Translations under genes and position numbers: made by a program
The notes under the pieces: generated by a model
Databases searched by the model: none
Told to the model about the DNA's origin: nothing
The model's input: the letters and a program-made list of their open reading frames with translations, nothing else
From: Candidatus Moraniibacteriota bacterium
GTDB taxonomy: Bacteria; Patescibacteriota; Minisyncoccia; Moranbacterales; UBA1568
Direction: 5' to 3'
Assembly (NCBI GenBank): GCA_030648835.1
Contig: JAUSGT010000001.1
Location: 69,010 to 133,009, forward strand
Length of the DNA: 64,000 nucleotides
In this document: positions 1 through 64,000 of the stretch, one piece after another
Numbering within the stretch: position 1 is the first letter of the stretch
Layout of the letters: every line of letters starts with the position of its first letter

Positions 1-397
1 GGCGGCGCGCAATGTGGCTGGACGAGTGGTCTTGTACGCGGAGCGTGTGACCGGTTCGATGCAATATGCCTTGAACGAAACCAATCGCCGCAGGAAATTG
101 CAGATGGCTTACAACGAAAAGCATGGCATTACTCCTCAGACAATCAAAAAAACCATTCATGATATCACCGAGCACTTGGAAAGTGAACATGACAAGGCGG
201 TGCGGGCCAATGTGGTCTTGGACCGGGAAATCTTCGCGAAGAATCCGGAGAAACTTATCAAGCTGAAAGAAAAAGAGATGCAGGCCGCAGTGAAGATTCT
301 GGATTTTGAGACGGCAGCTATTCTCCGTGATGAAATCCGCGCGCTTGAAACGCCTTTGGGTAAAAATGGGAAACAAAAAAAAACACGCAGGAACTGA
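1..397 (+). CDS. uvrB: Excinuclease ABC subunit B, C-terminal fragment (gene starts upstream of window)
   Basis: Frame is open from nt 2. Translation ...AERVTGSMQYALNETNRRRKLQMAYNEKHGITPQ... and the terminal UVR motif (ETAAILRDEIRALE) match the UvrB C-terminus. Confidence 0.85.
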   Translation, partial: AARNVAGRVVLYAERVTGSMQYALNETNRRRKLQMAYNEKHGITPQTIKKTIHDITEHLESEHDKAVRANVVLDREIFAKNPEKLIKLKEKEMQAAVKILDFETAAILRDEIRALETPLGKNGKQKKTRRN

Positions 398-627
398 AAT
401 CATTCTGTTATAAATAGTTTTCACTCAAGAGCAAGCTCTTGCCACTGATTCGCTTCGCTCATCCGTTCCGACAGCAAGCTGCCGAGTTTTACTCTTTGAT
501 GTCTTCACTCGCTCGAAAATGAAAATGAATTTTCATTTCGCTCGCTTCGTTTGACAATAAAAAATTCACGACCCTGACTTTCTTGGCAATCGCAAGAAAA
601 GTCAGTATGAGAAGAATAAAAAAACCG

Positions 628-658
628 CCTCCCTGGAAGTTCTCCGGGGAGGGTTTTT
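628..658. terminator. Bidirectional rho-independent terminator between convergent uvrB and the 681..1289 gene
   Basis: GC hairpin CCTCCC...GGGAGG followed by TTTTT on +, and preceded by an A-run (a T-run on the minus strand). Confidence 0.55.
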
Positions 659-680
659 GTTGTGGGTGAGTACGGATTTC

Positions 681-1289
681 TTAGTGACGTTGTGTCGTGT
701 GGAATGCACCCGGATAAGATCGATAGATTCCTTGTTCATTGGAAAAGTCTCTCAATTCAGGGAAATTTTCCAACGTGACGTGTCTCACTTGAGCTATCCC
801 TGCCATCCAGCGCCGACCTCTGAGTAATTTCTTGGTTACTTTTTCTTTGAAGCGGGAGTAGGCATCTTGTTCATTTCCTGCCGAAAGGGCTCCGCTGGCG
901 AGGCAGTAGTTTGCCGGGTTTTTGCTATCGTATCCGAGCCCCATAACGCTGATAATGAAGAACTTGAGATAACCATCGTTGAAGTGATTCCCTCTGATAT
1001 GCTTTTCCCATTTTTTTGATATGTCGCAGTAGGTTCCTTGTTGGTAAGCCCACCCGTCTGTCGGAGAACAGAACCCCATGAAAAGATCCCGAGTTTTTTC
1101 ATCAGCTTCATTTATGTCTTTAACAATGATGATCTGGGGTGGAAACAGCACCATGCGGTGAATAGCAAATTGTTCCAATAGAAGACGCCCGGTATCGTTC
1201 TCAAAGTCTCTTATTCGCTCTTTCTCGGCCGGAATATCCTGATCTTCCGGTATTTTCGCCGCCAGCAGTATGGAAAAGATTTTAGGCAT
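681..1289 (-). CDS. Hypothetical conserved protein (202 aa)
   Basis: Clean ORF on the minus strand, convergent with uvrB, with a terminator 20 nt downstream. No family recognised with confidence. Confidence 0.55.
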   Translation of the reverse strand: MPKIFSILLAAKIPEDQDIPAEKERIRDFENDTGRLLLEQFAIHRMVLFPPQIIIVKDINEADEKTRDLFMGFCSPTDGWAYQQGTYCDISKKWEKHIRGNHFNDGYLKFFIISVMGLGYDSKNPANYCLASGALSAGNEQDAYSRFKEKVTKKLLRGRRWMAGIAQVRHVTLENFPELRDFSNEQGIYRSYPGAFHTTQRH

Positions 1290-1463
1290 TTTTGCCTCCC
1301 AGATTGTTAACGAAGGGTTGTTTGGTTTCTTGACGGTATACTATCAGAGTTTTTCCATAAAAGGAAAATTTGCTTTATATGGACTTTTTTGGGAAAATGA
1401 CAAGTATTGCGCCGTGAAGGCAAACCTCGCGGTGAGATATTTGGTATTGACGTATTTCTTGCG

Positions 1464-2162
1464 ATGACAAAAAGTATTCGTGAAAGTTTTGTGGTGGCAG
1501 CAGACGACTACGGTATCCGCCAGACGGCGGAGCCGATTTTGCGTTTGGTACATGAGGGGAAAGTGGATCGCGTCGCGGTGCTCATTCATTATGTTTCTGC
1601 CGAACAGGCAGCGGCGCTCCTTGCGACGGGGGTAAAAATCGATTTGCATTTGGAGCTTATCCGTCTTTTGAAAAGCGGTGAGAAAGTGAGGGACAACATC
1701 TTGGCGAGGGGCATCCGTTTTGTTTTTCGTTATTTTTCCGGGCAAGTGACCCAGAGGAAGGTTGAGCGGGAGTGGCGAGAGCAAGTTGAGCGTTTTCGGG
1801 AATTGTTTGGCCGGCTGCCTGACGGGCTGAACTCGCATGAGCACGTGCACTCTTTTCCTGTATTTTTTAGAACGTTTCTTAAACTGGCAGAGGAGTACAA
1901 TATAGCGCATATCCGCTTTGGTAAACGAGGGACGTTGATTCCTCTTCATGGAGCTTTCATTGGCAGAGTGCTTTCTTTTTTTTGGAAGCAAACATATGCT
2001 TTGTATGCCAAGACACATTTGGTTACCTCTGATTATCTTGTGAGTCTGGACTGGCTTCCGGATTTCAAGGTTTTCAGTGAACACCTGCCGGAGGGGAGTA
2101 TCGAACTTGTGGTTCATCTGGAACGCGAAGAGGAATACCGTACCGTATTGGAATATTTCTAA
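1464..2162 (+). CDS. ChbG/YdjC-family carbohydrate deacetylase
   Basis: MTKSIRESFVVAADDYG ... LNSHEHVH ... ELVVHLE motifs are typical of the YdjC/ChbG family. Start chosen at an internal ATG inside the 1407 ORF. Confidence 0.7.
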   Translation: MTKSIRESFVVAADDYGIRQTAEPILRLVHEGKVDRVAVLIHYVSAEQAAALLATGVKIDLHLELIRLLKSGEKVRDNILARGIRFVFRYFSGQVTQRKVEREWREQVERFRELFGRLPDGLNSHEHVHSFPVFFRTFLKLAEEYNIAHIRFGKRGTLIPLHGAFIGRVLSFFWKQTYALYAKTHLVTSDYLVSLDWLPDFKVFSEHLPEGSIELVVHLEREEEYRTVLEYF

Positions 2163-2206
2163 ATTTTTCCAAAAATTCCGATGCGTTATATCTGACTATT
2201 CAAAAC

Positions 2207-2352
2207 TTTTTCCACAAGCAACCTTTCCGGGAGCCGTTCGCTTGTCCAGCGACGAACTCCACTTATGAACTTTTTTTGATCCATCCCGTAAGAACGGGAT
2301 GGCACCGTGCTCAAAAAAACTTCAACTCTCCCGGAAAGATTCTTGTGAAAAA
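2207..2352 (+). repeat. Family-A ~145-bp structured intergenic element, copy 1 (MITE-like or ncRNA)
   Basis: Terminal inverted repeats CACAAG...CTTGTG and CTTTCCGGGAG...CTCCCGGAAAG. Conserved core GAACTTTTTTTGATCC-hairpin-CACCGTGCTCAAAAAAACTTCAA. Similar elements at 12623, 15729 and 24605. Confidence 0.7.
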
Positions 2353-2417
2353 CGTAAAATTTTTATCTTCGTCTTGATACTATCGCTTTTTACTGTTATA
2401 CTACCTCTTCTCTGTTT

Positions 2418-5045
2418 TTGCTTATGCCAAAAAATATTGTACGGAAAAATGCCACCGACAAATTTGGTCCATCGGAGTGGATCATTGTCAAAGGCGCCCG
2501 CACTCATAATCTGAAAAATATCACCGTCGAGATGCCTCGCAATAAAATGGTGGTGTTTACGGGACTGTCCGGTTCGGGAAAATCATCATTGGCTTTTGAC
2601 ACGATTTTTGCCGAAGGACAACGGCGCTATGTCGAATCTCTTTCCGCTTACGCGCGGCAGTTTTTGAACACCATGCAGAAGCCGGATGTGGATGAAATCG
2701 TCGGTCTCTCACCGGCCATTTCCATCGATCAGAAGTCCGCCAGCCGCAACCCGCGTTCGACCGTGGCGACGGTGACGGAAATATATGATTATTTGCGTGT
2801 GTTGTACGCGCGTCTCGGCCGGCCACACTGTCTCGTCTGCAAGAGAGAAATAGAGAAGCTTTCAACGGAAGAAATGTTGGAAGTCGTTTCCGAGAAAGTA
2901 CAGCAGATTCTGGTAGAGAGTAAAAAAAGTCCCATAAAATCCCGTAAGACGGGATCACGGGGTAAACAGCGTCTTATGATTACGGCACCTCTGGTGCGTG
3001 GACGCAAAGGAGAATACTATCAGTTGCTCTATAATGCGCTCGGTCGTGGTTTCGCGGAGATCTTGCTTGATGGAGAGCGCAAGAGTCTGCGTGAACGGAT
3101 TCTGCTTTCCAAAAACAAAGCCCATGATATCGATCTCGTCGTGGATGAATTGCCACTTCTGGAATTTGAGAAGTTTCCGGAGACATCCGAGGAGCGTCTT
3201 TCGGAGGCGGTACAGCGCGCGCTCGAAGAAAGCGACGGGCTGGTGAACATCCATATCGGATCGGAAAATTTTGTTCTCTCATCGAAGTTCGCTTGTCCGT
3301 ATGACGGATTCTCATATCCGGAAGTGGAACCGCGATTATTTTCTTTCAACTCCCCCTACGGTGCGTGCGAGGCTTGCCATGGTCTGGGGACGAAACATTT
3401 TTTTGGCGACGATCCTTGTGAAGTCTGCCATGGGTCGCGTTTGCGCGAAGAAGCACTCCATATTTTTATCGGTGGGAAAAATATCGTGGAAGTGACGGCG
3501 CTTATGATCGGGGACGCGAAGAAGTTTTTCGATGGTTTGAAATTGACTACGCGTGAGAAACAGATTGCCGCGGTGGTATTTCGGGAAATCGGCGCGCGGT
3601 TGCAATTTCTTCTCAATGTCGGTTTGAATTATCTTTCTTTGGATCGACGTTCCAACACGCTTTCCGGTGGTGAGGCTCAACGTATCCGACTGGCGTCGCA
3701 ATTGGGTTCGCAATTGGTCGGGGCACTCTATGTGCTTGATGAGCCGACGATTGGCTTGCATCGACGTGACAATGATCGTCTCATTGAAACGTTGAAAGCG
3801 CTACGCGATTTGGGGAATACGATTATCATCGTCGAGCATGATGAGGATACGATTTTCGCTTCCGACTATATCGTCGATATCGGTCCGGGAGCGGGGGTGC
3901 ACGGCGGAGAAATCGTGGCATCCGGTTATCTGGACGACCTGCTTCTTGCCGATGCTTCAGAAACCCAGTCGCTCACTCTGCGCTATTTGCGTGGTGAAGA
4001 AAAAATCGCCATCCCCGAAAAAAGGCGGAGCAAAGAAAAGGGTCAGCTCAAAATTCGTGGCGGTGAACTTTTCAATATCAAGAATATGAATGTGGAGATT
4101 CCATTGGGGCGTTTGAGCGTCGTCACGGGAGTTTCCGGTTCCGGGAAATCCACATTTCTCTACGAGATCGTTCACAAGAATCTTCAGGCGCGTTTTGATC
4201 GGCGTTACAAGTTGAATGAGGTGTTCCATTGCCAATCGTTTAGCGGAAGCGAATATTTGTCTCGGGTGGTGCTTATCGATCAGAGTCCGATCGGGCGTAC
4301 CCCGCGTTCCAACCCGGCGACGTATACCGGAGCCTGGACGCATGTGCGCGATCTTTTCGCCGCGGCAGAAGAGGCGCGCGTGCGTGGATGGAAGGCCGGA
4401 CGTTTTTCCTTCAATCGCCCCGGCGGACGCTGTGAAACCTGCGAGGGCAACGGGTTTATCGCGGTGGAGATGCATTTTTTGCCGACGGTCTACGTGCCGT
4501 GCGATGTCTGTGACGGCAAGCGTTTCACCAAAGAAACACTTGAGGTGAAATACAAACACAAAAATATCTATCAGATACTCCAGATGACGATCGAAGAAGC
4601 TTTTTCATTCTTCACGGATATTCCGGCGATTGCCGATCGTCTGAAAACACTGAATGAAGTCGGCCTGGGGTACTTGAAACTGGGCCAATCGGCCACGACT
4701 CTTTCCGGTGGTGAGGCTCAGCGAGTGAAGATTTCCTCGGAACTCTATCGGCCACACGTGGGACGTACGATCTATCTTCTCGACGAGCCGACGATCGGAC
4801 TGCATTATGAAGATGTGAGGAAACTTTTGGAAATTCTCGAAACACTCGTGGTCAAAGGCAATACAGTCTTGGTCATCGAACACAATATGGATTTTATCAA
4901 ATCGGCCGATTATGTCATCGATATCGGGCCGGAAGGCGGGGCCGGAGGCGGAAAAATCGTGGCGGTCGGTACGCCCGAAGAAGTGGCACAGGTGTCGCAT
5001 TCTCACACAGGTCAATATTTGAAGAGAATCTTGAAGAAAGGTTAA
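2418..5045 (+). CDS. uvrA2: UvrA paralog (class-II-like, lacks UvrB-binding domain)
   Basis: Two ABC ATPase modules and Zn-finger Cys pairs, with the UvrA N-terminus [11 protein letters not shown]...[14 protein letters not shown]. Only about 9 aa lie between ACEACHGLG and [11 protein letters not shown], where the canonical UvrA at 12922 carries a ~115-aa UvrB-binding domain. Begins with TTG at 2418; the first ATG is at 2424. Confidence 0.85.
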
Positions 5046-6233
5046 TTACTTTTTCTTCGCTGCTATCACTTCTTTGTACAGCGCGCTCCAGTCGGAGGCG
5101 ATTTTGGCACGAGAAAATTGTTTGACAGTGTGGAGCCCTCCTTGACCCAAACGGATACGTTCCTCGGGGTGGGTGTAAAGAAAGAGAATGTGCTCCGCGA
5201 GTGTTTTCACGTCGCCCGGTTCGATGAAGAAGCCATTTGCCTCTGTAATATATTCTGCCAAACCTCTGGCTTTGGCTCCGATGACGGGGAGACTCGTTGC
5301 CATAGCTTTCATAAGGCTCAGACTTTGCGTTTCCGCCGTACTGGCGATAGCAAAAACATCCGCAGCTTTGTAGATCAAGGCGTGTTTCTCGGTGGAAAGT
5401 GTTCCGAAGAATTTTACTTGTTCGTTTACTCCGAGTTCTTCCGCCAGTTTTTTGAGTGAGACTTCTCCTTCGCCATGGCCGGTGACGGCAAAGTTGATTT
5501 CCGGTATTTTCTCCTTGACCATTGCTATGGCGCGGATGATGATATCAATGTGTTTTTCCGGCGCCAAGCGACCCGTGTAGAGGACAGTGAAGGGAGAAAG
5601 CCGGAAAAATGTTTTGGCGGCGTGGGCTTCTTCTTGCGTTGGTGGGGAAAAGCTGTCGAGATCTATGGGATTGGAAATGACTCGGCAGGGTTTGTGAAAT
5701 CCATGTCGTTTCATTTCGTCTAAGATGCCCTGTGATGGCGCGGTGACGAAATCACAATGGTTGTAGTACCACGAGACGAAATTGAGAGCCAGTTTTTCGA
5801 GTAGGGGGCTTTGGACAGGACCGTAGCGCATGAATTCTGTGATAGGTGTATGACTGGTGCCGACGAGCGGTACGCGCAAGAAAAAGCTGGCTGCCAACCC
5901 TTCCATACCGCAACCGAAAAAAAGATGGGTGTGGATGATATCGGGCTTATTCTTGATAAAAAACGAGCGGAGAAAAGTTGGGATGACCATGCGCCCCTGT
6001 TTGGTTGGGGCAGGGTACGGAAAAGAAAAATACCGATGAATCTTGACTCCTTCGCTGATGTTTGGTTCGCTGGGCGGGACATTAGAGGTAGCGAAATCCT
6101 TTTTGGAATAGTGAGGGACATAAAAATCGATGTCGTGTCCCAAGCCGGAGAGTTCGCGGGCAGATTCGATGAGCGAATCCGATATGCCGGAAAGTTCCGG
6201 ATAAAAATTTTCCGAAAACATGGCTATTCTCAT
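5046..6233 (-). CDS. Glycosyltransferase family 4 (GT-B)
   Basis: N-terminal MRIAMFSENFYPELSGISD and a C-terminal GT4 core (EGFGLP-like region). Confidence 0.8.
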   Translation of the reverse strand: MRIAMFSENFYPELSGISDSLIESARELSGLGHDIDFYVPHYSKKDFATSNVPPSEPNISEGVKIHRYFSFPYPAPTKQGRMVIPTFLRSFFIKNKPDIIHTHLFFGCGMEGLAASFFLRVPLVGTSHTPITEFMRYGPVQSPLLEKLALNFVSWYYNHCDFVTAPSQGILDEMKRHGFHKPCRVISNPIDLDSFSPPTQEEAHAAKTFFRLSPFTVLYTGRLAPEKHIDIIIRAIAMVKEKIPEINFAVTGHGEGEVSLKKLAEELGVNEQVKFFGTLSTEKHALIYKAADVFAIASTAETQSLSLMKAMATSLPVIGAKARGLAEYITEANGFFIEPGDVKTLAEHILFLYTHPEERIRLGQGGLHTVKQFSRAKIASDWSALYKEVIAAKKK

Positions 6234-6338
6234 AAGAGAAAATGGCAGATTATTGTTTATACTGTCCGAGACTCTGTCTCGAAGGATAGAAGAGAACGTA
6301 GTTTTTGTCTACATACGTTTGTGGTAGAATAGGGCTGT

Positions 6339-7079
6339 ATGAAGCTCTCTATTATCGTTCCGGCCTACAATGAAGAGGCCTATATCGGAAAGTGTCTCGC
6401 ATCGATAGCGGCTGAGCAGGCACGCGGTCGTTTTGAAGTGGAAACGATTGTTGTCAACAATGCGAGTACCGATCGGACTGCCGATGTCGCTCGGACTTTT
6501 CCATTTGCTCGGGTGATTGATGAACCAAAAAAAGGTCTGGTACGTGCCCGCCAAACGGGTTATCAAGCATCCAGTGGTGAATTGGTCGCAAACGTGGATG
6601 CGGATACGCTCATGCCGGAAGGCTGGATTGCGCAGGTGTTCAAAGAGTTTTCCGTTCATCCGGAACTGGTAGCGCTTTCCGGTCCCTATATTTATTATGA
6701 TTTGTCGTCGGTGACAAACTGGTTTGTGAGTTTCTGGTATCGGATGGGACAAGGAGTGAGTTTTCTCGATAGTTTGGTTATGGGGCGGACCGGTACCATG
6801 CTCCAGGGTGGAAATTTCATTTTGCGGCGGAGCGCTTTGGAGAAGGCTGGCGGATTTGATCTCAACTTCGATTTCTATGGTGAAGATACCGCTATCGCGA
6901 AAGAAATGGGTCGTCAGGGCAAGGTAAAATTTACGTTCTGTCTTCCGATGTATACCTCCGGTCGCCGGTTGCGGGGAGAAGGGATTTTTACGATGGCTGG
7001 GAAGTATGGGATAAATTTTTTCTGGACAATAATTTTTGGTAGAGCCTACTCAAAGGAGTATAAGGATATTCGGTTATGA
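6339..7079 (+). CDS. Glycosyltransferase family 2
   Basis: MKLSIIVPAYNEE...VVNNASTD...DADT are GT2 signature motifs. Confidence 0.85.
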   Translation: MKLSIIVPAYNEEAYIGKCLASIAAEQARGRFEVETIVVNNASTDRTADVARTFPFARVIDEPKKGLVRARQTGYQASSGELVANVDADTLMPEGWIAQVFKEFSVHPELVALSGPYIYYDLSSVTNWFVSFWYRMGQGVSFLDSLVMGRTGTMLQGGNFILRRSALEKAGGFDLNFDFYGEDTAIAKEMGRQGKVKFTFCLPMYTSGRRLRGEGIFTMAGKYGINFFWTIIFGRAYSKEYKDIRL

Positions 7080-9472
7080 AAGAACAGTCTTGGCTGGAGA
7101 ATTTTCTGAAAAAGTATCAAGATCTCGGCTACATCATTGCGCGCAATGTTTTTTTGTTCACCAATGGTGTCATCGCGCTCGTGGTTGCACTTCTTATTGT
7201 TTTCGGAGACATTCAAGCGGGGATTTTTTTGGGGCTGGTGCTTTTCATCAATATGACCTTGGGGCTGGGGCAGGATATCCGGGCTTGGTATGCTTTGAAA
7301 AAGCTCCAGCTTTTGACGGCTCCCCGTTCGCTCTGTGTCCGTTCTGATGGGGCAGAGGAGTCGGTGCTGACGGAAGAGATAGAGAAAGGAGATAGGCTCA
7401 AAATCAAGACGGGCGATGAAATTCCGTGTGACGGAACATTGATGGAAGGACATTCATTGGAACTCAATGAAGGATTGCTCACCGGTGAGGCAGCTTCATT
7501 CTCGCGGAAGAAGGGGGATCATATTTTGGCCGGAAGCATTATTACCGCCGGAAGCGGTCTTTTGTCCGTGGATACTGTTTTTAAAAACAGTCGTATTGCC
7601 CGTATGACAGAGGGGATCAAGACGTATCAAGTAAACGAGAGTCCGATTCAGAGAGCGGTCAATCAAGTCATTCAATATTCGGGATATATTTTGGTTTTGG
7701 TTATGGGGTTTATTGTGTGGCGCGGCGTGTTCACGCATACGTCGCAATTGACTATCATCAAAAACATCGGAGCGCTCGCCAGCACTATCGTTCCGCAAGG
7801 ATTGGCCTTCGCGATGACACTCCTTTTCGCTTATGGAGCGGCACATCTCTATCGGCGCAATGTCTTGCTCCAAGAGGTCAACGCGACGGAAAAACTGGGG
7901 CGGATAAAGAATTTGTGCATGGACAAGACGGGGACACTGACGGAGAACAAACCGACAGTGGAAAAAATGATGATTCCCCGAGGGATGAGTGACGCGGATG
8001 CGAGGACAGCGATAGCGCTCTATATCGGTGGATCCGGTGATTCTTCGCAGACTCTTTTGGCGCTGCGCGAATATGTCGGTGATGTGAAAACCACCGGGCA
8101 AGTCATCGATACGACTTCTTTCTCTTCCTGGCATCCCTATGGAGCGCTCGAGACGGTCGTTATGGGAGCGACGCATATTCTCATACTGGGGGCAGGAGAG
8201 TCGCTCTTGCCGCATGTGGCGGACGAGACGGAAAGGGCGTGGTTTGCAAACATTGAAAAACAGGAGGCAGAGCAGGGCAAGCGTATCGTGTGTTTGGCGC
8301 GGGCGCAAGCGGAACACTTACCCAAAGATTTATCTCAGGTGAAACTTTCCCTTCTCGCCGTCTTTGTCTTATCGAGTCGTTTGCGTCCGGGGATCAGGGA
8401 GGCCATCCAGTTTTTCCAAGACCGCAAAGTGCATATTCGCATTATTTCCGGTGATCATCCTGAGACCGTGCGCGCTGTCGCGCTTGGGGCAGGGGTGAAA
8501 TATTGCGATCAGATAGTGACCGGTAAAGAAATGCAGAGCTGGACAGCGGAAGATTTTTTCAAGCGAGCCGGCCGGTATTCGATTTTTGCCCGCACTCTAC
8601 CGGAACAAAAAGAAAAAATCATTGAAGCTTTGAAAAAAGACGGATTCACGGCGATGGTGGGGGATGGCGCCAATGACGCTTTGGCTATCAAGAAAGCCGA
8701 TCTGGGTATTGCTATGTTCGAGGGCGCGCCCGCTACTCGACAGCTGGCCTCCGTCGTACTTATGAACAACAGTTTCACGGCTCTGCCGGGTGGCGTGGAA
8801 CTGGCCGACAGTATCATCAAAAATGCGGAAATTTTTGCCAGTTTGTTTTTTGGCGTCGCTTTGACCGGCTTCTTGCTTTTTATTGGAGTGAGCGCACTCG
8901 GTTATCCATTTCCGCTTACCCCACTCAATATCACGCTCATCAATTATTTTACGGTTGGTTTTCCCGGCATATTGGTTTCCTACTGGACGATCCGTCCGGC
9001 AGAAAAAGTGAAGACCCCAAGCACCGGAGCATTCCTCAATATCATCTCCCCCTTCATTATTTGGTCGGCTGTCCTCCAGGTTGTGACGATCCTCACCGTT
9101 TTTATCCTGAGTCCGGAAAGTATGAAGGTGGCGGCATCCAATCTTTTCGTCATTTTTGCTTCTATTATTGTCGGGTATGTTTTTTTCCTGTTTGCTCCCG
9201 GTATCTATCGGGGTACGCTTCTCGCCACTCAAAGGAGGGATCTCATTATCCTTACCGTCGTGGAAATTCTTTTTCTCACGCTTGTTTTTCACATTCCTTT
9301 TTTTCTGCGATTTTTTGAGATTATGGGAAGTCTCTCCGGTTCCCGTATTCTTGTCCTGGCGGCCGTCTCTTTGGGAATATATGGACTACTTCAATATGGG
9401 GTTGCCCGTTTGTTCCGAAAGTTTTCGCCCGTGTCTTCCGGAATCGGACAGAATTCTTTCTTGGACACCTGA
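7076..9472 (+). CDS. P-type cation-transporting ATPase
   Basis: DKTGTLT phosphorylation motif (CMDKTGTLTEN), the GDGANDALA hinge motif and multiple TM segments. ATGA overlap with the upstream GT2 gene. Confidence 0.85.
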   Translation: MKEQSWLENFLKKYQDLGYIIARNVFLFTNGVIALVVALLIVFGDIQAGIFLGLVLFINMTLGLGQDIRAWYALKKLQLLTAPRSLCVRSDGAEESVLTEEIEKGDRLKIKTGDEIPCDGTLMEGHSLELNEGLLTGEAASFSRKKGDHILAGSIITAGSGLLSVDTVFKNSRIARMTEGIKTYQVNESPIQRAVNQVIQYSGYILVLVMGFIVWRGVFTHTSQLTIIKNIGALASTIVPQGLAFAMTLLFAYGAAHLYRRNVLLQEVNATEKLGRIKNLCMDKTGTLTENKPTVEKMMIPRGMSDADARTAIALYIGGSGDSSQTLLALREYVGDVKTTGQVIDTTSFSSWHPYGALETVVMGATHILILGAGESLLPHVADETERAWFANIEKQEAEQGKRIVCLARAQAEHLPKDLSQVKLSLLAVFVLSSRLRPGIREAIQFFQDRKVHIRIISGDHPETVRAVALGAGVKYCDQIVTGKEMQSWTAEDFFKRAGRYSIFARTLPEQKEKIIEALKKDGFTAMVGDGANDALAIKKADLGIAMFEGAPATRQLASVVLMNNSFTALPGGVELADSIIKNAEIFASLFFGVALTGFLLFIGVSALGYPFPLTPLNITLINYFTVGFPGILVSYWTIRPAEKVKTPSTGAFLNIISPFIIWSAVLQVVTILTVFILSPESMKVAASNLFVIFASIIVGYVFFLFAPGIYRGTLLATQRRDLIILTVVEILFLTLVFHIPFFLRFFEIMGSLSGSRILVLAAVSLGIYGLLQYGVARLFRKFSPVSSGIGQNSFLDT

Positions 9473-9516
9473 TGGGGGTGATTTCACGAAAAGTGCCCTT
9501 GGTGGTATACTTTTAT

Positions 9517-9613
9517 CCAGCACCTTCCAGAATACCCCGTGATCTTGCCACGGGGATGAATGGAAATATAAATCCTTTCCATATGGCTTAATACCCCGTG
9601 GTGAAGGTGCTGG
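9517..9613 (+). promoter_or_regulatory. Candidate cis-regulatory structured RNA (riboswitch/attenuator-like) upstream of 9653 gene
   Basis: Outer stem CCAGCACCTTC/GAAGGTGCTGG encloses the element. Inside, CACGGGG can pair with either of two CCCCGTG copies, giving mutually exclusive hairpins, and there is an ATGGAAA/TTTCCAT hairpin. No known riboswitch class recognised. Confidence 0.3.
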
Positions 9614-9652
9614 ATTTACCAGAGTCAAATAACCTATTCTTAATTTAATACT

Positions 9653-10225
9653 ATGGAAAACTTTCCTACGGAGGCTCCCTTGGTGCCTCAAAAGAAAAAA
9701 TCCAGCATTATCAAGTGGGCGCTCATCATCGGTATCGCGATCGTAGTGAATCTTTTCATCACGTACCTCGTCGATGTTATTTACCACGCGCCGGAATTCA
9801 CGACGTTTTGTCCGGATCGCCAGGTGAATCGGGCTATCGAGTCCGAGGCGGCTTGTTTGGAAGTCGGTGGGCAATGGAATGAAAACATCAATATGAAAGA
9901 CATCGTTCCTCAGACGGCCCCGGCAGCGCCCGGCTATTGCGATGTCAACTACACCTGCAACAAGTTGTTCGGAGACGTTCTGAATGTCTATAACCGTAAT
10001 GTCTTCGTGGTCTTCGTGGTGGCAGGCATCCTGCTTTTGATCGGCAGTGCCTATTTGGCCGGATCCGAAGCGGTCTCTCTGGGACTCTCATTCGGTGGTG
10101 TGTTGGCTCTCGTTATCGGCTCGATACGCTATTGGTCGGATATGAATGATATCTTGCGGGTTATCATTCTCGGTATCGCGCTCGCGGGACTGATATACGT
10201 CGCGTGGAAGCAGTTCAAAGACTAA
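9653..10225 (+). CDS. Hypothetical membrane protein with Cys-rich extracytoplasmic segment
   Basis: N-terminal TM helix, a Cys-containing loop (FCPDRQ, CLEVGG, GYCDVNYTCNK) and C-terminal TM helices. Confidence 0.55.
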   Translation: MENFPTEAPLVPQKKKSSIIKWALIIGIAIVVNLFITYLVDVIYHAPEFTTFCPDRQVNRAIESEAACLEVGGQWNENINMKDIVPQTAPAAPGYCDVNYTCNKLFGDVLNVYNRNVFVVFVVAGILLLIGSAYLAGSEAVSLGLSFGGVLALVIGSIRYWSDMNDILRVIILGIALAGLIYVAWKQFKD

Positions 10226-10271
10226 AAAATACAGCAGTCCGACCGCTGTAAGTACACGTTTATAATTTCGT

Positions 10272-10315
10272 AAAAGCCGCCCTAAGTTTATCGAAGGACG
10301 GCTTTTAATTTTTCT
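10272..10315. terminator. Bidirectional rho-independent terminator
   Basis: AAAAGCCGCCCT...AGGACGGCTTTTAATTTTT: a hairpin flanked by an A-run and a T-run. Confidence 0.5.
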
Positions 10316-10359
10316 CGAGAGGGGTAATGAAGAGACAGACGGGGATGAGTAACGAAAAG

Positions 10360-10590
10360 TTACCTTCGTTTTGGCTGAAACGGAAGATTGGTGTTTGGCT
10401 CTTTCAATTCTTCCAGGCGGAGACGGGTTACCTCATCATCTGGTTTTTTAATAGCAGTATGGAGAGCCTCGTCGGTGAGGCCGAAGGGAGGGATGACGCC
10501 AACAGCCGTTTTGTATTCAGCTTCCAATTTGCGGCGGGCTTCTTTCGGATCGGGGGAAGTTTCAAGATTCAAATCCAATTGTTGCGGCAT
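10360..10590 (-). CDS. Small hypothetical protein (76 aa), tentative
   Basis: Internal ATG of the 10360..10899 minus ORF, giving a charged, non-repetitive peptide (MPQQLDLNLETSPDPKEARRKLEAEYK...). A plausible -35/-10 (TTGTCT ... TATACT) lies upstream on the minus strand, but the RBS is weak. Confidence 0.3.
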   Translation of the reverse strand: MPQQLDLNLETSPDPKEARRKLEAEYKTAVGVIPPFGLTDEALHTAIKKPDDEVTRLRLEELKEPNTNLPFQPKRR

Positions 10591-10644
10591 AGGATTGATA
10601 TAGAGGATTATTTGTGTCTCAAGTATAGCATTTTTCAAAGTTGA

Positions 10645-10698
10645 GACAAAAAAAGAGGGGATACCACGCGCGTGTTGCTGTTTGCGTGTGGTATCCCC
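10645..10698 (-). terminator. Rho-independent terminator for the minus-strand gene 10767..11093
   Basis: Hairpin GGGGATACCACGCG...CGTGTGGTATCCCC; on the minus strand it is followed by a U-run (the A-run on +). Confidence 0.5.
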
Positions 10699-10766
10699 CA
10701 AAGGCTGGCTCCGCCTAACTGCCCCAGCAGGGAGGTGACTGGAATAGGGGAGCCAACAGAGAGAGG

Positions 10767-11093
10767 TTAGAACAGACGAAGCTGTTGTCCGGGCGTTGAA
10801 GTGACACCTTTCTTTGTTCGCCGACACTCTTGCTTGGCTTTTTTTGTCAGGTATTTTGCACGGCGATTGATACGAAATATAACATGTGCTTTTACCCACC
10901 TTAAAAGGTCATTGTAATAGGTGTTTTCGGGTGTTTTGTATTCAGGTTGCTTATTTTTGTGGATACCACGGGTACCCGCTTCTTTGGCAAATGCAGATAC
11001 AAACACTGTTTCGTTGAATTCTGATGGGGAGCCGATGGCATTAAATATGGATGCTCCCATTTCTGCAATCCTCGGATCTTTTCTTGAACTCAT
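10767..11093 (-). CDS. Hypothetical basic small protein (108 aa)
   Basis: Strong SD (GGAGGAGCC before ATG on the minus strand) and a lysine/arginine-rich C-terminus. No family recognised. Confidence 0.55.
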   Translation of the reverse strand: MSSRKDPRIAEMGASIFNAIGSPSEFNETVFVSAFAKEAGTRGIHKNKQPEYKTPENTYYNDLLRWVKAHVIFRINRRAKYLTKKAKQECRRTKKGVTSTPGQQLRLF

Positions 11094-11185
11094 GGCTCCT
11101 CCCTGGAAGTTGTCAAAATAACTACATTTCGTATATTATACACCTTTTTTGCATTTTTGTAAAGGGTCGTGTATGATAGGAAACT

Positions 11186-12604
11186 ATGCCAAAGTTATGG
11201 GAGAAAATTCAAACGTTTGAGGCGTTTCGGAAAAAAAATAGCCTACCGGAAGTCCCGGGAGTGTATTTCTTCTTGGACGAGAAGAAAAAACTGCTCTATA
11301 TCGGCAAGGCGACGTCACTGCGTGATCGGGTAAAGAGCTATTTTTCGTCAGATATCGGCAGAACACGGGGACTCAAGATCGAGCGCATGCTTGAAAAAGT
11401 GGGTTTTGTGGCGCACCGGAAAACGGACTCGGTATTGGAGGCGCTCATTCTGGAAGCCAGTCTTATCAAGGTTCACCAACCTTCATATAATACCGACGCG
11501 AAGGATGATAAGAGTTACAATCACGTCGTCATTACCAAGGAGTTATTTCCCCGAGTACTTATTGTGCGCGGCCGCGACCTTGGGAGGCAAGAACCAATAA
11601 CCAATAACCAAAGACCAAAGACTGACAATCAACAGCAGAAAATGCGATATAAATATGTATTCGGACCGTTTCCGGCTGGGGGAGCGCTGCGTGAAGCGAT
11701 GAAGATCGTTCGCAAGTTGTTTCCTTTCCGAGACAGATGTATTCCGTTTGAAGAAAAAAGTATTAGTCATCTTGAACGTAGTCGAAGCCTGCCTGCCGGC
11801 GGGCAGGGATCTCGAGGGAGGAGAAGGAAGAACAGCAGCGAGATTCTTCGCGTTGCTCAGAATGACAAACCTCCCGCGTGTTTCAACAGACAAATCGGTT
11901 TGTGTCCCGGCGTGTGTACGGGAGAAATAACGGCGAGGGAGTATGCGCGCACCATCAACCATATCCGTTTGTTTTTCGAAGGGCACAAGGGAATGCTCAT
12001 AAAAAAATTGGAACGCGAGATGAAAACGGCGGCAAAAAATCTGGAATTCGAGTCAGCTGGGGGGATCAAAAAAACGCTTTTCGGATTGCGACATATTCAG
12101 GATATGGCGCTTATCAAGAATGACCAACAGCCAATAACCAATGACCAACAAGAAAAGATGCGGATTGAGGCGTATGATGTGGCTCATTTGGGCGGTAGTG
12201 CTAGCGTGGGAGTGATGGTCGTTTTGCAAAATGGCAGGTCAGCGAAAGAATTCTACAGAAAGTTCACATTACGTGGTGGGCACGAAGGCAACGACTTGAC
12301 GGCTTTGGAAGAAATCTTGAAGCGGCGCTTGAAACATCTTGAGTGGCCTCTGCCGGAAATTATCGTGGTGGACGGGGCACTCCTCCAACTTGGCGTGGCG
12401 GAGCAAGTGTCGCTCTCTTTGGGAATTACTATTCCTATTGTCGGGGTGGTGAAGAATACCAAACATCAGCCGGAACGTTTGATTGGTCCGGAAACATTGA
12501 CCAGGCGTTTCAAAAAAGAAATTCTTCTGGCCAATAGCGAAGCCCACCGCTTTGCTATTACATTCCACCGTGTGCGTCGGGGAAAGGAGTTTTTGAACAA
12601 GTAG
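11186..12604 (+). CDS. uvrC: UvrC-like excinuclease subunit (no C-terminal HhH domain; contains inserted repeats)
   Basis: GIY-YIG domain (PGVYFFLDEKKKLLYIGKATSLRDRVKSYF), Cys-rich region, UVR-like helix and RNase-H-like endonuclease domain (IEAYDVAHLGGSASVGVMVV...EAHRFAITFHR). The protein ends about 100 aa short of a canonical UvrC. It carries a ~35-aa in-frame insertion around 11780-11830 and two QPITN(D/N)Q short repeats. Confidence 0.8.
   Translation: MPKLWEKIQTFEAFRKKNSLPEVPGVYFFLDEKKKLLYIGKATSLRDRVKSYFSSDIGRTRGLKIERMLEKVGFVAHRKTDSVLEALILEASLIKVHQPSYNTDAKDDKSYNHVVITKELFPRVLIVRGRDLGRQEPITNNQRPKTDNQQQKMRYKYVFGPFPAGGALREAMKIVRKLFPFRDRCIPFEEKSISHLERSRSLPAGGQGSRGRRRKNSSEILRVAQNDKPPACFNRQIGLCPGVCTGEITAREYARTINHIRLFFEGHKGMLIKKLEREMKTAAKNLEFESAGGIKKTLFGLRHIQDMALIKNDQQPITNDQQEKMRIEAYDVAHLGGSASVGVMVVLQNGRSAKEFYRKFTLRGGHEGNDLTALEEILKRRLKHLEWPLPEIIVVDGALLQLGVAEQVSLSLGITIPIVGVVKNTKHQPERLIGPETLTRRFKKEILLANSEAHRFAITFHRVRRGKEFLNK
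11786..11806. repeat. Family-B GC-rich palindrome copy inside uvrC (in-frame)
   Basis: CCTGCCTGCCGGCGGGCAGGG, followed by AAGAACAGCAGCGAG. It matches the intergenic copies at 12877 and 57630. Confidence 0.5.
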
Positions 12605-12622
12605 AGTTTCAAAACAGCTTTC

Positions 12623-12770
12623 TGCCACAAGAATCTTTCCGGGAGGCTTGAAGTTTTTTTGAGCATGGTTCCGGCGTTTCGACGGATCAAAAAAAGTTCA
12701 CGCAAAGAGTTTGTCCGCTGGGGCAAACGAATGGCTACCCGGAGAGGTTGCTTGTGGTCGGAAAGCTCAA
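12623..12770 (-). repeat. Family-A structured element, copy 4 (inverted orientation)
   Basis: The reverse complement aligns along the full length with copies 1-3 (CCACAAG...CCGGGAG...TTTTTTTGAGCATGGTTCC-hairpin-GGATCAAAAAAAGTTC...CTTGTGG). Confidence 0.65.
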
Positions 12771-12876
12771 CGACAGAGAGGTGTGAGGAAATAAGTTTTT
12801 GTCCACAGAGGGGTAGTCTTGCCAGCACGCGAAAAAGAGAGTATCCTAAGAAACGACCATATCTTTTTTCGGACAT

Positions 12877-12898
12877 ACCTGCCTGCCGGCAGGCAGGT
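12877..12898. promoter_or_regulatory. Perfect 22-bp palindrome ACCTGCCTGCCGGCAGGCAGGT upstream of uvrA (Family B; operator candidate)
   Basis: Perfect dyad symmetry, 24 nt upstream of the uvrA start. Confidence 0.45.
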
Positions 12899-12921
12899 CT
12901 CAAGAATAGCAGACGCTCTTT

Positions 12922-15720
12922 ATGCCAGGAAAAAAATCGGTGATTGAAATTCGCGGCGCACGAGTCAATAATTTGAAGAACGTGGATGTTGATATTCCGC
13001 GTAACGCGCTCGTTGTCGTGACGGGACTTTCCGGTTCGGGGAAATCTTCTTTGGCTTTTGATACTCTTTTTGCGGAAGCGAATCGGCGTTATGTCGAATC
13101 GCTTTCTTCGTATGCGCGCAATTTTCTTGATGGCTTCGACAAACCCGATGTGGATGCTATTCACAACCTCAGTCCGGCAATTTCCATCGATCAGAAGAGC
13201 GTGTCACGCAGTCCACGCTCCACGGTCGGTACCATGACGGAAGTCTACGATTACTTGCGTATTTTGTTTGCCAAACTCGGGGTACCGCATTGTCCCACAT
13301 GCGGGAAGCGGCTCATGCGAAAGAGTGTACGGGAAATTTTGGAAGAGATTCTCAATTTGCCCGATCAGACACCTTTGGTCTTCATTTCCTACAGCAAGGC
13401 GCTGAAGGAAAAAACCGAAGCGTCCGCGCTCGCGCAGATCGGTGTGTGGGGGTATGTGCGGGTATTGTTTCATGGAGAAGTCTTACCGATCGGAGACGCG
13501 CAGGCTGTGGCTTCGGCCACGGAGATTTCCGATATAGCGGTCGTCGTGGATCGGCTGACAATCAATCTGACTCGGCCCGACAAAGAGCGTATCCTCGATT
13601 CTCTCCAGACGGCCTTTCGCGTGGGACAGGGAACGCTCACGCTACGTATCAATGGGACCGGCGAGGAGCGTTTGTACAATGAGGAATACCGCTGTGAAGA
13701 ATGCGGCATCGGTCTGCCTCAGTGTACGCCGAGTCATTTTTCTTTCAATAGTCCCGAGGGGGCGTGCGAGAAGTGTGCGGGGCTCGGCGTGACACTCGAA
13801 TTCGATCCGGAGCTGGTTATTCCCAACAAAAATCTTTCCTTGGCCGAAGGAGCAATTCGTCCGTGGAGCAAGATGAACGGGGATCGGCATACCGGACAAG
13901 GACCGATGCATTGGTTGCGCGATTTGAGTCGGCAGATGAAGTTTTCATTCGATGTGCCGGTGAAGAAACTTTCCGCCAAATATTTTTCTTTCATACTGTA
14001 TGGCGATGGGAGGAAAGAGGAAGACGCTTTCCCCGGGGTGATCGCGCTCCTCGAGAAAAAATACCGTGAGACAAAATCGGATCATCTGCGGGCCGATATT
14101 GAGGCGTATATGTTGACCAAACTCTGTCCCGTCTGTCTCGGGAAACGTCTGAAAAAGAGTTCGCTTGCCGTGAAGATAGAAGGGTTGTCCATTAATGACT
14201 TGGTATCCGAGAGTGTGGAGAGATTTTTGGTACTCGAAAAATCATTGCGTGAGAAGCTTTTGAAAACCGGGGAAAAAGAGTTGATCAATCCTCTGTTTCG
14301 CGAAATGGAAACCCGTCTCATGGCGGTGGAAAAAGTGGGCCTCGGTTATCTGGAATTGTCCCGTGGCGCCGATACGCTTTCCGGTGGAGAGGCCCAGCGC
14401 GTCCGTTTGTCGGTGCAGATGAAATCGGGGCTTTCTGGCATCATCTATGTCCTCGATGAGCCATCGGTAGGCTTGCACAGCCGCGATACGGAAAGGCTCA
14501 TTCGCGCGTTGGAAGACCTGCGTACCGCCAACAATTCGCTCGTGATCGTCGAACACGACGTGGCGATTATGCGCAAGGCGGACTATATCATCGACTTGGG
14601 TCCGGGCGCCGGGAGCGAAGGTGGGGAAATTATTTTTTCCGGTACGCCGGAGAAACTGATGCATTCGAAACTTCTCACCGGTCAGTATCTTTCCGGTAAG
14701 CGCAAGATATCCGACAAAAAGAAAGCGCGGCCAATAAGCGCGGAAGCCATTACCATTTTTGGCGCGACGGAACACAATTTGAAAAATGTGGATGTCAAAA
14801 TCCCTCTCGGAATGCTCGTCGCCGTTTCCGGAGTTTCCGGGTCGGGTAAATCAAGTCTGGTGCATGATATTTTGTCGCGGGCGCTCTCCAAATATTTCTA
14901 TCATGCCAAGGCCGAGCCGGGCGCCCACAAGAAGATAGAGGGACTTTCCCACATCGACAAGGTGATTGCCGTGACACAGGATCCTATCGGTCGTACACCG
15001 CGTTCCAACGCGGCGACGTATACCGGTGTGTTCAGTCTGATCCGTGATTTGTTTGCGGCGACGGTAGAGGCAGGACGGGAAAAATATTCCGCCAGTCATT
15101 TCAGCTTCAATATGCGGGGTGGGCGCTGTGAATCCTGTCAGGGTGGCGGATTGAAAAAAATCGAGATGTATCTTTTGCCCGATGTCTACGTGCCGTGCGA
15201 AATCTGTCAGGGGACACGCTACAATGCGAAGACGTTATCTATCGAATACCGCGGAACGAATATCGCGTCAGTGCTCAAGATGACCGTCACGGAAGCGCGG
15301 CGTTTTTTCTTGGACCAGCCGATGATCGAAGAAAAGTTGCGCGTGTTGGAAGAAGTTGGTTTGGGTTACCTGGTTTTGGGACAGAGCGCCACCAATCTTT
15401 CCGGCGGAGAAGCCCAGCGGATCAAATTGGCGACGGAGTTGGCGCGCAAATCAACCGGTAAGACGCTCTATATTCTCGATGAACCGACCATTGGGCTCCA
15501 TTTCGAGGATGTGCGGCGTCTTTTGGAAGTGCTCGAAGTGTTGGTGGACAAGGGCAACAGCGTCCTGGTTGTGGAGCACAACCTCGATGTTATTGCCTCG
15601 GCTGATTGGGTGTTGGAGTTAGGCCCGGATGGGGGAGCCAAGGGCGGAGAGCTTATTTTCTCCGGACCACCGGAAAAATTGAAGAGCTGCAAGCGCTCTT
15701 TCACTGCAAAGTATCTGTAG
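12922..15720 (+). CDS. uvrA: Excinuclease ABC subunit A (canonical, with UvrB-binding domain)
   Basis: [40 protein letters not shown] ~115-aa insertion between AGLG and CPVCLGKR is the UvrB-binding domain. Two ABC signature motifs (LSGGEAQR) are present. Confidence 0.95.
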
Positions 15721-15728
15721 TTTTTTTG

Positions 15729-15876
15729 GGTCTTTTCTCGCAAGCAACCTTTCCTGAGGTCGTTCGTTCACCCAGCGGTGAACTTCTCTTATGAGATTTT
15801 TTTGATCCGTCAGAACGACGGCACCGTGCTCAAAAAAATCTCAACTCCTCCGGCAAGATTCTTGCGAGAAAAGACC
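15729..15876 (+). repeat. Family-A structured element, copy 2
   Basis: Perfect 16-bp terminal inverted repeat GGTCTTTTCTCGCAAG / CTTGCGAGAAAAGACC. Conserved core with a covarying central hairpin (CCGTC/GACGG). Confidence 0.7.
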
Positions 15877-15921
15877 AACGTGGATTTTATTAGAAATTAG
15901 GTATTAGAAATTAGATACTTT

Positions 15922-16851
15922 TTGCTTATGTCCTATCGTTTGGGGAAAAATATTGTGGTGACGGTGACGTATTATGATGTGCTCGATATGCCGCTTTCGG
16001 CGTTCGAGATATGGAAACACCTTATTTCCCAGAAGGATGACGATGTTTCTCATAACCAGCCATGTACTTTGGGAGACATCTATAAATTTCTTGCGTCGGG
16101 GCAATTGGATGCGAAAATCGAGGAGAAAAACGGTATGTATTTTTTGCGCGGACGCGAGGAACTTGTCGCCAGGCGCATCCAGGCGGAGAAAACCTCTGTT
16201 TCAAAATTGAAACGGATGCGGCGTTTAGTCTTTTTGCTTGATTATATTCCTTATATTCGGATGATTGGCGCGACGGGGAGTCTGGCGATGAAACAGGGTA
16301 CTCGGAAAAGCGATTGGGATATGTTTGTCGTTTTGCGTTCCGGAAAAATTTGGACCGGTCGTACCTTGCTCACGGGGTTTCTCCATCTGATAGGTAAGAG
16401 GCGACATGGAAGAAAAATTCAGGATCGCGCCTGTCTTAATTATTTTGTGACGGACGATAATTTAAAAATTTGCAATAGGGATTTGTTTACTGCCCACATA
16501 TTCCATTTTTTTATTCCTTTACTCCATTTTCCGCTGTTTCAGAAATTTGAATTAAAAAATCACTGGATACGGGAATATCGTCCGAATTTCATACCTGCAG
16601 AATTGCCAAGCCGATGGACTGTAAAAGAGAATATTCGTACACGATATATTAAAAACAAAATAGAGCGTTTTTTTGATTTTTTTAATCTAGAAAAATGGCT
16701 TGCTTCCTGGCAAAAAGAAAAAATTCGTCGTAATCCGAAGACGTATTTGGAAGGGGGATTGATTGAGGCACATGACCACGCTTTAATTTTCTTGCCTTCT
16801 CCGCCAGGACCGCGCGTTTTTGAGAAGTTCAAGGAACGCTTGAGCGCGTAA
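15922..16851 (+). CDS. Hypothetical protein (309 aa)
   Basis: Long clean ORF directly upstream of pilC. No family recognised. Confidence 0.55.
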   Translation: MLMSYRLGKNIVVTVTYYDVLDMPLSAFEIWKHLISQKDDDVSHNQPCTLGDIYKFLASGQLDAKIEEKNGMYFLRGREELVARRIQAEKTSVSKLKRMRRLVFLLDYIPYIRMIGATGSLAMKQGTRKSDWDMFVVLRSGKIWTGRTLLTGFLHLIGKRRHGRKIQDRACLNYFVTDDNLKICNRDLFTAHIFHFFIPLLHFPLFQKFELKNHWIREYRPNFIPAELPSRWTVKENIRTRYIKNKIERFFDFFNLEKWLASWQKEKIRRNPKTYLEGGLIEAHDHALIFLPSPPGPRVFEKFKERLSA

Positions 16852-16863
16852 AGTGTGCTATAA

Positions 16864-18117
16864 TTGATGAACAAAACACAAACAAAGCATTTGGATATGC
16901 CGAAATTTTTATATACCGCAAAAAATATCACTACCGGGGAGAGTTCCGGTGGTGAGATGGACGTCAAGGATGAGAAGACACTGGCTCAGGACCTGCGAGA
17001 GCGGGGGTTGTTGCTGACTTCACATAAGGAAATCGAGACGACCAAATCCATCAACATCAAATTTTTTGATCGTTTTACCTCCATTCCGCTGAAAGAAAAA
17101 ATGGTGTTTATGCGGAATTTGGCGGTGATGGTATCGTCCGGATTGACGGTTTCCCGATCGATCCACAATTTGAGCGTTCAGACAAAAAACAAAAGATTTA
17201 ACAAAATCCTTTTGAGTGTCTACGATGATGTGCAGAGCGGGAAGACGCTCTCGGACGGTCTGGCTCGCTACCCGAGTGTTTTTGATGAGCTTTTCGTCAG
17301 TATGATCGGTGTCGGCGAAGTGAGCGGCAATCTCGAAGAGGTGCTCGAAATTCTGGCGCTCCAATTGGAAAAAGAGAGTGATTTGAGAAGCAAGGTGCTG
17401 GGAGCCCTTATTTATCCGGCGGTGATTGTGGTGGCGATGATCGCTATCGCTATCCTGATGCTTACATACATTCTTCCGAAAATCACCGGTGTCTTTCAGG
17501 ATATGGATGTGAAATTGCCGGCCACGACGCTGTTTATTATGGGCATGAGTGATTTTCTTCGCAACCACGCCATACTGAGCGTGGTGGTTTCCATAACAGT
17601 GGTGTTCGCGGTAAAGATCTTTTCCGGAACAAAACCCGGCAAACGTTTTTTCAGTCTGGTCTTCGTTTCTCTCCCGATTGTCGGCAATATTGTTATCAAG
17701 GTGAATTGCGCGCGGTTTGCCCGTATCTATAGTTCTCTTCTGAAAAGCGGTATCTCGGTGGTGAGCGGCCTGGCTATTGTATCCAAGACATTGGGAAACG
17801 TGTACTACAAGGAGGCTTTGGCGGAGAGCATAGCGGAAGTCCAAAAGGGCGTTGACTTGAGTAAAGTCATTTATCGGTATCCGCGGATATTTCCGGTTCT
17901 TGTACCACAGATTCTCGAAGTGGGTGAGGAAACCGGGAAAACAGAATCGGTGTTGCGACGTTTGGCGGAATTCTATGAAGAGGAAGTGTCGCAGATTACC
18001 AAGAATATGTCGTCGATTATTGAACCGATTCTCATGCTTCTTATCGGCACGTCGGTGGGATTTTTCGCGGTCGCGATGTTACAGCCGATGTATAGTGTCC
18101 TCGAAAACATCAAGTAG
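16864..18117 (+). CDS. pilC: Type IV pilus assembly platform protein PilC/GspF family
   Basis: Two GspF-type repeats (...SMIGVGEVSGNLEEVL... and ...ILEVGEETGKTESVL...) and three TM segments. Confidence 0.85.
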   Translation: MMNKTQTKHLDMPKFLYTAKNITTGESSGGEMDVKDEKTLAQDLRERGLLLTSHKEIETTKSINIKFFDRFTSIPLKEKMVFMRNLAVMVSSGLTVSRSIHNLSVQTKNKRFNKILLSVYDDVQSGKTLSDGLARYPSVFDELFVSMIGVGEVSGNLEEVLEILALQLEKESDLRSKVLGALIYPAVIVVAMIAIAILMLTYILPKITGVFQDMDVKLPATTLFIMGMSDFLRNHAILSVVVSITVVFAVKIFSGTKPGKRFFSLVFVSLPIVGNIVIKVNCARFARIYSSLLKSGISVVSGLAIVSKTLGNVYYKEALAESIAEVQKGVDLSKVIYRYPRIFPVLVPQILEVGEETGKTESVLRRLAEFYEEEVSQITKNMSSIIEPILMLLIGTSVGFFAVAMLQPMYSVLENIK

Positions 18118-18261
18118 GTTCGAAATATTTTTTTAGAAAATTTCTTTGTTGCAGCTTCCAGTGCTCGACGCTGTATGCGACATACAGCTTACTTCGCGCT
18201 TCAGCTGTGCCGCGAACTTTTCTCAAAAAAATACTTCGAAAGTATTAGAAAGTTTTTTCTT

Positions 18262-19659
18262 ATGCAGACTAGTAGTTATCGGTTACCGGTTATTAGCTAC
18301 AAAGGTTTCACGCTTATTGAATCCTTGGTTTTTTTGTTTATTTTTGCCATTGTGTCGATGGTTTTTCTTCAGACGTACGCCGTTGGAACGCGCCTCATCA
18401 TCGAATCCAAGAATCGTCTCGGCGCGACCGCGCTGGCAAACCAGAAAATGGAAATTGTTCGGAGTATTGATTATACGACTATCGGGACCAAACACTGGAA
18501 TGGCACCGCGTGGGTGTATGGCATTCCGGCGGGGGATATTCTGGAAAACGAGACAATCAATGTGAATACGGTGCACTACAGCGTCGATACGGACGTTCGC
18601 TATGTGGATGACGCGTTTGACGGGAAATCAGGCGACAGTCCCAACGATACGATACCCAACGACTACAAGCGTGTGAAAATTTCCGTCTCATGGGGGGCTC
18701 AAGGCGCGGATCAAACCGTGATACTGACGAGCGATGTCGCTCCGGATGGTCTGGAAACGGCGGGGAGCGGCGGAGTGCTTTCCATCAATATATTGGATAT
18801 GCCGGGGGCGGGTGTATCGGATGCGACCGTGCGTATTGTCAATACATCCGCGGGCGTGGACACGACGACACAGACCGACGCGGCAGGCAATATCACTTTG
18901 CCGGGTGCGGCCGTCGGTGATCAGGAATACGCCCTGACAATTTCCAAGAACGATTATTACGGGGCGGTGACCTATCCGCCGTATCCGACTTCATCTTTCA
19001 ATCCGGTGGATATTCATGCTTCCGTCGTCGCCAACGCGCTCAATCCGGATGTCGTCAGGATAGATCGGGCGGCGGATATCGAGATCGATACGAAAGATCC
19101 TTTTGGTACAGCTGTTTCGAATATCAACTTTTCAATCACGGGAGGGAGAGTTATCGGAAATGTGCCAAATACCAATCCGGTTCAGCCGGTGTACGATTTT
19201 ACCCAGGATACGAGTACGGATGTTTCCGGGCAGAAGACATTTGCGAATCAGAGTTTTGGTACATACACGGTGGCTGTCTCGGGTTCCGGGTATACTTTTT
19301 ACAAGATCAGTCCGGAGAGTTCTCTCGTGAACGGCTTGGATGTTTCACCCGGCGAGGATTTTGTGGGGCAGGTGATTCTTCTTGATAACGCTCTTGGCTC
19401 GGTTTTTGTCAAAGTGACCAATGCGGCTGACGGAAGCGCCATAGAGGGGGCAGCGGCGCATCTGACCAATGCTATCGCCGGATATGATACGACACAAACT
19501 ACCGACAAGTTTGGCTTCGCCTATTTTCCGACAGCCCTTCCGGGGCTTGTGGCCGGAACATACACTTTGGAAGTCAGCAAGTCCGGTTTTCAGACGGATA
19601 ACGGGACATTTAGTGTCGGCAGCGCGCTTGTCACACGGACTATTCAGTTAGCACTTTAG
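18262..19659 (+). CDS. Large prepilin-type N-terminal domain protein (pilin-like) with Ig/carboxypeptidase-regulatory-like repeats
   Basis: Short leader then KGFTLIESLVFLFIFAIV (class III signal). Repeated beta-rich modules follow (TVRIVNTSAGVDTT..., TYTLEVSKSGFQTD). Confidence 0.65.
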   Translation: MQTSSYRLPVISYKGFTLIESLVFLFIFAIVSMVFLQTYAVGTRLIIESKNRLGATALANQKMEIVRSIDYTTIGTKHWNGTAWVYGIPAGDILENETINVNTVHYSVDTDVRYVDDAFDGKSGDSPNDTIPNDYKRVKISVSWGAQGADQTVILTSDVAPDGLETAGSGGVLSINILDMPGAGVSDATVRIVNTSAGVDTTTQTDAAGNITLPGAAVGDQEYALTISKNDYYGAVTYPPYPTSSFNPVDIHASVVANALNPDVVRIDRAADIEIDTKDPFGTAVSNINFSITGGRVIGNVPNTNPVQPVYDFTQDTSTDVSGQKTFANQSFGTYTVAVSGSGYTFYKISPESSLVNGLDVSPGEDFVGQVILLDNALGSVFVKVTNAADGSAIEGAAAHLTNAIAGYDTTQTTDKFGFAYFPTALPGLVAGTYTLEVSKSGFQTDNGTFSVGSALVTRTIQLAL

Positions 19660-19663
19660 GCAT

Positions 19664-20299
19664 ATGGTATCAATGAAAAAAAATCCGAAGGCGATGACAC
19701 TCATAGAATTGTTGATGGCTATCGCAGTTATGTTGATCGTTATGGAAGGGTTCACCCTGTTGCTTGTTCGCAGCTGGGATACAAACAAGTTTATTCTGGA
19801 AGAGGGAATGGCTTCCGCGGCTGCTTCACGCGCGAGTAATAAGATTATCAGCGAACTGCGACGCGCCCGGCAGGGAGACGATGGTGATTTTCCGGTAGAG
19901 TCCGGTTCGTCTTTCGATTTGAAAGTATATCTTGATGTCGATAATGACGGTGTGACGGAACGGGTACATTATTATCTGGACAAAGATGCCGACGAATTGA
20001 AGAAGGGAATCGCCAACCCGCTTGGTACGACACCGATTACCTATCCGGAAAACGACGACAGCGTGTCGACGATGACGACGTACGTGGTCAATGCCGACAG
20101 TGACCCGGTGTTTTACTACTACAACCGGGATTATCCGGGTGACACGGTGAACAATCCGCTTGCGGTACCGCTCGGTAGTGGAGTCTCCGAGGTGAGGTTG
20201 GTCAGGGTGCATCTTTTGGTGAATATCGATCCGGTCCACGCGCCGAACAATGTTAACATTGAATCCTTCGCTGATTTGCGTAATCTGAATTCGTTATGA
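19664..20299 (+). CDS. Prepilin-type N-terminal domain protein (minor pilin/pseudopilin)
   Basis: N-terminal KKNPKAMTLIELLMAIAVMLIV. Confidence 0.65.
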   Translation: MVSMKKNPKAMTLIELLMAIAVMLIVMEGFTLLLVRSWDTNKFILEEGMASAAASRASNKIISELRRARQGDDGDFPVESGSSFDLKVYLDVDNDGVTERVHYYLDKDADELKKGIANPLGTTPITYPENDDSVSTMTTYVVNADSDPVFYYYNRDYPGDTVNNPLAVPLGSGVSEVRLVRVHLLVNIDPVHAPNNVNIESFADLRNLNSL

Positions 20300-21717
20300 A
20301 AATACGAGAAAACAAAAGTGGGGTCAGAGGGTCGGCGCTGGTATACGGTCTTGTTATTTTGACGGTGGTTTCGATTGTCCTGACATCGATTATCGGTTTT
20401 GTGGCATCGCAGACCAAATATTCATTGCAGGTTCATTCTCGCGAAGAGGCGTTTCAGGTTGCCGAAACAGGCGTTCATTTCTATCGCTGGTATCTGGCGC
20501 ATACCGTGGATGGTCGGACGACGCAGCAGGTGAAAACTTTTTGGGCAACGGGCAACCCATACGGTGTCGCGACGCCCTATGAAGTGGAATACAAAGACCA
20601 ATCGGGAGTAGCCATCGGCAAGTATCGTCTGGAAGTCACTCCGCCGAGTGGTGGATCGACTATCGTCACGGTCAAGTCGACCGGGTGGCTGTACAAATAC
20701 CCGGAGGCTACCCGTGTTTTGGAAGTGCGTTTCAGACGGCCATCGTGGAGCGAGTACGTCGTATTGTCGAACAATAATATCCGCTTCGGGTCCGGCACGG
20801 ACGTACAGGGAAAAATCTTTTCCAATGGCGGTGTCCATTTCGACGGGGTTACGAACAATATCGTGTATAGCGCCGTGGGTACGTACTATGATTCGGATAA
20901 CGATGTACACGCCACCAAGCCTGGTGTCTGGACATCCTGGGCCAACGAATACAATACCACCATGGGAAGCGACGTTTTTTTGGCCGGGAAACGTTACCCG
21001 CCGGACTATTCGATCGCGACTATCCCGTTCAGCTCGGTGTATGGAGATCTCAATCTGATGAAAGCGGATGCGACAACGGGCGGGACATATTTCGACAATA
21101 GCGGGCAGGGGAGACATATTATTCTGAAAACGAACGGCACATTCGATATCCGTATTGTGCAGAGCACCAACAGCAGCACCAACAACATCAATAATTATTC
21201 CGGGGCGTGGCAAAATCGTTCCATTCCGCAAGACGGGATTATCTTTGTTGAGGACAATGTCTGGTTGGAAGGGCAGGTCGATGGCCAGCGGGTGACAATC
21301 GCCGCCGCGAACCTCACTTCTTCAGCTTTGAAAAGTGTCTATATCAATGGAAATATCCGTTATACCAACTATGATGGGACGGATGGTATCGGCATCGTGG
21401 CTCAGAATGATATCGAAATCCCCAAGAACTCCCCGACCGATCTACGTATCGATGGAGCAGTGCTTTCACAGGAAGGCCGTGTTGGTCGCCAGCATTACAC
21501 GAATTCCAATTGTCATTCCTGGGCCTGTGAGGACCACAAGAACAGCATCACTATCTTTGGCGCGATGGCGAGCAATCAGCGCTACGGCTTCGCGTGGACG
21601 GACGGTACCGGCTATACGACGCGCAATCTCTACTATGACAATAATCTGTTTTATTTCCCACCGCCATATTTTCCGACCGGTACGCAGTACCAGATGGATT
21701 TGTGGGAGGAGAAATAG
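20296..21717 (+). CDS. Pilus-associated membrane-anchored protein (hypothetical)
   Basis: N-terminal hydrophobic anchor (ALVYGLVILTVVSIVLTSIIGFV). Translationally coupled (ATGA overlap) to the preceding pseudopilin gene. Confidence 0.5.
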   Translation: MKIRENKSGVRGSALVYGLVILTVVSIVLTSIIGFVASQTKYSLQVHSREEAFQVAETGVHFYRWYLAHTVDGRTTQQVKTFWATGNPYGVATPYEVEYKDQSGVAIGKYRLEVTPPSGGSTIVTVKSTGWLYKYPEATRVLEVRFRRPSWSEYVVLSNNNIRFGSGTDVQGKIFSNGGVHFDGVTNNIVYSAVGTYYDSDNDVHATKPGVWTSWANEYNTTMGSDVFLAGKRYPPDYSIATIPFSSVYGDLNLMKADATTGGTYFDNSGQGRHIILKTNGTFDIRIVQSTNSSTNNINNYSGAWQNRSIPQDGIIFVEDNVWLEGQVDGQRVTIAAANLTSSALKSVYINGNIRYTNYDGTDGIGIVAQNDIEIPKNSPTDLRIDGAVLSQEGRVGRQHYTNSNCHSWACEDHKNSITIFGAMASNQRYGFAWTDGTGYTTRNLYYDNNLFYFPPPYFPTGTQYQMDLWEEK

Positions 21718-21720
21718 TGA

Positions 21721-21816
21721 GAGCTTTTTAGCTGATTAGCTTCTTAGCTGGTAGGTCACGGAGAATCTGGTTTTATGAATTATTTACAAGCTAAAAAGCT
21801 ACCAGCTACCAGCTAG
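21721..21816. repeat. AGCT-containing direct/inverted repeat cluster between pilin genes and pilM
   Basis: TTAGCTG/TTAGCTT/TTAGCTGG triplet on one side and AGCTACC x3 on the other, mutually complementary. Possible attenuator or protein-binding iterons. Confidence 0.35.
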
Positions 21817-21859
21817 AAATGTGATACAATGAGTAAGAGAAAAATACATATCAAAAGCA

Positions 21860-22954
21860 ATGAGTATATTGCAGAAAAAAATTTTTGATCTTTTCCCGAG
21901 CGCCTTCGGACTGGACTTGAGCGATCTTTCGATGAAAGCGGTGTGGCTCAATCGGACCAGACAGAACGACTCTATTGCCAGTTTTGGGACGGTGCCACTT
22001 CCCGCGGGTAGCGTGATTGACGGTGAAATTATGAATAGCGAGGCGGTGGAGAGCGCCATTGCCACCTTGCTGGAAATATCCGGTCCCCAGAAAATAAAAA
22101 CTCGCCAAGTGGTGTGTTCATTGCCGGAAACGAAAGCTTTTCTGCGGATTATCTCTCTCCCCGCGATGGAAAAGGACGAGGTCAAAGAAGCCATCAAATG
22201 GGAGATCGAGGCGAACATCCCTCTGACACTTGATCAGGTGTACTATGATTGGCAGATTCTGGATCTCAACCTGACTCAGGAAAAAGGCAAGATAAGCGTG
22301 CTCGTGGTGGCGGTGGCGCGGAGTGTGGTGGATCAGTTCCAGACGGTACTGGCGACAGCCGGCTTGGAAGTGGTCGGTCTCGAAACGGAGTCTATTGCTC
22401 AGGCTCGGAGTCTTTTGGCCGAAAAAAACGAGAAACGCACGACGCTTATCATCGATATCGGCGATCGTCGGACGAGCTTTCTCATCGCTATCGGAAGTAC
22501 GCCGTGCTTCACCTCGAGCGTACCGCTTTCTTCACAGATGGTGACGGATGCCATTTCCAAGTCGCTGCATATTTCTTTCGATGAAGCGGAAGCGATCAAA
22601 ATTAGCCAGGGTTTGGGGTCACTCGCGCTCAAGAGCCCGGTTTTGAAAGCGGTCCTCCCGGTGCTCGAGAATATAGCCGTGGAAATCGAGAAGTCCATCG
22701 ATTTTTATCTGAGCAACCTCCACTATTCGGAAAATATCGACTCCATTGTGCTGTGTGGGGGAGGATCGAATATGCAGGGACTCTTGCCATTCCTCTCGCG
22801 CCGTTTGGGGAGACCGATCGAATTCGGCAATCCTTGGGTGAATGTGCGGCTTGGGGAACAGCTGCCGCTTATCGATCGCAAACATTCCGTACAGTATTCA
22901 ACCGCTATTGGCCTGGCGCTTCGAGGCCTCGATGAATATGAAGACTTTGCTTAA
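21860..22954 (+). CDS. pilM: Type IV pilus assembly protein PilM (actin-like ATPase fold)
   Basis: PilM-like N-terminus (GLDLSDLSMKAV...) and the length match. It is followed by overlapping pilN- and pilO-like genes. Confidence 0.75.
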   Translation: MSILQKKIFDLFPSAFGLDLSDLSMKAVWLNRTRQNDSIASFGTVPLPAGSVIDGEIMNSEAVESAIATLLEISGPQKIKTRQVVCSLPETKAFLRIISLPAMEKDEVKEAIKWEIEANIPLTLDQVYYDWQILDLNLTQEKGKISVLVVAVARSVVDQFQTVLATAGLEVVGLETESIAQARSLLAEKNEKRTTLIIDIGDRRTSFLIAIGSTPCFTSSVPLSSQMVTDAISKSLHISFDEAEAIKISQGLGSLALKSPVLKAVLPVLENIAVEIEKSIDFYLSNLHYSENIDSIVLCGGGSNMQGLLPFLSRRLGRPIEFGNPWVNVRLGEQLPLIDRKHSVQYSTAIGLALRGLDEYEDFA

Positions 22955-23501
22955 CCTCCTGCCGGAGGAAAACAAGAAAAATATCCAGCGCAAGCTCCAC
23001 TTCCGCTTTTTTCTGTGGCAACTTTTTCTTATGTGTACTCTGGGAGTATTCTATCTGAGTATGCTCATGAGCATATATGTCATTCTCGATTTTCAGCTGG
23101 GGAGCCTGCAGGTGGCTGGAGAACAATATGATGTGACATACACGGAACAGGGGACGCTCAGCGTGTATCAGAAAAAATTCAAAGACACGAACGCGACCGT
23201 CGAGGTGATCGGAAAAATCGAAAAAAATCATTTCTCTTTTACGCAGGTATTTTTGATTCTTGATACACTGCTTCCGGAAGGGGTTGCTCTGGATCGTCTG
23301 ACCACCAAGAATTACACAGTTATGTTGGCCGGGCGCGCGGCTACACGGGACGATATTCTGACTCTGGAATCCCGTCTCGAGGAAACAGTCTGTGTAAAGA
23401 ACGTCAATGTGCCACTCTCCAACCTTTTTTCGCAGGAAAATATTGATTTTCAGATTGATTTTGAGATGCAAAAAGAGTGTTTGCAAAAAAGTACCTTATG
23501 A
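22932..23501 (+). CDS. pilN: PilN-like bitopic membrane protein
   Basis: MNMKTLLNLLPEENKK... then a single TM helix. Overlaps the pilM 3' end. Confidence 0.55.
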   Translation: MNMKTLLNLLPEENKKNIQRKLHFRFFLWQLFLMCTLGVFYLSMLMSIYVILDFQLGSLQVAGEQYDVTYTEQGTLSVYQKKFKDTNATVEVIGKIEKNHFSFTQVFLILDTLLPEGVALDRLTTKNYTVMLAGRAATRDDILTLESRLEETVCVKNVNVPLSNLFSQENIDFQIDFEMQKECLQKSTL

Positions 23502-24238
23502 TATTTACTCCATACAAAAAATATACCACGCGCATTATTCTCTTCGTCCTGCTTTTAGGCATGGTGGGCATTATTTGGTATGGTATAGTGCCTCTCAAAC
23601 AGGCCATATACGAAAAAATGAGGAGCATTCAGGAATTTTATGCCATGCGGGAGAATCGACAGAAACAAGTAGTGAGACTGCCGGAGCTCAAGGCACAATA
23701 TGACGTGATTCTTCAGAATGAAAAACTGCTTGACGTTCTCATTTCGGAAAACGAAATAGTGAATTCCGTGAAAACATTTGAAGGGATCGCCGATGAAACT
23801 CATGTCGAAATGAGCATTACTGCGAAAGAGAATGGGCAGATTACCGAATCGAAGAAGATCGTTGCCAAAGCGGATCAACCGGTCAAAGGAGACGCCGATG
23901 TTTCTTCAAAAAACAGCGCGGGCAAAGAGAAGTCCACGGATATCTTGAGTGACATCCCATTCGATTGGTACCTGTATCTGAATGTCAGAGTCCGGGGGCG
24001 CTACGAGGATGTTGTCGTATTTTTGCACAAGATGGAAACGCTTCCCATGGGACTCGACGTTATTCGCCTTGAGATGAGGAGGGGAGAGGCAGCGGATGCA
24101 GTTGGAAGCGTTTCCGGAAGCGGTATCAATCCTTTCCTGCTGTCGAGTGGCGATACACAAGCGGAACCTTCGGTTGCACAAAAGGATGTTTTTGAAGCGG
24201 TGTTCGATGTTTTGATATATGTGGATAAAAAAAATTAA
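23498..24238 (+). CDS. pilO: PilO-like bitopic membrane protein
   Basis: ATGA overlap with pilN, an N-terminal TM helix and a coiled-coil segment. Confidence 0.5.
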   Translation: MIFTPYKKYTTRIILFVLLLGMVGIIWYGIVPLKQAIYEKMRSIQEFYAMRENRQKQVVRLPELKAQYDVILQNEKLLDVLISENEIVNSVKTFEGIADETHVEMSITAKENGQITESKKIVAKADQPVKGDADVSSKNSAGKEKSTDILSDIPFDWYLYLNVRVRGRYEDVVVFLHKMETLPMGLDVIRLEMRRGEAADAVGSVSGSGINPFLLSSGDTQAEPSVAQKDVFEAVFDVLIYVDKKN

Positions 24239-24241
24239 TGT

Positions 24242-24586
24242 ATGACTATCCCATTCCCTCCCATTTTTAAAAAGTTATTGGGGAACTCTTCCTTGAGAGG
24301 CGCCATATTTTTCTGGTATCGGCGTTATAAAGTGGTTTTCTTTTTTGGTTTTCTTATTGTACTTTCGATCGGCGGATGGAATTGGTATCAGAGTCTCTAT
24401 CAATATCATTTCAGCGATGATGAGAAAAAACAATACATAGACTCATACTTCAGAGAAACAACTTTCAAGGAAACACAATTTCGCGAAACAATAGGCGATC
24501 TCAAGGCACGTGCTCTTCTGCACGAAAAGTGGCTTCCCCTGACACGCAATATCTTCGAGGGAAAAGGGATCCAGCCGAGAAAGTAG
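24242..24586 (+). CDS. Small membrane protein (114 aa), last gene of pilus operon
   Basis: Single TM helix (VVFFFGFLIVLSIGGW). No family recognised. Confidence 0.45.
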   Translation: MTIPFPPIFKKLLGNSSLRGAIFFWYRRYKVVFFFGFLIVLSIGGWNWYQSLYQYHFSDDEKKQYIDSYFRETTFKETQFRETIGDLKARALLHEKWLPLTRNIFEGKGIQPRK

Positions 24587-24604
24587 TTTTCTCTCTGTTT
24601 TGAT

Positions 24605-24753
24605 TCTCCTCATCACAAGTAACCTCCCCGGGCAGACACTCATTTCCCCCAGCGGGGAAACTCGTTGCGTGAACTTTTTTTGATCCGCCTGAGACGGCGG
24701 AACCGTGCTCAAAAAAACTTCAAGCCTCCCGGGAAGATTCTTGTGAGAGGAGG
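24605..24753 (+). repeat. Family-A structured element, copy 3
   Basis: TIRs CCTCATCACAAG/CTTGTGAGAGGAGG, conserved core and a covarying hairpin (CCGCC/GGCGG). Confidence 0.7.
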
Positions 24754-24832
24754 GTATTTTGAGGCTCTCTCCATTGAATTTTTTGCGGGTTGAGATTGAC
24801 CCTATAGTTTTTTTTGGCTATACTGTCTGACT

Positions 24833-25879
24833 ATGATGCCAATTGCCAGAAAAGAACAATTTTTTTCACTCTTCCCCGAAGCGCCGGCATTCCGCTTTCG
24901 GCAGTTTGAAACGGCCCTTTTCGACCCGACTCTTCGGGATTTTTCCGGCATTTCCAATATGCCGCTTCCGATGCGTGAGACACTTGATAAACAGATGGCA
25001 TGGCTCAGTCTTCATCCGGCGCATGTTTTGGAGAGCGTAAAAAAAGATACGTATAAGGCCATTGTAGAGCTCGGGGATAAAACACGCGTGGAGACGGTGC
25101 TTATGCATAATGCCCGGGGACAATGGACCGTATGCGTTTCGGCTCAGGTGGGCTGCGCTATGGGCTGTACTTTTTGCGCTACGGGGAAAATGGGTTTCAC
25201 GCGCAATCTTCTTTCGGATGAGATCGTCGATCAGTATCGTTTTTGGAAAATATTCCTCCATAAGCAATCTGAAGCTTCCGGACGGATCAGCAATATTGTT
25301 TTTATGGGTATGGGAGAGCCTCTCGCCAACTATGACCATGTCAAAGAGTCCATCGGGCAGTTGCTGAGAGAGACGGACCTCGGGCCGACCCATATCACGG
25401 TCTCTACCGTCGGTCTGCTGCCCATGCTCCGGAAAATTGTCAAAGACCCCGAGTGGCCAGCCGTGCGATTGGCGGTGTCACTCCACAGCGCCGACTCCGA
25501 TACGAGAAAAGCTATGATGCCGAGCTCTTTCGATACGTTTTTGGAGGAGCTTCTGGAGTGGGCGAAAAGTTATTTCGAGAAGAACGAGAGCCGGCGCCGT
25601 CACCTCACTTTCGAGTATGTGATGCTCTCTAAAATCAATGACACAGAAAAACATGCGGAGGCGCTTATCCGTTTCGCACGCCGGGTCGGCAAAGTGCGTA
25701 TCAATCTGATTCCCTATAACTTTACCGGAAGCGTTTATCGGGACAGTCTGCCGGCTGATTTCGCGCGTTTCGAAACATTGCTCAAGGATGCCGGAGTGAC
25801 AGTGATGCGGAGGCGTACGATGGGCGATGATATTGCCGCCGCCTGCGGTCAACTGATCGTGGAAAAAGAAAAACAGTAA
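24833..25879 (+). CDS. rlmN: 23S rRNA m2A2503 / tRNA m2A37 methyltransferase (radical SAM)
   Basis: The CAMGCTFCATG radical-SAM cluster within an RlmN-like framework. Confidence 0.85.
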   Translation: MMPIARKEQFFSLFPEAPAFRFRQFETALFDPTLRDFSGISNMPLPMRETLDKQMAWLSLHPAHVLESVKKDTYKAIVELGDKTRVETVLMHNARGQWTVCVSAQVGCAMGCTFCATGKMGFTRNLLSDEIVDQYRFWKIFLHKQSEASGRISNIVFMGMGEPLANYDHVKESIGQLLRETDLGPTHITVSTVGLLPMLRKIVKDPEWPAVRLAVSLHSADSDTRKAMMPSSFDTFLEELLEWAKSYFEKNESRRRHLTFEYVMLSKINDTEKHAEALIRFARRVGKVRINLIPYNFTGSVYRDSLPADFARFETLLKDAGVTVMRRRTMGDDIAAACGQLIVEKEKQ

Positions 25880-25892
25880 ACGAGGAGAAATT

Positions 25893-27041
25893 ATGGCAGA
25901 AACATATTTTATCAAAACTTTCGGGTGCCAGCAGAATGTGGCCGATTCCGAGCGCCTCGAGAGCTATTATACATCGCGAGGTTTCACGCGAGCGTCAGTG
26001 ATGGAAGAAGCGGATGTGCTTGTTTTGAATACCTGTGTCATTCGTGATCGGGCCGAGGAAAAAGTGTACGGGATGATCAAGAGTCTGCGTTTGCGATTGA
26101 AGGAAAAGTCGCCGCGTATCGTGGTGACCGGTTGTCTCATCGGCGCGGCCGCGCGGGTGCCGGGGGGAAAAATGATGAAACGACTGACCGGTCGTCTGCC
26201 GGATGTGGAGTTCCTGCCGCTGGAAGACGTGGGATTCGAATACGCCCCGGAGCGCGCCCCAGGCAAGATGGCGTCCATCGTCATTTCCAACGGCTGCAAC
26301 AATTACTGCGCTTTCTGTATCGTACCGTTTTCCCGGGGGCCTGAACGCTCGCGTCCGCTGGAGGATATTGTGGGTGAAGTACAGCACGCGGCAGCGGCAG
26401 GGTATAGCGAGGTGATGCTTTTGGGTCAGAACGTGAATTCTTATGGCGCTGATTTTTTGACCGAGACGATGAAGAAGAAAGAAAAGTATCGGCTGCCGAG
26501 TGGCGAGGAAGTCGTTCCTGTCATGGTCAAGCATCTCAACCGCCATCGCATCCCGACCCTCTTTCCGCATCTCTTGGAGCGGGTGGCGCAGATTCCGGGA
26601 ATCAAGGAAGTCTCTTTCATCTCTGCCAATCCGTGGGATTTTTCCGATGAGCTGATTGATGTGATTGCTCGTAATGAAAATATTGATCGTGTACTCCATC
26701 TGCCGGTGCAGGCGGGGAGCGATGCCGTATTGAAAAGTATGAATCGTTGGTACACCCGCGCCGAATATTTGGCATTGATCGACAAGATTCGCGCTCGCGT
26801 TCCGGGAGTGGAGTTCACGACGGATATCATCGTGGGGTTCCCGGGAGAAACGTTGGAACAATTTCAAGAGACGATCGATCTGGCCAAACAAGTCAATTTC
26901 GCAAAAACGTATATTGCCTGGTATTCGCCCCGGCCCGGGACAGCCGCCACCAAAGGAATGCGAGATGATGTGCCAATTATGGAGAAAAAGAGACGTTATA
27001 CCGAGCTAGATACCGTTACTTTCAAAGGAAAAAAGGCTTAG
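25893..27041 (+). CDS. MiaB/RimO-family radical-SAM methylthiotransferase (no TRAM domain)
   Basis: UPF0004 N-terminal domain (FGCQQN...LNTCVIRD) and radical SAM CNNYCAFC. Confidence 0.8.
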   Translation: MAETYFIKTFGCQQNVADSERLESYYTSRGFTRASVMEEADVLVLNTCVIRDRAEEKVYGMIKSLRLRLKEKSPRIVVTGCLIGAAARVPGGKMMKRLTGRLPDVEFLPLEDVGFEYAPERAPGKMASIVISNGCNNYCAFCIVPFSRGPERSRPLEDIVGEVQHAAAAGYSEVMLLGQNVNSYGADFLTETMKKKEKYRLPSGEEVVPVMVKHLNRHRIPTLFPHLLERVAQIPGIKEVSFISANPWDFSDELIDVIARNENIDRVLHLPVQAGSDAVLKSMNRWYTRAEYLALIDKIRARVPGVEFTTDIIVGFPGETLEQFQETIDLAKQVNFAKTYIAWYSPRPGTAATKGMRDDVPIMEKKRRYTELDTVTFKGKKA

Positions 27042-27148
27042 AAAAGCCACTATCTGTCAACCATATTTGACAGATAGTATTTTTTAGAGTATAATGTGAA
27101 ATCAGTACCTAAATTTTTTTAATGTCATGCCTACTTGAGGAGAGATCT

Positions 27149-27253
27149 ATGGATTGGGTATTCTGGATCAAAATGCTCCTGGTCATCGCATGTGTGGGGT
27201 TGGCAGCTGACATGCTTTACAATCCTTCAAAGAGAAAGGAGGGAGAAGAATGA
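27149..27253 (+). CDS. Small hydrophobic peptide (34 aa), tentative
   Basis: Strong SD GAGGAGAG 5 nt before the ATG. MDWVFWIKMLLVIACVGLAADMLY... reads as a single TM helix. A terminator follows immediately. Not in the ORF track (too short). Confidence 0.4.
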   Translation: MDWVFWIKMLLVIACVGLAADMLYNPSKRKEGEE

Positions 27254-27261
27254 AAACGACG

Positions 27262-27307
27262 AAGCCGCCAAGGGTATCAATCCGAGGCGGCTTTAAATTT
27301 TTTCTTG
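27262..27307 (+). terminator. Rho-independent terminator
   Basis: AAGCCGCC...GGCGGCTT hairpin, then a T-rich tract. Confidence 0.5.
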
Positions 27308-27340
27308 TCGTTATGAAAGGGGAGGTGGTAGTATGGGTGT

Positions 27341-28153
27341 ATGCCAAAAAAACCACTCACCATCATCTCCTGGAATGTGAACGGCATCCGGGCAGTACAT
27401 AAGAAAGGCCTGTTTTTGCCGTTCATAGAAAAATACCGGCCGGATATTTTGTGTTTGCAGGAAACCAAAGCCCTCGAGGGTCAGGCGGAGATCGATTTGC
27501 CGGACTACGAAGAGTGTTGGAACTCGGCTGAGAGGAAGGGTTACTCCGGTACGGCCATATTCACTAAAGAAAAACCGTTAACTATTATCAATGGATTGCC
27601 TCAGGATATAATTAAAAAATTCCGTTTGGCACACGACGGCTATGGAGACCCGACGACGGAGGGGCGAGTTATTGCGGCTGAGTATCCGGATTTTTTTGTG
27701 GTGACGGTCTATACGCCCAATGCCAAAGAAGACTTGAGCCGTCTCAAGCTTCGCCACAAAGAGTGGGATCCGGCCTTTTTGGCATTTTGCAAAGAGTTGG
27801 AAAAAAAGAAGCCGGTCATATTTTGTGGAGACCTCAACGTCGCCCATACGGAAGATGATCTTGCCAATCCGAAACAAAATGTCGGCGAGCATGGTTTCAC
27901 GGACGAGGAACGGGGAGGTTTCGAGAATTTTATCAGTGCGGGATTTGTGGACACGTTTCGTCTGTTCCATCAGGGGAAAGGATTTTATTCGTGGTGGTCG
28001 CACTTCGCCAATGCGCGAGCCCGCAATGTGGGATGGCGCATCGATTATTTTTTGGTGAGTAGCGCACTCCAGTCGCGTGTGAAAGACTCTTTCATCCTTC
28101 CGGAAGTATTGGGGTCTGATCATTGCCCGGTAGGCATTACTCTAAAAATATGA
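27341..28153 (+). CDS. xth: Exodeoxyribonuclease III (AP endonuclease)
   Basis: LTIISWNVNGIRA...LCLQETK...SDHCPV are canonical ExoIII motifs. Confidence 0.9.
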   Translation: MPKKPLTIISWNVNGIRAVHKKGLFLPFIEKYRPDILCLQETKALEGQAEIDLPDYEECWNSAERKGYSGTAIFTKEKPLTIINGLPQDIIKKFRLAHDGYGDPTTEGRVIAAEYPDFFVVTVYTPNAKEDLSRLKLRHKEWDPAFLAFCKELEKKKPVIFCGDLNVAHTEDDLANPKQNVGEHGFTDEERGGFENFISAGFVDTFRLFHQGKGFYSWWSHFANARARNVGWRIDYFLVSSALQSRVKDSFILPEVLGSDHCPVGITLKI

Positions 28154-29376
28154 ATCCAAGTAAAAATACACCGCTCGCGGAGCGACTCAGACCGCAGACG
28201 ATAGAAGAATTTCTCGGGCAAGAGAAAGTTTTTGGCGAGGGGTCGTTTCTTCGCGATGCTATCAAGAATAACCGAGTTCCCTCGCTCGTCTTGTGGGGGC
28301 CGCCGGGGAGCGGCAAGACGACTTTGGCGAGGATCCTGTCAAATGCTCTCCAAGCGGAATTCATCCAGCTTTCTGCCGTCAGCAGCGGCAAAAAAGATCT
28401 ACAGGCGGTGCTCATTTGCGCTGAGGAGAATCATGAAAAAAATAAACAGACGATTTTGTTTCTCGACGAAATCCATCGTTGGAACAAGGCCCAGCAGGAC
28501 GCTCTCTTGCCGTTTGTCGAGTCAGGAAGATTGACCTTGATCGGCGCGACGACGGAGAATCCCAGTTTTGAAATAAACGCCGCTCTCCTTTCTCGGACAC
28601 GGGTGCTCGTTTTGGAAAAGCATACCAAGGATACGCTTGTCATTCTCCTGAAGCGGGCAGTAGCTGATGATCCGGAACTGAAGAAGAAAAAAATTACGGC
28701 ATCGGATGATACGCTGGCTTTCATCGCGGAAGTGGCGGGTGGTGATGCCAGGCAAGCGCTCAATATTCTCGAGGCTTGTGTCTCGCAGGAAAAAAATATC
28801 ACCCCGGAGTTGGTGGAGAAAATTGTGGCGCGTTCGCACATCCTCTACGACAAGGGCGGGGAACAGCATTACAATATCATTTCGGCGCTTCATAAATCCC
28901 TGCGGGGTAACGATGCCAACGCGGCACTCTACTGGCTCGGGCGGATGCTTGAGGCGGGGGAAGACCCGCTTTATGTGGCAAGGCGGCTGGTGCGTTTCGC
29001 CTCGGAAGATGTGGGGCTGGCGAATTCCTTTGCCCTGCCCCAGGCCGTGGCGGCTTTTCAGGCCTGTCAGATGCTCGGGATGCCGGAGTGCGAGATTCAT
29101 CTGGCACAGGCAGTCGTCTATCTGGCAGAGGCCAAGAAATCAAACGCCCTCTACATCGCCTACGGCAAGGTCAAGGAAGATGTGAGGAACTTCCCCAACG
29201 AGCCGGTGCCCTTGCATTTGCGCAATGCCAAGACATTGCTCATGAAAGAACTCGATTACGGCAAGGATTACAAGTATACGCCGGAGTACAAAACCAAAGA
29301 AGCCGCACAGCAGGAATATTTCCCCGACAAATTGAAAGGCAGGAAATACCTCGCTATCAAGTCGACAGAGAAATAA
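28123..29376 (+). CDS. rarA: Replication-associated recombination protein A (AAA+ ATPase)
   Basis: Walker A ([16 protein letters not shown]) and the MgsA/RarA C-terminal domain ([16 protein letters not shown]). Confidence 0.9.
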
Positions 29377-29434
29377 CGGGGCTTGACGCTTGGGTTACTT
29401 TCCGTTACTCTTCAGCTGCGTTGCATCGGACTAC

Positions 29435-29516
29435 CCCTGGCACTGAGCCGTCAAAGCTGCCTGGGAACCTCCTCCTCCCTTGCGCCGAGATCTCTCAGTG
29501 CTGGGGACCTTTTTTA
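29435..29516 (+). terminator. Long-stem hairpin + U-run in 455-nt intergenic region (terminator or 3' end of a structured RNA)
   Basis: CCCCTGGCACTGAG ... CTCAGTGCTGGGG (a 13-bp stem around a 45-nt loop), followed by ACCTTTTTTATT. Confidence 0.4.
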
Positions 29517-29832
29517 TTCATCAAGATTTTTGAGATGGGGCGGGTCCGCCCGCTTGACGGAAGAACAAAACTTTGCTATCCTTCTTTGGCTCAGAATATG
29601 GGCGAAGGAGCTCTATCGGGCATAATAACGACCCCCACGAATTGTTTCGGGCCGTTTTAATTTTTCTGGTTCTTTTGACAGGGAGTAGTGATGCATCCGC
29701 AACAGCAGATTATACAAGAACAAGGTTCTCTTGAACCGCATTTTATCGCGCGATTCTTACACCACGCGAAAACGTATCTGGGTACGGAAGGTATCCGGAC
29801 CTGGCCGGAAGACAAGACAGAGGAGGAAAACA

Positions 29833-30048
29833 ATGGCGGAAGATGAATGGAGAAAAATGACGATAGCCGCGGAAGCTGCCATCAGGGAGAAGAATATCGC
29901 GCGGGCGCTTGAAATCAGGAGTGAACTCTCGCAAGTCGCTGATCGCAGTCCGAAGATCAATCAATATTACCGGACTTTTTACGATCTCGTTTTGGCCATT
30001 CATTTTGGCCAGCCTGTACAGATTGAAAGGCTCTCCGCTTTGGCCTAG
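29833..30048 (+). CDS. Small hypothetical helical protein (71 aa), tentative
   Basis: Good SD (AGGAGGAAAACA ATG) and a charged helical sequence. Internal start of the 29731 ORF. Confidence 0.4.
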   Translation: MAEDEWRKMTIAAEAAIREKNIARALEIRSELSQVADRSPKINQYYRTFYDLVLAIHFGQPVQIERLSALA

Positions 30049-30191
30049 AGCCAGCCGGAAATCGGACGGAACGTCGGCATGTACATTCGGGGTTAGGAGA
30101 ACGTTTCCTGGCCCCGAGTTTTTGTTTTCTGGCGGGAACGAGCGGCAATGTGCTAGAATAATACATTCCTCATTCATTAAGGTTTTATACT

Positions 30192-31586
30192 ATGGATATA
30201 CGGATTGCTCGGGAAAATATGGGGTATTTTACAAAAAAGGGAGCACTGGCATTTCGCTTTGACGCGACCGGCAAGGATGGCATGGTTGTCTCGCAGGGGA
30301 ACAAACACACCTGTGTGCTGAAGATTGATGAGTCGGAGAAAGTAACGAGACGAAAGCTTATTCTTCTCGTTCGGCGGGTGGTGTACGAGGCGCTGGCTAA
30401 AAAATACACTACCGTCGTTCTCGATTTCAAACAATTTCGTTTTCCCAAAATAGTCATTACCGATGAAGAACTGGCGGAACTCATGGCTACGAATTTTCTC
30501 ATGGCTCACTTTGCTTTCCGTGATTTTCTTACCAAACCCAAAGAAGGCTGGCCGGAAATCAAGACTATTGTTCTGACAAACGCCGGTACAAAAGAAGTGA
30601 AGGCAGGTATTGAGCGAGGAAAGATAATCGGTGAGGAAGTCAACCGTTCGCGGCATATCGCGACCATGCCGGGCGGACATATGACGCCGGAAATCCTAGC
30701 CAAGCATGCAGAAGTGTCTGTCAAAGGCTTGCCGGTCAAAGTACGGGTGCTGGGTGTCCCGGAAATGACTCGTTTGAAAATGGGAGGGGTGCTCGGCGTC
30801 GGCAAAGGATCGGATGCCAAACCGTGTTTTATTATTTTGGAATATTTTGGCGGTAAGAAAAATGAGAAGCCGGTGGTGCTGGTGGGTAAAGGTGTGACGT
30901 TCGACACCGGAGGAATCAATCTCAAGCCCAGCGACTATATTCTCGGTATGAATATGGATATGTCCGGCGGGGCAGCTGTGATTCATTCGCTAGCTGCTGC
31001 GGCACGTTTGAAACTGAAGAAAAATGTTGTGGCCCTTATTCCGGCGGTGGAAAATATGCCCTCCGGATCGAGTTATCGTCCCGGAGACATTTTGCATTCT
31101 ATGTCGGGAAAAACCATTGAAGTATTGAATACCGACGCGGAAGGGAGAATTATTTTGGCGGACGCTCTTATCTATGCGAAGCGTTATCATCCGGCACTTG
31201 TCGTGGACGTAGCGACGCTGACAGGCGCGGCCATGGGGGCGCTTGGAGAGCGTGCCTCGGCGCTCTTTACTCAGGATGAAAAATTGGAACTCCAGATACG
31301 TCATCTCGGCGAAGCCACGGGCGACTATGTGTGGCCCATGCCGCTCTGGGATGAGTATGACGATGAAGTGAAGGGGACGTTTGGTGATGTAGCCAACCTC
31401 GGCAAGACTCGTTACGGAGGGGCTGTGACGGCGGCCGTGTTTCTCAAACAATTCGTGGATAATAGCTATCCCTGGGTGCATCTTGATATCGCGCCGCGCA
31501 TGACGACCTTGCCCGATGAATTTCTCGCCAAAGGTTCTGCCGGCGCCCCGGTGAGACTCCTGGTGAAGATTCTTGAGAAATTGTAA
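30192..31586 (+). CDS. pepA: Leucyl aminopeptidase (M17 family)
   Basis: NTDAEGRIILADAL signature and M17 metal-binding residues. Confidence 0.9.
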   Translation: MDIRIARENMGYFTKKGALAFRFDATGKDGMVVSQGNKHTCVLKIDESEKVTRRKLILLVRRVVYEALAKKYTTVVLDFKQFRFPKIVITDEELAELMATNFLMAHFAFRDFLTKPKEGWPEIKTIVLTNAGTKEVKAGIERGKIIGEEVNRSRHIATMPGGHMTPEILAKHAEVSVKGLPVKVRVLGVPEMTRLKMGGVLGVGKGSDAKPCFIILEYFGGKKNEKPVVLVGKGVTFDTGGINLKPSDYILGMNMDMSGGAAVIHSLAAAARLKLKKNVVALIPAVENMPSGSSYRPGDILHSMSGKTIEVLNTDAEGRIILADALIYAKRYHPALVVDVATLTGAAMGALGERASALFTQDEKLELQIRHLGEATGDYVWPMPLWDEYDDEVKGTFGDVANLGKTRYGGAVTAAVFLKQFVDNSYPWVHLDIAPRMTTLPDEFLAKGSAGAPVRLLVKILEKL

Positions 31587-31603
31587 AGTAAAAAAGAAAA
31601 ATA

Positions 31604-31632
31604 AAGCCCCGGAGGATTTCCGGGGTTTTTTA
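31604..31632. terminator. Bidirectional rho-independent terminator
   Basis: AAAGCCCCGGA ggattt CCGGGGTTTTTT. Confidence 0.6.
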
Positions 31633-31660
31633 AAAGAGACAAGACAGGGTGTTTTTCCGG

Positions 31661-32110
31661 CTATCCTTTTTTGAAAACACGGCTATTTTTTAATTGCTCC
31701 AGAGCTGCACTTTCGCCTTTCATGCGCAGAACCTCAGTGAGGAGTTGCGGATCGCCCATAACAGCTAGCTTGTCCGGAATCTCCGGCGTATGATAATGAT
31801 CCCGTAATATGGCGTAGAGCCGCAAGACATCGTTTGATAATTTTATTTCAGCCACACCCGCGTACACCTGGGCATTGGCCATGTATATTTCACTGACGGA
31901 TGCCCCCGCTTTTTCGTCTATTATTTTCTTGACGATTTCATATTCCGGCAGAGCCAGGCATCCTTCGAGCGTGTGATAAGCATCATATTCCCTATTGATA
32001 TAGGTAACATTGGAATCTTTCTTTTCTTGTGGTACCGCGGGGGTCTGCGGTTCCTTCTTATCTTCGGGAAGTTCGGAGGGGAGTTCAAAAGCTTTGGCGG
32101 GGGTTGCCAT
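31661..32110 (-). CDS. Hypothetical protein (149 aa)
   Basis: Clean ORF convergent with pepA. No family recognised. Confidence 0.5.
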   Translation of the reverse strand: MATPAKAFELPSELPEDKKEPQTPAVPQEKKDSNVTYINREYDAYHTLEGCLALPEYEIVKKIIDEKAGASVSEIYMANAQVYAGVAEIKLSNDVLRLYAILRDHYHTPEIPDKLAVMGDPQLLTEVLRMKGESAALEQLKNSRVFKKG

Positions 32111-32256
32111 AGGATTTTGTATTAATGGATTGTCTTGTATTATAGCATGGACAAAAATCCTATAAGTTGTGGGTATTTGGCGTGGGCGTGGTAGGATGGG
32201 GGTATCAGAGGGGGAGATGGCGAGATATGGGTATTAAATAATTAATATTTAAAGTT

Positions 32257-32655
32257 ATGAAAGGATTCCACGCAAACATAGAAAAAGACACGCTCGAGAA
32301 CACCGACTTCCGTCGCGTGCTCTACACAGGCAAACACAGCCAGCTGGTACTGATGAGCTTGAAACCCAAAGAGGAGATCGGTCTCGAAACACATACCGAA
32401 AACGACCAGTTTTTTCGGATAGAAAAAGGCCACGGTATGTGCATCCTCGATGGCCATGAATACGCACTCGCCGACGGTTCAGCCATTGTGGTCCCGTCCG
32501 GCGCCAAGCACAATATCATCAATACGTCGGAGACAGAAGACCTCAAGCTCTATACCGTCTACTCTCCGGCACACCATAAGGACGGCATTGTCAGGGCTAC
32601 CAAAGAAGAAGCCGAAGCCAACGAAGCGGAGTTCGACGGCACAACTACCGAATAA
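32257..32655 (+). CDS. Cupin-domain protein, copy 1
   Basis: Small cupin barrel (GLETHTENDQFFRIEKGHGMCILDGHEYAL...VVPSGAKHNIIN). About 95% identical to the 37045 copy. Confidence 0.75.
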   Translation: MKGFHANIEKDTLENTDFRRVLYTGKHSQLVLMSLKPKEEIGLETHTENDQFFRIEKGHGMCILDGHEYALADGSAIVVPSGAKHNIINTSETEDLKLYTVYSPAHHKDGIVRATKEEAEANEAEFDGTTTE

Positions 32656-32677
32656 ATATTGGCCATTGCCAAAAATG

Positions 32678-32717
32678 AAAGCCAGGGGCAGGCATAATAA
32701 ATATACTGAGCTGTGAA
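32678..32717 (+). repeat. Family-R 40-bp repeat, copy 1
   Basis: AAAGCCAGGGGCAGGCATAATAAATATACTGAGCTGTGAA. Five copies, all coding-capable for (K)AK(G/S)R(H/Q)(D/N/S)KYTE(Q/L)*. Confidence 0.6.
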
Positions 32718-32739
32718 TCGATAGAATAGTATTGATGAT

Positions 32740-32767
32740 ATTCTCACATTCTGCAGAATGTGAGAAT
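32740..32767. promoter_or_regulatory. 28-bp perfect palindrome P1 (ATTCTCACATTCTGCAGAATGTGAGAAT), candidate ArsR operator
   Basis: Perfect dyad 11 nt upstream of the arsR-family gene start. Two more copies at 33051 and 36936. Confidence 0.55.
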
Positions 32768-32778
32768 GTTGAAAAGGT

Positions 32779-33057
32779 ATGAAGAAGGTATTGAAGACAG
32801 CCAAACAATTGGAACGGCATTTCAAGGGAGCGGCCAATCATCGCCGCATCGAGATTTTGCTTTTGCTCGCTGATGATGAGGGTATGAGTTTGGACGGGAT
32901 TGCCGAGCGGTTAGATTGCAACATCAAAACCATTTCAGAACACACACGCAAGCTGGTGCAAGCCGGCTTGGTAAACAAGGCATACAAGGGGAGATCGGTC
33001 GAACACACGCTTTCTCCGTACGGAAAATCATTCTGCCGTTTTATAAGAACATTCTGA
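32779..33057 (+). CDS. ArsR/SmtB-family winged-helix transcriptional regulator
   Basis: HRRIEILLLLADDEGMSLDGIAERLDCNIKTISEHTRKLVQAGLV is a typical HTH_5 fold. Confidence 0.8.
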   Translation: MKKVLKTAKQLERHFKGAANHRRIEILLLLADDEGMSLDGIAERLDCNIKTISEHTRKLVQAGLVNKAYKGRSVEHTLSPYGKSFCRFIRTF

Positions 33058-33078
33058 CATTCTGCAGAATGTCAGAAT
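33051..33078. promoter_or_regulatory. 28-bp perfect palindrome P2 (ATTCTGACATTCTGCAGAATGTCAGAAT)
   Basis: Overlaps the arsR stop codon and lies ~70 nt upstream of the kinase-like gene. Confidence 0.55.
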
Positions 33079-33147
33079 GTCTGGGGTGGGTGGTTTTCGG
33101 GTGGGGGAGGTGGTAGGATGGACGTAACGAGTTAGGTAACAGGAATT

Positions 33148-34023
33148 ATGTCGGAATTCTCTCCAATTGAAGCGCTCAAAGTGCCCGTGAAGAAAGTGGC
33201 CAGGGCGGCGGAAAACGCGTTTTTTAATTATGAAAGGAATCAAAGTACTGAGGCGTCATGGGACACTCTTTTTGACAACAAAGCGGGAAAATTCCTGCGC
33301 ACCCAAGCGCTCTTCACGGTGATTCGCGATATGGTGCCGGACAGCCTCTTCGAAAAATTGACCGGGAGATTTTACAAATATCAGAAAGGTGGTCTGCCGA
33401 TTGATCCGGAGAAATATACTTTTGACGAAAAAAGGGTTGGTGGCGGTGGCGAATGCAATGTTTACAGGCTCAACTCGCTTGATTCGGATCTTCCGTCACT
33501 CGTGATCAAAATTGATCAATTCATTTCCCGCAGTACCGATAAAATGCTCACTCGGGCCAAGGCGGTAAAAAGTGAGTATGAAGAGAAAAAAGAATTATAT
33601 CGGGATCTGCCGGAATTGATTCCGGACGAGTTCCACTTTATCGGAAAAAGTCCGCGTGGGGGAAAGCCGGCCCTTCTGACGATCCAGGAGTTTCTCGGTA
33701 ATGAGAATGAAATGAGAGATCTCTTCCGAGGTATCAGTAAAGAAGAATTATTGGAAATCTTGCGGCAGAACTCTCGATTGCAGGCAGACTTTCGGAAATT
33801 TGCAGGAATTACGCTTGAGCGTGCTCGTGAAAAGGATGAGATGATCGATACTTTGGGAGACAAAAACCTGGTGCTTATACAGAGAGAAGGGAATACCTCT
33901 CTCATCTTTCTTGACCCGCATGTTACCAAGCATCCCGTTGCCGATGTGAAAGAGAGCGCGAGGATCCGGGCGGATCTCGATTATCTGGAGGGTATCGTCG
34001 CGACGCTCGATAATGGCGAGTAA
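33148..34023 (+). CDS. Protein-kinase-like fold protein (atypical kinase), tentative
   Basis: Gly-rich loop VGGGGECNVY, a VIKI (VAIK-like) lysine, and catalytic-loop-like GDKNLVL...IFLD. Not a P-loop kinase. Confidence 0.4.
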   Translation: MSEFSPIEALKVPVKKVARAAENAFFNYERNQSTEASWDTLFDNKAGKFLRTQALFTVIRDMVPDSLFEKLTGRFYKYQKGGLPIDPEKYTFDEKRVGGGGECNVYRLNSLDSDLPSLVIKIDQFISRSTDKMLTRAKAVKSEYEEKKELYRDLPELIPDEFHFIGKSPRGGKPALLTIQEFLGNENEMRDLFRGISKEELLEILRQNSRLQADFRKFAGITLERAREKDEMIDTLGDKNLVLIQREGNTSLIFLDPHVTKHPVADVKESARIRADLDYLEGIVATLDNGE

Positions 34024-34051
34024 TCGTCCGGGATGATAGGATGGACGTACT

Positions 34052-34669
34052 ATGAATTACAAACGCTACGATATTGTCGTCATCCCGCCAAAAGATATTA
34101 CCGAACAAGCCATCGAGATGAGCCGGGCATTGGAGCGGTTTGATTCTTTTTTCGTTCTCGATGATGAGACATTCCATCCGCACATTTCGCTCTACCATGC
34201 GCCCTTCGACGAGTCAGCGCTCGAAACCGTGATTGCTGTAGTGGGAGACATCGCGGCCGCTACGCAGTCATTTTTGTTACAGCAGGAAACGTATTATCCG
34301 GATCAAGGAGTATGGGTCGGAGTGCGCTATGTCGTCGACAAAGCCATTCTCGATCTGCATACCGCTGTCATCGAAGCGACGAAAGGCTATCGTGTGATAG
34401 AGGATGACGCCCGCTACAAGGCGCGCTGGGCGGATCTCGGCCCGCAGCAACGAAAAAACATAGAGGATTGCGGCTGGCCGGATGCCTTTACCGCTTATTT
34501 TCCGCATATCAGCTTTACGAAACTGAAGCAACCGAAAGCGGATGTCCTCGCCCATCTCCCGCAACACGACTTCTCATTTCTTGCCGACCATATCGGTTTG
34601 TATGAACTGGGGGCAGACGGGACATGCGCCAAGCTCGTGGCGGACTTCCGGCTTGAAAAGAGGGACTGA
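34052..34669 (+). CDS. 2H phosphoesterase superfamily protein (LigT/CPDase-like)
   Basis: Two H-x-S motifs (HPHISLY and FPHISFTK) spaced as in the 2H fold. Confidence 0.65.
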   Translation: MNYKRYDIVVIPPKDITEQAIEMSRALERFDSFFVLDDETFHPHISLYHAPFDESALETVIAVVGDIAAATQSFLLQQETYYPDQGVWVGVRYVVDKAILDLHTAVIEATKGYRVIEDDARYKARWADLGPQQRKNIEDCGWPDAFTAYFPHISFTKLKQPKADVLAHLPQHDFSFLADHIGLYELGADGTCAKLVADFRLEKRD

Positions 34670-34784
34670 AGGGGAGTTATAGTTCCTATATATAGTTATT
34701 GGCAATAAATGTGTAGGTTACTGTATATTTAGGTAGATTTACATACTACTTGTGTAGATTTAGATCGTATGATAGTATCATTAT

Positions 34785-35504
34785 ATGGAAGAAGAATTAC
34801 TTACAATCGGTCAAGCTGCTGAATATCTTGGGGTCGCTCTGAACACGTTACGTCGTTGGGACGAAAGTGGTAAATTGGTTGCGATCAAAAAGGATGGTGG
34901 CACTCATCGATATTATCGTGAGAAAGACTTGGAAATTTTTGCCAGTGATTTGATGATGTTTGCTTCTGGGTGGATCGAGAGCGGAGTTGAGTTTCCAGGG
35001 ACATTCTATTGTTCGACCAGCTCGATTTTCAATGCCAGACTGACGAAAATGGAGTACGTGCTCATGCAGAAGCCGGGATTTGAAAAATTATATTCCTTGA
35101 TTGTTCTCGTTACCGGAGAGATTGGTGACAATTCGTTTGCTCACAACTTGGGGAAGTGGCCGGATACAGCAGGAATTTTTTTCGGTTACGACCTAGAGAA
35201 GCGGATCATTGTCCTGGCTGATCGAGGACTGGGTGTATTGGAGACGTTGTGCCAGGTGCGTCCAGACCTTCCGAGTCATGTGGCGGCGGTGGAAGTTGCC
35301 TTTACCGAATTTATTTCTGGCCGGGCACCGGAAAAGCGAGGTAACGGACTGAAACTCGTTCGCGAGGTCGTCACGGATCAGCCAATTGATTTATTTTATA
35401 CCAGCGGGGATGCCGAGGTGCGCATGCAAGGCGCGGATAAAGTGTTTCGTGTTACGCGCGGGCAACATATCTTGAGGGGATGTTTAGCAAAGATAGAATT
35501 TTAA
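34785..35504 (+). CDS. MerR/excisionase-type HTH fused to GHKL (histidine-kinase-like) ATPase domain
   Basis: N-terminal LTIGQAAEYLGVALNTLRRWDESGKL. ATPase N box (GEIGDNSFAHNLG), G1 (DRGLGV) and G2 (RGNGLKLV). Confidence 0.6.
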   Translation: MEEELLTIGQAAEYLGVALNTLRRWDESGKLVAIKKDGGTHRYYREKDLEIFASDLMMFASGWIESGVEFPGTFYCSTSSIFNARLTKMEYVLMQKPGFEKLYSLIVLVTGEIGDNSFAHNLGKWPDTAGIFFGYDLEKRIIVLADRGLGVLETLCQVRPDLPSHVAAVEVAFTEFISGRAPEKRGNGLKLVREVVTDQPIDLFYTSGDAEVRMQGADKVFRVTRGQHILRGCLAKIEF

Positions 35505-35812
35505 TCCATTGTAAAAAGCATATGAAATTACAGCTAGAAAAATTTGGCACGACGCTCATATCGCGGGAATTGGGGAGCGAGGCCTTCAAGGCATTCCAGT
35601 CGACTCTGCGCGAGCTTTCTCCTGATGAAGAGCTAGAAATAGATTTTTCTGGTGTACTGACATTGTCACCGTCATGGGCTGATGAATTTTTAAGTCCATT
35701 GCTGAATCAATTGGGTGACAGATTAATTCTTTTACCGAGTGACAATCTTTCAGTACACGCAACGCTCCGAATTCTTCAAGAGGCTAATAAGCAGAGTTTT
35801 ACGATGAAGTAA
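35480..35812 (+). CDS. STAS-like DUF4325-family protein (putative partner-switching antagonist)
   Basis: LEIDFSGVLTLSPSWADEFLSPLL resembles DUF4325. 25-nt overlap with the GHKL gene. Confidence 0.5.
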   Translation: MFSKDRILIHCKKHMKLQLEKFGTTLISRELGSEAFKAFQSTLRELSPDEELEIDFSGVLTLSPSWADEFLSPLLNQLGDRLILLPSDNLSVHATLRILQEANKQSFTMK

Positions 35813-35882
35813 TGTACCCCGCCCGCCGTGCTTGCTCTGTGAAATTGCAAAGCACCGACGGAGTCGGATTCCGCTTCGGAAA

Positions 35883-35922
35883 AAAGCCAAGAGCAGACAG
35901 AGTAAATATACTGAGCAGTGAA
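35883..35922 (+). repeat. Family-R repeat, copy 2 (variant AGCAGACAGAG)
   Basis: AAAGCCAAGAGCAGACAGAGTAAATATACTGAGCAGTGAA, followed by the conserved leader GTATTAAGGACTGGAAGAAATAAGAAT ATG. Confidence 0.6.
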
Positions 35923-35949
35923 GTATTAAGGACTGGAAGAAATAAGAAT

Positions 35950-36591
35950 ATGGCGTATATCTTTCTTGATGAAAGTGGTGATTTGGGGTTTGACTTCAAA
36001 AAGAAGGGCACTTCCAAGTTTTTTATTGTTACCATTCTCTTTACCGAAGACTCCAGAGGAGGGATTGAAAAGGTGGTGAAGAAAACACATTCAGAACTTG
36101 CGAAGAAATTCAAAAGACGTGTTGGTACATTGCATGCGGTTCAAGAAAAGCCCATTACCCGTACCCGTTTTCTGAAACGGATTGCCGAGAAGGAATGTGG
36201 TGTTATGGCTATTTATCTCAACAAGAAGAAGGTACATACGCATCTCCAGGACGAAAAACAAGTGCTTTACAATTACGTGACCAATATTCTCTTAGATAGA
36301 ATCTATACGAAAAAAATTCTTTCCCCGGATCTTGTCATAGAGCTCATCGCATCTCGGCGCGAAACCAACAAGTTTCTTAATGAAAACTTCAAAGATTACT
36401 TGAGCCGGCAAATAAAGAATAACCACAAAGGTCTTATGAAAATTTCCATTAAAACACCGGCTGAAGAGAAGTGTCTTCAGGCAGTAGACTTTCTGAGTTG
36501 GGCAATTTTTCGTAAATATGAGCGCGGAGATGAAAGTTACTACAATCTTTTCAAGAGAAAAATCATCGAGGAGAATCCTTTATTTCCGTAA
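35950..36591 (+). CDS. DUF3800-family protein
   Basis: N-terminal MAYIFLDESGD and C-terminal LQAVDFLSWAIFRKYE are DUF3800 hallmarks. Internal start of the 35812 ORF. Confidence 0.65.
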   Translation: MAYIFLDESGDLGFDFKKKGTSKFFIVTILFTEDSRGGIEKVVKKTHSELAKKFKRRVGTLHAVQEKPITRTRFLKRIAEKECGVMAIYLNKKKVHTHLQDEKQVLYNYVTNILLDRIYTKKILSPDLVIELIASRRETNKFLNENFKDYLSRQIKNNHKGLMKISIKTPAEEKCLQAVDFLSWAIFRKYERGDESYYNLFKRKIIEENPLFP

Positions 36592-36873
36592 AAACAAAAC
36601 CTCGTACGCTGTCTAGAGCAACCATCCGGAAGCCCACGTACGAGGATTTACTTGTATGCCTGTATTGTAGTAAATAAAACAAGACTTGTCAAGGGAAGGG
36701 GGCTGACGTATTTTTGCGTAAAAAATGGAATATTTTGGCTTGTTTTCTTTACGGAAGGGGGCATTTGGAGTAGATTGGTGATAGGTTTATCCCGCTTGCC
36801 GCGTTGCTGTACGAGATAGTCATGAATTTTCGGATTATACGGTAAAAGTATTGAGTTTATTCATTTTCCGTAA

Positions 36874-36913
36874 AAAGCCAAGAGCAGACAGAGTAAATAT
36901 ACTGAGCAGTGAA
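36874..36913 (+). repeat. Family-R repeat, copy 3
   Basis: Identical to the copy-2 variant. Immediately preceded by a stop codon in the peptide frame, so not part of an intact gene. Confidence 0.6.
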
Positions 36914-36935
36914 TCCATAGAATAGTATTGATGAT

Positions 36936-36963
36936 ATTCTCACATTCTGCAGAATGTCAGAAT
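36936..36963. promoter_or_regulatory. 28-bp palindrome P3 (hybrid of P1/P2, one mismatch) upstream of cupin copy 2
   Basis: ATTCTCACATTCTGCAGAATGTCAGAAT, about 80 nt upstream of the 37045 start. Confidence 0.5.
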
Positions 36964-37044
36964 GATTGGGTGGGTGGGGGGAGGTGGTATGATGGGTGTA
37001 CCAGAGGGGAAGATTCGTGTATTAAATAATAATATTTCAATACT

Positions 37045-37443
37045 ATGAAAGGATTCAACACACACATAGAAAAAGATACGCTCGAGAACACCGACTTCCG
37101 TCGCGTGCTTTACACAGGCTCGCACAGCCAGCTGGTATTGATGAGTTTGAAACCCAAAGAGGAGATCGGCCTCGAAACACATACCGGAAACGACCAGTTT
37201 TTTCGGATAGAAAAAGGCCACGGCATGTGCATCATCGACGGCCATGAGTATGCACTCGCCGATGGTTCGGCTATCGTGGTCCCGTCCGGCGCCAAACACA
37301 ATATCATCAACACGTCGGAGACAGAAGACCTCAAGCTCTATACCGTCTACTCTCCGGCGCACCATAAGGACGGCATTGTCAGGGCTACCAAAGAAGAAGC
37401 CGAAGCCAACGAAGCGGAGTTCGACGGCACAACAACCGAATAA
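37045..37443 (+). CDS. Cupin-domain protein, copy 2 (duplicate)
   Basis: Near-identical to 32257..32655, including ~80 bp of upstream leader and ~60 bp downstream. Confidence 0.75.
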   Translation: MKGFNTHIEKDTLENTDFRRVLYTGSHSQLVLMSLKPKEEIGLETHTGNDQFFRIEKGHGMCIIDGHEYALADGSAIVVPSGAKHNIINTSETEDLKLYTVYSPAHHKDGIVRATKEEAEANEAEFDGTTTE

Positions 37444-37465
37444 ATATTGGCCACTGCCAAAAATG

Positions 37466-37505
37466 AAAGCCAAGGGCAGGCATGATAAATATACTGAGCT
37501 GTGAA
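37466..37505 (+). repeat. Family-R repeat, copy 4
   Basis: AAAGCCAAGGGCAGGCATGATAAATATACTGAGCTGTGAA, then the leader GTATTAAGGATTGGAAGAAATAAAATT ATG. Confidence 0.6.
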
Positions 37506-37532
37506 GTATTAAGGATTGGAAGAAATAAAATT

Positions 37533-38018
37533 ATGAAAAAAACTAGTAGCAAGGGGATTGTTGGCGTATCTGGTGAATATTTTGTGGCTGCGGAACTTTC
37601 TCAGCGAGGCATTGTGGCTACCTTGACTCTCAAAAACACTCCCTATATCGACATACTTGCCACAAACTTAGAAAAGGGCACAACCGCCAACATTCAGGTG
37701 AAAACTATGTCTGTCGATAACAATGCTGGTTGGAGATTGGGGGAAAAAGATGGATTGCCTTCAAATATAAAGAATCACTTTTATGTGCTCGTTGATTTAC
37801 ATGGACCTGGTAAATTGCCCGAATATATAATCATACCCAAGAAAGTATTAGCAGATTTTATAAATAAGGGTCATGCTGAATGGCTTTTAGGAAAAAAGAA
37901 GGATGGCTCCTCTAGAAAAAATACTGGCGTTAGAGTTTTTGATCCAAACAGAAAAGTGTCTACTCGAAAATTTGCCGAAAAATACGTAAATAATTGGAGC
38001 ATATTAGATTTGTGGTAG
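37533..38018 (+). CDS. PD-(D/E)xK nuclease-fold protein (putative)
   Basis: GVSGEYFVAAEL...IDILATN...ANIQVKT matches an E...D...(Q/E)xK arrangement. Internal start of the 37482 ORF. Confidence 0.45.
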   Translation: MKKTSSKGIVGVSGEYFVAAELSQRGIVATLTLKNTPYIDILATNLEKGTTANIQVKTMSVDNNAGWRLGEKDGLPSNIKNHFYVLVDLHGPGKLPEYIIIPKKVLADFINKGHAEWLLGKKKDGSSRKNTGVRVFDPNRKVSTRKFAEKYVNNWSILDLW

Positions 38019-38026
38019 TAAAAGTT

Positions 38027-38374
38027 ATGGATAAGATAAAAGATTTGACTAAAAGAATACTAGCTTTCCGCAATGCTCGGGACTGGAAGCAATTTCACAA
38101 TCCGAAAGACGTGGCGCTCTCGCTGGTTTTGGAAGCGGCGGAGGTTATGGAACATTTCCAGTGGAAGAACCCGGCGGAAATTGAAGAGTATGTAAAAAAG
38201 CATAAGAAAGATATAGGCGAAGAATTGGCTGATGTTTTCAATTGGGTGTTGCTGCTGAGTCATGATTTGGGGATAGATATTGTAGAAGCGGCCAAAAAGA
38301 AAGTTAAAAAGAACGAAAAAAAGTACCCCGTAGAAAAAGCCAAAGGCAGGCATGATAAATATACTGAGCAGTGA
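38027..38374 (+). CDS. MazG-like nucleoside triphosphate pyrophosphohydrolase (small all-alpha NTP-PPase)
   Basis: ILAFRNARDWKQFHNPKDVALSLVLEAAEVMEHFQWK...ELADVFNWVLLLSHDLGIDI. The C-terminal tail is encoded by Family-R copy 5. Confidence 0.75.
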   Translation: MDKIKDLTKRILAFRNARDWKQFHNPKDVALSLVLEAAEVMEHFQWKNPAEIEEYVKKHKKDIGEELADVFNWVLLLSHDLGIDIVEAAKKKVKKNEKKYPVEKAKGRHDKYTEQ

Positions 38375-38375
38375 A
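38336..38375 (+). repeat. Family-R repeat, copy 5 (forms C-terminus of MazG-like gene)
   Basis: AAAGCCAAAGGCAGGCATGATAAATATACTGAGCAGTGAA. Confidence 0.6.
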
Positions 38376-38420
38376 TTGATTACCTCGCTGAGCAGGATTT
38401 CGCTAGGAATGTTAGGATAT

Positions 38421-38436
38421 ACGTAACGAGTTACGT
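38421..38436. promoter_or_regulatory. Palindrome ACGTAACGAGTTACGT upstream of AbrB-like gene (autoregulatory operator candidate)
   Basis: A 7-2-7 dyad. A related leader (GGTAGGATGGACGTAACGAGTTAGGTAACAGG) precedes the kinase-like gene. Confidence 0.4.
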
Positions 38437-38456
38437 AACAGGTTACATAACAAACT

Positions 38457-38615
38457 ATGAACAAAGAAATTAGAAAACTCACTAAGTTAGGGGGAAAATC
38501 CATCGGGCTGACCTTGCCGATTGAATTAGTTCGGGAGTTGGGGTGGAGGGAAAAACAGAAAGTGACCGTCAAGCGTGTTCGTGGGGGTGTGATGATTAAA
38601 GATTGGAAGAAATAG
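38457..38615 (+). CDS. AbrB/MazE/SpoVT-family small DNA-binding protein (antitoxin- or controller-like), 52 aa
   Basis: LTKLGGKSIGLTLPIELVRELGWREKQKVTVK fits the swapped-hairpin beta-barrel family. Not in the ORF track (under 60 aa). Confidence 0.45.
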   Translation: MNKEIRKLTKLGGKSIGLTLPIELVRELGWREKQKVTVKRVRGGVMIKDWKK

Positions 38616-38658
38616 GACTAATCTTGCAATAATATTAATGACGTGTTATTATTAGTGT

Positions 38659-39621
38659 ATGTCTGGTAAACAAGAAATAAAAATAATTCAAGAAACTTTC
38701 GACATAAACGCTATTTATGCAAGACGTGTTTTTGCTTCGGTGAATATTTCAAACTTTTTAGAGGAAGCGAGACAAATTATAACGAGCAAACCAAAGCCAT
38801 TTGTGAAATGGGTTGGGGGGAAGCGACAATTACTCAAGCAGTTTCGACTCCTTGATCTTTATCCACCGGACGAGTTTGATCCTGAGAAGGCAAGATATTT
38901 TGAGCCGTTTGTAGGGGGAGGCGCAGTGTTCTTTGATTTACTTCCGAGAAAGGCTTATTTGTCTGATCTTAATTTTGAGCTTGTCACAACTTATAATGTT
39001 ATTAAAAATGATGTTGAAAAGTTGATTACATCGTTAAAAAAACAAAAATATAATAAAGAGTATTATCTGAAAATCCGTTCAAAAAATCCTGAAAGGTTGT
39101 CTGATCTACAAATTGCTACTCGTTTTATATTTTTGAATCGCGCCGGCTTCAATGGGATGTATCGTGTAAATAGTAAAGGAGGGTTTAATGTTCCTTTCGG
39201 TAAATACGAGAATCCGCTTATTTGTGATGAAAAAAATCTTCGGAAAGTTTCGAAGGCGTTGCAGAATGTTGAAATAAAACACCAAGACTATAAGTTCGTT
39301 TTGAAGAAAGCAAAGAAAAGAGACTTTATATATTTTGATCCGCCATATCATCCAGTAAGTAAAACGGCAGCGTTTACTTCATATACCTCACAAGGTTTTG
39401 GGGAAAAAGAACAAATAGAATTACGTGATACATTTTTGAAACTTCACAAGAGAGGTTGTTTTGTGATGCTTTCAAATTCTGATGCGCCTTTTATTAATAA
39501 AATTTATTCTGAAATTAAAAAATATGGTGTCAGAATTAATAAGGTTGAAGCAGGGCGCGCAATAAATTCAAAGGCTTCTGGAAGGGGTAAGATCACAGAA
39601 ATATTGGTAACTAACTATTAA
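38659..39621 (+). CDS. Dam-family N6-adenine DNA methyltransferase (alpha class)
   Basis: FVKWVGGKRQLL, EPFVGGGAVFF, FLNRAGFNGMYRVN, IYFDPPYHP and LSNSD align with Dam motifs. Confidence 0.9.
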   Translation: MSGKQEIKIIQETFDINAIYARRVFASVNISNFLEEARQIITSKPKPFVKWVGGKRQLLKQFRLLDLYPPDEFDPEKARYFEPFVGGGAVFFDLLPRKAYLSDLNFELVTTYNVIKNDVEKLITSLKKQKYNKEYYLKIRSKNPERLSDLQIATRFIFLNRAGFNGMYRVNSKGGFNVPFGKYENPLICDEKNLRKVSKALQNVEIKHQDYKFVLKKAKKRDFIYFDPPYHPVSKTAAFTSYTSQGFGEKEQIELRDTFLKLHKRGCFVMLSNSDAPFINKIYSEIKKYGVRINKVEAGRAINSKASGRGKITEILVTNY

Positions 39622-39625
39622 TCTT

Positions 39626-40384
39626 ATGGCAAATAATAATTCGTGGAATAAAATTTTCGAAGATAATAATATTTTAGAGCACGATTTTTCTAAAAGCCCT
39701 TTTTATTTGTCTGCAGAAATGATAAAAAAATCAGTACAAGAGTTTAAGAAAACTAATGAGAAAGAGGTGCGTTGCTTATGTAAGATGGATACGCGAGAAA
39801 GCGTTCCAGAAATAATGAGAAGAAATGGATTGGTTTTGTTGCCAGTCAAAAATAAATATTATGTGATAGTAAACGGCGAAGGATATGTCGATATACCTGA
39901 AATCAATAGTGAAGCCGAAATCTACAACACTAAATTGGATTTTGATTTAGACACAGCGAAAATTGGAAACTCAGAAATGCAGCATCTTGATTTTGCTTAT
40001 GCTTCAAGCCTTATTAGAACATTCATGAGCGATCCTTCGCTAGTTCTAACAATTAGAGGGAGGAAATATACACCAGAGTTTAGTTATAAAATTGGTAACA
40101 ATATAATTGATACGAAGGGTGTTCAAACTGAAGTTGATGCCGGTTATGAAGGAAAGGACAAGATTGTTTTGATAGAAGCAAAGAACTCATCTACTAAAAA
40201 TACAATCATTAGACAATTGTATTATCCATATAGACAATGGGCAGAACACACAAAAAAGGAAGTCTTCTTATTATTTTTCGAGAAGAGGATTGATGAATAT
40301 TTGATATGGCAATACAGGTTTGCTGATAAAGACAGCTACGATTCTATTAAATTAGTTAGATCTAAAAAATATAAAATTGTTTAA
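39626..40384 (+). CDS. Putative type II restriction endonuclease (between two MTases; MboI/DpnII-like gene order)
   Basis: Sits between two DNA MTases in an M-R-M arrangement and has a PD-(D/E)xK-like VDAGYEGKDKIVLIEAK. Family not verified. Confidence 0.5.
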   Translation: MANNNSWNKIFEDNNILEHDFSKSPFYLSAEMIKKSVQEFKKTNEKEVRCLCKMDTRESVPEIMRRNGLVLLPVKNKYYVIVNGEGYVDIPEINSEAEIYNTKLDFDLDTAKIGNSEMQHLDFAYASSLIRTFMSDPSLVLTIRGRKYTPEFSYKIGNNIIDTKGVQTEVDAGYEGKDKIVLIEAKNSSTKNTIIRQLYYPYRQWAEHTKKEVFLLFFEKRIDEYLIWQYRFADKDSYDSIKLVRSKKYKIV

Positions 40385-41137
40385 GTGTCTGAAAAAGAGA
40401 TAAAACTGCATCCGGATGAGTTTGAAATGGAGTGCACTACAGTATGGGCATTTCCTCGTCGTGGTAATTGGGCTACACACAAGTCGGATTGGCGTGGTAA
40501 TTGGGCGCCAGAAGTTGCTCGAAATTTGATATTGCGTTATTCAAAGGAGGGTGATCATCTACTAGATTGCATGATCGGTGGTGGAACAACGGCAATAGAG
40601 GCAAAAATATTGAATCGTCATATTACTTGCGTTGATGTTAATGAAGAAGCTCTCAAACGGACAAGAGACGCTTTGAAATTTGATGTTGATAACAAAGCAA
40701 AACAACGAATAATAAAGTGCGATGCTCGAAACATGAGTTTTATCAAGGACGGAGAAATAGATTTTGTTCTCACTCATCCACCATACGCGGATATTATAAA
40801 ATATAGTGATGGAAAATTAGAGGATGACTTATCAGGTATACATAATATAGATGCCTTTGTAGATGAGATGGAGAAAGTTATCAAAGAAATGTTTCGAGTA
40901 CTAAAGAAAGGAAAATATTGTGCGATTTTGATGGGGGATACAAGACGGAATAAAATGTATCAGCCTCTCGCATTTAAGGTAATGGGTAGATGTCTGAGCG
41001 CAGGATTTGTCTTGAAAGAAGATATTATTAAAAGGCAGTTTAACTGTAAAGCAACTGGTTTTTGGGTGAATAGGTCAAAAGAGAGCAACTTTCTTTTAAT
41101 TATGCATGAACACTTATTTATTTTTCAGAAAATTTGA
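40385..41137 (+). CDS. DNA methyltransferase, N4/N6 family (second MTase of R-M module)
   Basis: AdoMet motif LLDCMIGGGTT and catalytic LTHPPYADI. Confidence 0.8.
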   Translation: MSEKEIKLHPDEFEMECTTVWAFPRRGNWATHKSDWRGNWAPEVARNLILRYSKEGDHLLDCMIGGGTTAIEAKILNRHITCVDVNEEALKRTRDALKFDVDNKAKQRIIKCDARNMSFIKDGEIDFVLTHPPYADIIKYSDGKLEDDLSGIHNIDAFVDEMEKVIKEMFRVLKKGKYCAILMGDTRRNKMYQPLAFKVMGRCLSAGFVLKEDIIKRQFNCKATGFWVNRSKESNFLLIMHEHLFIFQKI

Positions 41138-41250
41138 GATGCCAAAAAAGATACCATGAAAGATGTGAAAGATAAAGTAAAAAGATTTATTAATTGCATA
41201 GGTGAAAAACGTGGTGACGTTAATGAAATATTGATCATAAATTATTAAAT

Positions 41251-42924
41251 ATGCTTAACCTATTTAAAACTAAAAAAATACTTCAAGGCCCAGACTGGTC
41301 TTTTCAAGACGAAGCCGTAAAAAAAGTAGTTTCTGATTTTTTAAAGGAGCCACAAAGCAAAAAATTATTAGTCATCCCAACTGGAGGGGGGAAAACTATT
41401 GTTGGTTTTAAGGTCATTAACGAACTAATCGAAAAAGGCTTTCTTAAAAATGGCAAAAAAGCAGTTTGGATAGTTCATACAAAATGGTTAAAAAAACAAA
41501 CTGAACTAAAGCTAGTTTCAGCAATTGAAAAATTTCATTTTAATAAAGAAATACTCAGTATTCTTGAAATAAGAATGAAGTCAGATGCGCGTAATAATAT
41601 TTTTTTAACTCAAAAATCAAAAGAATATAAGATGGTAGTTATTGATGAGGCTCACCATTCAGCTGCAAATACTTACAAAGATTTTTTTAGACCTGATGTA
41701 AATGTACTTGGTCTAACAGCTACGCCCACAAGAACTGATGATCTCACGCTTGATTTTAAGGATATATCGTATGCAATTACTTTTAACGAACTTGTAAAAA
41801 GAAAAGTTATACTTTTACCAAAATTTATTACTGTAGAAACTGGGTTAACTATTGACGCCAGATCATTAAATTACTATTCGGAAAATGATTTTATTAAATT
41901 CGATATTGATGAAAGAAATAATATTATTGCCGAGAAAATATTCTTACTTAAAAGAAATAATAAAAGATCTTTTAATAAAATAATAATTTTCGTTGGATCT
42001 AATGCACATGTTAAGGAATTGTATGAAATACTGAAGAGAAAAAATAAGTTTTATGGAAACTTGTTCAAGTATGTTGGATACATATATAGTGGTGATAATA
42101 ATGATTTAAATATAGATAATGACTCATATTTAGAGAAACAACAGGGAATCAGCTCGTCAATATTAGTTAATTGTATGATTTTAAATGAAGGATACGACGA
42201 TCCTTCTATTGACACGGTAATAATGGCTACACCAAGTAACTCTATACTTTACTATATGCAATGCGTCGGGCGCGTGGTGCGTAATCCGGGTGGGTATAGC
42301 TCGAATGCAAATGTGGTGGAGATGGTAGATAAATTACCAAACATAAATTATAGGATTGATAACCGCTGGCTTTTTGCTGAAATTTCAGATCTCCTAGAGC
42401 CCGAGGTCATTGACGTTAGTTATGACTTTAACAACAAGGCCTCAGTTATTAGGAAGATTCTTTTGGAACACAAGGTCAAAGCTAAATATATTGATTTATT
42501 TGATGAGAAACAAAGCTTAGAGGATTTCACCTTACTCCTATTTGCAGACGCGCCAAATTATGAAGCTTCGACATGGAAGCCAATATATTTATTTGAAAAA
42601 AATCGTTCCAAATATATAGATGCTTTTAATAAAATCTCTGCTAATGTTTCTGAATATTCACGCTATAATGATGAATTTGTTTTTTTCCAGACTCTCAATT
42701 TTTCTAAAGACAATTATTATTTTAGGTATCCAGAAATGCGAATATCTCTCATACTAGCCCTTGAAAGAGCTAATAATTTAAAAAATTTAAAACAAAAGGT
42801 TGATTGTATTAAATACTATACTTTTCATGAAACACAATATAAAGCTTGGTGGAAAATTATTATTTCTTTGCTATTTAAATCATTAACTAAAATTTATGCA
42901 AACCTTAAAGGAAGTAGAGCTTAA
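41251..42924 (+). CDS. SF2 DEAH-box helicase (ResIII-like)
   Basis: Motif I VIPTGGGKT, II VIDEAHH, III LGLTATP and VI QCVGRVVR. Confidence 0.8.
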   Translation: MLNLFKTKKILQGPDWSFQDEAVKKVVSDFLKEPQSKKLLVIPTGGGKTIVGFKVINELIEKGFLKNGKKAVWIVHTKWLKKQTELKLVSAIEKFHFNKEILSILEIRMKSDARNNIFLTQKSKEYKMVVIDEAHHSAANTYKDFFRPDVNVLGLTATPTRTDDLTLDFKDISYAITFNELVKRKVILLPKFITVETGLTIDARSLNYYSENDFIKFDIDERNNIIAEKIFLLKRNNKRSFNKIIIFVGSNAHVKELYEILKRKNKFYGNLFKYVGYIYSGDNNDLNIDNDSYLEKQQGISSSILVNCMILNEGYDDPSIDTVIMATPSNSILYYMQCVGRVVRNPGGYSSNANVVEMVDKLPNINYRIDNRWLFAEISDLLEPEVIDVSYDFNNKASVIRKILLEHKVKAKYIDLFDEKQSLEDFTLLLFADAPNYEASTWKPIYLFEKNRSKYIDAFNKISANVSEYSRYNDEFVFFQTLNFSKDNYYFRYPEMRISLILALERANNLKNLKQKVDCIKYYTFHETQYKAWWKIIISLLFKSLTKIYANLKGSRA

Positions 42925-44044
42925 GTTTGATCAACTTTTACTTGACCCAAATAATCCTCGTTTTGCTAAGCATAGCGATGAGCTTGTTGCTGAAGATGAC
43001 TATGAGGAAATGCAGTCCGAGACCTTTTCAAAGATGATTCAGAGGGAAAACAACTTTGAAATTGCGGAGCTTGCAAAAAATATTAGCAAAAATGGGTACC
43101 TAGGTTTTGACAGGATGTTTGTTAAAAAATTAAAAGGATCTAAGTTTCTAGTTATTGAAGGCAATAGAAGGTTAGCTGCCATTTATTTTCTTCTAAAGCA
43201 GGAAGAATCACACCGCACAAGAGGAGCTCTCGCCCCAGAAATTAAAAAAACATTTTTAAAGATACCCTGTGTTGATCTTACAAATTGGGAAACGGAAGAT
43301 ATAAAGAGGTTGCTTGGCCTCAGACACTATGATTCTGTAAAAGATTGGAGGCCCCTGCCAGGTTCATTCAATCTTTTCTTAACGTATATGGCGGAATATG
43401 CAAAAGTGAACAATATTGAAATCTTGAATAGCGACCACGCAAAGCATTTTATTTATGATCAAAATATTAGTAGAAAGATAGCAGATATCTATGCAATGAA
43501 GGAAGCGAGGGTTAAGTCAATGATCTTAACTTACAGAGTATATCTTCAAGTTTTGGAATATCACAACGATATCAACTTTGAAACAACGAATCTTTTTTCC
43601 ATAATTGAAGAGACTATAAGTAAGGAAATTTTGAGGAAAAGATTTGAGTTTGATCCATCCGCGGGCCAGTTTTCTGAAAATGGACTAGAATTGTTTATTG
43701 ACTTATGTATTGGAAAAGATGGAAGTGCCCCAGTTATAACTGAAGTGTCACGCGGCGAATCTACTCTAAGAGACTATGCTTATGTTCTACAGGAAGGGAG
43801 TGACTACGATCGTGAACGAATAGAGCTGAACAAAGAAAAAAGTGGTGATGTGAAAGCAGATGTTAAATCAAGTCAAAATCAAAGAAATTTAATAAATACT
43901 CTGAAGCAAATTAAATTAGAATTAGGAAAAATTAATCTTGACCAGATAAAGATTGATGATATTACAGACCGTGAAAAAGAAATTATCGATGATCTACAGG
44001 AAACACTGAACAAGCTAAAAGGGGCATCAGGGGGAAAACTTTAA
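42896..44044 (+). CDS. ParB/Srx-fold nuclease-like domain protein
   Basis: LLLDPNNPRF (ParB box I-like) and VIEGNRRLAAIYFL (GxRR motif). 29-nt overlap with the helicase gene. Confidence 0.7.
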   Translation: MQTLKEVELKFDQLLLDPNNPRFAKHSDELVAEDDYEEMQSETFSKMIQRENNFEIAELAKNISKNGYLGFDRMFVKKLKGSKFLVIEGNRRLAAIYFLLKQEESHRTRGALAPEIKKTFLKIPCVDLTNWETEDIKRLLGLRHYDSVKDWRPLPGSFNLFLTYMAEYAKVNNIEILNSDHAKHFIYDQNISRKIADIYAMKEARVKSMILTYRVYLQVLEYHNDINFETTNLFSIIEETISKEILRKRFEFDPSAGQFSENGLELFIDLCIGKDGSAPVITEVSRGESTLRDYAYVLQEGSDYDRERIELNKEKSGDVKADVKSSQNQRNLINTLKQIKLELGKINLDQIKIDDITDREKEIIDDLQETLNKLKGASGGKL

Positions 44045-44049
44045 ATAGT

Positions 44050-44991
44050 ATGAGTGATCTTTACTTTCGAAAAACTTACAGTGAATTCGTTGAGTTTGTT
44101 TCCAACACTAATGATGAACTTATTATCTTATGTCCGTATATAAAACTAGAACCATTAAAATTGCTATTAGAAAAAGTTAAACCAGGAATAAAGGTAATAG
44201 TTGTAGCAAGATGGAAAATTAGTGATTTGGTATTTGGGAGTTCTGATATTGAGGTTTTTGAATATTTGAAAAGTCTTAATCATAGTTTTTACATTAACAA
44301 TAAAATACACCTTAAGGTCATTATTAAAGATAAAAGGAATATATTAATTGGAAGTGCAAATATAACAGGATCTGGGCTTGGGCTGTTTGATAGTTCAAAT
44401 ATTGAGGCTATTGCCATCGAGAGCTTAGATGAGAAGTATTTACCATCAGTATATTCAATACTAAGAGAATCAATAGAAGTCGATGATGTTTTGGTTAATA
44501 CAATATCTGAAAAGTTAGAAGGGTTTCAAAATGTTAGAGAAGAAAAAGACAAAATTACTGCTGAATTGGGGGAATTAGAAAAACAGATATTTATAAAAAA
44601 GAAAAAAGGGATTTTGGTTTATGATTTTCCTTTTACAGGATCGCCGGCAGTACTCCTTAAAGCTATAAATGAAAAAGATATTAATGATACTGTCCAACAT
44701 GATCTTCAGGTATTAAAATTAACTACTAGAGAGATTAATCTTAGTTTATTGAGGGAGGCATTTTTAACGTCAGACGCCTATATTTGGCAAGAACAAAATA
44801 TCCCAGAAGAAGCTCTCTTTGGAAAGTATTCGGAGTTACTTCATAATGCTCTAATTGATGATCCTAAGCCTTATCGAAAACAGGTAAAGGAGTTAGTAGT
44901 AAATATGTTTGTTTGGACATCAGAACTTTCAGACGATTATGTTATAAAAAAATATAATCATACCCAATCTCTAGTCAGGAGACAAAATTAA
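44050..44991 (+). CDS. PLD-family (HKD) nuclease-like protein
   Basis: A single HKD motif HLKVIIKDKRNILIGSAN (H-x-K-x4-D-x6-GSxN). Confidence 0.75.
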   Translation: MSDLYFRKTYSEFVEFVSNTNDELIILCPYIKLEPLKLLLEKVKPGIKVIVVARWKISDLVFGSSDIEVFEYLKSLNHSFYINNKIHLKVIIKDKRNILIGSANITGSGLGLFDSSNIEAIAIESLDEKYLPSVYSILRESIEVDDVLVNTISEKLEGFQNVREEKDKITAELGELEKQIFIKKKKGILVYDFPFTGSPAVLLKAINEKDINDTVQHDLQVLKLTTREINLSLLREAFLTSDAYIWQEQNIPEEALFGKYSELLHNALIDDPKPYRKQVKELVVNMFVWTSELSDDYVIKKYNHTQSLVRRQN

Positions 44992-44999
44992 TATACGGA

Positions 45000-45467
45000 A
45001 TGAAGAAAAGTATTACTGATATCAATTGGATGAGGTTCAAAACGACTAAAGGTCAAGAGTTTGTTGTGGGTGTAGATTTTACCGCAGAAGACGCATTCAT
45101 TAAAGCTAAAGAATTGCGACAAGAAGGAAAAGCAATAGATGCTCTAGGTGTAATCGATGTATCACTTTATTTAGATTGGAATAGGCCTGCTGCACATAAT
45201 ATTAAGGCAAGCATTTTACTTACTTTAAAGCGATTTGGTGAAGCAATTAGTTCGTGTGATGAAGCAATTCGACTGAATCCGAATTTGGCGGAGTCTTTTA
45301 ATAATAAAGCAGTAATATTAAAGGCATCTGAGAATTATGAGGATGCACTTACCTTGATTGAGAAAGCCCTTGATTTAAATCCAGATAATCCCGCACTTAT
45401 TTATAATAAGGAGAGTATTTTAGAAGCTCTGCGAAATCAAAATGGTCTAAATAGGAAAATGGGCTAG
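45000..45467 (+). CDS. TPR-repeat protein
   Basis: Three or more TPR-like repeats (AISSCDEAIRLNPNLAESFNNKAVIL...ALDLNPDNPALIYNK). Confidence 0.7.
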   Translation: MKKSITDINWMRFKTTKGQEFVVGVDFTAEDAFIKAKELRQEGKAIDALGVIDVSLYLDWNRPAAHNIKASILLTLKRFGEAISSCDEAIRLNPNLAESFNNKAVILKASENYEDALTLIEKALDLNPDNPALIYNKESILEALRNQNGLNRKMG

Positions 45468-45543
45468 GTACTTTTTTCTTGCAAAAGGAGTACAAAGGCG
45501 GCACAACTGAATAGCGAACTATCGAGAGAGTGGCGGTGGGGGG

Positions 45544-45572
45544 CTTGCTATTTTCATAAAAGTATGCTATAA
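45544..45572 (+). promoter_or_regulatory. Sigma70-like promoter (TTGCTA-17-TATAAT)
   Basis: Near-consensus -35 and a perfect -10 with 17-nt spacing, about 125 nt upstream of the AbiEii-like gene. Confidence 0.5.
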
Positions 45573-45654
45573 TGGGTGTGTAAAAGAAGAAAAAAATAAA
45601 AACCATCCAAAATATTAAAAGAAGTTAGGAAAGAGCCATATTCACAAGATATTC

Positions 45655-45687
45655 CACACCCCAGTCTTCTGGGGTGTTTTTATTTAT
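45655..45687 (+). terminator. Rho-independent terminator-like hairpin between promoter and AbiEii-like gene
   Basis: ACACCCCAG tctt CTGGGGTGT followed by TTTTTATTTATT, 12 nt before the start codon. Confidence 0.5.
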
Positions 45688-45699
45688 TAACCCACTAGT

Positions 45700-46908
45700 A
45701 TGTTAGGTAAAGAAGAAATTGATCAGAAAGCGGCGGAATTTGGTTTAAATCCTGTAGATGTAGAAAAGGATTATGTTTATGGATGGCTTTTAAATTCCAT
45801 TTACTCGGACTCTTCTTTGGGGGACCTGCTTGTGTTAAAAGGTGGAAATGCTTTAAGAAAAGGTTATCTGCTAGGGACACGGTTTTCTAAAGACCTAGAT
45901 TTTTCTCTAGAAAAAGGAATACAAATAGATTTTCTTCACGAAGAATTAGATAAAGTTTGTTCAGTAGTCAATGCTCAAACTCAAGTAAAATTTGAACTAG
46001 ATCGGACTAGGGTTGAACCTAAGAATCTGCCGATTGCTAACCTTGATGTGTTGGAGGCAAGACTCTATTTTAAGGGTTTTTATGGGGAAGAGACTATTTC
46101 TCTTAAAACGCAACTAGATATCACCCAGTTTGATAAGATCTACCTCCCAGTTCAGTCAAGGAAAATTCTGCATCCTTATTCAGACGCAGAAGCTTGTAGT
46201 GGAAATATCAAATGTCAAAAAGCTGAAGAAATTGTTGCTTCTAAACTTAATAGTCTTCTCCATAGAAGGAAAGTCTGTGATTTATTTGATCTTCTTAAGT
46301 CTACGATGTTTACCAACGATGTTTTGTTGGATAGATCAGAGGTAGTTAAAACTTTTCTGAAGAAGACTATTTATGAGGCTACTCCAGATACACCAAAACA
46401 ACAGCTTCTTAGCACTCCTTTGGAAGAGTTCCGTCCATTTTGGGGAAGTCTGGTGACTCCAAATGCTAGTATCATCCAATTTGATGATGTGGTGGCAAAC
46501 TTCGGAGTTTTAATTAGTAGTTTTTTTGACTTGGTAGCTCCTTTATCTCCACAATTTGTTCCAGCTGGAGCTTTTGGTGGCTCCAGAAGATATGGGTCGT
46601 CTATGATGCGGTATGGGAGTGTGCCTAGTTTTTTCTCAGCTGGTATACGAAATATCATTATTAATGCCGGAAGAACTCAGAAGCTTATTCAGCTTACCTA
46701 TGACAACTATACAAGGTTAGTAGAACCGTATTCAATGGAGTATTATGTTCGAAAATCAGACGGGGTAGGATTGGAATATTTTTGGGGATATGATACAACT
46801 GGTGGAAAATCAGGAGAACAGTCGATAAAGAGGTTCATTTGTGACAAAATACAATTTGCCAAAGAAACAGATAGGGGCTTTAATCCAAGGTTTGCGGTTG
46901 AATTTTAA
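45700..46908 (+). CDS. AbiEii/DUF1814-family nucleotidyltransferase (abortive-infection toxin-like) with ~100-aa C-terminal extension
   Basis: EKDYVYGWLL...LVLKGGNALRKGYLLGTRFSKDLDFS is the AbiEii signature. No AbiEi-like gene is adjacent. Confidence 0.8.
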   Translation: MLGKEEIDQKAAEFGLNPVDVEKDYVYGWLLNSIYSDSSLGDLLVLKGGNALRKGYLLGTRFSKDLDFSLEKGIQIDFLHEELDKVCSVVNAQTQVKFELDRTRVEPKNLPIANLDVLEARLYFKGFYGEETISLKTQLDITQFDKIYLPVQSRKILHPYSDAEACSGNIKCQKAEEIVASKLNSLLHRRKVCDLFDLLKSTMFTNDVLLDRSEVVKTFLKKTIYEATPDTPKQQLLSTPLEEFRPFWGSLVTPNASIIQFDDVVANFGVLISSFFDLVAPLSPQFVPAGAFGGSRRYGSSMMRYGSVPSFFSAGIRNIIINAGRTQKLIQLTYDNYTRLVEPYSMEYYVRKSDGVGLEYFWGYDTTGGKSGEQSIKRFICDKIQFAKETDRGFNPRFAVEF

Positions 46909-46922
46909 TTAGATAGGAAAGT

Positions 46923-47528
46923 ATGAATAATGCCTTTGATGAAATTTTAGAGAAATCGAAACGAGATATGAAAGAAATCTCGGATGAATTTAATGTCAAA
47001 TTTAGAGAATTCGATACTAAGTTGGAATCATCACGGAAACTAAGTATTTCAGCAATATATCAAATAGTTATTCTGTCATCTAGTATCGTTGGATTTTCAG
47101 TGTCCCTTTTTTCGATCCCTGTCTTGCAGTCTAGATTAAATTTGGATAACCTCCGTTTTTCTTGGTATTTTTTTATGTCGGTTATTATGTTAGGATTCTT
47201 TATTCTAATTTTTGAGGGAAGAGCAAAATATGCAAAAACATGGAAAAATTTTCAAGTGAGTAGATTTCCAGATGCGGGTGATTATAATTACACGATTAAA
47301 GAAAAAATTATTGCAACATCTATTGTTATATTAACTATCTTTTATCCTGCGAATTTAATATTCAACAGGGTTTACAAGGAGGAAAGTGAAAAAGCTTTTA
47401 AGCAAAGAATAAACGGATTTGTAGTACACAAATTAGCGAGTATAGAAAACGCATTAATTTTTCTAGAAAACATCCTTTTTATATTATTTATATGTGGATT
47501 AATTATACTAGTTTCAAGTTTTTCATAG
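46923..47528 (+). CDS. Hypothetical membrane protein (201 aa)
   Basis: Four predicted TM segments, AT-rich codon usage like the island. Confidence 0.45.
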   Translation: MNNAFDEILEKSKRDMKEISDEFNVKFREFDTKLESSRKLSISAIYQIVILSSSIVGFSVSLFSIPVLQSRLNLDNLRFSWYFFMSVIMLGFFILIFEGRAKYAKTWKNFQVSRFPDAGDYNYTIKEKIIATSIVILTIFYPANLIFNRVYKEESEKAFKQRINGFVVHKLASIENALIFLENILFILFICGLIILVSSFS

Positions 47529-47669
47529 ATGAAGAAAAGAGAGTCAGATACCTTTTTGATACGAATTTCTCAGTCTCTGGGCTTCCTCCATAGGCGGACA
47601 GGGGGTTTTTGTTTGGGTGTATACTGAACAAATGCAGATGTCATTCAATAATTAAGGCAATAAAAGAAT

Positions 47670-47924
47670 ATGGATGAGCACGTTGAGAAGGAAGGACTCA
47701 AACATCTTGAGAACATAGAGCAGGACCTCGACGAGATAAAAGAACGCACGCCGACGCCGCGGCGTGCTTTTACCTATGGTCTGTGGCAAGGGGCAGGGGC
47801 ACTCATCGGAGGCATTCTGGCGCTGACTCTCTTGGGCTGGGCATTATCGTTCTTCGGGATCATTCCCGGCTTTGCCGATGTTGCCAAGTACTTCCAAGAT
47901 ATTGTGAGCAACTTTCGCCGCTAG
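47670..47924 (+). CDS. Small membrane protein (84 aa)
   Basis: Charged N-terminus plus a double TM hairpin (GLWQGAGALIGGILALTLLGWALSFFGII). Confidence 0.45.
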   Translation: MDEHVEKEGLKHLENIEQDLDEIKERTPTPRRAFTYGLWQGAGALIGGILALTLLGWALSFFGIIPGFADVAKYFQDIVSNFRR

Positions 47925-47952
47925 CCAATCCAACAAAAACTCAAGAAAAAAA

Positions 47953-48213
47953 ATGAGCTATTATCTCTATATTCTCAAATGTGCGGATGGGACGTTGTAT
48001 ACGGGAATCACCGTTGATTTGAAGAGAAGAATTATCGAACACAATAGTTCGGCGCTCGGAGCGAAGTACACGCGGGGTCGTCGGCCGGTCACACTTATTT
48101 TTTCCAAAAAATTTCGCACGCGTTCCACTGCATCCGTTGCCGAATCCCGTATCAAGAAACTTTCTCGCGAAGAAAAACTCGATGTAGTAAAAAAATATGC
48201 AGATCGAATATGA
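47953..48213 (+). CDS. GIY-YIG nuclease superfamily protein (UPF0213-like)
   Basis: YYLYILKCADGTLYTGITVDLKRRIIEHN. Confidence 0.75.
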   Translation: MSYYLYILKCADGTLYTGITVDLKRRIIEHNSSALGAKYTRGRRPVTLIFSKKFRTRSTASVAESRIKKLSREEKLDVVKKYADRI

Positions 48214-48775
48214 GGCGACGTTTCCAGATGTAGAGAAGGAAGTCGTGCGCGAAAAATTGAAACAAGCCGGAGCGGTTTTGGTGCGGCCGGAATTCTTGCA
48301 GAAGCGGGTGGTATTCGATATGCCTCTCGGGCATGAGCTTGCCGGCGGCTGGGTGCGGGTACGCGATGAGGGAGACAGAGTGACTATGAGCATCAAGATC
48401 GTGAGCGGCGATAAGATAGACGATCAGAAAGAAATGTGTCTCACAGTGGATAGTTTCGAACAAGGGGAAGCATTTCTCACGACGCTCGGATGCCGGAAAA
48501 AATCGTACCAGGAAACCAAGCGTGAACTGTGGACGCTCGATGGTACGGAGATCACCATTGATGAGTGGCCGTTTCTCAATCCATTTGTCGAAGTGGAAGG
48601 TAAGTCCGAAGCAATGGTGAAACGAGTGGCGGAGCGCATCGGTTTCGATTATCGGCAAGCGCTTTTCGGAGCGGTGGATGTACTCTATATAAGGCAGTAT
48701 CCGCATCTGACTTTCAAGCGTATCAACAAAACGCCGCGCATCGTTTTCGCTGGTGAAAATTCTTTTCTCAATTAG
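48197..48775 (+). CDS. CYTH-domain (triphosphate tunnel metalloenzyme) protein
   Basis: N-terminal MQIEYEATF (EXEXK-like), RVR...ExK pattern and the length. 17-nt overlap with the GIY-YIG gene. Confidence 0.65.
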   Translation: MQIEYEATFPDVEKEVVREKLKQAGAVLVRPEFLQKRVVFDMPLGHELAGGWVRVRDEGDRVTMSIKIVSGDKIDDQKEMCLTVDSFEQGEAFLTTLGCRKKSYQETKRELWTLDGTEITIDEWPFLNPFVEVEGKSEAMVKRVAERIGFDYRQALFGAVDVLYIRQYPHLTFKRINKTPRIVFAGENSFLN

Positions 48776-48961
48776 AGAATTTTTGTTTTACATGTCAACG
48801 GCTCAAGGGAGCTGTTTTTTGGTGCACAAAGAGTGCATAACTTTTTGGCTTGTTCCACTCACATTGGCAGAAAATATTGCTATTTACGCTTCATATAAGC
48901 CTTCAAACGCCTGTTTATCAGGCGTTTTCTTTGCGTGTGATTTTGGGCATTTTCGGCGAGG

Positions 48962-49035
48962 TTGACGCTTTCCCAGAGAGTGGCGTAGAATGGGGACATA
49001 TTGAACTAAAGTGGGTTGAAGTGGGGAAAGCCATA
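48962..49035 (+). promoter_or_regulatory. Putative dcw promoter (TTGACG-18-TAGAAT) with TGGGN direct repeats (MraZ-box-like)
   Basis: TGGGG / TGGGT / TGGGG repeats, the last two exactly 10 bp apart, immediately downstream of the -10. Confidence 0.4.
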
Positions 49036-49135
49036 AAAACTTACGGCACACAACTTGTGACTCACAACGCAGTCATGTTGTGCATTTCAAGAATATAAGG
49101 ATTTGTTTCCGATTGTTGGTCGTCAGTAAAAAATT

Positions 49136-49570
49136 ATGTTCATCGGAGAATACTCACACACGATCGATCCCAAAAAGCGCCTGGCGCTTCCTTCAAAGTT
49201 CCGAGGCGAATTGGGAAACAAAGTGGTGGTGACGCGCGGACTGGATTCCTGTCTCTTCGTCTATCCGATGAAAGTGTGGGAAGAACTGGCGGCGAAGATC
49301 GGTACTCTGCCGGTGGGTGGAGCGGGGACACGCAGTTTCACTCGGCTGATGCTCGCCGGCGCCACGGATGTGGAACTGGATAGTCAGGGGCGGGTACTCC
49401 TTCCGGAATATCTGAAGCAAGACGGCGGACTGAAAAAAGATGTTACCATCGTGGGGCTCTACAACCGTTTGGAAATCTGGGATACGAACAAATGGAATAA
49501 GTATAAATCGCAAGCGGAAAAGAATACCGGAAAGATTGCCGAAGAGTTGGGCAAGTTGGGAGTGTACTGA
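49136..49570 (+). CDS. mraZ: Transcriptional regulator MraZ
   Basis: MFIGEYSHTIDPKKRLALPSKFR... with the duplicated DXXXR motif. Confidence 0.9.
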   Translation: MFIGEYSHTIDPKKRLALPSKFRGELGNKVVVTRGLDSCLFVYPMKVWEELAAKIGTLPVGGAGTRSFTRLMLAGATDVELDSQGRVLLPEYLKQDGGLKKDVTIVGLYNRLEIWDTNKWNKYKSQAEKNTGKIAEELGKLGVY

Positions 49571-49692
49571 CATTTAATACCTAATATCTAATACCTAATA
49601 AAAATCAAACATCAAAATTCAAAATGAGAAGGGCGATTCAAAAATCAAACATCAAAGTTTAGCAAGAATAAATTTTTAAGTTTGAGGGTTGG

Positions 49693-50691
49693 ATGAAGAG
49701 TATGAAGGAAACGTTGCATGTGCCAGTTCTTTTGCAAGCAGCAGTTGCCGGGCTCGAGGTACTGCCGGGGTCTGTTGTCGTTGACGCGACGCTCGGCGGC
49801 GGGGGACATACGCGCGAAATCCTCAGGCGTGTGTCTCCCGGAGGCTCGGTCATCGCATTGGATACTGATGCCGATGCTCTCGATCATTTTCGCAAAGCGG
49901 CTCGGTCCGATGAGTTTCTTGCCAAGGCGCTCGCGAAGCGCTCGCTCATACTCGTGCACAAGAATTATTCTTTATTGGGAGGGGTGCTCGAGGATGAGGG
50001 AATCGAGACGGTAGATGCCATTTTGGCCGATCTGGGATTTTCTTCGGATCAAATCGAGGATGGCGAACGGGGGTTCAGTTTTCAGAAGAGTGGCCCACTC
50101 GATATGCGGCTCGACCAGGAAACAGAGCTCACGGCAGGGACGATAGTGAACACGTTTTCACAAGGAGAGATTGAAAAGATTCTCCGTGAGTACGGAGATG
50201 AGAGTGAGAGCCGGCGTATCGCGAGAGCCATCGTCGTAGCGCGGGAAAAGAAACCCTTCGTGATGACTAGCGAGCTTTCGGAGATAATCGAGAGCGCGTA
50301 TCCGAAAGGCAAACGTTATCGATCCGTTCGACCAGGCTCACGGCAAGGAAGCATTCACCCGGCGACCAAGACTTTTCAGGCGCTCCGCATCGCGGTCAAT
50401 CGGGAATTCGAGCATTTGGAGCAGTTCCTTTCGGAAGCGGTGAAACATTTGCGCCCAGGCGGACGGTTGGCGGTTATCACGTTTCATTCCGGCGAAGATC
50501 GCATTGTGCAGCAATTTTTCAAGAAACAGATTCAAGGTTGCATTTGTCCTCCGGGGTTTCCCCTCTGTCGTTGCGGAAAGAAATCCATTCTCAAGATACT
50601 GACGAAGAAGCCAATTGCACCGGATGATCAGGAAGTGAAAGACAATCCGCGCTCGCGCAGTGCCAAGCTCCGCATCGCGGAAAAACTCTGA
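49693..50691 (+). CDS. rsmH: 16S rRNA m4C1402 methyltransferase
   Basis: HVPVLLQ...VDATLGGGGH are RsmH/MraW motifs. Confidence 0.9.
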   Translation: MKSMKETLHVPVLLQAAVAGLEVLPGSVVVDATLGGGGHTREILRRVSPGGSVIALDTDADALDHFRKAARSDEFLAKALAKRSLILVHKNYSLLGGVLEDEGIETVDAILADLGFSSDQIEDGERGFSFQKSGPLDMRLDQETELTAGTIVNTFSQGEIEKILREYGDESESRRIARAIVVAREKKPFVMTSELSEIIESAYPKGKRYRSVRPGSRQGSIHPATKTFQALRIAVNREFEHLEQFLSEAVKHLRPGGRLAVITFHSGEDRIVQQFFKKQIQGCICPPGFPLCRCGKKSILKILTKKPIAPDDQEVKDNPRSRSAKLRIAEKL

Positions 50692-50744
50692 GGAGCGATC
50701 GGAAAAGAGCAATTTCTCTCAAAAAACCCTCCTTCGCTAAAGCT

Positions 50745-51185
50745 ATGGACGGGCAGGCAAAAATAAATATACAATTTATGCGCGCGTACTCTCGTCAAAC
50801 GAGTGACGTCTCATTCACGAGACAGAAAAAAGGGCTTCCCTCGGAACTCGCGGGTTCGGTGCATATGCCGCTCTTGGGAGTACTTATGGCAGTCTTTGTC
50901 ATCGGCGGGTGTTACCTGTATTACGTCAATCGGAGCGCGGTGCAAGGCTACCATTTGCGGACTTTGGAAAAAGAGATAAGCACGTTGAAACAAGAGAACG
51001 CGGAATTGAAGATTTCGGAAGCCGATCTCAGGTCACTCTATCGGATCGAAGCCTCGGGAGAGGAACTTCACATGCAGAAATTCGATACGGTGACATATCT
51101 TGAAGAGCGCACTCCGGCCTCACTGGCTACCTCGGATCGACCGAGTCAAGATCAGAGTCTGGGCGGGCCGGTGGCTCTGAAGTAG
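50745..51185 (+). CDS. FtsL-like cell division protein (tentative)
   Basis: Its position between rsmH and ftsI, a single TM helix and a coiled-coil (LEKEISTLKQENAELK). Confidence 0.5.
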   Translation: MDGQAKINIQFMRAYSRQTSDVSFTRQKKGLPSELAGSVHMPLLGVLMAVFVIGGCYLYYVNRSAVQGYHLRTLEKEISTLKQENAELKISEADLRSLYRIEASGEELHMQKFDTVTYLEERTPASLATSDRPSQDQSLGGPVALK

Positions 51186-51304
51186 ATGAAGAGTCTGTTC
51201 AAAATCTCCATATTCTGCCGCGAATCATAAATTTCGGTTATCGGTTTCGGTAGCGAGACGGGTAAGCTCCGGATAGGGATTTTTTAAAGAGACTCTGAAG
51301 GAAT

Positions 51305-53080
51305 ATGCGCATTTCCGGAAATCTACGATCAAAAACAGGGAAAAAAGAGAACGGCGTCCGGAGCGGGCAAGGGCGGATGTGGATACTCCAGGCCGCTATT
51401 TTTTTTGTTGGTTTGGTTTTGATTTTTCGTTTGTATTTTATCCAGGTTGTAAGTCACGACAAGTGGGTGGCGATGGCAGAGGGGCAGTACAATGCTTTTC
51501 AAGAGTTGGCGGCTGATCGGGGGGAGATCTATATGCACGACGGAGAGGAGCGGTATCCTCTGGCGGTGAATCGCGAATATCAGATGGTGTATGTCTCGCC
51601 CAAAGATGTCGTGGAAAAAGATCGGGCAGCAGTGGAACTCTCCCGTATTCTGGGGGTAGATGCCTTGATGATTCGGGACAAGTTGGCCCTCGTGGATGAT
51701 CCTTTTGAAATCATCAAGAAGCGTTTGAGTGATGATGAAGTGGCACAGGTCAAAGAGCTCCGTCTGAAAGGTGTGGCGCTCATTCCGGAAAAATATCGGT
51801 ACTATCCGGCTGGAGAACTGGCTTCGCAGGTTATCGGTTTCGCGAGTCTGGGAGAACGGGGCGGCGCAGGCGGGTATGGGATAGAATCGTCCCAGGATGA
51901 TCGCTTGCGCGGCGCCGGAGGAACGGTATCGCAGGAAAAAGATGCCGCTGGGCGGTGGATCCCGCTTTCCGATCGCAACATCATTTTCCCCAGGAATGGC
52001 GACAGCTTGGTCCTGACGATCGATCGGGTCATTCAGTATGAGACGGAGAAGATATTGAAAGATTCCATGGAGAAATACGAGGCGGATAGCGCGTCGGCGA
52101 TTGTTATGGATCCCGCTAGCGGAGACATTCTTTCCATGGCGTCGGTTCCGCAGTTCGATCCCAACAACTATTCTCAGGTAGAAGATTATTCGGTGTTTAT
52201 GAATCAGACTGTCAGTATGACGTACGAGCCGGGGTCGGTGATGAAACCACTGGTGATGGCGATGGGTATCGAAGAAGGGAAAGTGACGCCGCAGTCGGAA
52301 TTTGTCGATACCGGTTCGGTGAGCGAAGCCGGCTATACCATCCACAATTCGGATAACAAAGTGTATGGCCGGAGCACCATGACCGAAGTTTTGAATCAGT
52401 CGATCAATACGGGGGTGATTTATGTGGAAAAGCTTTTGGGCAACAAGACGTTCGGCGAGTATTTCACGCGTTTCGGTTTTGGTGAACGGACGGGGATCGC
52501 TCTGCCGGCAGAACTGGCGGGGAATATAAAGAATCTCGACAATACGCGATCAACAATCAGTTTTTTTACCGCCGCGTTCGGTCAGGGTGTGACAACCACC
52601 CCGCTTCAGATGACCGCTGCCTATGCCGCGCTAGCCAACGGAGGCACGCTTTTCAAACCGCATATCATCGATACGGTCATTCACTCGGATGGGAGTGAGG
52701 AAAAAATCCAGCCGGAAATAGTTCGCCAAGTCGTGAGTGAGGAAACGAGCAAGACCATGGGGACTATGCTTCGGGACGTGGTGGTGAACGGTCACGGGAA
52801 ACGAGCCAATGTTCCGGGCTATCTGGTCGGTGGCAAGACCGGTACGGCGCAGGTGGCCAAAAACGATGCCAAGGGATATGAGGAGGGTATGAGTATCGGA
52901 TCGTTTATTGGGTACGCGCCAATCGATGATCCGCGTTTCGTCATATTGGTGAAGTTGGATAATCCGAAAAATGTGGAATGGGCCGAATCGAGCGCCGCTC
53001 CGACGTTTGGCGAGATTATGAAGTTTCTCTTGAGCTATGCCAAGATCAAGCCGACAGAAGTCACTGCCCCTATAAAGTAA
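51305..53080 (+). CDS. ftsI: Peptidoglycan D,D-transpeptidase FtsI / PBP2-type
   Basis: SVMKP (SxxK), SxN and KTGTA motifs. N-terminal TM anchor. Confidence 0.85.
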   Translation: MRISGNLRSKTGKKENGVRSGQGRMWILQAAIFFVGLVLIFRLYFIQVVSHDKWVAMAEGQYNAFQELAADRGEIYMHDGEERYPLAVNREYQMVYVSPKDVVEKDRAAVELSRILGVDALMIRDKLALVDDPFEIIKKRLSDDEVAQVKELRLKGVALIPEKYRYYPAGELASQVIGFASLGERGGAGGYGIESSQDDRLRGAGGTVSQEKDAAGRWIPLSDRNIIFPRNGDSLVLTIDRVIQYETEKILKDSMEKYEADSASAIVMDPASGDILSMASVPQFDPNNYSQVEDYSVFMNQTVSMTYEPGSVMKPLVMAMGIEEGKVTPQSEFVDTGSVSEAGYTIHNSDNKVYGRSTMTEVLNQSINTGVIYVEKLLGNKTFGEYFTRFGFGERTGIALPAELAGNIKNLDNTRSTISFFTAAFGQGVTTTPLQMTAAYAALANGGTLFKPHIIDTVIHSDGSEEKIQPEIVRQVVSEETSKTMGTMLRDVVVNGHGKRANVPGYLVGGKTGTAQVAKNDAKGYEEGMSIGSFIGYAPIDDPRFVILVKLDNPKNVEWAESSAAPTFGEIMKFLLSYAKIKPTEVTAPIK

Positions 53081-53095
53081 CTCCGGGTATGAAAT

Positions 53096-54409
53096 ATGAG
53101 TAAGAAAAAACTGCTTGAAAAAATGTTGCGTTTTATGGCGCGGATGGTCCTTCGAAAGTATCACCCGCTCATTATCGGTGTGACGGGTTCGGTAGGCAAG
53201 AGTCTGACCAAAGAGGCGGTGGCGCTCGTTGTTTCGCGGGCGTATGTCACGCGCAAAACGGAAGGCAATGACAACAATGAAATCGGCGTGCCTCTCACGA
53301 TTATCGGCGTCTCAAGCGTTGACGGATCATTGTTTCGTTTGGCTTTGATATTTTTTAGGTGGCTTTGGATGATGATGTATCCTACACGTTATCCGGAAGT
53401 CTTGGTGCTCGAAATGGGTATTGATCGTCCGGGAGATATGGACTATCTTCTGGAGTTCGTACCGGTAAAAATCGGCGTAGTGACCGGTGTGTCGGCCAGT
53501 CATTTGGCATTTTTCGGGACAATTGCAAACATCGCCAAGGAAAAAGGAAAGCTCGTAGCGTCTTTGCCGGAAGACGGTTATGCCATCCTCTCTGCCGATG
53601 ACAAACGAGTGGAAAAAATGCGAGAGAAAGCATCGGCCAAAACGATCACCTACGGTTTCGATACGGAGGCGATGATTCGCGTGGACCATCTGCTTTTTCA
53701 TCGTGATGCGAAACGTGTGGAAGGTTTCAGTTTCAAACTCAATTATAACGGGAAGACAATCCCGGTGCGTTTGCCAAAACTCGTGGCGCGTCATCACATC
53801 GCGGCGGCCTTGGCGGGAGCGGGAGTGGCGGTGGCGCTCAAGATGAATCTGGTGGAAATCGCGGAGGCGCTTGAGAATTTCGAGCCGCTTTCGGGACGTC
53901 TACGTTTACTTCCGGGGAAAGAGGGGATTATCCTTCTCGATGACACCTATAACGCATCGCCGGTGTCGGTTGTCGCCGCCCTGGATGTGGTGAAAGATCT
54001 GGTGGCGCCCCGCAAAGTATTGATTGTCGGCGATATGTTGGAATTGGGAGCCAATACGAAGCAGGAACATATGGCGCTCGCGACGGCGGTTCTGGAAGCG
54101 GGCGCGCATATTGTGGTGACTGTCGGAGAACATATGCGTTCACTTTTTGATGAGCTCTCCACCCTCGGTTTCTCGCACAAGCAGATGTTCTGGTTTCCCG
54201 ATCCGCTCTCGGTTCTTCAGAATCTGGAAAATATCGTCCGAGCAGAAGACCTCATTCTCATCAAAGGGTCGCAAAGCATGCGGATGGAAAAAATTACTGA
54301 AGCGCTGTTGGTCGATCCGCGGGAAGCAAAGACACTCCTCTGTCGGCAGTCGCGTGTATGGCAGGACAGACCGTTTGTGCCGCCGGCAGAGTGGACGAGC
54401 GAGGTATAG
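53096..54409 (+). CDS. murF: UDP-MurNAc-tripeptide--D-Ala-D-Ala ligase
   Basis: Mur ligase P-loop IGVTGSVGKS. DDTYNASP matches MurF (DDSYNANP) rather than MurE (DYAHTP). Confidence 0.7.
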   Translation: MSKKKLLEKMLRFMARMVLRKYHPLIIGVTGSVGKSLTKEAVALVVSRAYVTRKTEGNDNNEIGVPLTIIGVSSVDGSLFRLALIFFRWLWMMMYPTRYPEVLVLEMGIDRPGDMDYLLEFVPVKIGVVTGVSASHLAFFGTIANIAKEKGKLVASLPEDGYAILSADDKRVEKMREKASAKTITYGFDTEAMIRVDHLLFHRDAKRVEGFSFKLNYNGKTIPVRLPKLVARHHIAAALAGAGVAVALKMNLVEIAEALENFEPLSGRLRLLPGKEGIILLDDTYNASPVSVVAALDVVKDLVAPRKVLIVGDMLELGANTKQEHMALATAVLEAGAHIVVTVGEHMRSLFDELSTLGFSHKQMFWFPDPLSVLQNLENIVRAEDLILIKGSQSMRMEKITEALLVDPREAKTLLCRQSRVWQDRPFVPPAEWTSEV

Positions 54410-54519
54410 TACTGTTGACAGGCGCTTCTTGCGCGCCTCGAGAAAAAACGTTATTATATTTGTGAGGGAGCAGGTCAATCTCCTTTACAGTAAATGCTTA
54501 ATCCGTACAATCAAGTCTT

Positions 54520-54897
54520 ATGACAGACAATGTGAAGGACAAGGATTTTATCGAGTATGCGGTCAAGATGCTCGTGGATAATCCGGACGATGTGAAGGTG
54601 GAAAGGAAGATAGATGAGATGGGGGTGCTCATAACGCTCGATGTGAATCCCAAGGATATGGGAATGGTCATCGGTCGCGAGGGGATGACTGCCAAGGCGC
54701 TCCGCACGCTCCTGCGTGTCATCGGAGCTCGCAACAACGCGCGTGTCAATTTGAAAATCAATGAGCCGGAAGGTTCCGAGCGTCCGCCCCGCGAACCGCG
54801 TGAATTTCGCGGCGCAGTGCGCGAAGAGCGAGTAGCTCCAGCCGCGCCGGAAGAGAAGAAGACCCTCGATGATGTGATGAACGACATCCAGATCTAG
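54520..54897 (+). CDS. KH-domain RNA-binding protein (KhpA-like) with C-terminal extension
   Basis: VKMLVDNPDDVKV...DMGMVIGREGMTAKALRTLL is a KH fold. Confidence 0.7.
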   Translation: MTDNVKDKDFIEYAVKMLVDNPDDVKVERKIDEMGVLITLDVNPKDMGMVIGREGMTAKALRTLLRVIGARNNARVNLKINEPEGSERPPREPREFRGAVREERVAPAAPEEKKTLDDVMNDIQI

Positions 54898-54917
54898 CTA
54901 TTTTTGTGAAATAAAAA

Positions 54918-54948
54918 AGCCGCTCCAGAAAGAGCGGCTTTTGCTTTT
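54918..54948 (+). terminator. Rho-independent terminator
   Basis: AGCCGCTC cagaaa GAGCGGCT then TTTGCTTTT. Confidence 0.6.
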
Positions 54949-55537
54949 CTTGAGAGGGTATCTTACAATGGAGAGTATGCATACAGAAAAAACGGCATTA
55001 GAGGGGGTAGTGATCATCGAACCGGATGTCTTCGCGGATGAACGGGGGTATTTTTTTGAGATGGCAGAGGAAAAAAGATATCAAGAGATCTTGGGAGTGG
55101 GGGTCACATTCGTTCAGGACAATCTTTCCGTATCCAATAAAAATGTTTTGCGGGGACTGCATTACCAGGTGCCACCGTTCGCTCAGGGAAAACTGGTGCA
55201 GGTCTTGCGAGGCAAAGTACTCGATGTGGTTCTGGATGTGCGTTTTGGTTCACCGACCTTTGGCAAACATATCACGATGGAACTTTCCGATGAAAATCAC
55301 CGCCAGTTATTTATTCCCGTTGGTTTCGCTCACGGATTCTTGGCGCAAACCGATAGTGTCATTTTTTCTTACAAGTGTACGAATTTTTATTCCAAAGAGC
55401 ATGAGCGCGGCATTCTGTGGAATGACCCGGCTCTCGGTATAGAATGGGGTATTGATAATCCTCTGGTCTCTGATAAGGATAAGGTTTTGCCGTTGTTAAA
55501 AGATATTGCGAAGGAATTTGTTTTTAAGACCAATTAA
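54941..55537 (+). CDS. rfbC: dTDP-4-dehydrorhamnose 3,5-epimerase
   Basis: RmlC cupin motifs (GVVIIEPDVFADERGYFFE...RGLHYQ). The start could be the internal ATG at 54968. Confidence 0.9.
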   Translation: MLFLRGYLTMESMHTEKTALEGVVIIEPDVFADERGYFFEMAEEKRYQEILGVGVTFVQDNLSVSNKNVLRGLHYQVPPFAQGKLVQVLRGKVLDVVLDVRFGSPTFGKHITMELSDENHRQLFIPVGFAHGFLAQTDSVIFSYKCTNFYSKEHERGILWNDPALGIEWGIDNPLVSDKDKVLPLLKDIAKEFVFKTN

Positions 55538-55633
55538 TTTTCTTGTCATCCTCGGGCTTGACCCGGGGATCCAGAATATGTTTGTGTAACCTGGATTCCC
55601 GCTTGCGCGGGAATGACAAAAGAAAAATCTTTT

Positions 55634-56635
55634 ATGAAATTACTTATCACCGGTGGAGCCGGCTTTATTGGTTCCAATTTCATTCATTACATTTTGAAAA
55701 AGTATCCCGATTATCAAGTGGTCAATCTGGATGCTTTGACATACGCCGGAAATTTGGAGAATCTCAAAGTTTGGGAAGGTGACGAGCGTTACCGCTTTGT
55801 CAAAGGCGACATCACTGATATGACAGCGGTCGGACCGCTGATGGAAGAGTGCGACGTTGTCGTCCACTTTGCGGCGGAGTCGCACGTAGATCGCTCCATT
55901 ATGGATCCGGGTGTTTTTATCGAGACGAATGTCCGCGGAACCCTCGTCCTCTTGGAAGCCGCCAGGAAATACGACAAGCGTTTCCATCATATTTCGACCG
56001 ATGAGGTCTTCGGCGCCTTGGAACCTGGCGACAAGCCGTTCAATGAAGAGACGCCGTATGACCCACGCAGTCCCTACAGCGCTTCCAAGGCCAGTGCCGA
56101 TCATTTGGTACGCGCCTATTTTCATACCTATGGCTTGCCTATCACTATTTCCAACTGTTCCAATAATTATGGACCGTATCATTTTCCGGAAAAATTGATC
56201 CCGCTGGCTGTTACCAATTTGCTCGAAGGAAAAAAAGTTCCGGTGTACGGTGATGGCCTGCAAGTGCGCGATTGGCTCTTCGTGGAAGATCATTGTAAAG
56301 CCATAGATGTGATTCTTCATCAAGGAAAAATTGGCGAGACCTACTGTATTGGCGGAGGAAGTGAGCGGGAAAACATTTGGATCGTAAAAAAACTGATTGA
56401 GATGCTCAGCAAAGACGAGAGCTCCATAGAATACGTAGAAGATAGGCCGGGACACGACCGGCGCTACGCGATGAATTATTCCAAAATCGAGCGCGAGCTC
56501 GGTTGGCGACCGGAAACAAATTTGGAAGTTGGACTTCCAAAAACTGTGGAGTGGTTTCGAGAGAATGAATCTTGGTGGAAAGGCGTTAAATCGGGTGATT
56601 ATCAAAAATACTACGAAAAACAGTATGGCAAGTAA
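55634..56635 (+). CDS. rfbB: dTDP-glucose 4,6-dehydratase
   Basis: MKLLITGGAGFIGSNF Rossmann motif and YSASKASADH catalytic motif. Internal ATG of the 55613 ORF. Confidence 0.9.
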   Translation: MKLLITGGAGFIGSNFIHYILKKYPDYQVVNLDALTYAGNLENLKVWEGDERYRFVKGDITDMTAVGPLMEECDVVVHFAAESHVDRSIMDPGVFIETNVRGTLVLLEAARKYDKRFHHISTDEVFGALEPGDKPFNEETPYDPRSPYSASKASADHLVRAYFHTYGLPITISNCSNNYGPYHFPEKLIPLAVTNLLEGKKVPVYGDGLQVRDWLFVEDHCKAIDVILHQGKIGETYCIGGGSERENIWIVKKLIEMLSKDESSIEYVEDRPGHDRRYAMNYSKIERELGWRPETNLEVGLPKTVEWFRENESWWKGVKSGDYQKYYEKQYGK

Positions 56636-57596
56636 AAAGGTCTTGATTTTGGGGGCAAGAGGAATGTTGGGACAGGAGCTCGTAAGAGTTTTTTCTTTAG
56701 ACGAGCAATATGAAGTAGCGGGGTGGGATCGGGAAGATATTGATATCACGGACTTTGCAGCGGCGGAAGAAAAGGTTCGAGCGTATAAGCCGGAGATTAT
56801 TGTGAATGCTGTCGCGTACAATGCGGTAGATGTCTGTGAAGAAAATGATGAGGAATATAAGAAGGCTCTTCTTCTCAACGTCGAAGTGCCGAAGTTTCTG
56901 GCGCGCGTGACGAAAGAGATAGGGGCGACACTGATACACTACTCGACGGATTATGTTTTTGATGGCGCTTTGGAAGGAACAAAAAAAGAAGCGGGCGGTT
57001 GCGCGACAGGAAGTTGTTGCGGTGGCAATTGTCACGGTAAGGTGGAGGCAGGCTATGATGAGGCCGCTTTGCCAAACCCACTTTCGCGTTATGGGATGAG
57101 CAAATACTTGGGTGAGCGGGAGGTACAAAAAGAAGCGGAGAAATACTATTTGATTCGTCTCTCCAAACTTTTTGGTAAAGCAGCGGCTAGCGCAATCGCC
57201 AAAAAGAGTTTTTTTGAGAAAATGTTTAACATTGCCCGCCTTGCCGAAGAGGGCAAGTCGAGGCAGGCGCAAGAGAAGTCAGAAGTAACCGTCGTAAATG
57301 ACGAGAAGAGTTGTTTTACCTATGCGCCTGACTTGGCTGTGGCTACGAAGGAGCTTGTCGAATCGGGGGACAGTTTCGGCATATATCACCTGGCAAATAG
57401 CGGAGCCGCTACCTGGTATGAAGGTGCTCGAGAGCTCTATGCACAGGCTCATATTGGGGTTACAATACAGCCTGTAGGGAGTGATGCTTTTCCGAGCAAA
57501 GCTCTCCGTCCGAAGTGTTCCGTTTTGCTCAATACTAAACGTCCGCCTCTTCGGCCGTACCAGGAAGCATTAGGTGAATACTTAAAAAATATCTGA
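56625..57596 (+). CDS. rfbD: dTDP-4-dehydrorhamnose reductase (with Cys/Gly-rich insertion)
   Basis: MASKKVLILGARGMLGQ and the RmlD framework. Unusual insert GGCATGSCCGGNCHGKVEAG around nt 57000-57060. Confidence 0.8.
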   Translation: MASKKVLILGARGMLGQELVRVFSLDEQYEVAGWDREDIDITDFAAAEEKVRAYKPEIIVNAVAYNAVDVCEENDEEYKKALLLNVEVPKFLARVTKEIGATLIHYSTDYVFDGALEGTKKEAGGCATGSCCGGNCHGKVEAGYDEAALPNPLSRYGMSKYLGEREVQKEAEKYYLIRLSKLFGKAAASAIAKKSFFEKMFNIARLAEEGKSRQAQEKSEVTVVNDEKSCFTYAPDLAVATKELVESGDSFGIYHLANSGAATWYEGARELYAQAHIGVTIQPVGSDAFPSKALRPKCSVLLNTKRPPLRPYQEALGEYLKNI

Positions 57597-57629
57597 GTAT
57601 GGTGTAGAATGTCAAAATCCAAATTTTAA

Positions 57630-57649
57630 ATGCCAAGTCCCTGCCTGTC
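57630..57649. repeat. Family-B GC-rich palindrome copy (CCTGCCTGTCGGCAGACAGG) inside a ~140-bp AT-rich inverted-repeat element
   Basis: An imperfect dyad related to 12877..12898, flanked by GTCAAAATCCAAAT / ATTTGGATTTTGA inverted repeats (57609-57750). Confidence 0.45.
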
Positions 57650-57778
57650 GGCAGACAGGAAATTCGAAGAACAAATGTTCAAAAAGTTGGTTTTGGGATT
57701 CTGAAATTTAGTCATTGATTTGATATTTGGATTTTGAGTTTTGACATTTTCTTTATATTTACAGTTTAATTTTGTCTT

Positions 57779-59020
57779 ATGAAATATACACATTTGAAAA
57801 AGCAGGATAGTGCTGTGTATAAGGCGCTTCTCGGTGAACAAAAGCGTCAGGAGGAAGGAGTGGAAATGATCGCATCGGAGAATTATGTTTCTGTGGCCGT
57901 GTTGGAAACGTTGGGAACCGTCTTTACGAACAAATACTCCGAAGGGTACCCAGGACGACGGTATTACGGTGGGCAGGAATTTACCGATGTGGTGGAGACG
58001 CTGGCAATTGAACGGGCGAAAAAACTTTTTGGAGCGGAACATGTCAATGTCCAATCGCATGCCGGCGCGCCGGCCAATTTGGCGGCCTACGCGGCCATCC
58101 TTAAACCGGGAGACACGGTGCTTGGGATGAATCTCTCGCATGGCGGACACCTGACGCATGGGCATCCGCTGACGCTTCCCGCTCAAATATATCGCTTTGT
58201 GGGCTACAAGACAGAAGCGGACGGAACGATTGATTACAAGAAATTGGAAGCGCTGGCAAAAAAAGAAAAGCCGAAGCTGGTCTTAGCGGGATTTTCGTCC
58301 TACACGCGGCAACTGGATTATGCCAAAATTTCCGCTATCGCCAAAAAAGTGGGAGCCTACTCCATGATGGATATGGCGCATATCGCCGGTCTGATAGCCG
58401 GGAAGGCCGTGCCGAATCCGGTGCCATATTTTGATATTGTGACGACGACAACTCACAAGACGCTCAGAGGTCCGCGAGGCGGGATGATTCTCTGTCGGGC
58501 AGAGTTAGCCAAGGCGATAGATAGAGCGGTATTTCCGGGGGTGCAAGGGGGGCCGCTCATGAATACTATCGCGGCCAAAGCGGTCGCTTTCGGTGAGGCA
58601 CTCCGGCCGGAGTTTAAGAAGTATGCCAGGCAAATTTTGAAGAACGCCAAAACACTGCAAAAAGAAATGGAAAAGTATGGGGCTCAAGTGCTTTTTGGCG
58701 GGACAGAAAATCATATGATTATGCTCGATGTCGTGAAGAGTTATGATGTATCGGGGAAAGAAGCGGAAAAGTATCTGGACGCGGTGGGTATCACTATCAA
58801 CAAAAATGTGGTTCCGGATGATCCGCGGGGTCCGATGGACCCGAGCGGCATACGTATCGGCGTGCCGGCAGTGACGACGCGGGGTTTCAAAGAAAAAGAA
58901 ATCAAACTGATAGCGAAATACATTCACCGAGCGCTGTCTTCCAAGGGAGAGGTGAAATTGTTGAACAACATCCACAAAGAAGTGAAGCAATTGTGTAAAA
59001 AATTTCCGGTATATCTATGA
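57779..59020 (+). CDS. glyA: Serine hydroxymethyltransferase
   Basis: MIASENYVS..., the PLP lysine region TTTTHKTLRGPRGG. Confidence 0.95.
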   Translation: MKYTHLKKQDSAVYKALLGEQKRQEEGVEMIASENYVSVAVLETLGTVFTNKYSEGYPGRRYYGGQEFTDVVETLAIERAKKLFGAEHVNVQSHAGAPANLAAYAAILKPGDTVLGMNLSHGGHLTHGHPLTLPAQIYRFVGYKTEADGTIDYKKLEALAKKEKPKLVLAGFSSYTRQLDYAKISAIAKKVGAYSMMDMAHIAGLIAGKAVPNPVPYFDIVTTTTHKTLRGPRGGMILCRAELAKAIDRAVFPGVQGGPLMNTIAAKAVAFGEALRPEFKKYARQILKNAKTLQKEMEKYGAQVLFGGTENHMIMLDVVKSYDVSGKEAEKYLDAVGITINKNVVPDDPRGPMDPSGIRIGVPAVTTRGFKEKEIKLIAKYIHRALSSKGEVKLLNNIHKEVKQLCKKFPVYL

Positions 59021-59811
59021 AAGGAATTATTTTGGCAGGCGGGACAGGAACGCGACTGTTACCGCTGACGGCGGTCACTTCTAAGCAACTGTTGCCGGTA
59101 TACGATCGGCCGATGATATTCTATCCCTTGAATACTCTTATCAAGGCGGGGATCAAAGACATCCTTGTTATTGTCGCCCCTGATCATTCGGGACACTTTT
59201 TGAATTTGCTGGGTTCGATGTTTGAAAAACTCGGTGTGCACATTTCCTTTATGGTGCAGAAACAGCCGCGTGGGTTAGCAGAAGCTTTCATTTTGGCCGA
59301 AGATTTCATCGATGGTGATGAGACAACGCTTGTTTTGGGGGATAATATTTTTGAAGATGATTTTACCGAAGCCATCCGGACATTCGCCGGTGGTGGGCGC
59401 ATTTTTGCCAAGGAAGTCACCGATCCGGAGCGTTTCGGCGTGGTGGAATTCGGTAGCGATCATCAGGTGCTGTCCATCGAAGAAAAACCGACTCATCCGA
59501 AAAGTAGTTTTGCCATTCCCGGTATTTATATTTTTGACGCTCTTGTGGTCGAGGCAGCCAAGGGGTTGACGGCCTCCGCTCGTGGCGAGTTGGAAATCAC
59601 CGATTTGCACAAGTATTATTTAGGTAAACAGGCGCTCGATGTTCGTATGATAGAAGGGGCATGGTTCGATACAGGGACGCCTGACTCCCTCTTGGCGGCG
59701 AGTGTTTTTGCCAAGGAACATAATTTTTCCGAGCGTTTTCATGCAATGGTCAATGAGGCTATTGTGGCGTTTAATGGCGAGTATAAGAAGATGGTTTCTC
59801 TCAAGAAGTAA
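59017..59811 (+). CDS. rfbA: Glucose-1-phosphate thymidylyltransferase
   Basis: MKGIILAGGTGTRLLPLTAVTSKQLLPVYDRPMIFYPL. Confidence 0.85.
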   Translation: MKGIILAGGTGTRLLPLTAVTSKQLLPVYDRPMIFYPLNTLIKAGIKDILVIVAPDHSGHFLNLLGSMFEKLGVHISFMVQKQPRGLAEAFILAEDFIDGDETTLVLGDNIFEDDFTEAIRTFAGGGRIFAKEVTDPERFGVVEFGSDHQVLSIEEKPTHPKSSFAIPGIYIFDALVVEAAKGLTASARGELEITDLHKYYLGKQALDVRMIEGAWFDTGTPDSLLAASVFAKEHNFSERFHAMVNEAIVAFNGEYKKMVSLKK

Positions 59812-59833
59812 TTCTTTTAAAAAATGTAGGCGT

Positions 59834-60721
59834 ATGCAAAATGAAGGACATCAAAAGGTAAAAAAAGCCATTATTCCGGTCGCTGGTTTCGGGACGCGCT
59901 TCTTGCCGGCCACCAAGGCTCAGCCGAAAGAGATGCTGCCAGTAGTGGACAAACCGGTAGTGCAGTATCTGGTTGAGGAGGCGGTAGCTTCCGGTATCGA
60001 AGAGATTATCTTCGTGACAGGGCGGGGCAAGCGGGCTATTGAAGACCATTTTGATGTTTCTTATGAATTGGAGGATACGCTGGTGGAAAAGAATAAGCAC
60101 GATCTCCTTGAGGTAGTCCAAAAAATATCGACACTGGCGAAGTTTTCTTATGTGCGTCAACCGGTGCCACTCGGTGACGGGCACGCCATACTGCAAGCGG
60201 CACATCTGGTGGATGACGATGAGTCGGTGCTTATTATTTTCGGTGACTGCATCTATGACAGTGTTGTACCGGCATCTCGCCAGTTGATCGAAGCGTATGA
60301 GAAATATCGGGCACCGATTATCGGTCTTTCGGAGGTGGCGGAGGAAGATGTGTCAAAATTTGGCGTGATTGACGGTGAGAAAGTAAGCGAATGCGATTGG
60401 AAGGTGACGCACATAGTGGAGAAACCAAATCCGGGAGAAGCGCCGAGTCGCGCAGTCGCGGTGGGAAAGTATATCATTACCAACGCGGTGTTCGATGTGT
60501 TGGCGAAAATGGAATCCGGAAAATCAGGCGAGATCCGTCTGGCGGATGCTTTTGATATTATGCTTGAGAGAGGGATGCCTCTGTATGGCCGGAAACTCGA
60601 AGGGGAGTGGCTCGACACCGGGGACAAGTTCAATTTTTTGAAGACGACCATCCATCTTGGGCTCAAGCATCCGGAAATTGGGGGAAAGTTACGTAGTTAT
60701 TTGAAAGGTCTCACATTGTAG
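59834..60721 (+). CDS. galU: UTP--glucose-1-phosphate uridylyltransferase
   Basis: KAIIPVAGFGTRFLPATKAQPKEMLPVVDKP. Internal ATG of the 59702 ORF. Confidence 0.85.
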   Translation: MQNEGHQKVKKAIIPVAGFGTRFLPATKAQPKEMLPVVDKPVVQYLVEEAVASGIEEIIFVTGRGKRAIEDHFDVSYELEDTLVEKNKHDLLEVVQKISTLAKFSYVRQPVPLGDGHAILQAAHLVDDDESVLIIFGDCIYDSVVPASRQLIEAYEKYRAPIIGLSEVAEEDVSKFGVIDGEKVSECDWKVTHIVEKPNPGEAPSRAVAVGKYIITNAVFDVLAKMESGKSGEIRLADAFDIMLERGMPLYGRKLEGEWLDTGDKFNFLKTTIHLGLKHPEIGGKLRSYLKGLTL

Positions 60722-60775
60722 TTTTGGTTCGGACATAACGAGAGAGATATTTTTTCAGGTGTCTCACAACACAGT

Positions 60776-61489
60776 ATGTACTGGATATACCTCACCCTCT
60801 TCATTCTCGTCGTTCTCACTCCGAAAATCATTCAGGAAGGAGCTCTTTTCCTTCGTGAGGAAGACGTGGAGTCGCTCATCATATTTTGTTTTGGGCTTTT
60901 CGGTTTTGTCCTCTATCTGGCGAAAGAAAAGGCGCTCCTTCGGGTTTTTCGGGAAAAGCTACATCTGCAGAAACGCGCCAATCTTATCACGAAGGACCTG
61001 TCCGATTCTTACTCATATATTGGTGGACTGAATCGGAAGTTCGATATCGTGAAAGACCTCATCTTCTATTTACCGAAAGACACGGCGGAAGTGCTTTCCA
61101 AAAGAGAACCGGAGACATACCAGCCGATTATTCAGGCCGTGAAGCTTCTGGCCAAAACGAAGACCGTATCGCTCCGTTTCGTCAACACGAAAACAAAAGA
61201 AGTCGAAAAAGTGGTGGAAGACGACTCGGAGAATGTTTTTTCCTCCTTTGACGCGAAAACGCTTGTGGCATCCAAAAAAACATTTTGGGAAGAGGGTAGC
61301 TCTGTCGTTGTGCGTTCACCGCGTCAGGCGAAGAGTATGGCGGCGTATATTATTTTCTCCAAAGCGACAAATCGTGTGGATGATATAGAAATTTTCAAAA
61401 TTCTTGCGTCACAGGCGTTGCTCTTATTCTGTGTCGATTGGTATAGTACGGGAGAAAGAAGAAACAAATCTCTTTCTGACCAGAAATAA
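60776..61489 (+). CDS. Hypothetical membrane protein (237 aa)
   Basis: Two N-terminal TM helices and a charged C-terminal domain. Confidence 0.5.
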   Translation: MYWIYLTLFILVVLTPKIIQEGALFLREEDVESLIIFCFGLFGFVLYLAKEKALLRVFREKLHLQKRANLITKDLSDSYSYIGGLNRKFDIVKDLIFYLPKDTAEVLSKREPETYQPIIQAVKLLAKTKTVSLRFVNTKTKEVEKVVEDDSENVFSSFDAKTLVASKKTFWEEGSSVVVRSPRQAKSMAAYIIFSKATNRVDDIEIFKILASQALLLFCVDWYSTGERRNKSLSDQK

Positions 61490-61494
61490 AATAT

Positions 61495-62670
61495 ATGCGT
61501 ATAGGTATTGATGCCCGTTTTTACGGTTCGGTCGGGAAGGGACTCGGTCGGTATACCGAGAAACTCATCGAACATCTGGAGAGTTTGGATACGGACAACG
61601 ATTACGTTGTTTTTTTACGCCGAGAGAACTTTGACGAGTATGTTCCGAAGCATGCGCGTTTTAGAAAAGCGTTGGCGCAGTATGCCTGGTACGGTTTTTC
61701 CGAGCAGTTGTTTTTCCCCTTTCGTTTGCTTTCTTTTCGTTTGGATCTCGTTCATTTTCCGCACTTCAATGTTCCTTTCCTCTACCCGAAAAGATTCATA
61801 GTGACTATTCATGACCTCATCCTTCTTCATTATCCGACATTTCAAAATACGACGAGAACGAAGTTTTTTTATTGGTTGAAGTTTGCGGCATATCGTTTTG
61901 TTATTGCTGCCGCCATCCGGCGCGCCCTGCATGTCATTGTTGTTTCGCATTTTACCGAGAGGGATATCCTGGATCGGTATCCGCGCGCGCGTGGCAAAGT
62001 GTCGGTAACGTATGAGGCTGCCGATGCGTCGTGTCAGATTCTTCCTACACAAAAGAGAGGACCTCTTTTTGACCGGCTCGGGTTGCTGCGAGGGGCTCCG
62101 GTGGATGCTCGTGGGGTCGTTACCCGTGATATACTGAAGCCATATCTTCTGTATGTAGGGAATGCTTACCCGCATAAAAATCTCGAGGCGCTTCTGCGGG
62201 TGGCCCCTCTTTTTCCGGCATATCAATTCGTGCTTGTCGGTAAGGAAGATTATTTTTATCGGCGTCTCAAAAAAACAGTCGAGGAACAAGCACTGCGCAA
62301 CGTCATTTTTGCGGGGTTTCTCGGTGATCAAGAACTGAGTACCTTGTATCGTTTCGCCCTTTGCTATGTTTTTCCGTCGCTCTACGAAGGCTTTGGGCTG
62401 CCGCCGCTCGAAGCGATGGCGCATGGGCTCCCAGTCCTCTCTTCTCGCTGTGGTTCGCTTCCGGAAATTTTGGGTGATGCGGCACGTTATTTCGACCCTC
62501 ATATGTCCGGTTCATTCGAGACTGAACTTTCGGAAATGCTGCGTTCGGAAGCCGTGCGGCAGGAACTCTCTCTTCGCGGTTATCGTCAAGTAGCTCGCTA
62601 CAGTTGGGATCGGATGGCTCTCGAGACGCTCCGACTCTATCGTCAAACTCGACCTGCCGGTGGGGCGTGA
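61495..62670 (+). CDS. Glycosyltransferase family 4
   Basis: MRIGIDARFYGSVGKGLGRY and a C-terminal EGFGLPPLEAMAHGLPV. Confidence 0.85.
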   Translation: MRIGIDARFYGSVGKGLGRYTEKLIEHLESLDTDNDYVVFLRRENFDEYVPKHARFRKALAQYAWYGFSEQLFFPFRLLSFRLDLVHFPHFNVPFLYPKRFIVTIHDLILLHYPTFQNTTRTKFFYWLKFAAYRFVIAAAIRRALHVIVVSHFTERDILDRYPRARGKVSVTYEAADASCQILPTQKRGPLFDRLGLLRGAPVDARGVVTRDILKPYLLYVGNAYPHKNLEALLRVAPLFPAYQFVLVGKEDYFYRRLKKTVEEQALRNVIFAGFLGDQELSTLYRFALCYVFPSLYEGFGLPPLEAMAHGLPVLSSRCGSLPEILGDAARYFDPHMSGSFETELSEMLRSEAVRQELSLRGYRQVARYSWDRMALETLRLYRQTRPAGGA

Positions 62671-63008
62671 AGATATCAAAAACAAAGATTAAAGAGATCA
62701 CAGTGGTTACTCCATATCGGCGACAACCTTCCCATATTTCCGATATCCAGTTGCCCAAGCGGCCGCCGGTTTCTTCGTGGCCGGAAGCAGAGCTCGGAAA
62801 AATAGACGAATGGTACATTTCTTCGCCGTCCGAACTTCCGTCTCGATCCGATTTACCCGAGGTGGAATCGTCTCGATTTGATCCGGCCCCGATTCGTTTT
62901 GATGAAGTGAACGAAACAGACAGTGAAGCTGTCCCGCCACGAGAGGCCCCCTTCTTGTCTCTCCTGTCGCAATATATTTCCGGTAGCGTTTCCTCTATCG
63001 GGAAAACG

Positions 63009-64000
63009 ATGTCTTTTTTCAGACGATTACGATATCCCGGTTTGATGGTCTTTTTGGCCTTTCTCATAGCCAGTGGGATATTTTTTGGGATGCGCAAGGT
63101 GACAGATGTGAGAAGTACCGTACTCCAAGATGGGGAAAACGGGTATGAAAATCTGTCCAAGGCCATGGAAAGTATGCAATCCGAACGTTTTGGTGTGTCA
63201 CTCAATCGTTTCAACGATGCGCATGAAGCATTTTCTCATGGAGTGGACAGTCTTTCTTTGTGGGGAGGATCGCTTCTCGATCTCACTCGTTTTGTCCCGG
63301 GGCTTTCCAAAGTAGCTTCAGGAAAATATATGTTGGAAGCCGGAAAGCATTTTGCCGCCGCCGGTATTCCGCTTGCCCGAATAACCGAAGAACTCGCGCT
63401 TTCCAAAGGAGCTTACACACAAGGGGAAAAAATTTCGCTTCTCAATCTTTTCAGGCGTATCAAGATACCGCTTGGTGGGGCTCTTGCCGAACTGGAAGCG
63501 GGAAATCAAGCGCTGAGAGAGGTGGATATCGAAGATATCCCCAAAGAGAAGCAGGCTCAATTCTCACTGGTGAAACAGAGCTTGCCGACATTTATCGGTC
63601 TGGTCAAAAGTTTTGATCAGCACGAGATGCTCTTTGAGGAGCTCCTGGGAGGCAATGGTCCGCGCAAGTATCTTTTTCTTCTTCAAAATAATCAGGAAAT
63701 GCGCGCCACCGGCGGTTTTATCGGAAGCTACGCGCTTATGGATATGGAAGACGGTGTCATGCGGCGTTTTTTTGTGGATGGCATTTTCAATCCCGATGGT
63801 CAGCTGAAAGAAAATATTGTGCCGCCGAAAGCCATACAGAAGGTGAGTGCCGCGTGGAGTCTCCATGACAGTAATTGGTTTCCGGATTTTCCCGTATCGG
63901 CAGAGAAGGCGATGTTTTTTTATGAAAAAACCGGTGGGCCGACGGTGGACGGTGTCATCACGCTGACGCCGACCGTTATGCAGAAACTGCTTTCCGTCAC
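63009..64000 (+). CDS. DUF4012-like membrane-anchored protein (3'-partial; not in ORF track because it has no in-window stop)
   Basis: Hand translation MSFFRRLRYPGLMVFLAFLIASGIFFG...YLFLLQNNQEMRATGGFIGSYALMDMEDG... runs open to the window end. The frame is also open upstream, with a possible GTG start at 62703. Confidence 0.55.
   Translation, partial: MSFFRRLRYPGLMVFLAFLIASGIFFGMRKVTDVRSTVLQDGENGYENLSKAMESMQSERFGVSLNRFNDAHEAFSHGVDSLSLWGGSLLDLTRFVPGLSKVASGKYMLEAGKHFAAAGIPLARITEELALSKGAYTQGEKISLLNLFRRIKIPLGGALAELEAGNQALREVDIEDIPKEKQAQFSLVKQSLPTFIGLVKSFDQHEMLFEELLGGNGPRKYLFLLQNNQEMRATGGFIGSYALMDMEDGVMRRFFVDGIFNPDGQLKENIVPPKAIQKVSAAWSLHDSNWFPDFPVSAEKAMFFYEKTGGPTVDGVITLTPTVMQKLLSV

Follow-up and report, generated by a model that had tools for sequence, protein, structure and literature searches.

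The arrangement described here, in which the gene for a 92-aa protein (arsR) lies between two palindromes (dyads), has its closest described counterparts in the ArsR/SmtB autorepressors, among them CzrA, SmtB, CadC, HlyU, NolR and SdpR. The resemblance lies in the winged-helix fold (TM 0.8–0.86) and in the position of the dyads, which in most lineages stand beside the gene's own promoter. The 92-aa protein differs from these repressors in that it has neither an α3 CXC nor an α5 DxH..HxxE metal site and scores below all NCBIfam curated cut-offs. The dyad differs in being a perfect palindrome of 28–32 bp, built from four heptads and conserved superphylum-wide, which is also found in the stop codon of the gene and scattered in open reading frames (ORFs).

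REP/RAYT systems similarly consist of a single-copy gene between copies of a short palindrome, further copies of which are scattered genome-wide. The RAYT protein, however, is an HUH/Y1 (tyrosine) transposase whereas the protein here has the ArsR fold; the copy number of the dyad is far lower (at least 3–6 per assembly), there is no GTAG/CGTC head, and copies are found inside genes. Rickettsia palindromic elements (RPE) are likewise in-frame palindromes in the housekeeping genes of a reduced genome that are read through as an extra peptide. The dyad is only approximately 30 bp (10 codons) in length as against 100–150 bp for RPE, the sequences are unrelated, and the dyad is near-identical across deep lineages and is paired with the gene for a dedicated, predicted DNA-binding protein. 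Finally, the parS/ParB and Ter/RTP systems share with the dyads a small number of conserved palindromic sites per genome, some of them in genes, and a binder gene that adjoins a site; in Bacillus, RTP is a small winged-helix protein whose gene lies beside its own Ter sites. Here the fold is unlike that of ParB, no partner ATPase is linked, and the dyads coincide with recombination joints and genome-specific repeats.

The arsR module and its flanking dyads

The features of the window (the whole 64-kb stretch of DNA that was analysed) are collected in Table 1. The 92-aa protein matches Pfam HTH_20 and HTH_5 at E ~1e-9, above their cut-offs. Its AF2 model (pLDDT 90.5) contains the winged-helix elements α1-α2-α3-αR-β1-β2-α5, and Foldseek aligns it with CadC, CzrA, SmtB and HlyU at the TM values given above. 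The ArsR-family assignment made in the first-pass annotation is borne out by all three approaches. There are 1112 homologues at E ≤1e-3, the best 120 of which share 67–96% identity. The recognition helix (KTISEHTRKL) is invariant in an alignment of 35 homologues. The metal-site motifs (α3 CXC/α3N; α5 DxHx10HxxE) were sought in the same alignment and neither was found, the only conserved residues of a candidate type being Cys47 and His14, 21, 55 and 76. Against NCBIfam HTH_metalloreg the protein scores 45 bits (cut-off 55).

Table 1. Positions of the arsR module, its dyads and neighbouring features in the window
Feature	Position	Strand	Remarks
Cupin copy 1	32257–32655	+	Neighbour upstream of the arsR module
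Segment left of P1 (MazG-3'-end-like 'tail' and spacer)	32678–32739	+	Duplicated left of P3 (36874–36935)
P1	32740–32767	none	Perfect 28-bp dyad, ATTCTCACATTCTGCAGAATGTGAGAAT; left boundary of the arsR module
arsR, 92-aa ArsR/SmtB-fold protein	32779–33057	+	Without canonical metal sites
P2	33051–33078	none	Perfect palindrome, ATTCTGACATTCTGCAGAATGTCAGAAT; right boundary of the arsR module
G-rich tract with -10-like box, to the right of P2	33083–33126	+	Box GGTAGGATGGACGTA; repeat D5
291-aa protein-kinase-like protein	33148–34023	+	Uncharacterised family
-10-like box of the 2H gene	34035–34049	+	Ends 2 nt before the 2H ATG; also in L014 (repeat D5)
2H phosphoesterase, 205 aa	34052–34669	+	H44-x-S and H152-x-S
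P3	36936–36963	none	Hybrid dyad, P1 left arm and P2 right arm, one mismatch
Cupin copy 2	37045–37443	+	Downstream of P3; 95% aa identity to copy 1 (repeat D1)

The coordinates reported earlier for P1, P2, P3 and the gene pair beyond P2 were all confirmed. The three dyads had been described as perfect palindromes, which holds for P1 and P2; in P3 only 13 of 14 pairs are formed because both arms carry C at the variable position. When up to 3 mismatches are allowed, the dyad pattern matches the window 3 times and 100 shuffles not once, in agreement with the earlier claim that the sites are beyond chance. All three fall within 4.2 kb in an accessory region. P2 can be extended to a perfect 32 bp (33049–33080) with four heptads; it overlaps the TGA stop codon of arsR (33055–33057) and encodes the last codons of the regulator (..T F stop). 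P3 ends 81 nt ahead of the ATG of cupin copy 2.

The ArsR-like gene is present in 40 of the 118 listed dyad loci. In 32 modules (31 loci and the window) it is enclosed by two dyads at a spacing of approximately 310–360 bp, the stop codon falling within P2, and in most of these a TG-extended TATAAT-like box, read by eye, follows P1 after approximately 5–25 nt. In the window and in its closest relative (L133), only 11 nt separate the end of P1 from the ATG and a -10 box is missing from this interval, so that the autoregulatory geometry is not visible here. The ArsR-like protein of L133 is 96% identical to that of the window, and its P2 faces a convergent gene with no kinase gene after it. Homology between the two loci extends from 3 nt left of P1 to 3–7 nt right of P2, with approximately 90% identity within the module and random similarity outside. 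Judged by this alignment, P1-arsR-P2 is a discrete module and the dyads are its homology boundaries.

The region around P3 combines the sequence on the left side of P1 with that on the right side of P2. The segments to the left of P1 and P3 (repeat D3) are 91% identical across 91 nt. The G-rich tract and -10-like box found right of P2 recur to the right of P3 minus 11 nt, and L014 opens with a conserved version of them. The reciprocal hybrid dyad (G..G) is present in L133. As traced through these repeats, the dyads swap arms and P3 represents a P1-left/P2-right junction from which arsR is absent. An 11-6-11 layout can be read into the dyad. A tyrosine recombinase was found near the dyads in one of the 118 listed loci, and no transposase or other recombinase is associated with them; a tyrosine-recombinase core site (dif/Xer, integron attC) was rejected on this count and because the dyads are multi-copy.

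Dispersal of the dyad in the Patescibacteria

The consensus of the dyad is ACATTCT-N-ACATTCT-GC-AGAATGT-N'-AGAATGT, in which four ACATTCT heptads span 28–32 bp. In a search limited to one genome per species it turned up in at least 118 stretches from at least 86 assemblies, nearly all labelled Patescibacteria, where a uniform-composition estimate gives ~9 stretches by chance. Several dyad contigs carry other labels (Gammaproteobacteria, Verrucomicrobiota and others), which we assume to be binning or labelling problems. Arm positions 1–8 and 11–14 are essentially invariant across copies, and positions 15–16 complete the heptad. The variable positions stay complementary (arm position 9 is complementary in 94% of copies, also where it is a synonymous codon position), and pairing continues into the flanks to give stems of up to 48 bp; a plain operator model leaves the complementarity of the variable positions unexplained. 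The flanks are A...T biased (AAAAC..GTTTT). Compared across these assemblies, the dyad is near-identical among the ultrasmall Patescibacteria and is not confined to this locus. A search with Rfam gave no family match, only sub-threshold hairpin noise, and a viral contig collection contained no copy. The dyad was also considered as an assembly-break signal and rejected: 13 copies are found no more than 300 nt from the end of a contig, where 9.4 would be expected, an excess without statistical significance. No description of the dyad–protein pair was found in the searchable literature using the DNA core, the peptide ILQNVRM, and ArsR or palindromic motifs in Patescibacteria/candidate phyla radiation.

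The neighbours of the dyads are diverse. A Pfam scan of 58 genes whose starts are no more than 150 nt from a dyad gave NUDIX (3), TspO (2), YgjP (2) and YhcG (2), the remaining families being singletons with housekeeping genes included, and a scan of 122 neighbours of arsR modules gave only PIF1 (6), TspO (4) and LexA (3). A coherent dyad regulon was rejected as no family dominates in either set. A strong -10-like hexamer follows the dyad on 18% of gene-start sides, 11% of gene-end sides and at 8% of random positions; a general promoter architecture was likewise rejected, a consistent box being found at P1 of arsR only. Intrinsic terminators were rejected as well, since P1, P2 and P3 are unflagged by a terminator scan, their stems are AT-rich, and P2 is followed by the G-rich tract.

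Eleven dyads are flanked by a pair of convergent ORFs that are each 100 aa or longer, and eight of ten flanking ORFs tested, from five such cases, have Pfam matches. A further 12 copies are in frame within 11 Pfam-verified genes of seven families (TIM, FBA, PGK, TGT, MnmA, YchF and PrmC-type), all of them in one shared frame that reads HS[NHD]ILQNVR[MI]. In YchF the dyad is present or absent at two sites between related genomes, with a net gain of 8 codons. In four genomes longer genome-specific repeats are centred on the dyad, in both orientations. On these comparisons each genome has a few copies, of which some adjoin unrelated genes and others separate convergent genes, occupy the centre of longer repeats or lie in frame in housekeeping genes.

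The kinase-like and 2H phosphoesterase genes

The 291-aa protein has no sequence match in Pfam, NCBIfam, PADLOC or the PDB. Its AF2 model (pLDDT 85.4) has a bilobal PK-like fold, for which 79 matches were found in the PDB at E ≤1e-3, all those listed being kinases (RIO1/2, CK1, CASK, MK2, ADCK3). RIO1, RIO2 and CK1 stand at the top with probability 1.0, but with TM values of only 0.31–0.40. Across 28 kinase-like sequences there is no variation at G100, E102, K121, D234, N240, D256 or H258, and E145 is retained in at least 90%. In the model G100 would belong to the glycine loop, K121 would be the β3 lysine and E145 the αC glutamate, with D234 and N240 in a putative catalytic loop and D256 probably binding metal. 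The protein resembles RIO-type and minimal PK-like kinases in its two lobes, in E145 and in the invariant G100, K121, D234, N240 and D256, the last shortly before H258. It differs from them in an extra N-terminal four-helix bundle (residues 6–72), in the catalytic loop (DTLGDKN as against HxDxxxxN) and in having no sequence-level family match, with TM 0.3–0.4. Ten distant members of the family gave no real match in Pfam and no link to known kinases, and the family profile gave only spurious TAL-repeat matches in the PDB. The family comprises 430 cluster representatives and has no model in any library.

In the 205-aa protein the two H-x-S/T motifs, H44 (HPHIS) and H152 (PHIS), are invariant among 21 sequences. 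The protein matches Pfam PF13563 (2_5_RNA_ligase2) at E 2e-5 with 25.1 bits, just below the 27-bit cut-off, and the family profile matches B. subtilis YjcG (PDB 2d4g) at E 7e-4. It shares with the YjcG/LigT 2H proteins the two motifs and these family matches, and differs from them by an insert of approximately 30 aa (RYKARW..N..CGW) between the lobes; it is just 18% identical to the LigT of L001.

Both enzyme assignments of the first-pass annotation, a kinase-like fold and a 2H phosphoesterase, are upheld by these models and motifs, and neither of the roles it proposed for the pair has fared as well. RNA healing modules (Pnkp-Hen1, Trl1-type kinase with CPDase, Rtc) contain a P-loop kinase with a ligase or Hen1; the kinase here is PK-like and not of the P-loop type, and no ligase, Hen1 or RtcB was found among the called or annotated neighbours of the kinase contexts other than the metagenome loci L134 and L135. 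An Acb1-like role, after the phage anti-defence enzymes that degrade cyclic-oligonucleotide signals, had also been suggested, and the viral contig collection holds no relative of the 2H protein. The kinase-like and ArsR proteins have no relatives there either, and with the dyad also missing from these contigs a phage origin was rejected. Membership of a defence system was rejected for the kinase-like and 2H proteins as PADLOC has no match for either.

The arsR, kinase-like and 2H genes point the same way, 90 and 28 nt apart, and a scan between them found no terminator-like site, so that their co-regulation by read-through is possible in this genome. The kinase-like and 2H genes each have their own -10-like box, that of the kinase gene lying 33 nt from the end of P2. 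The two genes are adjacent in 3 of 10 contexts, no dyad or arsR was found in the other kinase-like loci examined, and L014 begins exactly right of the dyad position. These genes are best read from their contexts as a separate two-gene accessory cassette that probably abuts P2 here by chance. At most, transcription of arsR may read through into the cassette in this genome.

Possible roles of the dyad–protein pair

Co-occurrence and co-conservation strongly suggest that the dyads are binding sites of the 92-aa ArsR-like protein, and they are predicted as such. The explanation that we favour, with a probability of approximately 0.6, is an autoregulated, lineage-wide protein–site pair whose site is recombinogenic and has been dispersed. 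The 92-aa protein, encoded between P1 and P2, would be the cognate binder of the dyad, either as a dimer or as a pair of dimers. As P1 lies just upstream of the -10 box in most lineages, protein bound there would repress its own gene, and P2, within the stop codon, may provide a second site that acts via looping or as a roadblock. It is possible, and we suggest it only tentatively, that the dyad and its dedicated ArsR-fold protein represent an unrecognised Patescibacteria-wide system for recombination/mobility or chromosome marking, and not an ordinary repressor with its operators. The non-catalytic winged-helix protein would then mark a symmetric site at which gene modules, its own included, are exchanged, and the site would also have spread, always in one reading frame, into loops of essential enzymes.

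The module may instead be a selfish element of an autonomous type, with solo dyads as its non-autonomous derivatives, in parallel with RAYT/REP or IS/MITE; the small protein would target or protect the ends and a host function would mobilise them. The module boundaries are the dyads, the flanks differ between close relatives, and one junction is found in this window both occupied and empty, but a protein of 92 aa with the ArsR fold includes no catalytic domain and no transposase or recombinase is linked to it. The in-frame insertions in core genes with their presence/absence polymorphism, the dyad-centred genome-specific repeats in both orientations and the near-identity of the dyad across deep lineages are likewise in keeping with such an element, whereas no target-site duplication is visible, the copy number is low (at least 3–6 per assembly) and viral contigs contain neither dyad nor protein. 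We regard this as a possible, if somewhat doubtful, origin of the module.

The first-pass annotation envisaged a local regulon, in which an ArsR-type repressor would act through P1, P2 and P3 as operators on arsR itself, on the kinase-like/2H pair and on cupin copy 2. This now appears unlikely. The protein does have the ArsR/SmtB fold, but P2, although upstream of the kinase-like/2H pair as P1 is of arsR, is fixed in the stop codon of the regulator in 32 modules whatever lies downstream, where the genes are unrelated or convergent; a convergent gene faces it in the closest relative, which has no kinase gene at that place. The three genes are co-oriented with short gaps and without a terminator-like site, yet 33 nt separate P2 from the downstream -10-like box of the kinase gene, a second box stands before the 2H gene, and the other, independent kinase-like loci carry neither the dyad nor the regulator. 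P3 is upstream of cupin copy 2 and adjoins the -35 position of its -10-like box, but it arose by recombination between P1 and P2. That the dyads form a switch private to the kinase-like/2H pair is unsupported because the dyad is near-identical across the Patescibacteria, brackets arsR, marks recombination joints and sits in essential genes.

It is improbable that the dyads act as nucleic-acid hairpins (DNA cruciforms, or RNA stem-loops whose sequence is alike from both directions) serving as orientation-independent terminators, stabilisers or insulators, with the protein incidental. The stems of P1 and P2 are stable (DNA free energies of -10.5 and -13.4 kcal/mol, z-scores approximately -6), and complementarity is kept at the variable positions and into the flanks; the stem sequence, however, is invariant across classes, unlike that of elements conserved for structure only, and has no Rfam match. 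Dyads between convergent genes and the A...T bias of the flanks are consistent with such a role, but no T-run follows P1, P2 or P3, the terminator scan is silent, separate GC-rich hairpins often lie beside the dyads at other loci, and dyads are found inside essential ORFs.

A role of the pair in chromosome organisation (segregation, macrodomains or fork arrest, as for parS, matS and Ter sites) is very unlikely, for although the sites are few per genome, tolerated in genes and kept at synonymous positions, which to our knowledge is true only of parS, and although a small winged-helix protein gene stands next to its own sites as in RTP/Ter and no coherent set of target genes surrounds the dyads, the three sites of the window cluster within 4.2 kb of an accessory region, a perfectly symmetric site is incompatible with polar fork arrest, and no ParA-like or SMC-like partner is linked.

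The kinase-like family and its recurrent 2H partner pose an enzymatic question for follow-up. For annotation, a dyad beside a gene in a Patescibacteria genome is not to be taken as evidence of co-regulation. A large part of bacterial diversity belongs to the Patescibacteria, whose regulation and genome dynamics are almost uncharted. As far as we have found, the dyad–protein pair would be the first lineage-wide cis-element described for them, with near base-level conservation across many classes, and it can be approached directly by experiment in those few Saccharibacteria that are open to cultivation. The presence of dyads at module boundaries and in essential genes bears on the movement of cassettes in reduced genomes, and the in-frame copies bear on the invasion of essential genes by selfish or regulatory DNA.

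The ArsR-fold protein and its flanking dyads

The window, from a metagenome-assembled genome of Candidatus Moranbacteria (Patescibacteria/CPR), contains three copies of a dyad (P1, P2 and P3), the pattern of which was matched in none of 100 shuffles. The first-pass annotation had described perfect palindromes; this holds for P1 and P2, whereas in P3 both arms have C at the one position of the dyad that varies. The layout of dyads, arsR, kinase-like and 2H genes and second cupin copy described there was upheld (see table).

Positions of dyads, genes and repeats in the window (unless another locus is named)
Feature	Position	Remark
P1	32740-32767	perfect palindrome; 11 nt from its end to the ATG of the 92-aa ORF
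P2	33051-33078 (33049-33080 when extended to 32 bp)	perfect palindrome; overlaps the TGA stop of the 92-aa ORF
P3	36936-36963	single mismatch; 81 nt upstream of second cupin copy
92-aa ORF (arsR)	32779-33057	
291-aa ORF (kinase-like)	33148-34023	
205-aa ORF (2H)	34052-34669	28-nt gap after the 291-aa ORF
-10-like box GGTAGGATGGRSGTA	27327-27341, 32190-32204, 33112-33126, 34035-34049, 36986-37000	
G-rich tract GGGGTGGGTGGTTTTCGGGTGGGGG	33083-33111; 36967-36985 (right of P3); L014 1-30	directly right of dyads
34-nt MazG-end repeat	32678-32711, 35883-35916, 36874-36907, 37466-37499, 38336-38369	after cupin 1; before DUF3800; before P3 and cupin 2; after cupin 2; end of MazG-like gene
149-aa ORF	31661-32110 (- strand); L014 1694-2158; L133 1431-1841	hypothetical, no family match
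MerR/excisionase-type HTH gene	34785-35812 (with the overlapping DUF4325 STAS-like gene)	
DUF3800 gene	35950-36591	
Low-GC island	~38000-48000	32-37% GC vs ~48%
Dyad-centred long repeats	L034/L044/L047/L072/L122; L033/L057/L114; L022/L116; L078	loci of other genomes
In-frame dyads	L030, L040, L042, L043, L051, L111, L112, L080, L107, L130, L097	loci of other genomes

The 92-aa protein does have an ArsR/SmtB fold. It matches Pfam HTH_20 and HTH_5 (E ~1e-9) and is nearest among solved sequences to HlyU, an Rv2642-like ArsR and CadC. Its AF2 model (pLDDT 90.5; elements a1-a2-a3-aR-b1-b2-a5) gives Foldseek TM scores of 0.8-0.86 to CadC, CzrA, SmtB, HlyU, PagR and NolR. In NCBIfam it falls under every cut-off. 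Neither the a3 CXC nor the a5 DxH..HxxE metal site was found in the homologue alignment; Cys47 is conserved, as are four His. The best 120 of 1112 homologues are 67-96% identical, the recognition helix KTISEHTRKL is invariant among those aligned, and the protein is as strongly conserved as the dyad.

Among the matches listed, 40 of 118 dyad loci contain an arsR gene. In 32 modules (31 loci and the window) this gene lies between two dyads ~310-360 bp apart, its final codons (ACA TTC TRA) forming the outer heptad of P2; as P2 covers the arsR stop throughout, it is part of the regulator gene rather than of the kinase-like one. Another perfect palindrome, the variant ATTCCAACATTCTGCAGAATGTTGGAAT, often stands at P1, and the P1-gene-P2 architecture appears to be ancestral. 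By eye, a TATAAT-like box with a TG extension can be recognised roughly 5-25 nt beyond P1 in most lineages, a geometry that fits autoregulation of arsR. In the window and its closest relative P1 lies only 11 nt from the ATG, so that this geometry is not visible there. PIF1-family helicases recur beside the module (6 of 122 neighbour ORFs, ~40 arsR loci) and, in Moranbacteria, close to loci with kinase-like or 2H genes (L002, L004, L012), and LexA occurs three times among the 122 ORFs.

Spread of the dyad and recombination at its copies

A search with the pattern TNACATTCTGCAGAATGTNA, using one genome per species and giving lower bounds for sites per genome, returned at least 118 stretches against ~9 by chance (our own uniform-composition estimate). 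Those among the matches listed fall in 86 assemblies, nearly all labelled Patescibacteria and including Saccharibacteria, many Parcubacteria lineages and Doudnabacteria. The few other labels are taken to be binning or labelling problems; among the hits, L099 is a chance match. Viral contigs matched neither the dyad nor the ArsR-like protein, and the searchable literature yielded no description of the dyad, its encoded peptide or the regulator. Across 159 sites there is essentially no variation at arm positions 1-8 and 11-14, and a heptad is completed by positions 15-16 (C, A), so that the element reads ACATTCT-N-ACATTCT-GC-AGAATGT-N'-AGAATGT. Both sites in Colwellbacteria JACOXB01 (L045, L066) have the same genome-specific outer-heptad variant (ATTAT..ATAAT), suggesting concerted change within that genome.

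The closest relative, L133, encodes a 96% identical ArsR-like protein in the order Fic-P1-arsR-P2, followed by a convergent gene, and its DNA is homologous to the window from 3 nt left of P1 to 3-7 nt right of P2. Another relative, L014, has the kinase-like and 2H genes (94% and 90% identity), and its contig starts with exactly the sequence right of P2 in the window. In alignment, the P3 region corresponds to the sequence left of P1 fused directly to that right of P2, with 11 nt of the G-rich tract missing; P3 is therefore this junction without arsR, and its C..C mismatch records an exchange of arms. In P2 of L133 the reciprocal hybrid, G..G, is present. Four other genomes have the dyad in the middle of longer repeats that are specific to the genome and occur in both orientations; multi-copy repeats share at least 70 nt per side, and those of one genome are flanked by microsatellite-like runs of the cattttg type. 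By these alignments the dyads are apparently recombination joints.

The G-rich tract is quadruplex-like and is kept in L014. The 34-nt repeat is the 3' end of a MazG-like gene (..KAKGRHDKYTE stop); its five copies lie at boundaries of small accessory genes, it recurs after the cupin in L014, and it is apparently a second repeat marking cassette boundaries. The 149-aa protein accompanies these modules in three arrangements among close relatives.

Eleven Pfam-verified genes from seven families (MnmA, YchF, PrmC-type methyltransferase, PGK, TGT, class II FBA and TIM) contain twelve dyads between them, all in one frame reading HS[NHD]ILQNVR[MI]; L030 holds two in tandem, one with a TTAAGAA centre. 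Alignments to solved structures continue through these copies. In two related YchF genes the dyad occupies different sites, so that each gene shows the other's site empty, and one site is a net gain of 8 codons. Solo dyads could alternatively be derivatives of a selfish P1-arsR-P2 module, which is possible but rather doubtful; no recombinase linked to the dyads was found among the dyad loci.

Dyad neighbours and the kinase-like/2H cassette

Since ORF calls in the loci were crude, Pfam-verified cases were relied on. The genes that start beside dyads are diverse: NUDIX occurs three times, TspO, YgjP and YhcG twice each, and single cases include AspRS/LysRS, DnaE, TrmD, Fmt, Def and ComEC. In eleven cases a dyad separates two convergent ORFs of at least 100 aa (5 of the 11 pairs were checked against Pfam, e.g. 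GatB/MiaA and DUF4342/TrmD), and, apart from P1 of arsR, dyads are not regularly followed by promoter-like boxes. The dispersed copies do not form a regulon, and the earlier proposal that genes behind P2 and P3 are joint targets was not borne out. A local regulon, with an ArsR-type repressor acting at P1-P3 as operators of neighbouring genes, is unlikely: the arsR, kinase-like and 2H genes are co-oriented and a terminator scan found no terminator-like site between them, but P2 belongs to arsR itself in the 32 modules and the neighbours of other copies are diverse. The kinase-like and 2H genes may be transcribed by read-through from arsR.

The 291-aa protein has no match in Pfam, NCBIfam or PADLOC. 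All the PDB structures listed as matches to its AF2 model (pLDDT 85.4) are kinases (RIO1, RIO2, CK1, CASK, MK2 and ADCK3), with probability 1.0 but TM 0.31-0.40. Its family comprises 430 representatives of 50%-identity clusters, all ~280 aa. An alignment of 28 sequences shows no variation at G100, E102, K121, D234, N240, D256 and H258, and almost none at E145. The 205-aa protein has two invariant H-x-S motifs (H44 and H152), matches PF13563 just under the cut-off and belongs to a family whose profile matches YjcG (PDB 2d4g), features that identify it as a 2H phosphoesterase. The ArsR, kinase-like and 2H fold calls of the first-pass annotation are thus right. The kinase is not of the P-loop type and neither ligase nor Hen1 was found among the neighbours examined, so that the RNA-healing analogy fails its defining features; with no relatives of the pair in viral contigs and no PADLOC hit, the Acb1-like reading is without support.

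In three of the ten independent contexts compared, the kinase-like gene has a 2H gene from the same subfamily as its direct neighbour (the window, L014 and, with the order swapped, L010); the two are 2.2 kb apart in L008, and the 2H gene is absent from the fetched sequence around the other six. This indicates a functional link that is real but loose. Neither dyad nor regulator was found at the kinase-like loci beyond the window. Each of the two genes is preceded by a -10-like box of its own, GGTAGGATGGRSGTA, which occurs five times in the window against 0.25 expected, each just upstream of a gene; 0-2 nt separate its end from the ATG in the case of the 2H gene and an ExoIII-like gene, which suggests leaderless transcripts for these two.

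The MerR/excisionase-type HTH gene (PADLOC mad1, E 3e-13, residues 1-53; C-terminal domain without assignment) overlaps a DUF4325 STAS-like gene, with DUF3800 next, a group that looks like accessory or defence-type genes. The low-GC island encodes a Dam-type methyltransferase, DUF6996/6997, a ResIII helicase, a PLD-type nuclease and AbiEii.

Arm symmetry and the role of the dyad

The pairs at arm position 9 are A-T (108), C-G (25), G-C (11) and T-A (5), with 94% complementary against ~51% expected from marginal frequencies by our own calculation. Complementarity is kept within genes too, where the right-arm N is the synonymous GTN position, and the flanks are often complementary as well, with stems of up to 48 bp. 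Single genomes, the window included, mix N types; the symmetry is therefore not a co-variation with protein specificity, and a plain operator model does not explain it. Hairpin selection, arm-to-arm template switching or whole-copy conversion are possible routes. That the dyads act as hairpins is improbable, and that the dyad-protein pair organises the chromosome is more improbable still.

The reading preferred here, with a probability of about 0.6, is that an ArsR-fold protein found across the Patescibacteria would regulate its own gene through the four-heptad dyad, its predicted cognate site. The dyad would be recombinogenic and dispersed, and the kinase-like/2H cassette would abut P2 only incidentally in this genome.

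Follow-up and report, generated by a model that had tools for sequence, protein, structure and literature searches.

Two adjacent genes in a 64,000-nt stretch of DNA from a Candidatus Moraniibacteriota genome (hereafter the window) raise the question of what a DNA-binding protein with a kinase-like domain and a small STAS-like partner are doing together. The first-pass annotation, which was made from the letters alone, had taken the pair for a self-contained signalling or abortive-infection switch rather than a form of sigma-factor control. We sought to characterize the two proteins, the promoter that precedes them, and the relatives of the pair in other genomes, and to compare these features with those of known kinase-substrate systems.

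The two open reading frames were verified in the window at 34785-35504 (239 aa) and 35480-35812 (110 aa). It was noted that the start of the second, which is the longest frame available there, has no support from homologues. Wherever gene 2 is present among the related loci (83 loci), it begins at the ATG equivalent to position 35522 and is preceded by an AT-rich spacer of mostly 10-25 nt (range 3-65), and the public record of a Moranbacteria MAG carries the 96-aa gene 2 product at 100% identity. Because the homologues all share this start and the MAG record holds the 96-aa form, the 110-aa form and its 25-nt overlap with gene 1, as initially annotated, are most likely artefacts of longest-ORF calling, with an actual gap of 17 nt between the genes (Table 1). 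A generic promoter and terminator scan found no terminator 3' of gene 2, and an Rfam search of the window between 30 and 40 kb detected no RNA family.

Table 1. Positions in the window of the gene pair and of the predicted elements of its promoter
Feature	Position	Strand	Remarks
Degenerate upstream repeat R0 (TATATAGTTA)	34689..34698	+	21 bp before R1; weaker than R1-R3
Operator direct repeat R1 (TGTGTAGGTT)	34710..34719	+	Putative operator
Operator direct repeat R2 (TAGGTAGATT)	34730..34739	+	Putative operator
Operator direct repeat R3 (TGTGTAGATT)	34751..34760	+	Overlaps -35-like hexamer TTGTGT (34750-34755)
Extended -10 (TG-a-TAGTAT)	34770..34778	+	17 bp 3' of -35; ATG 6 nt further on
Gene 1	34785..35504	+	239 aa; HTH and GHKL protein
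Gene 2	35522..35812	+	96 aa; DUF4325 STAS-like protein
For comparison, repeat form of relatives of the D20 class (TGCATAGATT)			

Protein 1 is composed of a MerR/BldC-like winged HTH (residues 1-53), a helical linker (residues 56-100) with a near-invariant W63, and a CapK-like GHKL domain (residues ~100-239). Residues 5-52 match Pfam HTH_17 (1.1e-10; 42 bits, cut-off 27), and the domain also passed the thresholds of MerR_1 (39.5 bits; cut-off 21.6) and MerR (35.5 bits; cut-off 28.2), so that the MerR/excisionase-type HTH proposed at the N-terminus is found by three families above the gathering threshold. Further matches were obtained to the TIGR01764 excisionase model and to HTH_BldC (NCBIfam NF033787; 27.5 bits, E 2e-6), the latter below its curated cut-off of 77 bits, and the BldC structures 6ama and 6amk were among the best PDB sequence matches. 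In PADLOC, protein 1 was matched only within the HTH, by mad1, an HTH model of 60 aa, and weakly by a Type II methyltransferase model (residues 3-36), and neither match was counted as membership of a defence system.

The C-terminal domain of protein 1 had no match of its own in Pfam, NCBIfam or PADLOC, and a PDB-sequence profile search for the GHKL domain returned HTH matches only. HATPase_c_2 did not match the window protein at E-values up to 0.1, nor up to 1, and was weakly matched by 9 of 46 relatives (best 8.7e-4); among the Pfam families to which the first-pass annotation had pointed, HTH_17 and DUF4325 were found above threshold and HATPase_c_2 was not. In the same 46 relatives, which share 29-50% identity, the residues E112, N116 and H120 of the N box, D146-x-G148-x-G150 of the G1 box and R185-G186-x-G188-L189 of the G2 box are invariant. 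The AlphaFold2 model (pLDDT 92.6) was matched to GHKL structures in almost all of its top 50 PDB hits, including TRAP1/Hsp90, the histidine kinase 4u7n and GyrB (probability 0.91-1.0, E ~1e-4), with TM-scores of only 0.25-0.37, since the HTH was part of the query. Conserved motifs and predicted structure together confirm the assignment of this domain to the GHKL ATPase/kinase superfamily with its Bergerat alpha/beta sandwich fold, in agreement with the N, G1 and G2 boxes recognized in the initial reading.

Protein 2 scored 24.1-24.4 bits against DUF4325 (gathering threshold 23) and its relatives scored 31-41 bits, so the DUF4325/STAS-like pattern first described for it was upheld even as its length was revised. 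The 96-aa protein comprises a STAS domain alone, without a wHTH. Its model (pLDDT 92) found STAS domains as best structural matches (TM 0.65-0.68, probability 0.97), at an E-value of only 0.08 for the best of them (range 0.08-0.5). Sequence membership of the classical STAS family was not reached, with an E-value of 0.15 for STAS_2 and a local motif of SPSW vs DSSG. The core motif of protein 2, L-S49-P50-S51-W52-A-D-E-F, lies at the N-terminus of helix alpha-2, which begins at P50 in the model, and S51 is invariant.

Kinase-substrate pairs of the CapK/CapS type, a serine kinase with its STAS substrate, were described only in 2026; they sense damage and control immune operons (Chambers et al., EMBO J 2026, PMC13373217). 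By profile comparison, the pair in the window is distantly related to CapK/CapS. The family profile of protein 1 aligned with CapK over 107 columns of the GHKL part only (hhalign probability 79%, E 1.6e-5), and the gene 2 profile aligned with CapS over 57 columns (probability 62%, E 7.3e-5), both values being moderate probabilities from the comparison of a profile with a single sequence. N116 of protein 1 aligns with the catalytic CapK residue N218, whose mutation strongly lowered CapS phosphorylation (PMC13373217), and S51 of protein 2 falls on S54, the phosphoserine of CapS (PMC13373217). Either S49 or S51 may be the phosphoacceptor, because the alignment with VapS places the phosphoserine of that protein opposite P50. 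Against the N-terminal half of CapK, a region that contains the internal STAS, the gene 2 profile matched over only 11 columns (E 0.07). Given 11 columns there and 57 for CapS (E 7e-5), gene 2 resembles the substrate and not the sensor domain, and its interpretation as a trans equivalent of the internal STAS of CapK is disfavoured.

In both systems the gene for the kinase comes first and that for the STAS protein lies next to it, in both the kinase carries an N-terminal HTH, and both appear to regulate their own promoter. CapK, however, is a 368-aa protein of HTH-STAS-GHKL layout in which the groove between STAS and GHKL senses ssDNA and kinase activity is stimulated by it (PMC13373217), whereas protein 1 follows an HTH-linker-GHKL layout, and its residues 56-100 are helical only and its 239 aa leave no room for an internal STAS. 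Because the ssDNA-sensing STAS is absent, the input signal of CapK would not be transferable to protein 1. CapS binds palindromes as a dimer through its own wHTH (PMC13373217), whereas DNA specificity here is predicted to map to the HTH of the kinase and to direct repeats. CapKS is located upstream of immune operons in 348 of 443 cases and is also found beside restriction-modification systems (PMC13373217). In contrast, the pair described here has no conserved neighbour or immune cargo, and its family is apparently CPR-only and extremely conserved.

In the window, as in many other loci, the promoter of the pair contains a chain of direct repeats that follow each other at 21, 20 and 21 bp, and three direct repeats 20-21 bp apart were found in essentially all promoters of the gene family. 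A scan of 823 kb recovered 161 repeat pairs in promoters of the family and only one elsewhere. The core positions of the repeat are at least 90% conserved across 42 GTAG-class loci, in contrast to the 25-55% identity of fourfold-degenerate sites in the genes. An alignment of 63 promoters shows the -10 consensus TATGnTAnnAT to be conserved, and in 62 of 77 loci the ATG stands at a constant 35-36 nt from the third repeat. As the ATG follows so closely on the extended -10, the mRNA of gene 1 is probably leaderless or nearly so, counting from the predicted transcription start. The generic promoter scan did not list this conserved promoter, probably because its -35 fits the consensus at only three of six positions. 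No second operator cluster was detected beyond the promoter of the pair, and therefore no output besides autoregulation is visible.

The sequence of the repeats was found to track residue 20 of the HTH, with N20 accompanying TGnGTAGATT in 41/41 cases, D20 accompanying TGCATAG(A/T)TT in 32/32 (73 of 73 loci for these two classes), and Q20 occurring with TGTATAGATT in one locus. At least 13 switches were counted on a neighbour-joining tree from which the HTH had been left out. Residue 20 aligns with Lys26 of BldC, R24 with Arg30 and H41 with His46, the three residues through which BldC contacts DNA (Schumacher et al. 2018, PMC5859096). The HTH of protein 1 is thus predicted to recognise the direct repeats via residue 20. 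Since operator and HTH are no more than 150 bp apart, part of the association could stem from two old alleles that recombined as blocks, as an alternative to repeated independent co-evolution. BldC itself is a stand-alone 68-aa protein that forms a head-to-tail polymer on contiguous 9-bp repeats (Schumacher et al. 2018, PMC5859096). Protein 1 is similar in its aligned HTH, in the contact equivalents N/D20, R24 and H41, in the direct repeats, as opposed to palindromes, that it is predicted to bind, and in a site layout of an AT-rich tract, ~4 bp and then the specificity bases; it differs in that its repeats are 20-21 bp apart and its HTH is fused to a GHKL domain.

The two genes lie side by side in 83 of the 86 related loci, which come from many CPR lineages, and the gene family appears to be restricted to CPR bacteria. 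No third conserved gene stands beside the pair across 80 loci, and none of the loci links it to a gene for a PIN protein or any other effector. The next gene in ten sampled loci encodes MnmA, ArgRS, EF-P, HrcA, L21, Ham1, an LD-carboxypeptidase, an M10 peptidase or, twice, a DNA methylase, which places a housekeeping gene downstream in eight of the ten; in some other loci the next ORF lies on the opposite strand. In one Azambacteria lineage the pair is located ~1.2 kb downstream of dnaG-rpoD, and no sigma factor gene is linked to it outside that lineage. In the window, a DUF3800 gene and a defence island follow the pair, with the low-GC restriction/Abi island (restriction-modification and AbiEii genes) at 3-12 kb downstream, and a repeat-delimited set of small genes is also part of the context. 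The pair thus behaves as the self-contained module that had been proposed, with its own conserved operator and promoter, and it belongs to no conserved larger operon, of housekeeping genes or otherwise.

Protein identity across these loci is 72-91%; in the pairs of loci that were compared with respect to their other shared genes it is 76-92%, against mostly 27-60% for those genes. Synonymous sites in the gene pair are near saturation, and even where the proteins are 92% identical, only 25-55% of the fourfold-degenerate positions agree with the window gene, on which grounds recent horizontal spread was rejected as the cause of the high identity. One subclade shows more recent exchange (fourfold identity 0.67-0.87). 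The gene tree of the pair disagrees with taxonomy, which hints at lateral transfer. No homologue of the GHKL domain was found by tblastn against plasmids and phages or by a scan of IMG/VR. The defence or abortive-infection role suggested by the first-pass annotation was not borne out by these observations: the flanks are mostly housekeeping genes elsewhere, no copy was found in the plasmid, phage and viral collections, and conservation so far above that of co-located genes was judged atypical for defence or toxin-antitoxin genes. The preservation of the pair almost unchanged across many CPR lineages suggests a conserved cellular role.

The reading that we favour, and consider probable by a modest degree, is that the pair makes up a signalling operon of the CapK/CapS type that regulates itself, with a kinase-repressor and a phosphorylatable STAS partner as a minimal, Patescibacteria-specific form. 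It is directly supported by the domains and folds of the two proteins, their catalytic motifs and strict pairing, the homology to CapK/CapS, the conserved operator and promoter, and the covariation of HTH and operator. Protein 1 would bind three to four direct repeats, two helical turns apart, through its BldC-like winged HTH, and since the last repeat overlaps the -35, binding would most likely repress the operon's own promoter, which probably yields a leaderless mRNA. The GHKL domain would act as a CapK-like serine kinase that binds the co-translated protein 2 and, when triggered by a signal, phosphorylates it at the start of alpha-2, most likely on S51 with S49 as the alternative. Phosphorylation may then change the complex and alter either the DNA occupancy of the kinase-repressor or the engagement of protein 2 with a partner encoded elsewhere. 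Repression, phosphotransfer, acceptor residue, signal and output are the parts of this mechanism that we infer.

The same domains could also operate without phosphotransfer, as an ATP-dependent DNA-binding switch in which the GHKL domain is a dimerisation or clamp module of the kind found in GyrB, MutL, Hsp90 and MORC and controls HTH assembly on the repeats, with the STAS protein as a non-covalent regulator. We regard this as unlikely, while giving it appreciable weight. The best structural matches of protein 1 are the ATPases TRAP1/Hsp90 and GyrB and not SpoIIAB, a spacing of two helical turns between direct repeats would be well suited to assembly as an oligomer, and the family N box E-I-G-N-N-S-F-D-H resembles by eye the ATPase box E-x-x-x-N-S-x-D, which we take to be a point in the same direction. 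However, the GHKL domain is small (~140-160 aa) and without the transducer domain that those ATPases need, its sequence relatives CapK (E 1.6e-5) and HATPase_c_2 are both protein kinases, and an invariant Ser is retained in the partner at the position of the CapS phosphosite. Classical partner switching, in which an RsbW/SpoIIAB-like anti-sigma kinase and its antagonist control an alternative sigma factor, seems very improbable. Anti-sigma factors such as SpoIIAB and RsbW bind and inhibit their cognate sigma factor, whose gene generally stands in their own operon. A GHKL and STAS-like pair is the textbook arrangement of such systems, and SpoIIAB/SpoIIAA and RsbW/RsbV likewise combine a minimal GHKL kinase with a STAS-fold protein bearing a Ser at the alpha-2 N-terminus; protein 1 can be aligned with SpoIIAB so that its N, G1, lid and G2 motifs are all in register, and the Azambacteria pair lies near rpoD. 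Their kinases carry no HTH, however, whereas protein 1 has its own DNA-binding domain and a matching operator, and no sigma factor is visible for the pair beyond that one lineage. The hhalign similarity to SpoIIAB/RsbW was weak (E 0.03-0.09) and gene 2 gave no meaningful alignment with SpoIIAA, so that the closer relation to CapK/CapS sides with the earlier view that sigma-factor control is not at work here.

Neighbouring genes bear on two further possibilities. In the VapK/VapS/VapC system, VapS is a phospho-regulated antitoxin with a C-terminal inhibitory helix, VapC is a PIN toxin encoded by the third gene, and VapK has an internal STAS and no HTH (PMC13373217). VapS (PDB 9z7o, a VapS-VapC structure) is a strong DUF4325 member (9e-18, 64 bits) and heads the PDB sequences matched by the gene 2 profile, though at an E-value of only 0.066; it resembles protein 2 in its small size and in having a DUF4325 STAS domain but no DNA-binding domain. 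A plasmid match to VapS, followed up for a VapK sequence, led to a truncated DUF4325 ORF from Leptotrichia and to nothing else. A related toxin-antitoxin or abortive-infection module, with a toxic kinase held by the STAS protein or a STAS protein restraining an effector elsewhere, would fit a compact autoregulated operon in variable genomic contexts, the restriction-modification and AbiEii genes nearby in the window, and the hint of lateral transfer in the gene tree. We nonetheless consider it improbable: no PIN toxin or other effector is linked to the pair where VapKSC has its third gene, PADLOC matched nothing outside the HTH, the plasmid, phage and viral collections yielded no copy and its neighbours are mostly housekeeping genes, and protein conservation over near-saturated synonymous sites is atypical of such modules. 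Control of an adjacent downstream operon in the manner of CapKS, for example of the DUF3800 gene and restriction island in the window, appears highly improbable. The homology of both proteins to CapK and CapS, the variety of immune operons and the restriction-modification systems beside which CapKS is found, and the order of genes in the window are consistent with it. The housekeeping genes that follow in 8/10 loci, the opposite-strand ORFs in others, the restriction of the operator repeats to the pair's own promoter, and the lack on protein 2 of the wHTH that makes CapS a repressor argue against it.

Under the favoured reading of an autoregulated kinase-repressor and its STAS partner, the two-protein core of CapK/CapS would be encountered in a different wiring, with DNA binding on the kinase, no sensor STAS and no immune cargo. 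The family is spread widely over the CPR, a large bacterial branch with hardly any cultured members and with regulation that is largely unknown, and the pair is among the most conserved proteins in its loci, which points to an important and testable function. A bolder and tentative possibility, which we consider rather doubtful, is that the pair, rather than an accessory module, is an ancient core circuit specific to the Patescibacteria in which the kinase/transcription factor sets the phosphorylation of a STAS protein that acts on an unlinked conserved target, e.g. the transcription or translation machinery; if so, that common target would explain why both proteins have hardly changed from one CPR lineage to the next. 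The pairing of residue 20 with the operator sequence provides a recognition code that is open to experiment, and perhaps pairs of regulator and operator that are orthogonal to each other.

Gene 1 and gene 2, which encode the HTH-GHKL protein (protein 1) and its DUF4325 partner (protein 2), were found together in 83 of 86 related loci. It was noted that gene 2 starts at an ATG equivalent to position 35522 in all 83 loci that hold it, after an AT-rich spacer of mostly 10-25 nt (range 3-65) that often contains stop codons. A public Candidatus Moranbacteria MAG record also contains a 96-aa protein with 100% identity to the second ORF when translated from this internal ATG. Based on these homologous starts, spacers and record, the window most likely carries a 17-nt gap between the genes. 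The two-gene observation of the first-pass annotation therefore held except for its 25-nt overlap and 110-aa form of protein 2, which are replaced by the start at 35522.

Coordinates of the gene pair and of neighboring features in the window
Feature	Position	Strand	Remarks
Gene 1 ORF	34785-35504	+	239 aa
Gene 2, longest ORF	35480-35812	+ (same strand as gene 1)	110 aa
Repeat and promoter elements	34689-34778	+	repeat and promoter sequence
24-nt core GCAGRCAKRRTAAATATACTGAGC	32688-32711, 35893-35916, 36884-36907, 37476-37499, 38346-38369	+	repeat copies
Extended copies of the GCAGRCAKRRTAAATATACTGAGC repeat	32678-32768, 35883-35952, 36874-36964, 37466-37535, 38336-38405	+	longer 40-90 nt repeat
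Low-GC island	38659-47528		3-12 kb downstream of the pair; 29-39% GC vs ~48% elsewhere
Cupin genes	32257-32655, 37045-37443		132 aa each
ArsR-type HTH gene	32779-33057
Palindrome ATTCTCACATTCTGCAGAATGTGAGAAT	32740-32767, 33051-33081, 36936-36963		28 nt, near-perfect
Motif GGTGGTAGGATGGRCGTA	32181-32204, 33103-33126, 34026-34049, 36977-37000		3-50 nt before four gene starts
DUF3800 ORF	35812-36591		Pfam match starts at residue 49

Residues 5-52 of protein 1 scored above threshold for Pfam HTH_17, MerR_1 and MerR and also matched the NCBIfam excisionase and BldC models, while the other 185 residues matched no curated model in Pfam, NCBIfam or PADLOC. Only 291 relatives were recovered when 1.84 billion cluster representatives were searched exhaustively, indicating a small family. 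Across an alignment of 46 of these (29-50% identity), the N box E-x-x-x-N-x-x-x-H (E112, N116, H120), the G1 box D-x-G-x-G (D146, G148, G150) and the G2 box (R185, G186, G188, L189) were invariant at the residues named. Nearly all of the best 50 PDB matches to the AlphaFold2 model (pLDDT 92.6) were GHKL proteins, including TRAP1/Hsp90, histidine kinase and GyrB (probability 0.91-1.0), and 9 of the 46 relatives gave weak matches to Pfam HATPase_c_2. Together, these boxes, model matches and weak hits make the predicted GHKL assignment sound, and the MerR/excisionase-type HTH and GHKL boxes read in the first pass were both recovered. The domain spans approximately 140-160 residues and lacks a transducer domain, in line with membership of the kinase branch of the superfamily.

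Protein 2 passed the DUF4325 cut-off of 23 bits narrowly, at 24.1-24.4 bits, with its relatives at 31-41 bits. The predicted structure (pLDDT 92) shows a beta-alpha-beta-alpha-beta-alpha topology, and the best PDB matches were STAS domains, namely SLC26A11 STAS and RsbR and RsbS of the stressosome (TM 0.65-0.68, probability 0.97, with weak E values of 0.08-0.5). The narrow Pfam match and these fold matches bear out the initial DUF4325/STAS-like call. The family core, (S/T)49-P50-S51-(W/F)52-A-D-E-F, lies at the start of helix alpha-2, with P50, S51, D54 and E55 invariant.

We found that the best match of the gene 2 profile among PDB sequences was 'Escherichia VapS' (9z7o; E 0.066), a fragment that is itself a strong DUF4325 member (9e-18). 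VapK, VapS and VapC form a toxin-antitoxin variant related to CapK/CapS, in which CapK is an ssDNA-activated HTH-STAS-GHKL serine kinase and CapS is a STAS-wHTH repressor phosphorylated by CapK on Ser54 (Chambers et al. 2026, PMC13373217). Using CapK and CapS sequences from the source data of that paper, the protein 1 family profile aligned with the CapK kinase domain (probability 79%, E 1.6e-5), placing N116 on the catalytic N218, and the protein 2 profile aligned with the CapS STAS domain (probability 62%, E 7.3e-5), placing S51 on the phosphoserine S54. On these profile alignments, the pair is a distant homologue of a proven kinase-substrate pair, with a different domain layout. Protein 1 lacks the internal STAS region of CapK, and with it the ssDNA-sensing domain; protein 2 matched that region over 11 columns only. 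Protein 2 in turn lacks the wHTH of CapS, leaving the sole DNA-binding domain of the pair on the kinase. By eye, a near-invariant linker Trp of protein 1 (W63, in S-G-W-I-E-S) looks like CapK W68 (D-A-W-I-D-E), a residue that stacks on ssDNA; this is only a lead, in regions that no tool aligned. The protein 1 family profile matched SpoIIAB/RsbW at E values of only 0.03-0.09, with the boxes in register, and nothing in protein 2 aligned with SpoIIAA (the SpoIIAB and SpoIIAA sequences agree with PDB entries). These comparisons agree with the earlier view that the pair does not serve sigma-factor control.

The 100 bp 5' of gene 1 were conserved in essentially every locus. This stretch contains three direct repeats 20-21 bp apart, reading TGnGTAGATT(T) or TGCATAG(A/T)TT depending on the locus, often with a fourth, degenerate repeat 5' of them. 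The third repeat overlaps a -35-like TTGTGT or TTGCAT, followed after 17 bp by an extended -10 (TGnTAnnAT); the gene 1 ATG lies 6-7 nt past the latter, from which we infer that the mRNA is probably leaderless. Pairs of repeats occurred 161 times in promoters of the gene 1 family and once elsewhere in 823 kb, and the window held no second repeat cluster. HTH residue 20 tracked the repeat class with zero exceptions: N with TGnGTAGATT (41/41 loci), D with TGCATAG(A/T)TT (32/32 loci) and Q with TGTATAGATT (one locus). Residue 14 splits likewise, with Y in the TGnGTAGATT class and I, F or L in the other.

When the HTH is aligned to BldC, a direct-repeat-binding MerR-like protein, residue 20, R24 and H41 fall on Lys26, Arg30 and His46, which in BldC contact bases and the minor groove (PMC5859096). 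In each repeat the variable bases and the AT-rich part are also 4-5 bp apart, matching the layout of the BldC site. On a neighbor-joining tree of the kinase domain and gene 2, residue 20 changed state at least 13 times. Given the poor resolution of this tree and the physical linkage between HTH and operator, part of the co-variation could stem from block recombination. The sequence comparisons provide strong evidence for binding of protein 1 to its own promoter, and the overlap of the site with the -35 element makes this protein most likely a repressor there. One Harrisonbacteria MAG appears to contain two copies of the module, 83% (L046, JAHFLF010000007; N20 with GTAG repeats) and 59% (L083, JAHFLF010000001; D20 with CATAG repeats) identical to the window protein, which may be orthogonal regulator-operator paralogues provided that both contigs are correctly binned.

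A scan of GTDB species genomes identified 80 loci, at 59-91% identity to the window protein, in many lineages of the Candidate Phyla Radiation (CPR), including Azam-, Nomura-, Taylor-, Uhr-, Falkow-, Doudna-, Peregrini-, Sung-, Harrison- and Nealsonbacteria, among others. At fourfold-degenerate sites, the gene 1 relatives shared only 25-55% identity with the window gene, second codon positions were 87-97% identical among relatives at ≥72% protein identity, and synonymous sites can be fully randomized between pairs at 92% protein identity. For the same pairs of loci, gene 1 reached 76-92% identity vs mostly 27-60% for other shared genes. The gene tree is discordant with taxonomic labels and one subclade retains a fourfold identity of 0.67-0.87, indicating that some lateral exchange has occurred. 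No homologues were found in plasmid, phage and IMG/VR collections. Taken together, these divergence, tree and mobile-element results indicate very strong purifying selection over a long time and not recent spread. The pair is a variant of the CapK/CapS kind, distinguished by extreme conservation across the CPR and a legible protein-DNA recognition pairing. Seven module contigs, several of them short, are labelled Gammaproteobacteria, Elusimicrobiaceae, Rikenellaceae, Roseivirgaceae or Bdellovibrionales MAGs (L023, L035, L053, L063, L071, L072, L077), and may be mis-binned CPR contigs instead of true occurrences outside the CPR.

The first pass had also suggested a defense or abortive-infection switch, a reading that draws on the surroundings in the window. 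The pair lies in a stretch with five copies of GCAGRCAKRRTAAATATACTGAGC within 6 kb, against a chance expectation of none. The nearby low-GC island encodes a D12 adenine methylase, DUF6996/DUF6997, an N6_N4 methylase, a ResIII helicase, an unknown 382-aa protein, PLD-like and TPR proteins and an AbiEii toxin, and looks like an acquired defense island. This context is not conserved among loci: in a sample of ten, the gene following the pair encoded MnmA, ArgRS, EF-P, HrcA, ribosomal protein L21, Ham1, LD-carboxypeptidase, an M10 peptidase or, in two, a DNA methylase, and in Azambacteria the pair lies downstream of dnaG-rpoD. The defense reading thus rests on one locus, with mostly housekeeping neighbors elsewhere and the extreme conservation counting against it, and the suggestion is not supported. 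None of the other window genes recurred beside the pair in the 86 loci, and clustering all ORFs that flank it turned up no other conserved neighbor, in keeping with the proposed self-contained signalling module. In such a module, protein 1 would repress its own, probably leaderless, operon, and its GHKL domain would bind protein 2 and phosphorylate S51, or alternatively S49, since the VapS phosphoserine aligns between the two. Phosphorylation would then alter either DNA occupancy or how protein 2 contacts an unlinked partner.

Kinase variants that lack the HTH (~190-200 aa, e.g. P0280) were also observed; in one Logan contig (L087, SRR22388175, 162-1009) such a kinase is followed by a DUF4325 gene overlapping by 4 nt, whose named relatives come from Peregrinibacteria/Peribacteraceae. 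Every GCAGRCAKRRTAAATATACTGAGC copy in the window lies just past, or overlaps, the 3' end of a small gene, giving a cassette-like layout. The DUF3800 gene probably starts not at 35812 but at the ATG at 35950, which directly follows the intergenic repeat. ATTCTCACATTCTGCAGAATGTGAGAAT occurs on both sides of the ArsR-type HTH gene and in one further copy, and may be an operator or terminator. GGTGGTAGGATGGRCGTA may serve as a promoter or translation signal common to the four genes it precedes. The two cupin genes are 88% identical over 300 nt, and a 132-aa cupin approximately 2.5 kb downstream of the pair was also encountered in six Azambacteria loci (L001-L006).

Follow-up and report, generated by a model that had tools for sequence, protein, structure and literature searches.

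The window, i.e. the whole stretch of 64,000 nucleotides analysed here, comes from Candidatus Moraniibacteriota bacterium (GCA_030648835.1, contig JAUSGT010000001.1, positions 69,010 to 133,009 of the forward strand). Between the gene of an M17 aminopeptidase (30192-31586) and mraZ (49136-49570) it carries a strain-variable hotspot of 17.5 kb, within which a low-GC island is nested. The features of the locus are the following.

31587-49135, unstranded: strain-variable hotspot
38457-38615, + strand: small AbrB/MazE-like ORF of 52 aa, immediately preceding the restriction-modification (R-M) module (weak Pfam MazE_antitoxin match, gene table of contig L001)
38600-47650, + strand: low-GC island of nine genes, all on the + strand, defined by GC, GC3 and tetranucleotides
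38624-38652, + strand: promoter-like site upstream of M1, TTGCAA-17-TATTAT with TG (consensus scan only)
38659-39621, + strand: M1, Dam-family (D12, DpnM-like) N6-adenine DNA methyltransferase (MTase) with DPPY (PF02086, E 2.5e-61)
39626-40384, + strand: R, PD-(D/E)XK restriction endonuclease (REase) of the uncharacterised DUF6996+DUF6997 family (PF22515, PF22518)
40385-41137, + strand: M2, N6_N4-family DNA MTase with permuted motif order (PF01555, two stretches in swapped order)
41142-45521, + strand: block inserted relative to locus L008 (helicase, ParB-like, PLD, TPR), delimited by L008 homology
41251-42924, + strand: SF2 helicase, ResIII/DEAD and Helicase_C (PF04851, PF00270, PF00271)
42896-44044, + strand: ParB/Srx-superfamily protein, 29-nt overlap with the helicase gene
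44050-44991, + strand: PLD/HKD-family putative nuclease, one HKD motif and a conserved C-terminal domain (PF13091)
45000-45467, + strand: TPR protein, 155 aa, variable accessory gene of the cassette (TPR_1, E 1.7e-15)
45522-45692, + strand: displaced 3′ flank belonging to the R-M module (80% identity with the stretch that immediately follows M2 in L008)
45545-45573, + strand: TGnTATAAT promoter-like site, inside the displaced flank
45656-45677, + strand: intrinsic terminator, hairpin and T run (hairpin kept relative to L008, with one compensatory pair)
45700-46908, + strand: solitary long-form AbiEii-family nucleotidyltransferase, 402 aa (PF08843, E 1.8e-19)
46923-47528, + strand: small protein with hydrophobic, probably transmembrane stretches (by eye), last low-GC gene

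The abrupt shift to AT-rich DNA at about 38.6 kb, and the return at about 47.65 kb, had been reported from the sequence alone, and were borne out by sliding-window GC, GC3, tetranucleotides and an independent assembly. GC content is 0.335 for 38600-47650, versus 0.488 for 1-34700 plus 47651-64000. Windows of 1 kb have a mean GC of 0.335 inside the island (sd 0.018, maximum 0.372) and of 0.488 outside (sd 0.027, minimum 0.421), so that the two ranges do not overlap. Of all 9-kb windows in the 64 kb, the one with the lowest GC begins at 38601. A maximum-likelihood fit with two boundaries placed them at 37480 and 47670; the island genes themselves span 38659 to 47528. GC3 is 0.23-0.32 in the nine island genes, against 0.54-0.63 in flanking core genes, and the composition-normalised tetranucleotide correlation is 0.43-0.46 between island and core, against 0.94-0.95 between core segments. 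The same reading placed a change from housekeeping to defence genes at 38.6 kb: the defence content is there, but the last housekeeping gene, that of the M17 peptidase, ends at about 31.6 kb, and the 31.6-38.6 kb interval is already accessory and mosaic (GC 0.43 across 34.7-38.6 kb).

An empty site was found when synteny was compared with related genomes. In L007, a homolog of the M17 peptidase (72% aa identity) is followed after ∼275 bp by mraZ (88% aa), with nothing in between; no protein that the window encodes between 32257 and 48775 had a match in L007. In L002, whose MraZ is 98% identical (aa), other cargo occupies the locus, and only a GIY-YIG gene and ∼300 bp upstream of mraZ are common to the window. 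The RsmH proteins of two other Moranbacteria are just 54-76% identical to that of the window. Together with the foreign composition of the segment, its absence from L007 and the equally low GC of its modules in unrelated hosts uphold the proposed horizontal acquisition. Since the source is a metagenome-assembled genome, and CPR genomes are heterogeneous in composition, the low-GC stretch might alternatively be an assembly chimera, or a native AT-rich region shaped by local mutation or selection. We hold this to be highly improbable: both island boundaries are spanned at 100% identity by contig L001 of an independent Logan assembly, which corresponds to 37404-54044 of the window, the segment is missing at the syntenic L007 site, and the modules keep a GC of ∼0.33 in hosts that range from flanks of 0.36-0.45 to genes of mostly 0.53-0.65. 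We conclude that this defence island was assembled by horizontal transfer and is nested in a larger hotspot of a Candidatus Moranbacteria (Patescibacteria/CPR) chromosome.

All domain labels given earlier to the island genes were confirmed (D12/Dam MTase, REase, N6_N4 MTase, ResIII/DEAD helicase, ParB-like, PLD, TPR, AbiEii), and the quoted motifs were found: FIYFDPPYHP in the ORF starting at 38659, LTHPPYAD in that at 40385, LKGGNAL...RFSKDLDF in that at 45700. The first three genes form an M1-R-M2 module. The AbrB/MazE-like ORF that precedes it (TIGR02609 doc_partner, E 0.0035, below cut-off) does so in L008 as well, with a 79% nucleotide match to L008 5788-5934. M1 scores 290 bits with TIGR00571 (cut-off 115), and its nearest PDB entry is DpnM (2dpm, E 2e-73, 251 bits), far closer than any other solved MTase. 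At the positions by which EcoDam contacts GATC, K9, N120, R124, P134 and Y138 are kept, L122 is replaced by M and R137 by K. R matches the PADLOC model REase_II PDLC03513 (E 1.5e-30), and its D171...E-A-K186 residues are conserved across the family. The AF2 model of R has a pLDDT of 97, and its fold matches, all weak, are to PD-(D/E)XK nucleases (Cas4-family, RecU, McrC, HincII). A sequence search of the PDB gave no match for R, and no characterised member of the DUF6996/6997 REase family was identified. M2 matches PADLOC MTase_II PDLC03376 over its full length (E 1e-89); its SAM-binding motif lies at about residue 62, before THPPYA at about 130, and HPPY is conserved among all homologs examined. 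In many CPR lineages the three genes stay together between differing flanks, at a GC of 0.32-0.34 versus 0.36-0.45 for the host flanks. R, which here comes from a Candidatus Moranbacteria MAG, has copies 80-95% identical in records named Gracilibacteria, Woesebacteria, Parcubacteria, Vogelbacteria, Nomurabacteria and Paceibacterota. We read M1-R-M2 as a Type II restriction-modification unit circulating among CPR lineages.

The resemblance to MboI/DpnII-type systems put forward earlier holds in part. MboI genes are ordered M-R-M, the GATC-specific Type II systems DpnII, MboI and LlaDCHI comprise, like the triplet of the window, two methylases and one endonuclease, and M1 is closely related to DpnM. 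However, R neither matched the DpnII family (PF04556) nor resembled an authentic DpnII-family enzyme, and the SAM motif is all that M2 has in common with the beta-class DpnA type, the permuted motif order of M2, with HPPY, being the opposite one. A genuine DpnII-type system (D12, N6_N4, PF04556) is present in L013, and both the REase and the M2 of the window differ from it. Two different MTases in one module could indicate an asymmetric recognition site. A specificity other than GATC, possibly for such a site, would then account for the two methylases, and some D12-class MTases are indeed non-GATC enzymes. GATC is not depleted either (observed/expected 1.11 in the island, 0.82 in the core), the most depleted palindromic tetramers apart from CTAG being CATG (0.58-0.65) and GGCC (0.66-0.69). 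We nevertheless find a non-GATC specificity rather unlikely, given the proximity of M1 to DpnM and its EcoDam-like GATC-reading residues, which the D12 MTases of other loci, both cassette-linked and DpnII-linked, keep as well. From its sequence, M1 most probably marks GATC.

At the other end of the island, the AbiEii protein matches PADLOC AbiEii PDLC02317 over its full length (E 1e-41). The AbiEii-like toxin announced by the sequence-only reading is therefore present as to domain and motifs, but does not form a canonical AbiE pair. Compared to AbiE, a type IV toxin-antitoxin and abortive infection system, it shares the nucleotidyltransferase domain and the conserved motifs, whereas no AbiEi antitoxin gene accompanies it (no AbiEi family match in any neighbour) and the 400-aa form bears an additional conserved C-terminal domain. 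Its homologs in the two other contexts examined, L096 and L097, are solitary too. The small hydrophobic protein gene that follows (GC 0.29, GC3 0.25) had no family match and is not conserved beside AbiEii homologs. These two genes probably constitute a third, independent element of abortive-infection type.

The segment had been described as a single island. This does not stand: the R-M module occurs in L008 without the helicase/ParB/PLD/TPR block, which in the window has been inserted into it. Homology to L008 runs through M2 up to 41141 and resumes at 45522: the block is inserted exactly between the M2 stop codon and the module's own terminator, and in the displaced 3′ flank the final ∼20 nt of M2 recur in degenerate form. 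Between M2 and the helicase gene lies a gap of 113 nt in which no leader is conserved; this gap holds no terminator-like site, and a conserved terminator lies downstream of the TPR gene. With the block wedged in this position, the seven genes from M1 to TPR probably make up one transcription unit, judging from the lack of a terminator-like site; the 113-nt gap is a point against it.

Within the block, the helicase has Walker A GGKT, DEAHH, TATP and motif VI Q..GR..R, invariant in 8 cassette homologs, and an uncharacterised C-terminal region of ∼200 aa. The ParB-like protein has the motifs LLLDPNNPRF and VIEGNRR, invariant in its family, and PF02195 is recorded for its homologs. Its AF2 model (pLDDT 85.6) matched KorB, Noc, ParB and Spo0J in Foldseek (probability about 1.0, 250-270 columns). 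In PADLOC, only its N-terminal part matched, to PDC-M38A (E 1e-25) and PD-Lambda-5_A (E 2e-15). The PLD protein scores 25 bits with PF13091, slightly below the cut-off of 27, and the H, K and S.N of its HLKVIIKD...GSANIT motif are invariant in 6 homologs. The place of the TPR gene is taken by a HEPN_Swt1 protein in L019, and by an opposite-strand DUF1232 protein in L015 and L016.

All close relatives of the ParB-like gene have a helicase gene immediately upstream (L013/14, L015/18, L016, L017, L019), and in L015/18, L016 and L019 a PLD gene comes next. L015/18, L017 and L019 have a D12 MTase beside the cassette; that of L019 is 70% identical to M1, and its gene shares 4 nt with the start of the helicase gene. 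In L013/14 the D12 MTase belongs to the DpnII-type system, and in L016 an N6_N4 MTase is nearby. Overall, a DNA MTase lies within ∼5 kb in 6 of 6 close loci, the window included, versus 6 of 102 distant ParB loci without helicase, a census of about 6 independent close loci whose statistics ignore phylogeny. In L015/L018, the MTase-helicase-ParB-PLD genes and the adjacent opposite-strand DUF1232 gene have a GC of 0.31-0.35 amid genes of mostly 0.53-0.65, which means that the set moves as a unit. The block is a member of a small family of cassettes, led elsewhere by a Dam-type methylase of their own.

A further alternative is a prophage, plasmid or integrative-element remnant, instead of a chromosomal island built by cassette exchange. 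The L017 relative adjoins a tyrosine integrase, AbiEii homologs occur in conjugative-element contexts, and MTase and helicase families are carried by phages too. In the window, however, no integrase, transposase, tRNA, structural or replication gene is present within 31.6-49.1 kb, and homology to other genomes ends at gene boundaries; a search of IMG/VR turned up no close relative of the cassette. A remnant is accordingly improbable. Nothing that would account for the insertion of the island or of its modules, be it a mobility gene, a tRNA or a flanking repeat, was found.

The cassette was compared with known systems. PD-lambda-5, termed by its authors a compacted RM+Abi system (Vassallo et al. 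2022, PMC9519451), consists in PADLOC of protein A and a D12-type MTase (protein B), and likewise pairs a protein having the common N-terminal ParB-like region with a Dam-class MTase. Its A profiles match only ∼100 N-terminal residues of the window protein, however, and PD-lambda-5 is prophage-borne in E. coli and lacks separate genes for an SF2 helicase and a PLD protein. DISARM (DrmA/B/C and MTase) is also multigene and methylase-linked, with a helicase and a PLD-family protein (DrmC), but the window lacks the DUF1998 helicase (DrmA) and DrmB, its PLD protein matches DrmC weakly (NCBIfam, 22.5 bits versus a cut-off of 133), and the ParB-like gene is foreign to DISARM. In the PbeABCD/CxC-ABC-DndE systems associated with Dnd phosphorothioation (PMC6459918, PMC10853773), an SF2 helicase and an HKD nuclease are the modification-keyed restriction side, and one distant relative of the helicase-ParB pair does lie beside dndCDE. 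Many pbeAC loci were reported near MTases rather than dnd genes (Xiong et al.). Yet HKD and helicase are fused in PbeA, whose partners, a CxC ABC ATPase and a DndE-like protein, are both absent from the window, and Pbe has no ParB-like protein. Finally, the ParB-like protein resembles the CTP-dependent DNA clamps ParB, KorB and Noc in the fold predicted for its first ∼270 residues (a putatively NTP-binding ParB/Srx domain and a helical DNA-binding domain) and in having both signature motifs; the differences are EGNRR in place of GERR, an unrelated C-terminal third, and a genomic context of defence, not partition.

The helicase operon had been viewed as mere cargo. Its gene labels were right, but the evidence suggests a modification-linked restriction-like system in itself. 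MTase adjacency could still reflect co-location in islands, as defence genes cluster anyway. The block would then be an autonomous defence or DNA-transaction system blind to neighbouring methylation, for instance a Type IV-like, Hachiman-like or DISARM-like effector with another trigger, brought near the R-M module solely by the accumulation of defence genes in the hotspot. The block is indeed separable from M1-R-M2, the partner modification varies among loci (D12, N6_N4, Dnd), the gap before the helicase gene has no conserved leader, and no MTase was seen on the short contigs of the more distant L021 and L023. Against this, the MTase overlap in L019, the low-GC insert of L015/L018, the 6/6 versus 6/102 census and the position of the block between M2 stop and terminator, which is more than proximity, make such autonomy a doubtful, if possible, explanation.

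There is nothing unusual about the island as such, but its helicase cassette appears to be a restriction-like system not yet characterised. We consider it likely that the locus is a horizontally assembled three-module defence island, including a methylation-keyed helicase cassette that relies on M1. The cassette would be an ATP-dependent restriction module, in which the ParB/KorB-like protein may load on or sense DNA, the SF2 helicase may translocate and the HKD nuclease may cut unmarked DNA, self-protection in the window being provided by M1 methylation.

The base composition of the window changes abruptly at two places. The GC content of the segment 38600-47650 is 0.335, compared to 0.488 elsewhere, and in sliding windows of 1 kb the discontinuity is clear, the ranges inside and outside being disjoint (island maximum 0.372, outside minimum 0.421). 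Position 38601 is the start of the lowest-GC 9-kb window in the full 64 kb, and a two-boundary likelihood fit located the two shifts at 37480 and 47670. GC3 is 0.23-0.32 in the nine genes of 38659-47528, versus 0.54-0.63 in flanking core genes, and the composition-normalised tetranucleotide correlation is 0.43-0.46 between island and core, versus 0.94-0.95 among core segments. GC windows, GC3 and tetranucleotides therefore bear out the sequence-only reading, which had noticed a shift to AT-rich DNA near 38.6 kb and a return near 47.65 kb; the motifs it quoted were all found in the sequence, and its domain labels hold. A single-assembler chimera was ruled out as the source of the region, as a Logan contig (L001), identical at 100% to window 37404-54044, crosses both boundaries. 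The tRNA and Rfam scans of the window were empty, domain searches detected no recombinase domain (integrase or transposase) for the island, and the window repeat search found no repeat pair flanking 38.6-47.65 kb on both sides. Window-wide, the most under-represented palindromic tetramers are CATG (observed/expected 0.65) and GGCC (0.69), and CTAG stands at 0.48 in the core; other R-M systems in the lineage, NlaIII-like or HaeIII-like, could be the cause for CATG and GGCC.

Related genomes were fetched through RsmH, a dcw-cluster protein encoded a short way to the right of the island, and the window proteins were mapped onto them. In one relative (L007) the order is radical-SAM, MiaB-like, Exo_endo_phos, MgsA, M17 aminopeptidase (pepA), ∼275 bp, then mraZ-rsmH-ftsL-ftsI-murE. 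Because the M17 gene meets mraZ there after ∼275 bp, window 31587-49135 is wholly missing from this genome. In a closer relative (L002, MraZ 98%) the cargo ahead of mraZ is unrelated; a GIY-YIG gene and the ∼300 bp before mraZ are the only parts shared with the window there. The synteny comparison suggested beforehand thus gave both an empty site and a differently filled one, and the island is therefore nested in a 17.5-kb hotspot. Its proposed foreign origin agrees with the deviant composition, with the absence of the segment at the syntenic L007 site and with the presence of its modules in other lineages. The change from housekeeping to defence-type genes placed at 38.6 kb does exist, but the housekeeping genes end at 31.6 kb. 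L007 (CAYVHS010000005.1) and a further contig, L004, are titled 'uncultured Bdellovibrionales', yet they are syntenic with the window and their proteins are 64-88% identical; their public classification looks mistaken.

The hotspot portion left of the island (31.6-38.6 kb) is mosaic too (GC3 0.36-0.65). It contains a 530-bp duplication of a cupin gene and a repeat half A (32188-32717 and 36984-37505, 91% identity), and repeat halves are found at the following places.

Copies of half A (40 nt, five copies, MazG-like gene 3′ end, coding ...KAKGRHDKYTEQ) and half B (∼24 nt, three copies, AbrB-like ORF 3′ end, ...IKDWKK)
32678-32717, half A
35883-35922, half A
35923-35946, half B
36874-36913, half A
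37466-37505, half A
37506-37529, half B
38336-38375, half A
38593-38616, half B

In two cases half B follows half A immediately, lacking the ∼220 nt that separate them at 38376-38592, and identical A copies flank a DUF3800 gene on both sides. A degenerate remnant of the 3′ end of M2, the second methyltransferase gene of the island, is similar in kind and lies at 45522-45540. These repeats look like scars of cassette exchange through recombination at gene ends; the view of the 40-nt junction repeats as integron-like was rejected, as they are gene 3′-end remnants and not attC-like sites. Separately, a perfect palindrome, ACATTCTGACATTCTGCAGAATGTCAGAATGT, has three intergenic copies (32737-32770, 33048-33081 and 36933-36964), the last two followed by a GGGGGAGGTGGTA(G/T)GATGG box, which gives them an operator-like appearance, and 33111-33143 is similar to 38410-38442 (ACGTAACGAGTTACGTAACAGG). 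In the intermediate-GC zone at 34785-35812, a 239-aa MerR/HTH_17-domain protein gene overlaps that of a small STAS-like DUF4325 protein; the two may form a regulatory or defence-associated pair.

The first genes of the island proper are arranged as follows.

Left part of the low-GC island
38659-39621, + strand, M1, Dam-type methyltransferase (MTase)
39626-40384, + strand, R, restriction endonuclease (REase)
40385-41137, + strand, M2, second MTase
41142-45521, + strand, helicase block, with genes for SF2 helicase, ParB-like, PLD and TPR proteins

The label of an MboI/DpnII-type system, previously given to M1-R-M2, stands for M1 and fails for R and M2. M1 scores 290 bits against the NCBIfam Dam-family model TIGR00571 (cut-off 115), and its closest solved relative is DpnM (2dpm, E 2e-73). 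It retains EcoDam K9, N120, R124, P134 and Y138, which are reported to be GATC-reading positions (Horton et al. 2006); L122 is replaced by M and R137 by K, while EcoDam Y119 is F in M1, likewise in DpnM. For R, Pfam finds only DUF6996 and DUF6997, and BLASTP revealed no similarity to the DpnII-family (PF04556) enzyme of locus L013. R also matches the PADLOC Type II REase profile, and its family (968 clusters at 50% identity) conserves a D...E-x-K signature. A PDB sequence search with R returned zero matches, and its predicted model (pLDDT 97) is without close solved relative, the C-terminal half alone giving structural matches, weak ones, to PD-(D/E)XK nucleases. In a literature search of incomplete coverage, no paper was found on this REase family. 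M2 is an N6_N4-family MTase, with the SAM-binding motif ahead of a family-wide THPPYA. This reversed motif order and the HPPY catalytic motif depart from the DpnA type (beta-class N6_N4, DPPY before FxGxG), and M2 aligns with a DpnA-type enzyme at the SAM motif only (33% over 48 aa). From its homology, M1 would recognise and methylate GATC; as the suggested count found GATC depleted neither in the island (observed/expected 1.11) nor in the core (0.82), M1 continues to be the source of the presumed specificity of the module.

M1-R-M2 has the generic Type II R-M composition, adjacent MTases and a separate PD-(D/E)XK endonuclease, kept as a unit. The triplet is conserved in L008 (85% nt), L009/L010 (73%) and L011/L012 (72-77%), always between unrelated flanks, with homology ending at the gene ends, and the module GC is 0.32-0.34 in every locus versus 0.36-0.45 for the flanks. 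M1-R-M2 is a mobile CPR R-M module. Copies of R 80-95% identical are found in records that bear the names of six or more further CPR groups; RsmH of other Moranbacteria is 54-76% identical to that of the window. That the module (80-95% aa across CPR classes) is better conserved than a housekeeping gene within Moranbacteria points to intense exchange of this uncharacterised R family among CPR. Other features were seen at these loci. The Gracilibacteria version of the module (L011/L012, 10791-11411) has an extra, Pfam-negative 206-aa ORF between R and M2. In L008, an AbrB-like ORF after a Fic-domain gene (4814-5934) resembles a Doc/Fic-antidote pair, and after the R-M module come the genes of a lambda Ea47-like protein and of a UvrD helicase, another possible defence pair (8773-12433).

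The sequence directly after the M2 stop in L008 matches window 45522-45688 with 80% identity. This shared 3′ stretch holds the degenerate copy of the last ∼20 nt of M2 together with a TGnTATAAT site. It also holds an intrinsic terminator, and one compensatory change between the two loci preserves the pairing of its stem. Since M2 of L008 runs straight into this sequence, 41142-45521 was inserted after M2 and ahead of the terminator that belongs to the module. A candidate sRNA or riboswitch at 45574-45692 was dropped: an A-rich stretch and the terminator hairpin account for it, so it is treated as the R-M module 3′ end. A site scan saw no terminator-like site between M2 and the helicase gene, and the genes within the block are spaced by −29, 5 and 8 nt; judged from the sequence, one seven-gene transcription unit from M1 through TPR is plausible. 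No conserved leader was found upstream of the helicase genes across cassette homologs. The island, described earlier as one unit, is indeed a foreign segment, but a composite one, with a separately inserted helicase block, all nested in the hotspot.

Further right, the AbiEii label is upheld by PF08843 (71 bits, cut-off 22.5) and PADLOC AbiEii (E 7e-45). The 402-aa product is of the long form and belongs to a widespread family with good conservation (52-64% identity, even with a protein of Bradyrhizobium). The toxin domain of the AbiE type IV TA system is therefore present in the window, but the AbiEi antitoxin of AbiE pairs is absent: Pfam and PADLOC found none among the neighbours, the upstream gene encodes the TPR protein, and the 233-nt gap before AbiEii has no + strand ORF of at least 20 aa. 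Two AbiEii homolog loci, both in conjugative or recombinase contexts, had no AbiEi either, and the 201-aa hydrophobic protein downstream is not a conserved AbiEii partner. We treat AbiEii as an independent, solitary element. A WYL domain at its C-terminus was dropped, finding no support in a Pfam search at E up to 5; the same search left the C-terminal regions of ParB, PLD, helicase and AbiEii, like the 291-aa, 149-aa, 161-aa and 201-aa ORFs, without any usable match.

We then consider the proteins of the helicase block. The helicase has a complete SF2 motif set, invariant across eight homologs, and the PLD protein one HKD motif then GSxN, both conserved. The ParB-like protein itself has no Pfam match; PF02195 is recorded for its homologs, and throughout its family the ParB N-domain motifs DPNNPRF and EGNRR do not vary. 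In Foldseek, KorB, Noc, ParB and Spo0J align with its predicted model (pLDDT 85.6) along 250-270 columns (probability ∼1.0), a region comprising the NTP-binding domain and a helical DNA-binding domain. The modelled fold, with both signature motifs, places it in the ParB/Srx superfamily. Its family is small (264 matches, ∼20 full-length relatives). Among 160 fetched loci of ParB relatives whose neighbours were surveyed, the helicase is immediately upstream of ParB in every close relative.

Gene order in cassette loci
L015/L018: D12 MTase, helicase, ParB, PLD
L019: D12 MTase, helicase, ParB, PLD, HEPN
L017: helicase, ParB, D12 MTase (opposite strand), adjoining tyrosine integrase
L016: PD-(D/E)XK, helicase, ParB, PLD; N6_N4 MTase 1.1 kb downstream
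L013/L014: genuine DpnII-type system (D12, N6_N4, PF04556 REase), four small genes, helicase, ParB

The TPR position being occupied elsewhere by a HEPN or DUF1232 protein, the TPR protein is a variable accessory of the cassette. L015 1668-7128 (= L018 5071-10531), with the four cassette genes and an opposite-strand DUF1232 gene, has a GC of 0.31-0.35 among neighbours mostly at 0.53-0.65 (one nearby 110-aa ORF is low too, 0.345), and is a clean case of transfer of the whole cassette, in one piece, to an unrelated host. The L019 MTase is 70% identical to M1 and has a 4-nt overlap with the helicase start, and all D12 MTases of cassette loci retain the GATC-contact residues. A DNA MTase lies within ∼5 kb in 6 of 6 close loci (window included), versus 6 of 102 distant, helicase-less ParB loci (Fisher's exact ∼5×10−7, hand-computed and without phylogeny correction). 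The main rival explanation is that the cassette stands near R-M genes by simple co-location in a defence island. R-M-bearing genomic islands and defence-gene enrichment in the transferred fraction of Patescibacteria are published (PMC12455944), and operons pairing a ParB nuclease with DNA methylases were already noted (PMC3710099). Among more distant relatives, one family member adjoins dndCDE; L021 and L023 have two or three tandem ParB-like paralogues between helicase and PLD, with DndB upstream and a NERD/UvrD-like helicase downstream in L021. L086 (1679-4464) is the same MTase-ParB-nuclease theme made from different parts: an M2-type 'HPPY' MTase (54% identical to M2), a distant ParB-like directly after, then a Mrr_cat-like nuclease. 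An IMG/VR scan gave ParB relatives at N-domain level only and no close cassette.

The cassette does not belong to the named systems compared. DISARM is ruled out, as its core, DrmA (DUF1998 helicase) and DrmB, is absent from the window in Pfam, PADLOC and NCBIfam searches, and its helicases differ from the cassette's. In PbeABCD, PbeA is an HKD-SF2 fusion working with a CxC ABC ATPase and DndE (PMC10853773); the cassette helicase matches the helicase part of PbeA only, its HKD is on a separate gene, and neither the ABC ATPase (PbeC) nor the DndE-like PbeD was found in the window, which excludes membership. The nearest named system is PD-lambda-5, termed a compacted RM+Abi system by its authors (PMC9519451) and modelled by PADLOC as a two-gene unit in which B is a D12-type MTase. 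It is ruled out by a partial A match (the window ParB-like covers only positions ∼4-106 of profiles 430-500 long) and by M1, which matches B at 7e-17 versus 1e-95 for Type II MTase profiles. The CTP-clamp ParB motif GERRxRA (CTP binding/hydrolysis, clamp closure) would correspond to EGNRRLAA in the window protein. ParB-like and HKD domains are listed among the nuclease families of R-M contexts (PMC3710099). With literature coverage incomplete, no paper was found on PDC-M38 or on the MTase+helicase+ParB+PLD arrangement.

We infer that the cassette acts in the manner of a restriction component within a modification-keyed system. The cell's own DNA would be marked by a methylase, GATC being the most probable site. 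Loading on DNA, or scanning of it, would fall to the ParB/KorB-like protein and may be NTP-controlled; the SF2 helicase would translocate, and the HKD nuclease would cut unmarked DNA. Single-HKD nucleases dimerise, and this one probably acts as a dimer. The window cassette has no methylase of its own and is located inside the putative M1-R-M2 operon, whose M1 falls in the same clade as the L019 cassette methylase; for these reasons, dependence on M1 methylation is the simplest reading. We tentatively suggest, as a possibility short of a probable one, that MTase, SF2 helicase, ParB/KorB-like and PLD form a distinct unnamed R-M-like system, of which methylase-less copies share the methylase of a resident R-M system. 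An NTP-switch ParB-type clamp would then load a helicase-driven HKD nuclease on DNA or sense the DNA for it. Copies having lost their own methylase (window, L013/L014) would survive by insertion directly behind a resident R-M system of the same Dam/GATC type, and a single methylase would license two unrelated restriction machines.

Overall, the observation of the sequence-only reading is confirmed, and its interpretation is supported in part. As a whole segment, a low-GC acquired defence island is an ordinary finding. What is added is modularity at the base-pair level (a hotspot, a CPR-wide R-M module, a cassette in its 3′ end), the correction that DpnII-likeness is confined to M1, and the identification of a helicase/ParB/PLD cassette that recurs, is linked to methylases and is so far uncharacterised. 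CRISPR is mostly absent from CPR/Patescibacteria, which are thought to rely on R-M-type defence (PMC12455944), and this locus shows CPR defence assembly at base-pair resolution: at a fixed pepA-mraZ hotspot, gene-sized cassettes are swapped in, one of them wedged into the 3′ end of the operon of another. If the cassette is a methylation-keyed restriction system, a ParB-type clamp would join the known R-M subunits, and the locus would illustrate 'methylase sharing' among stacked systems.
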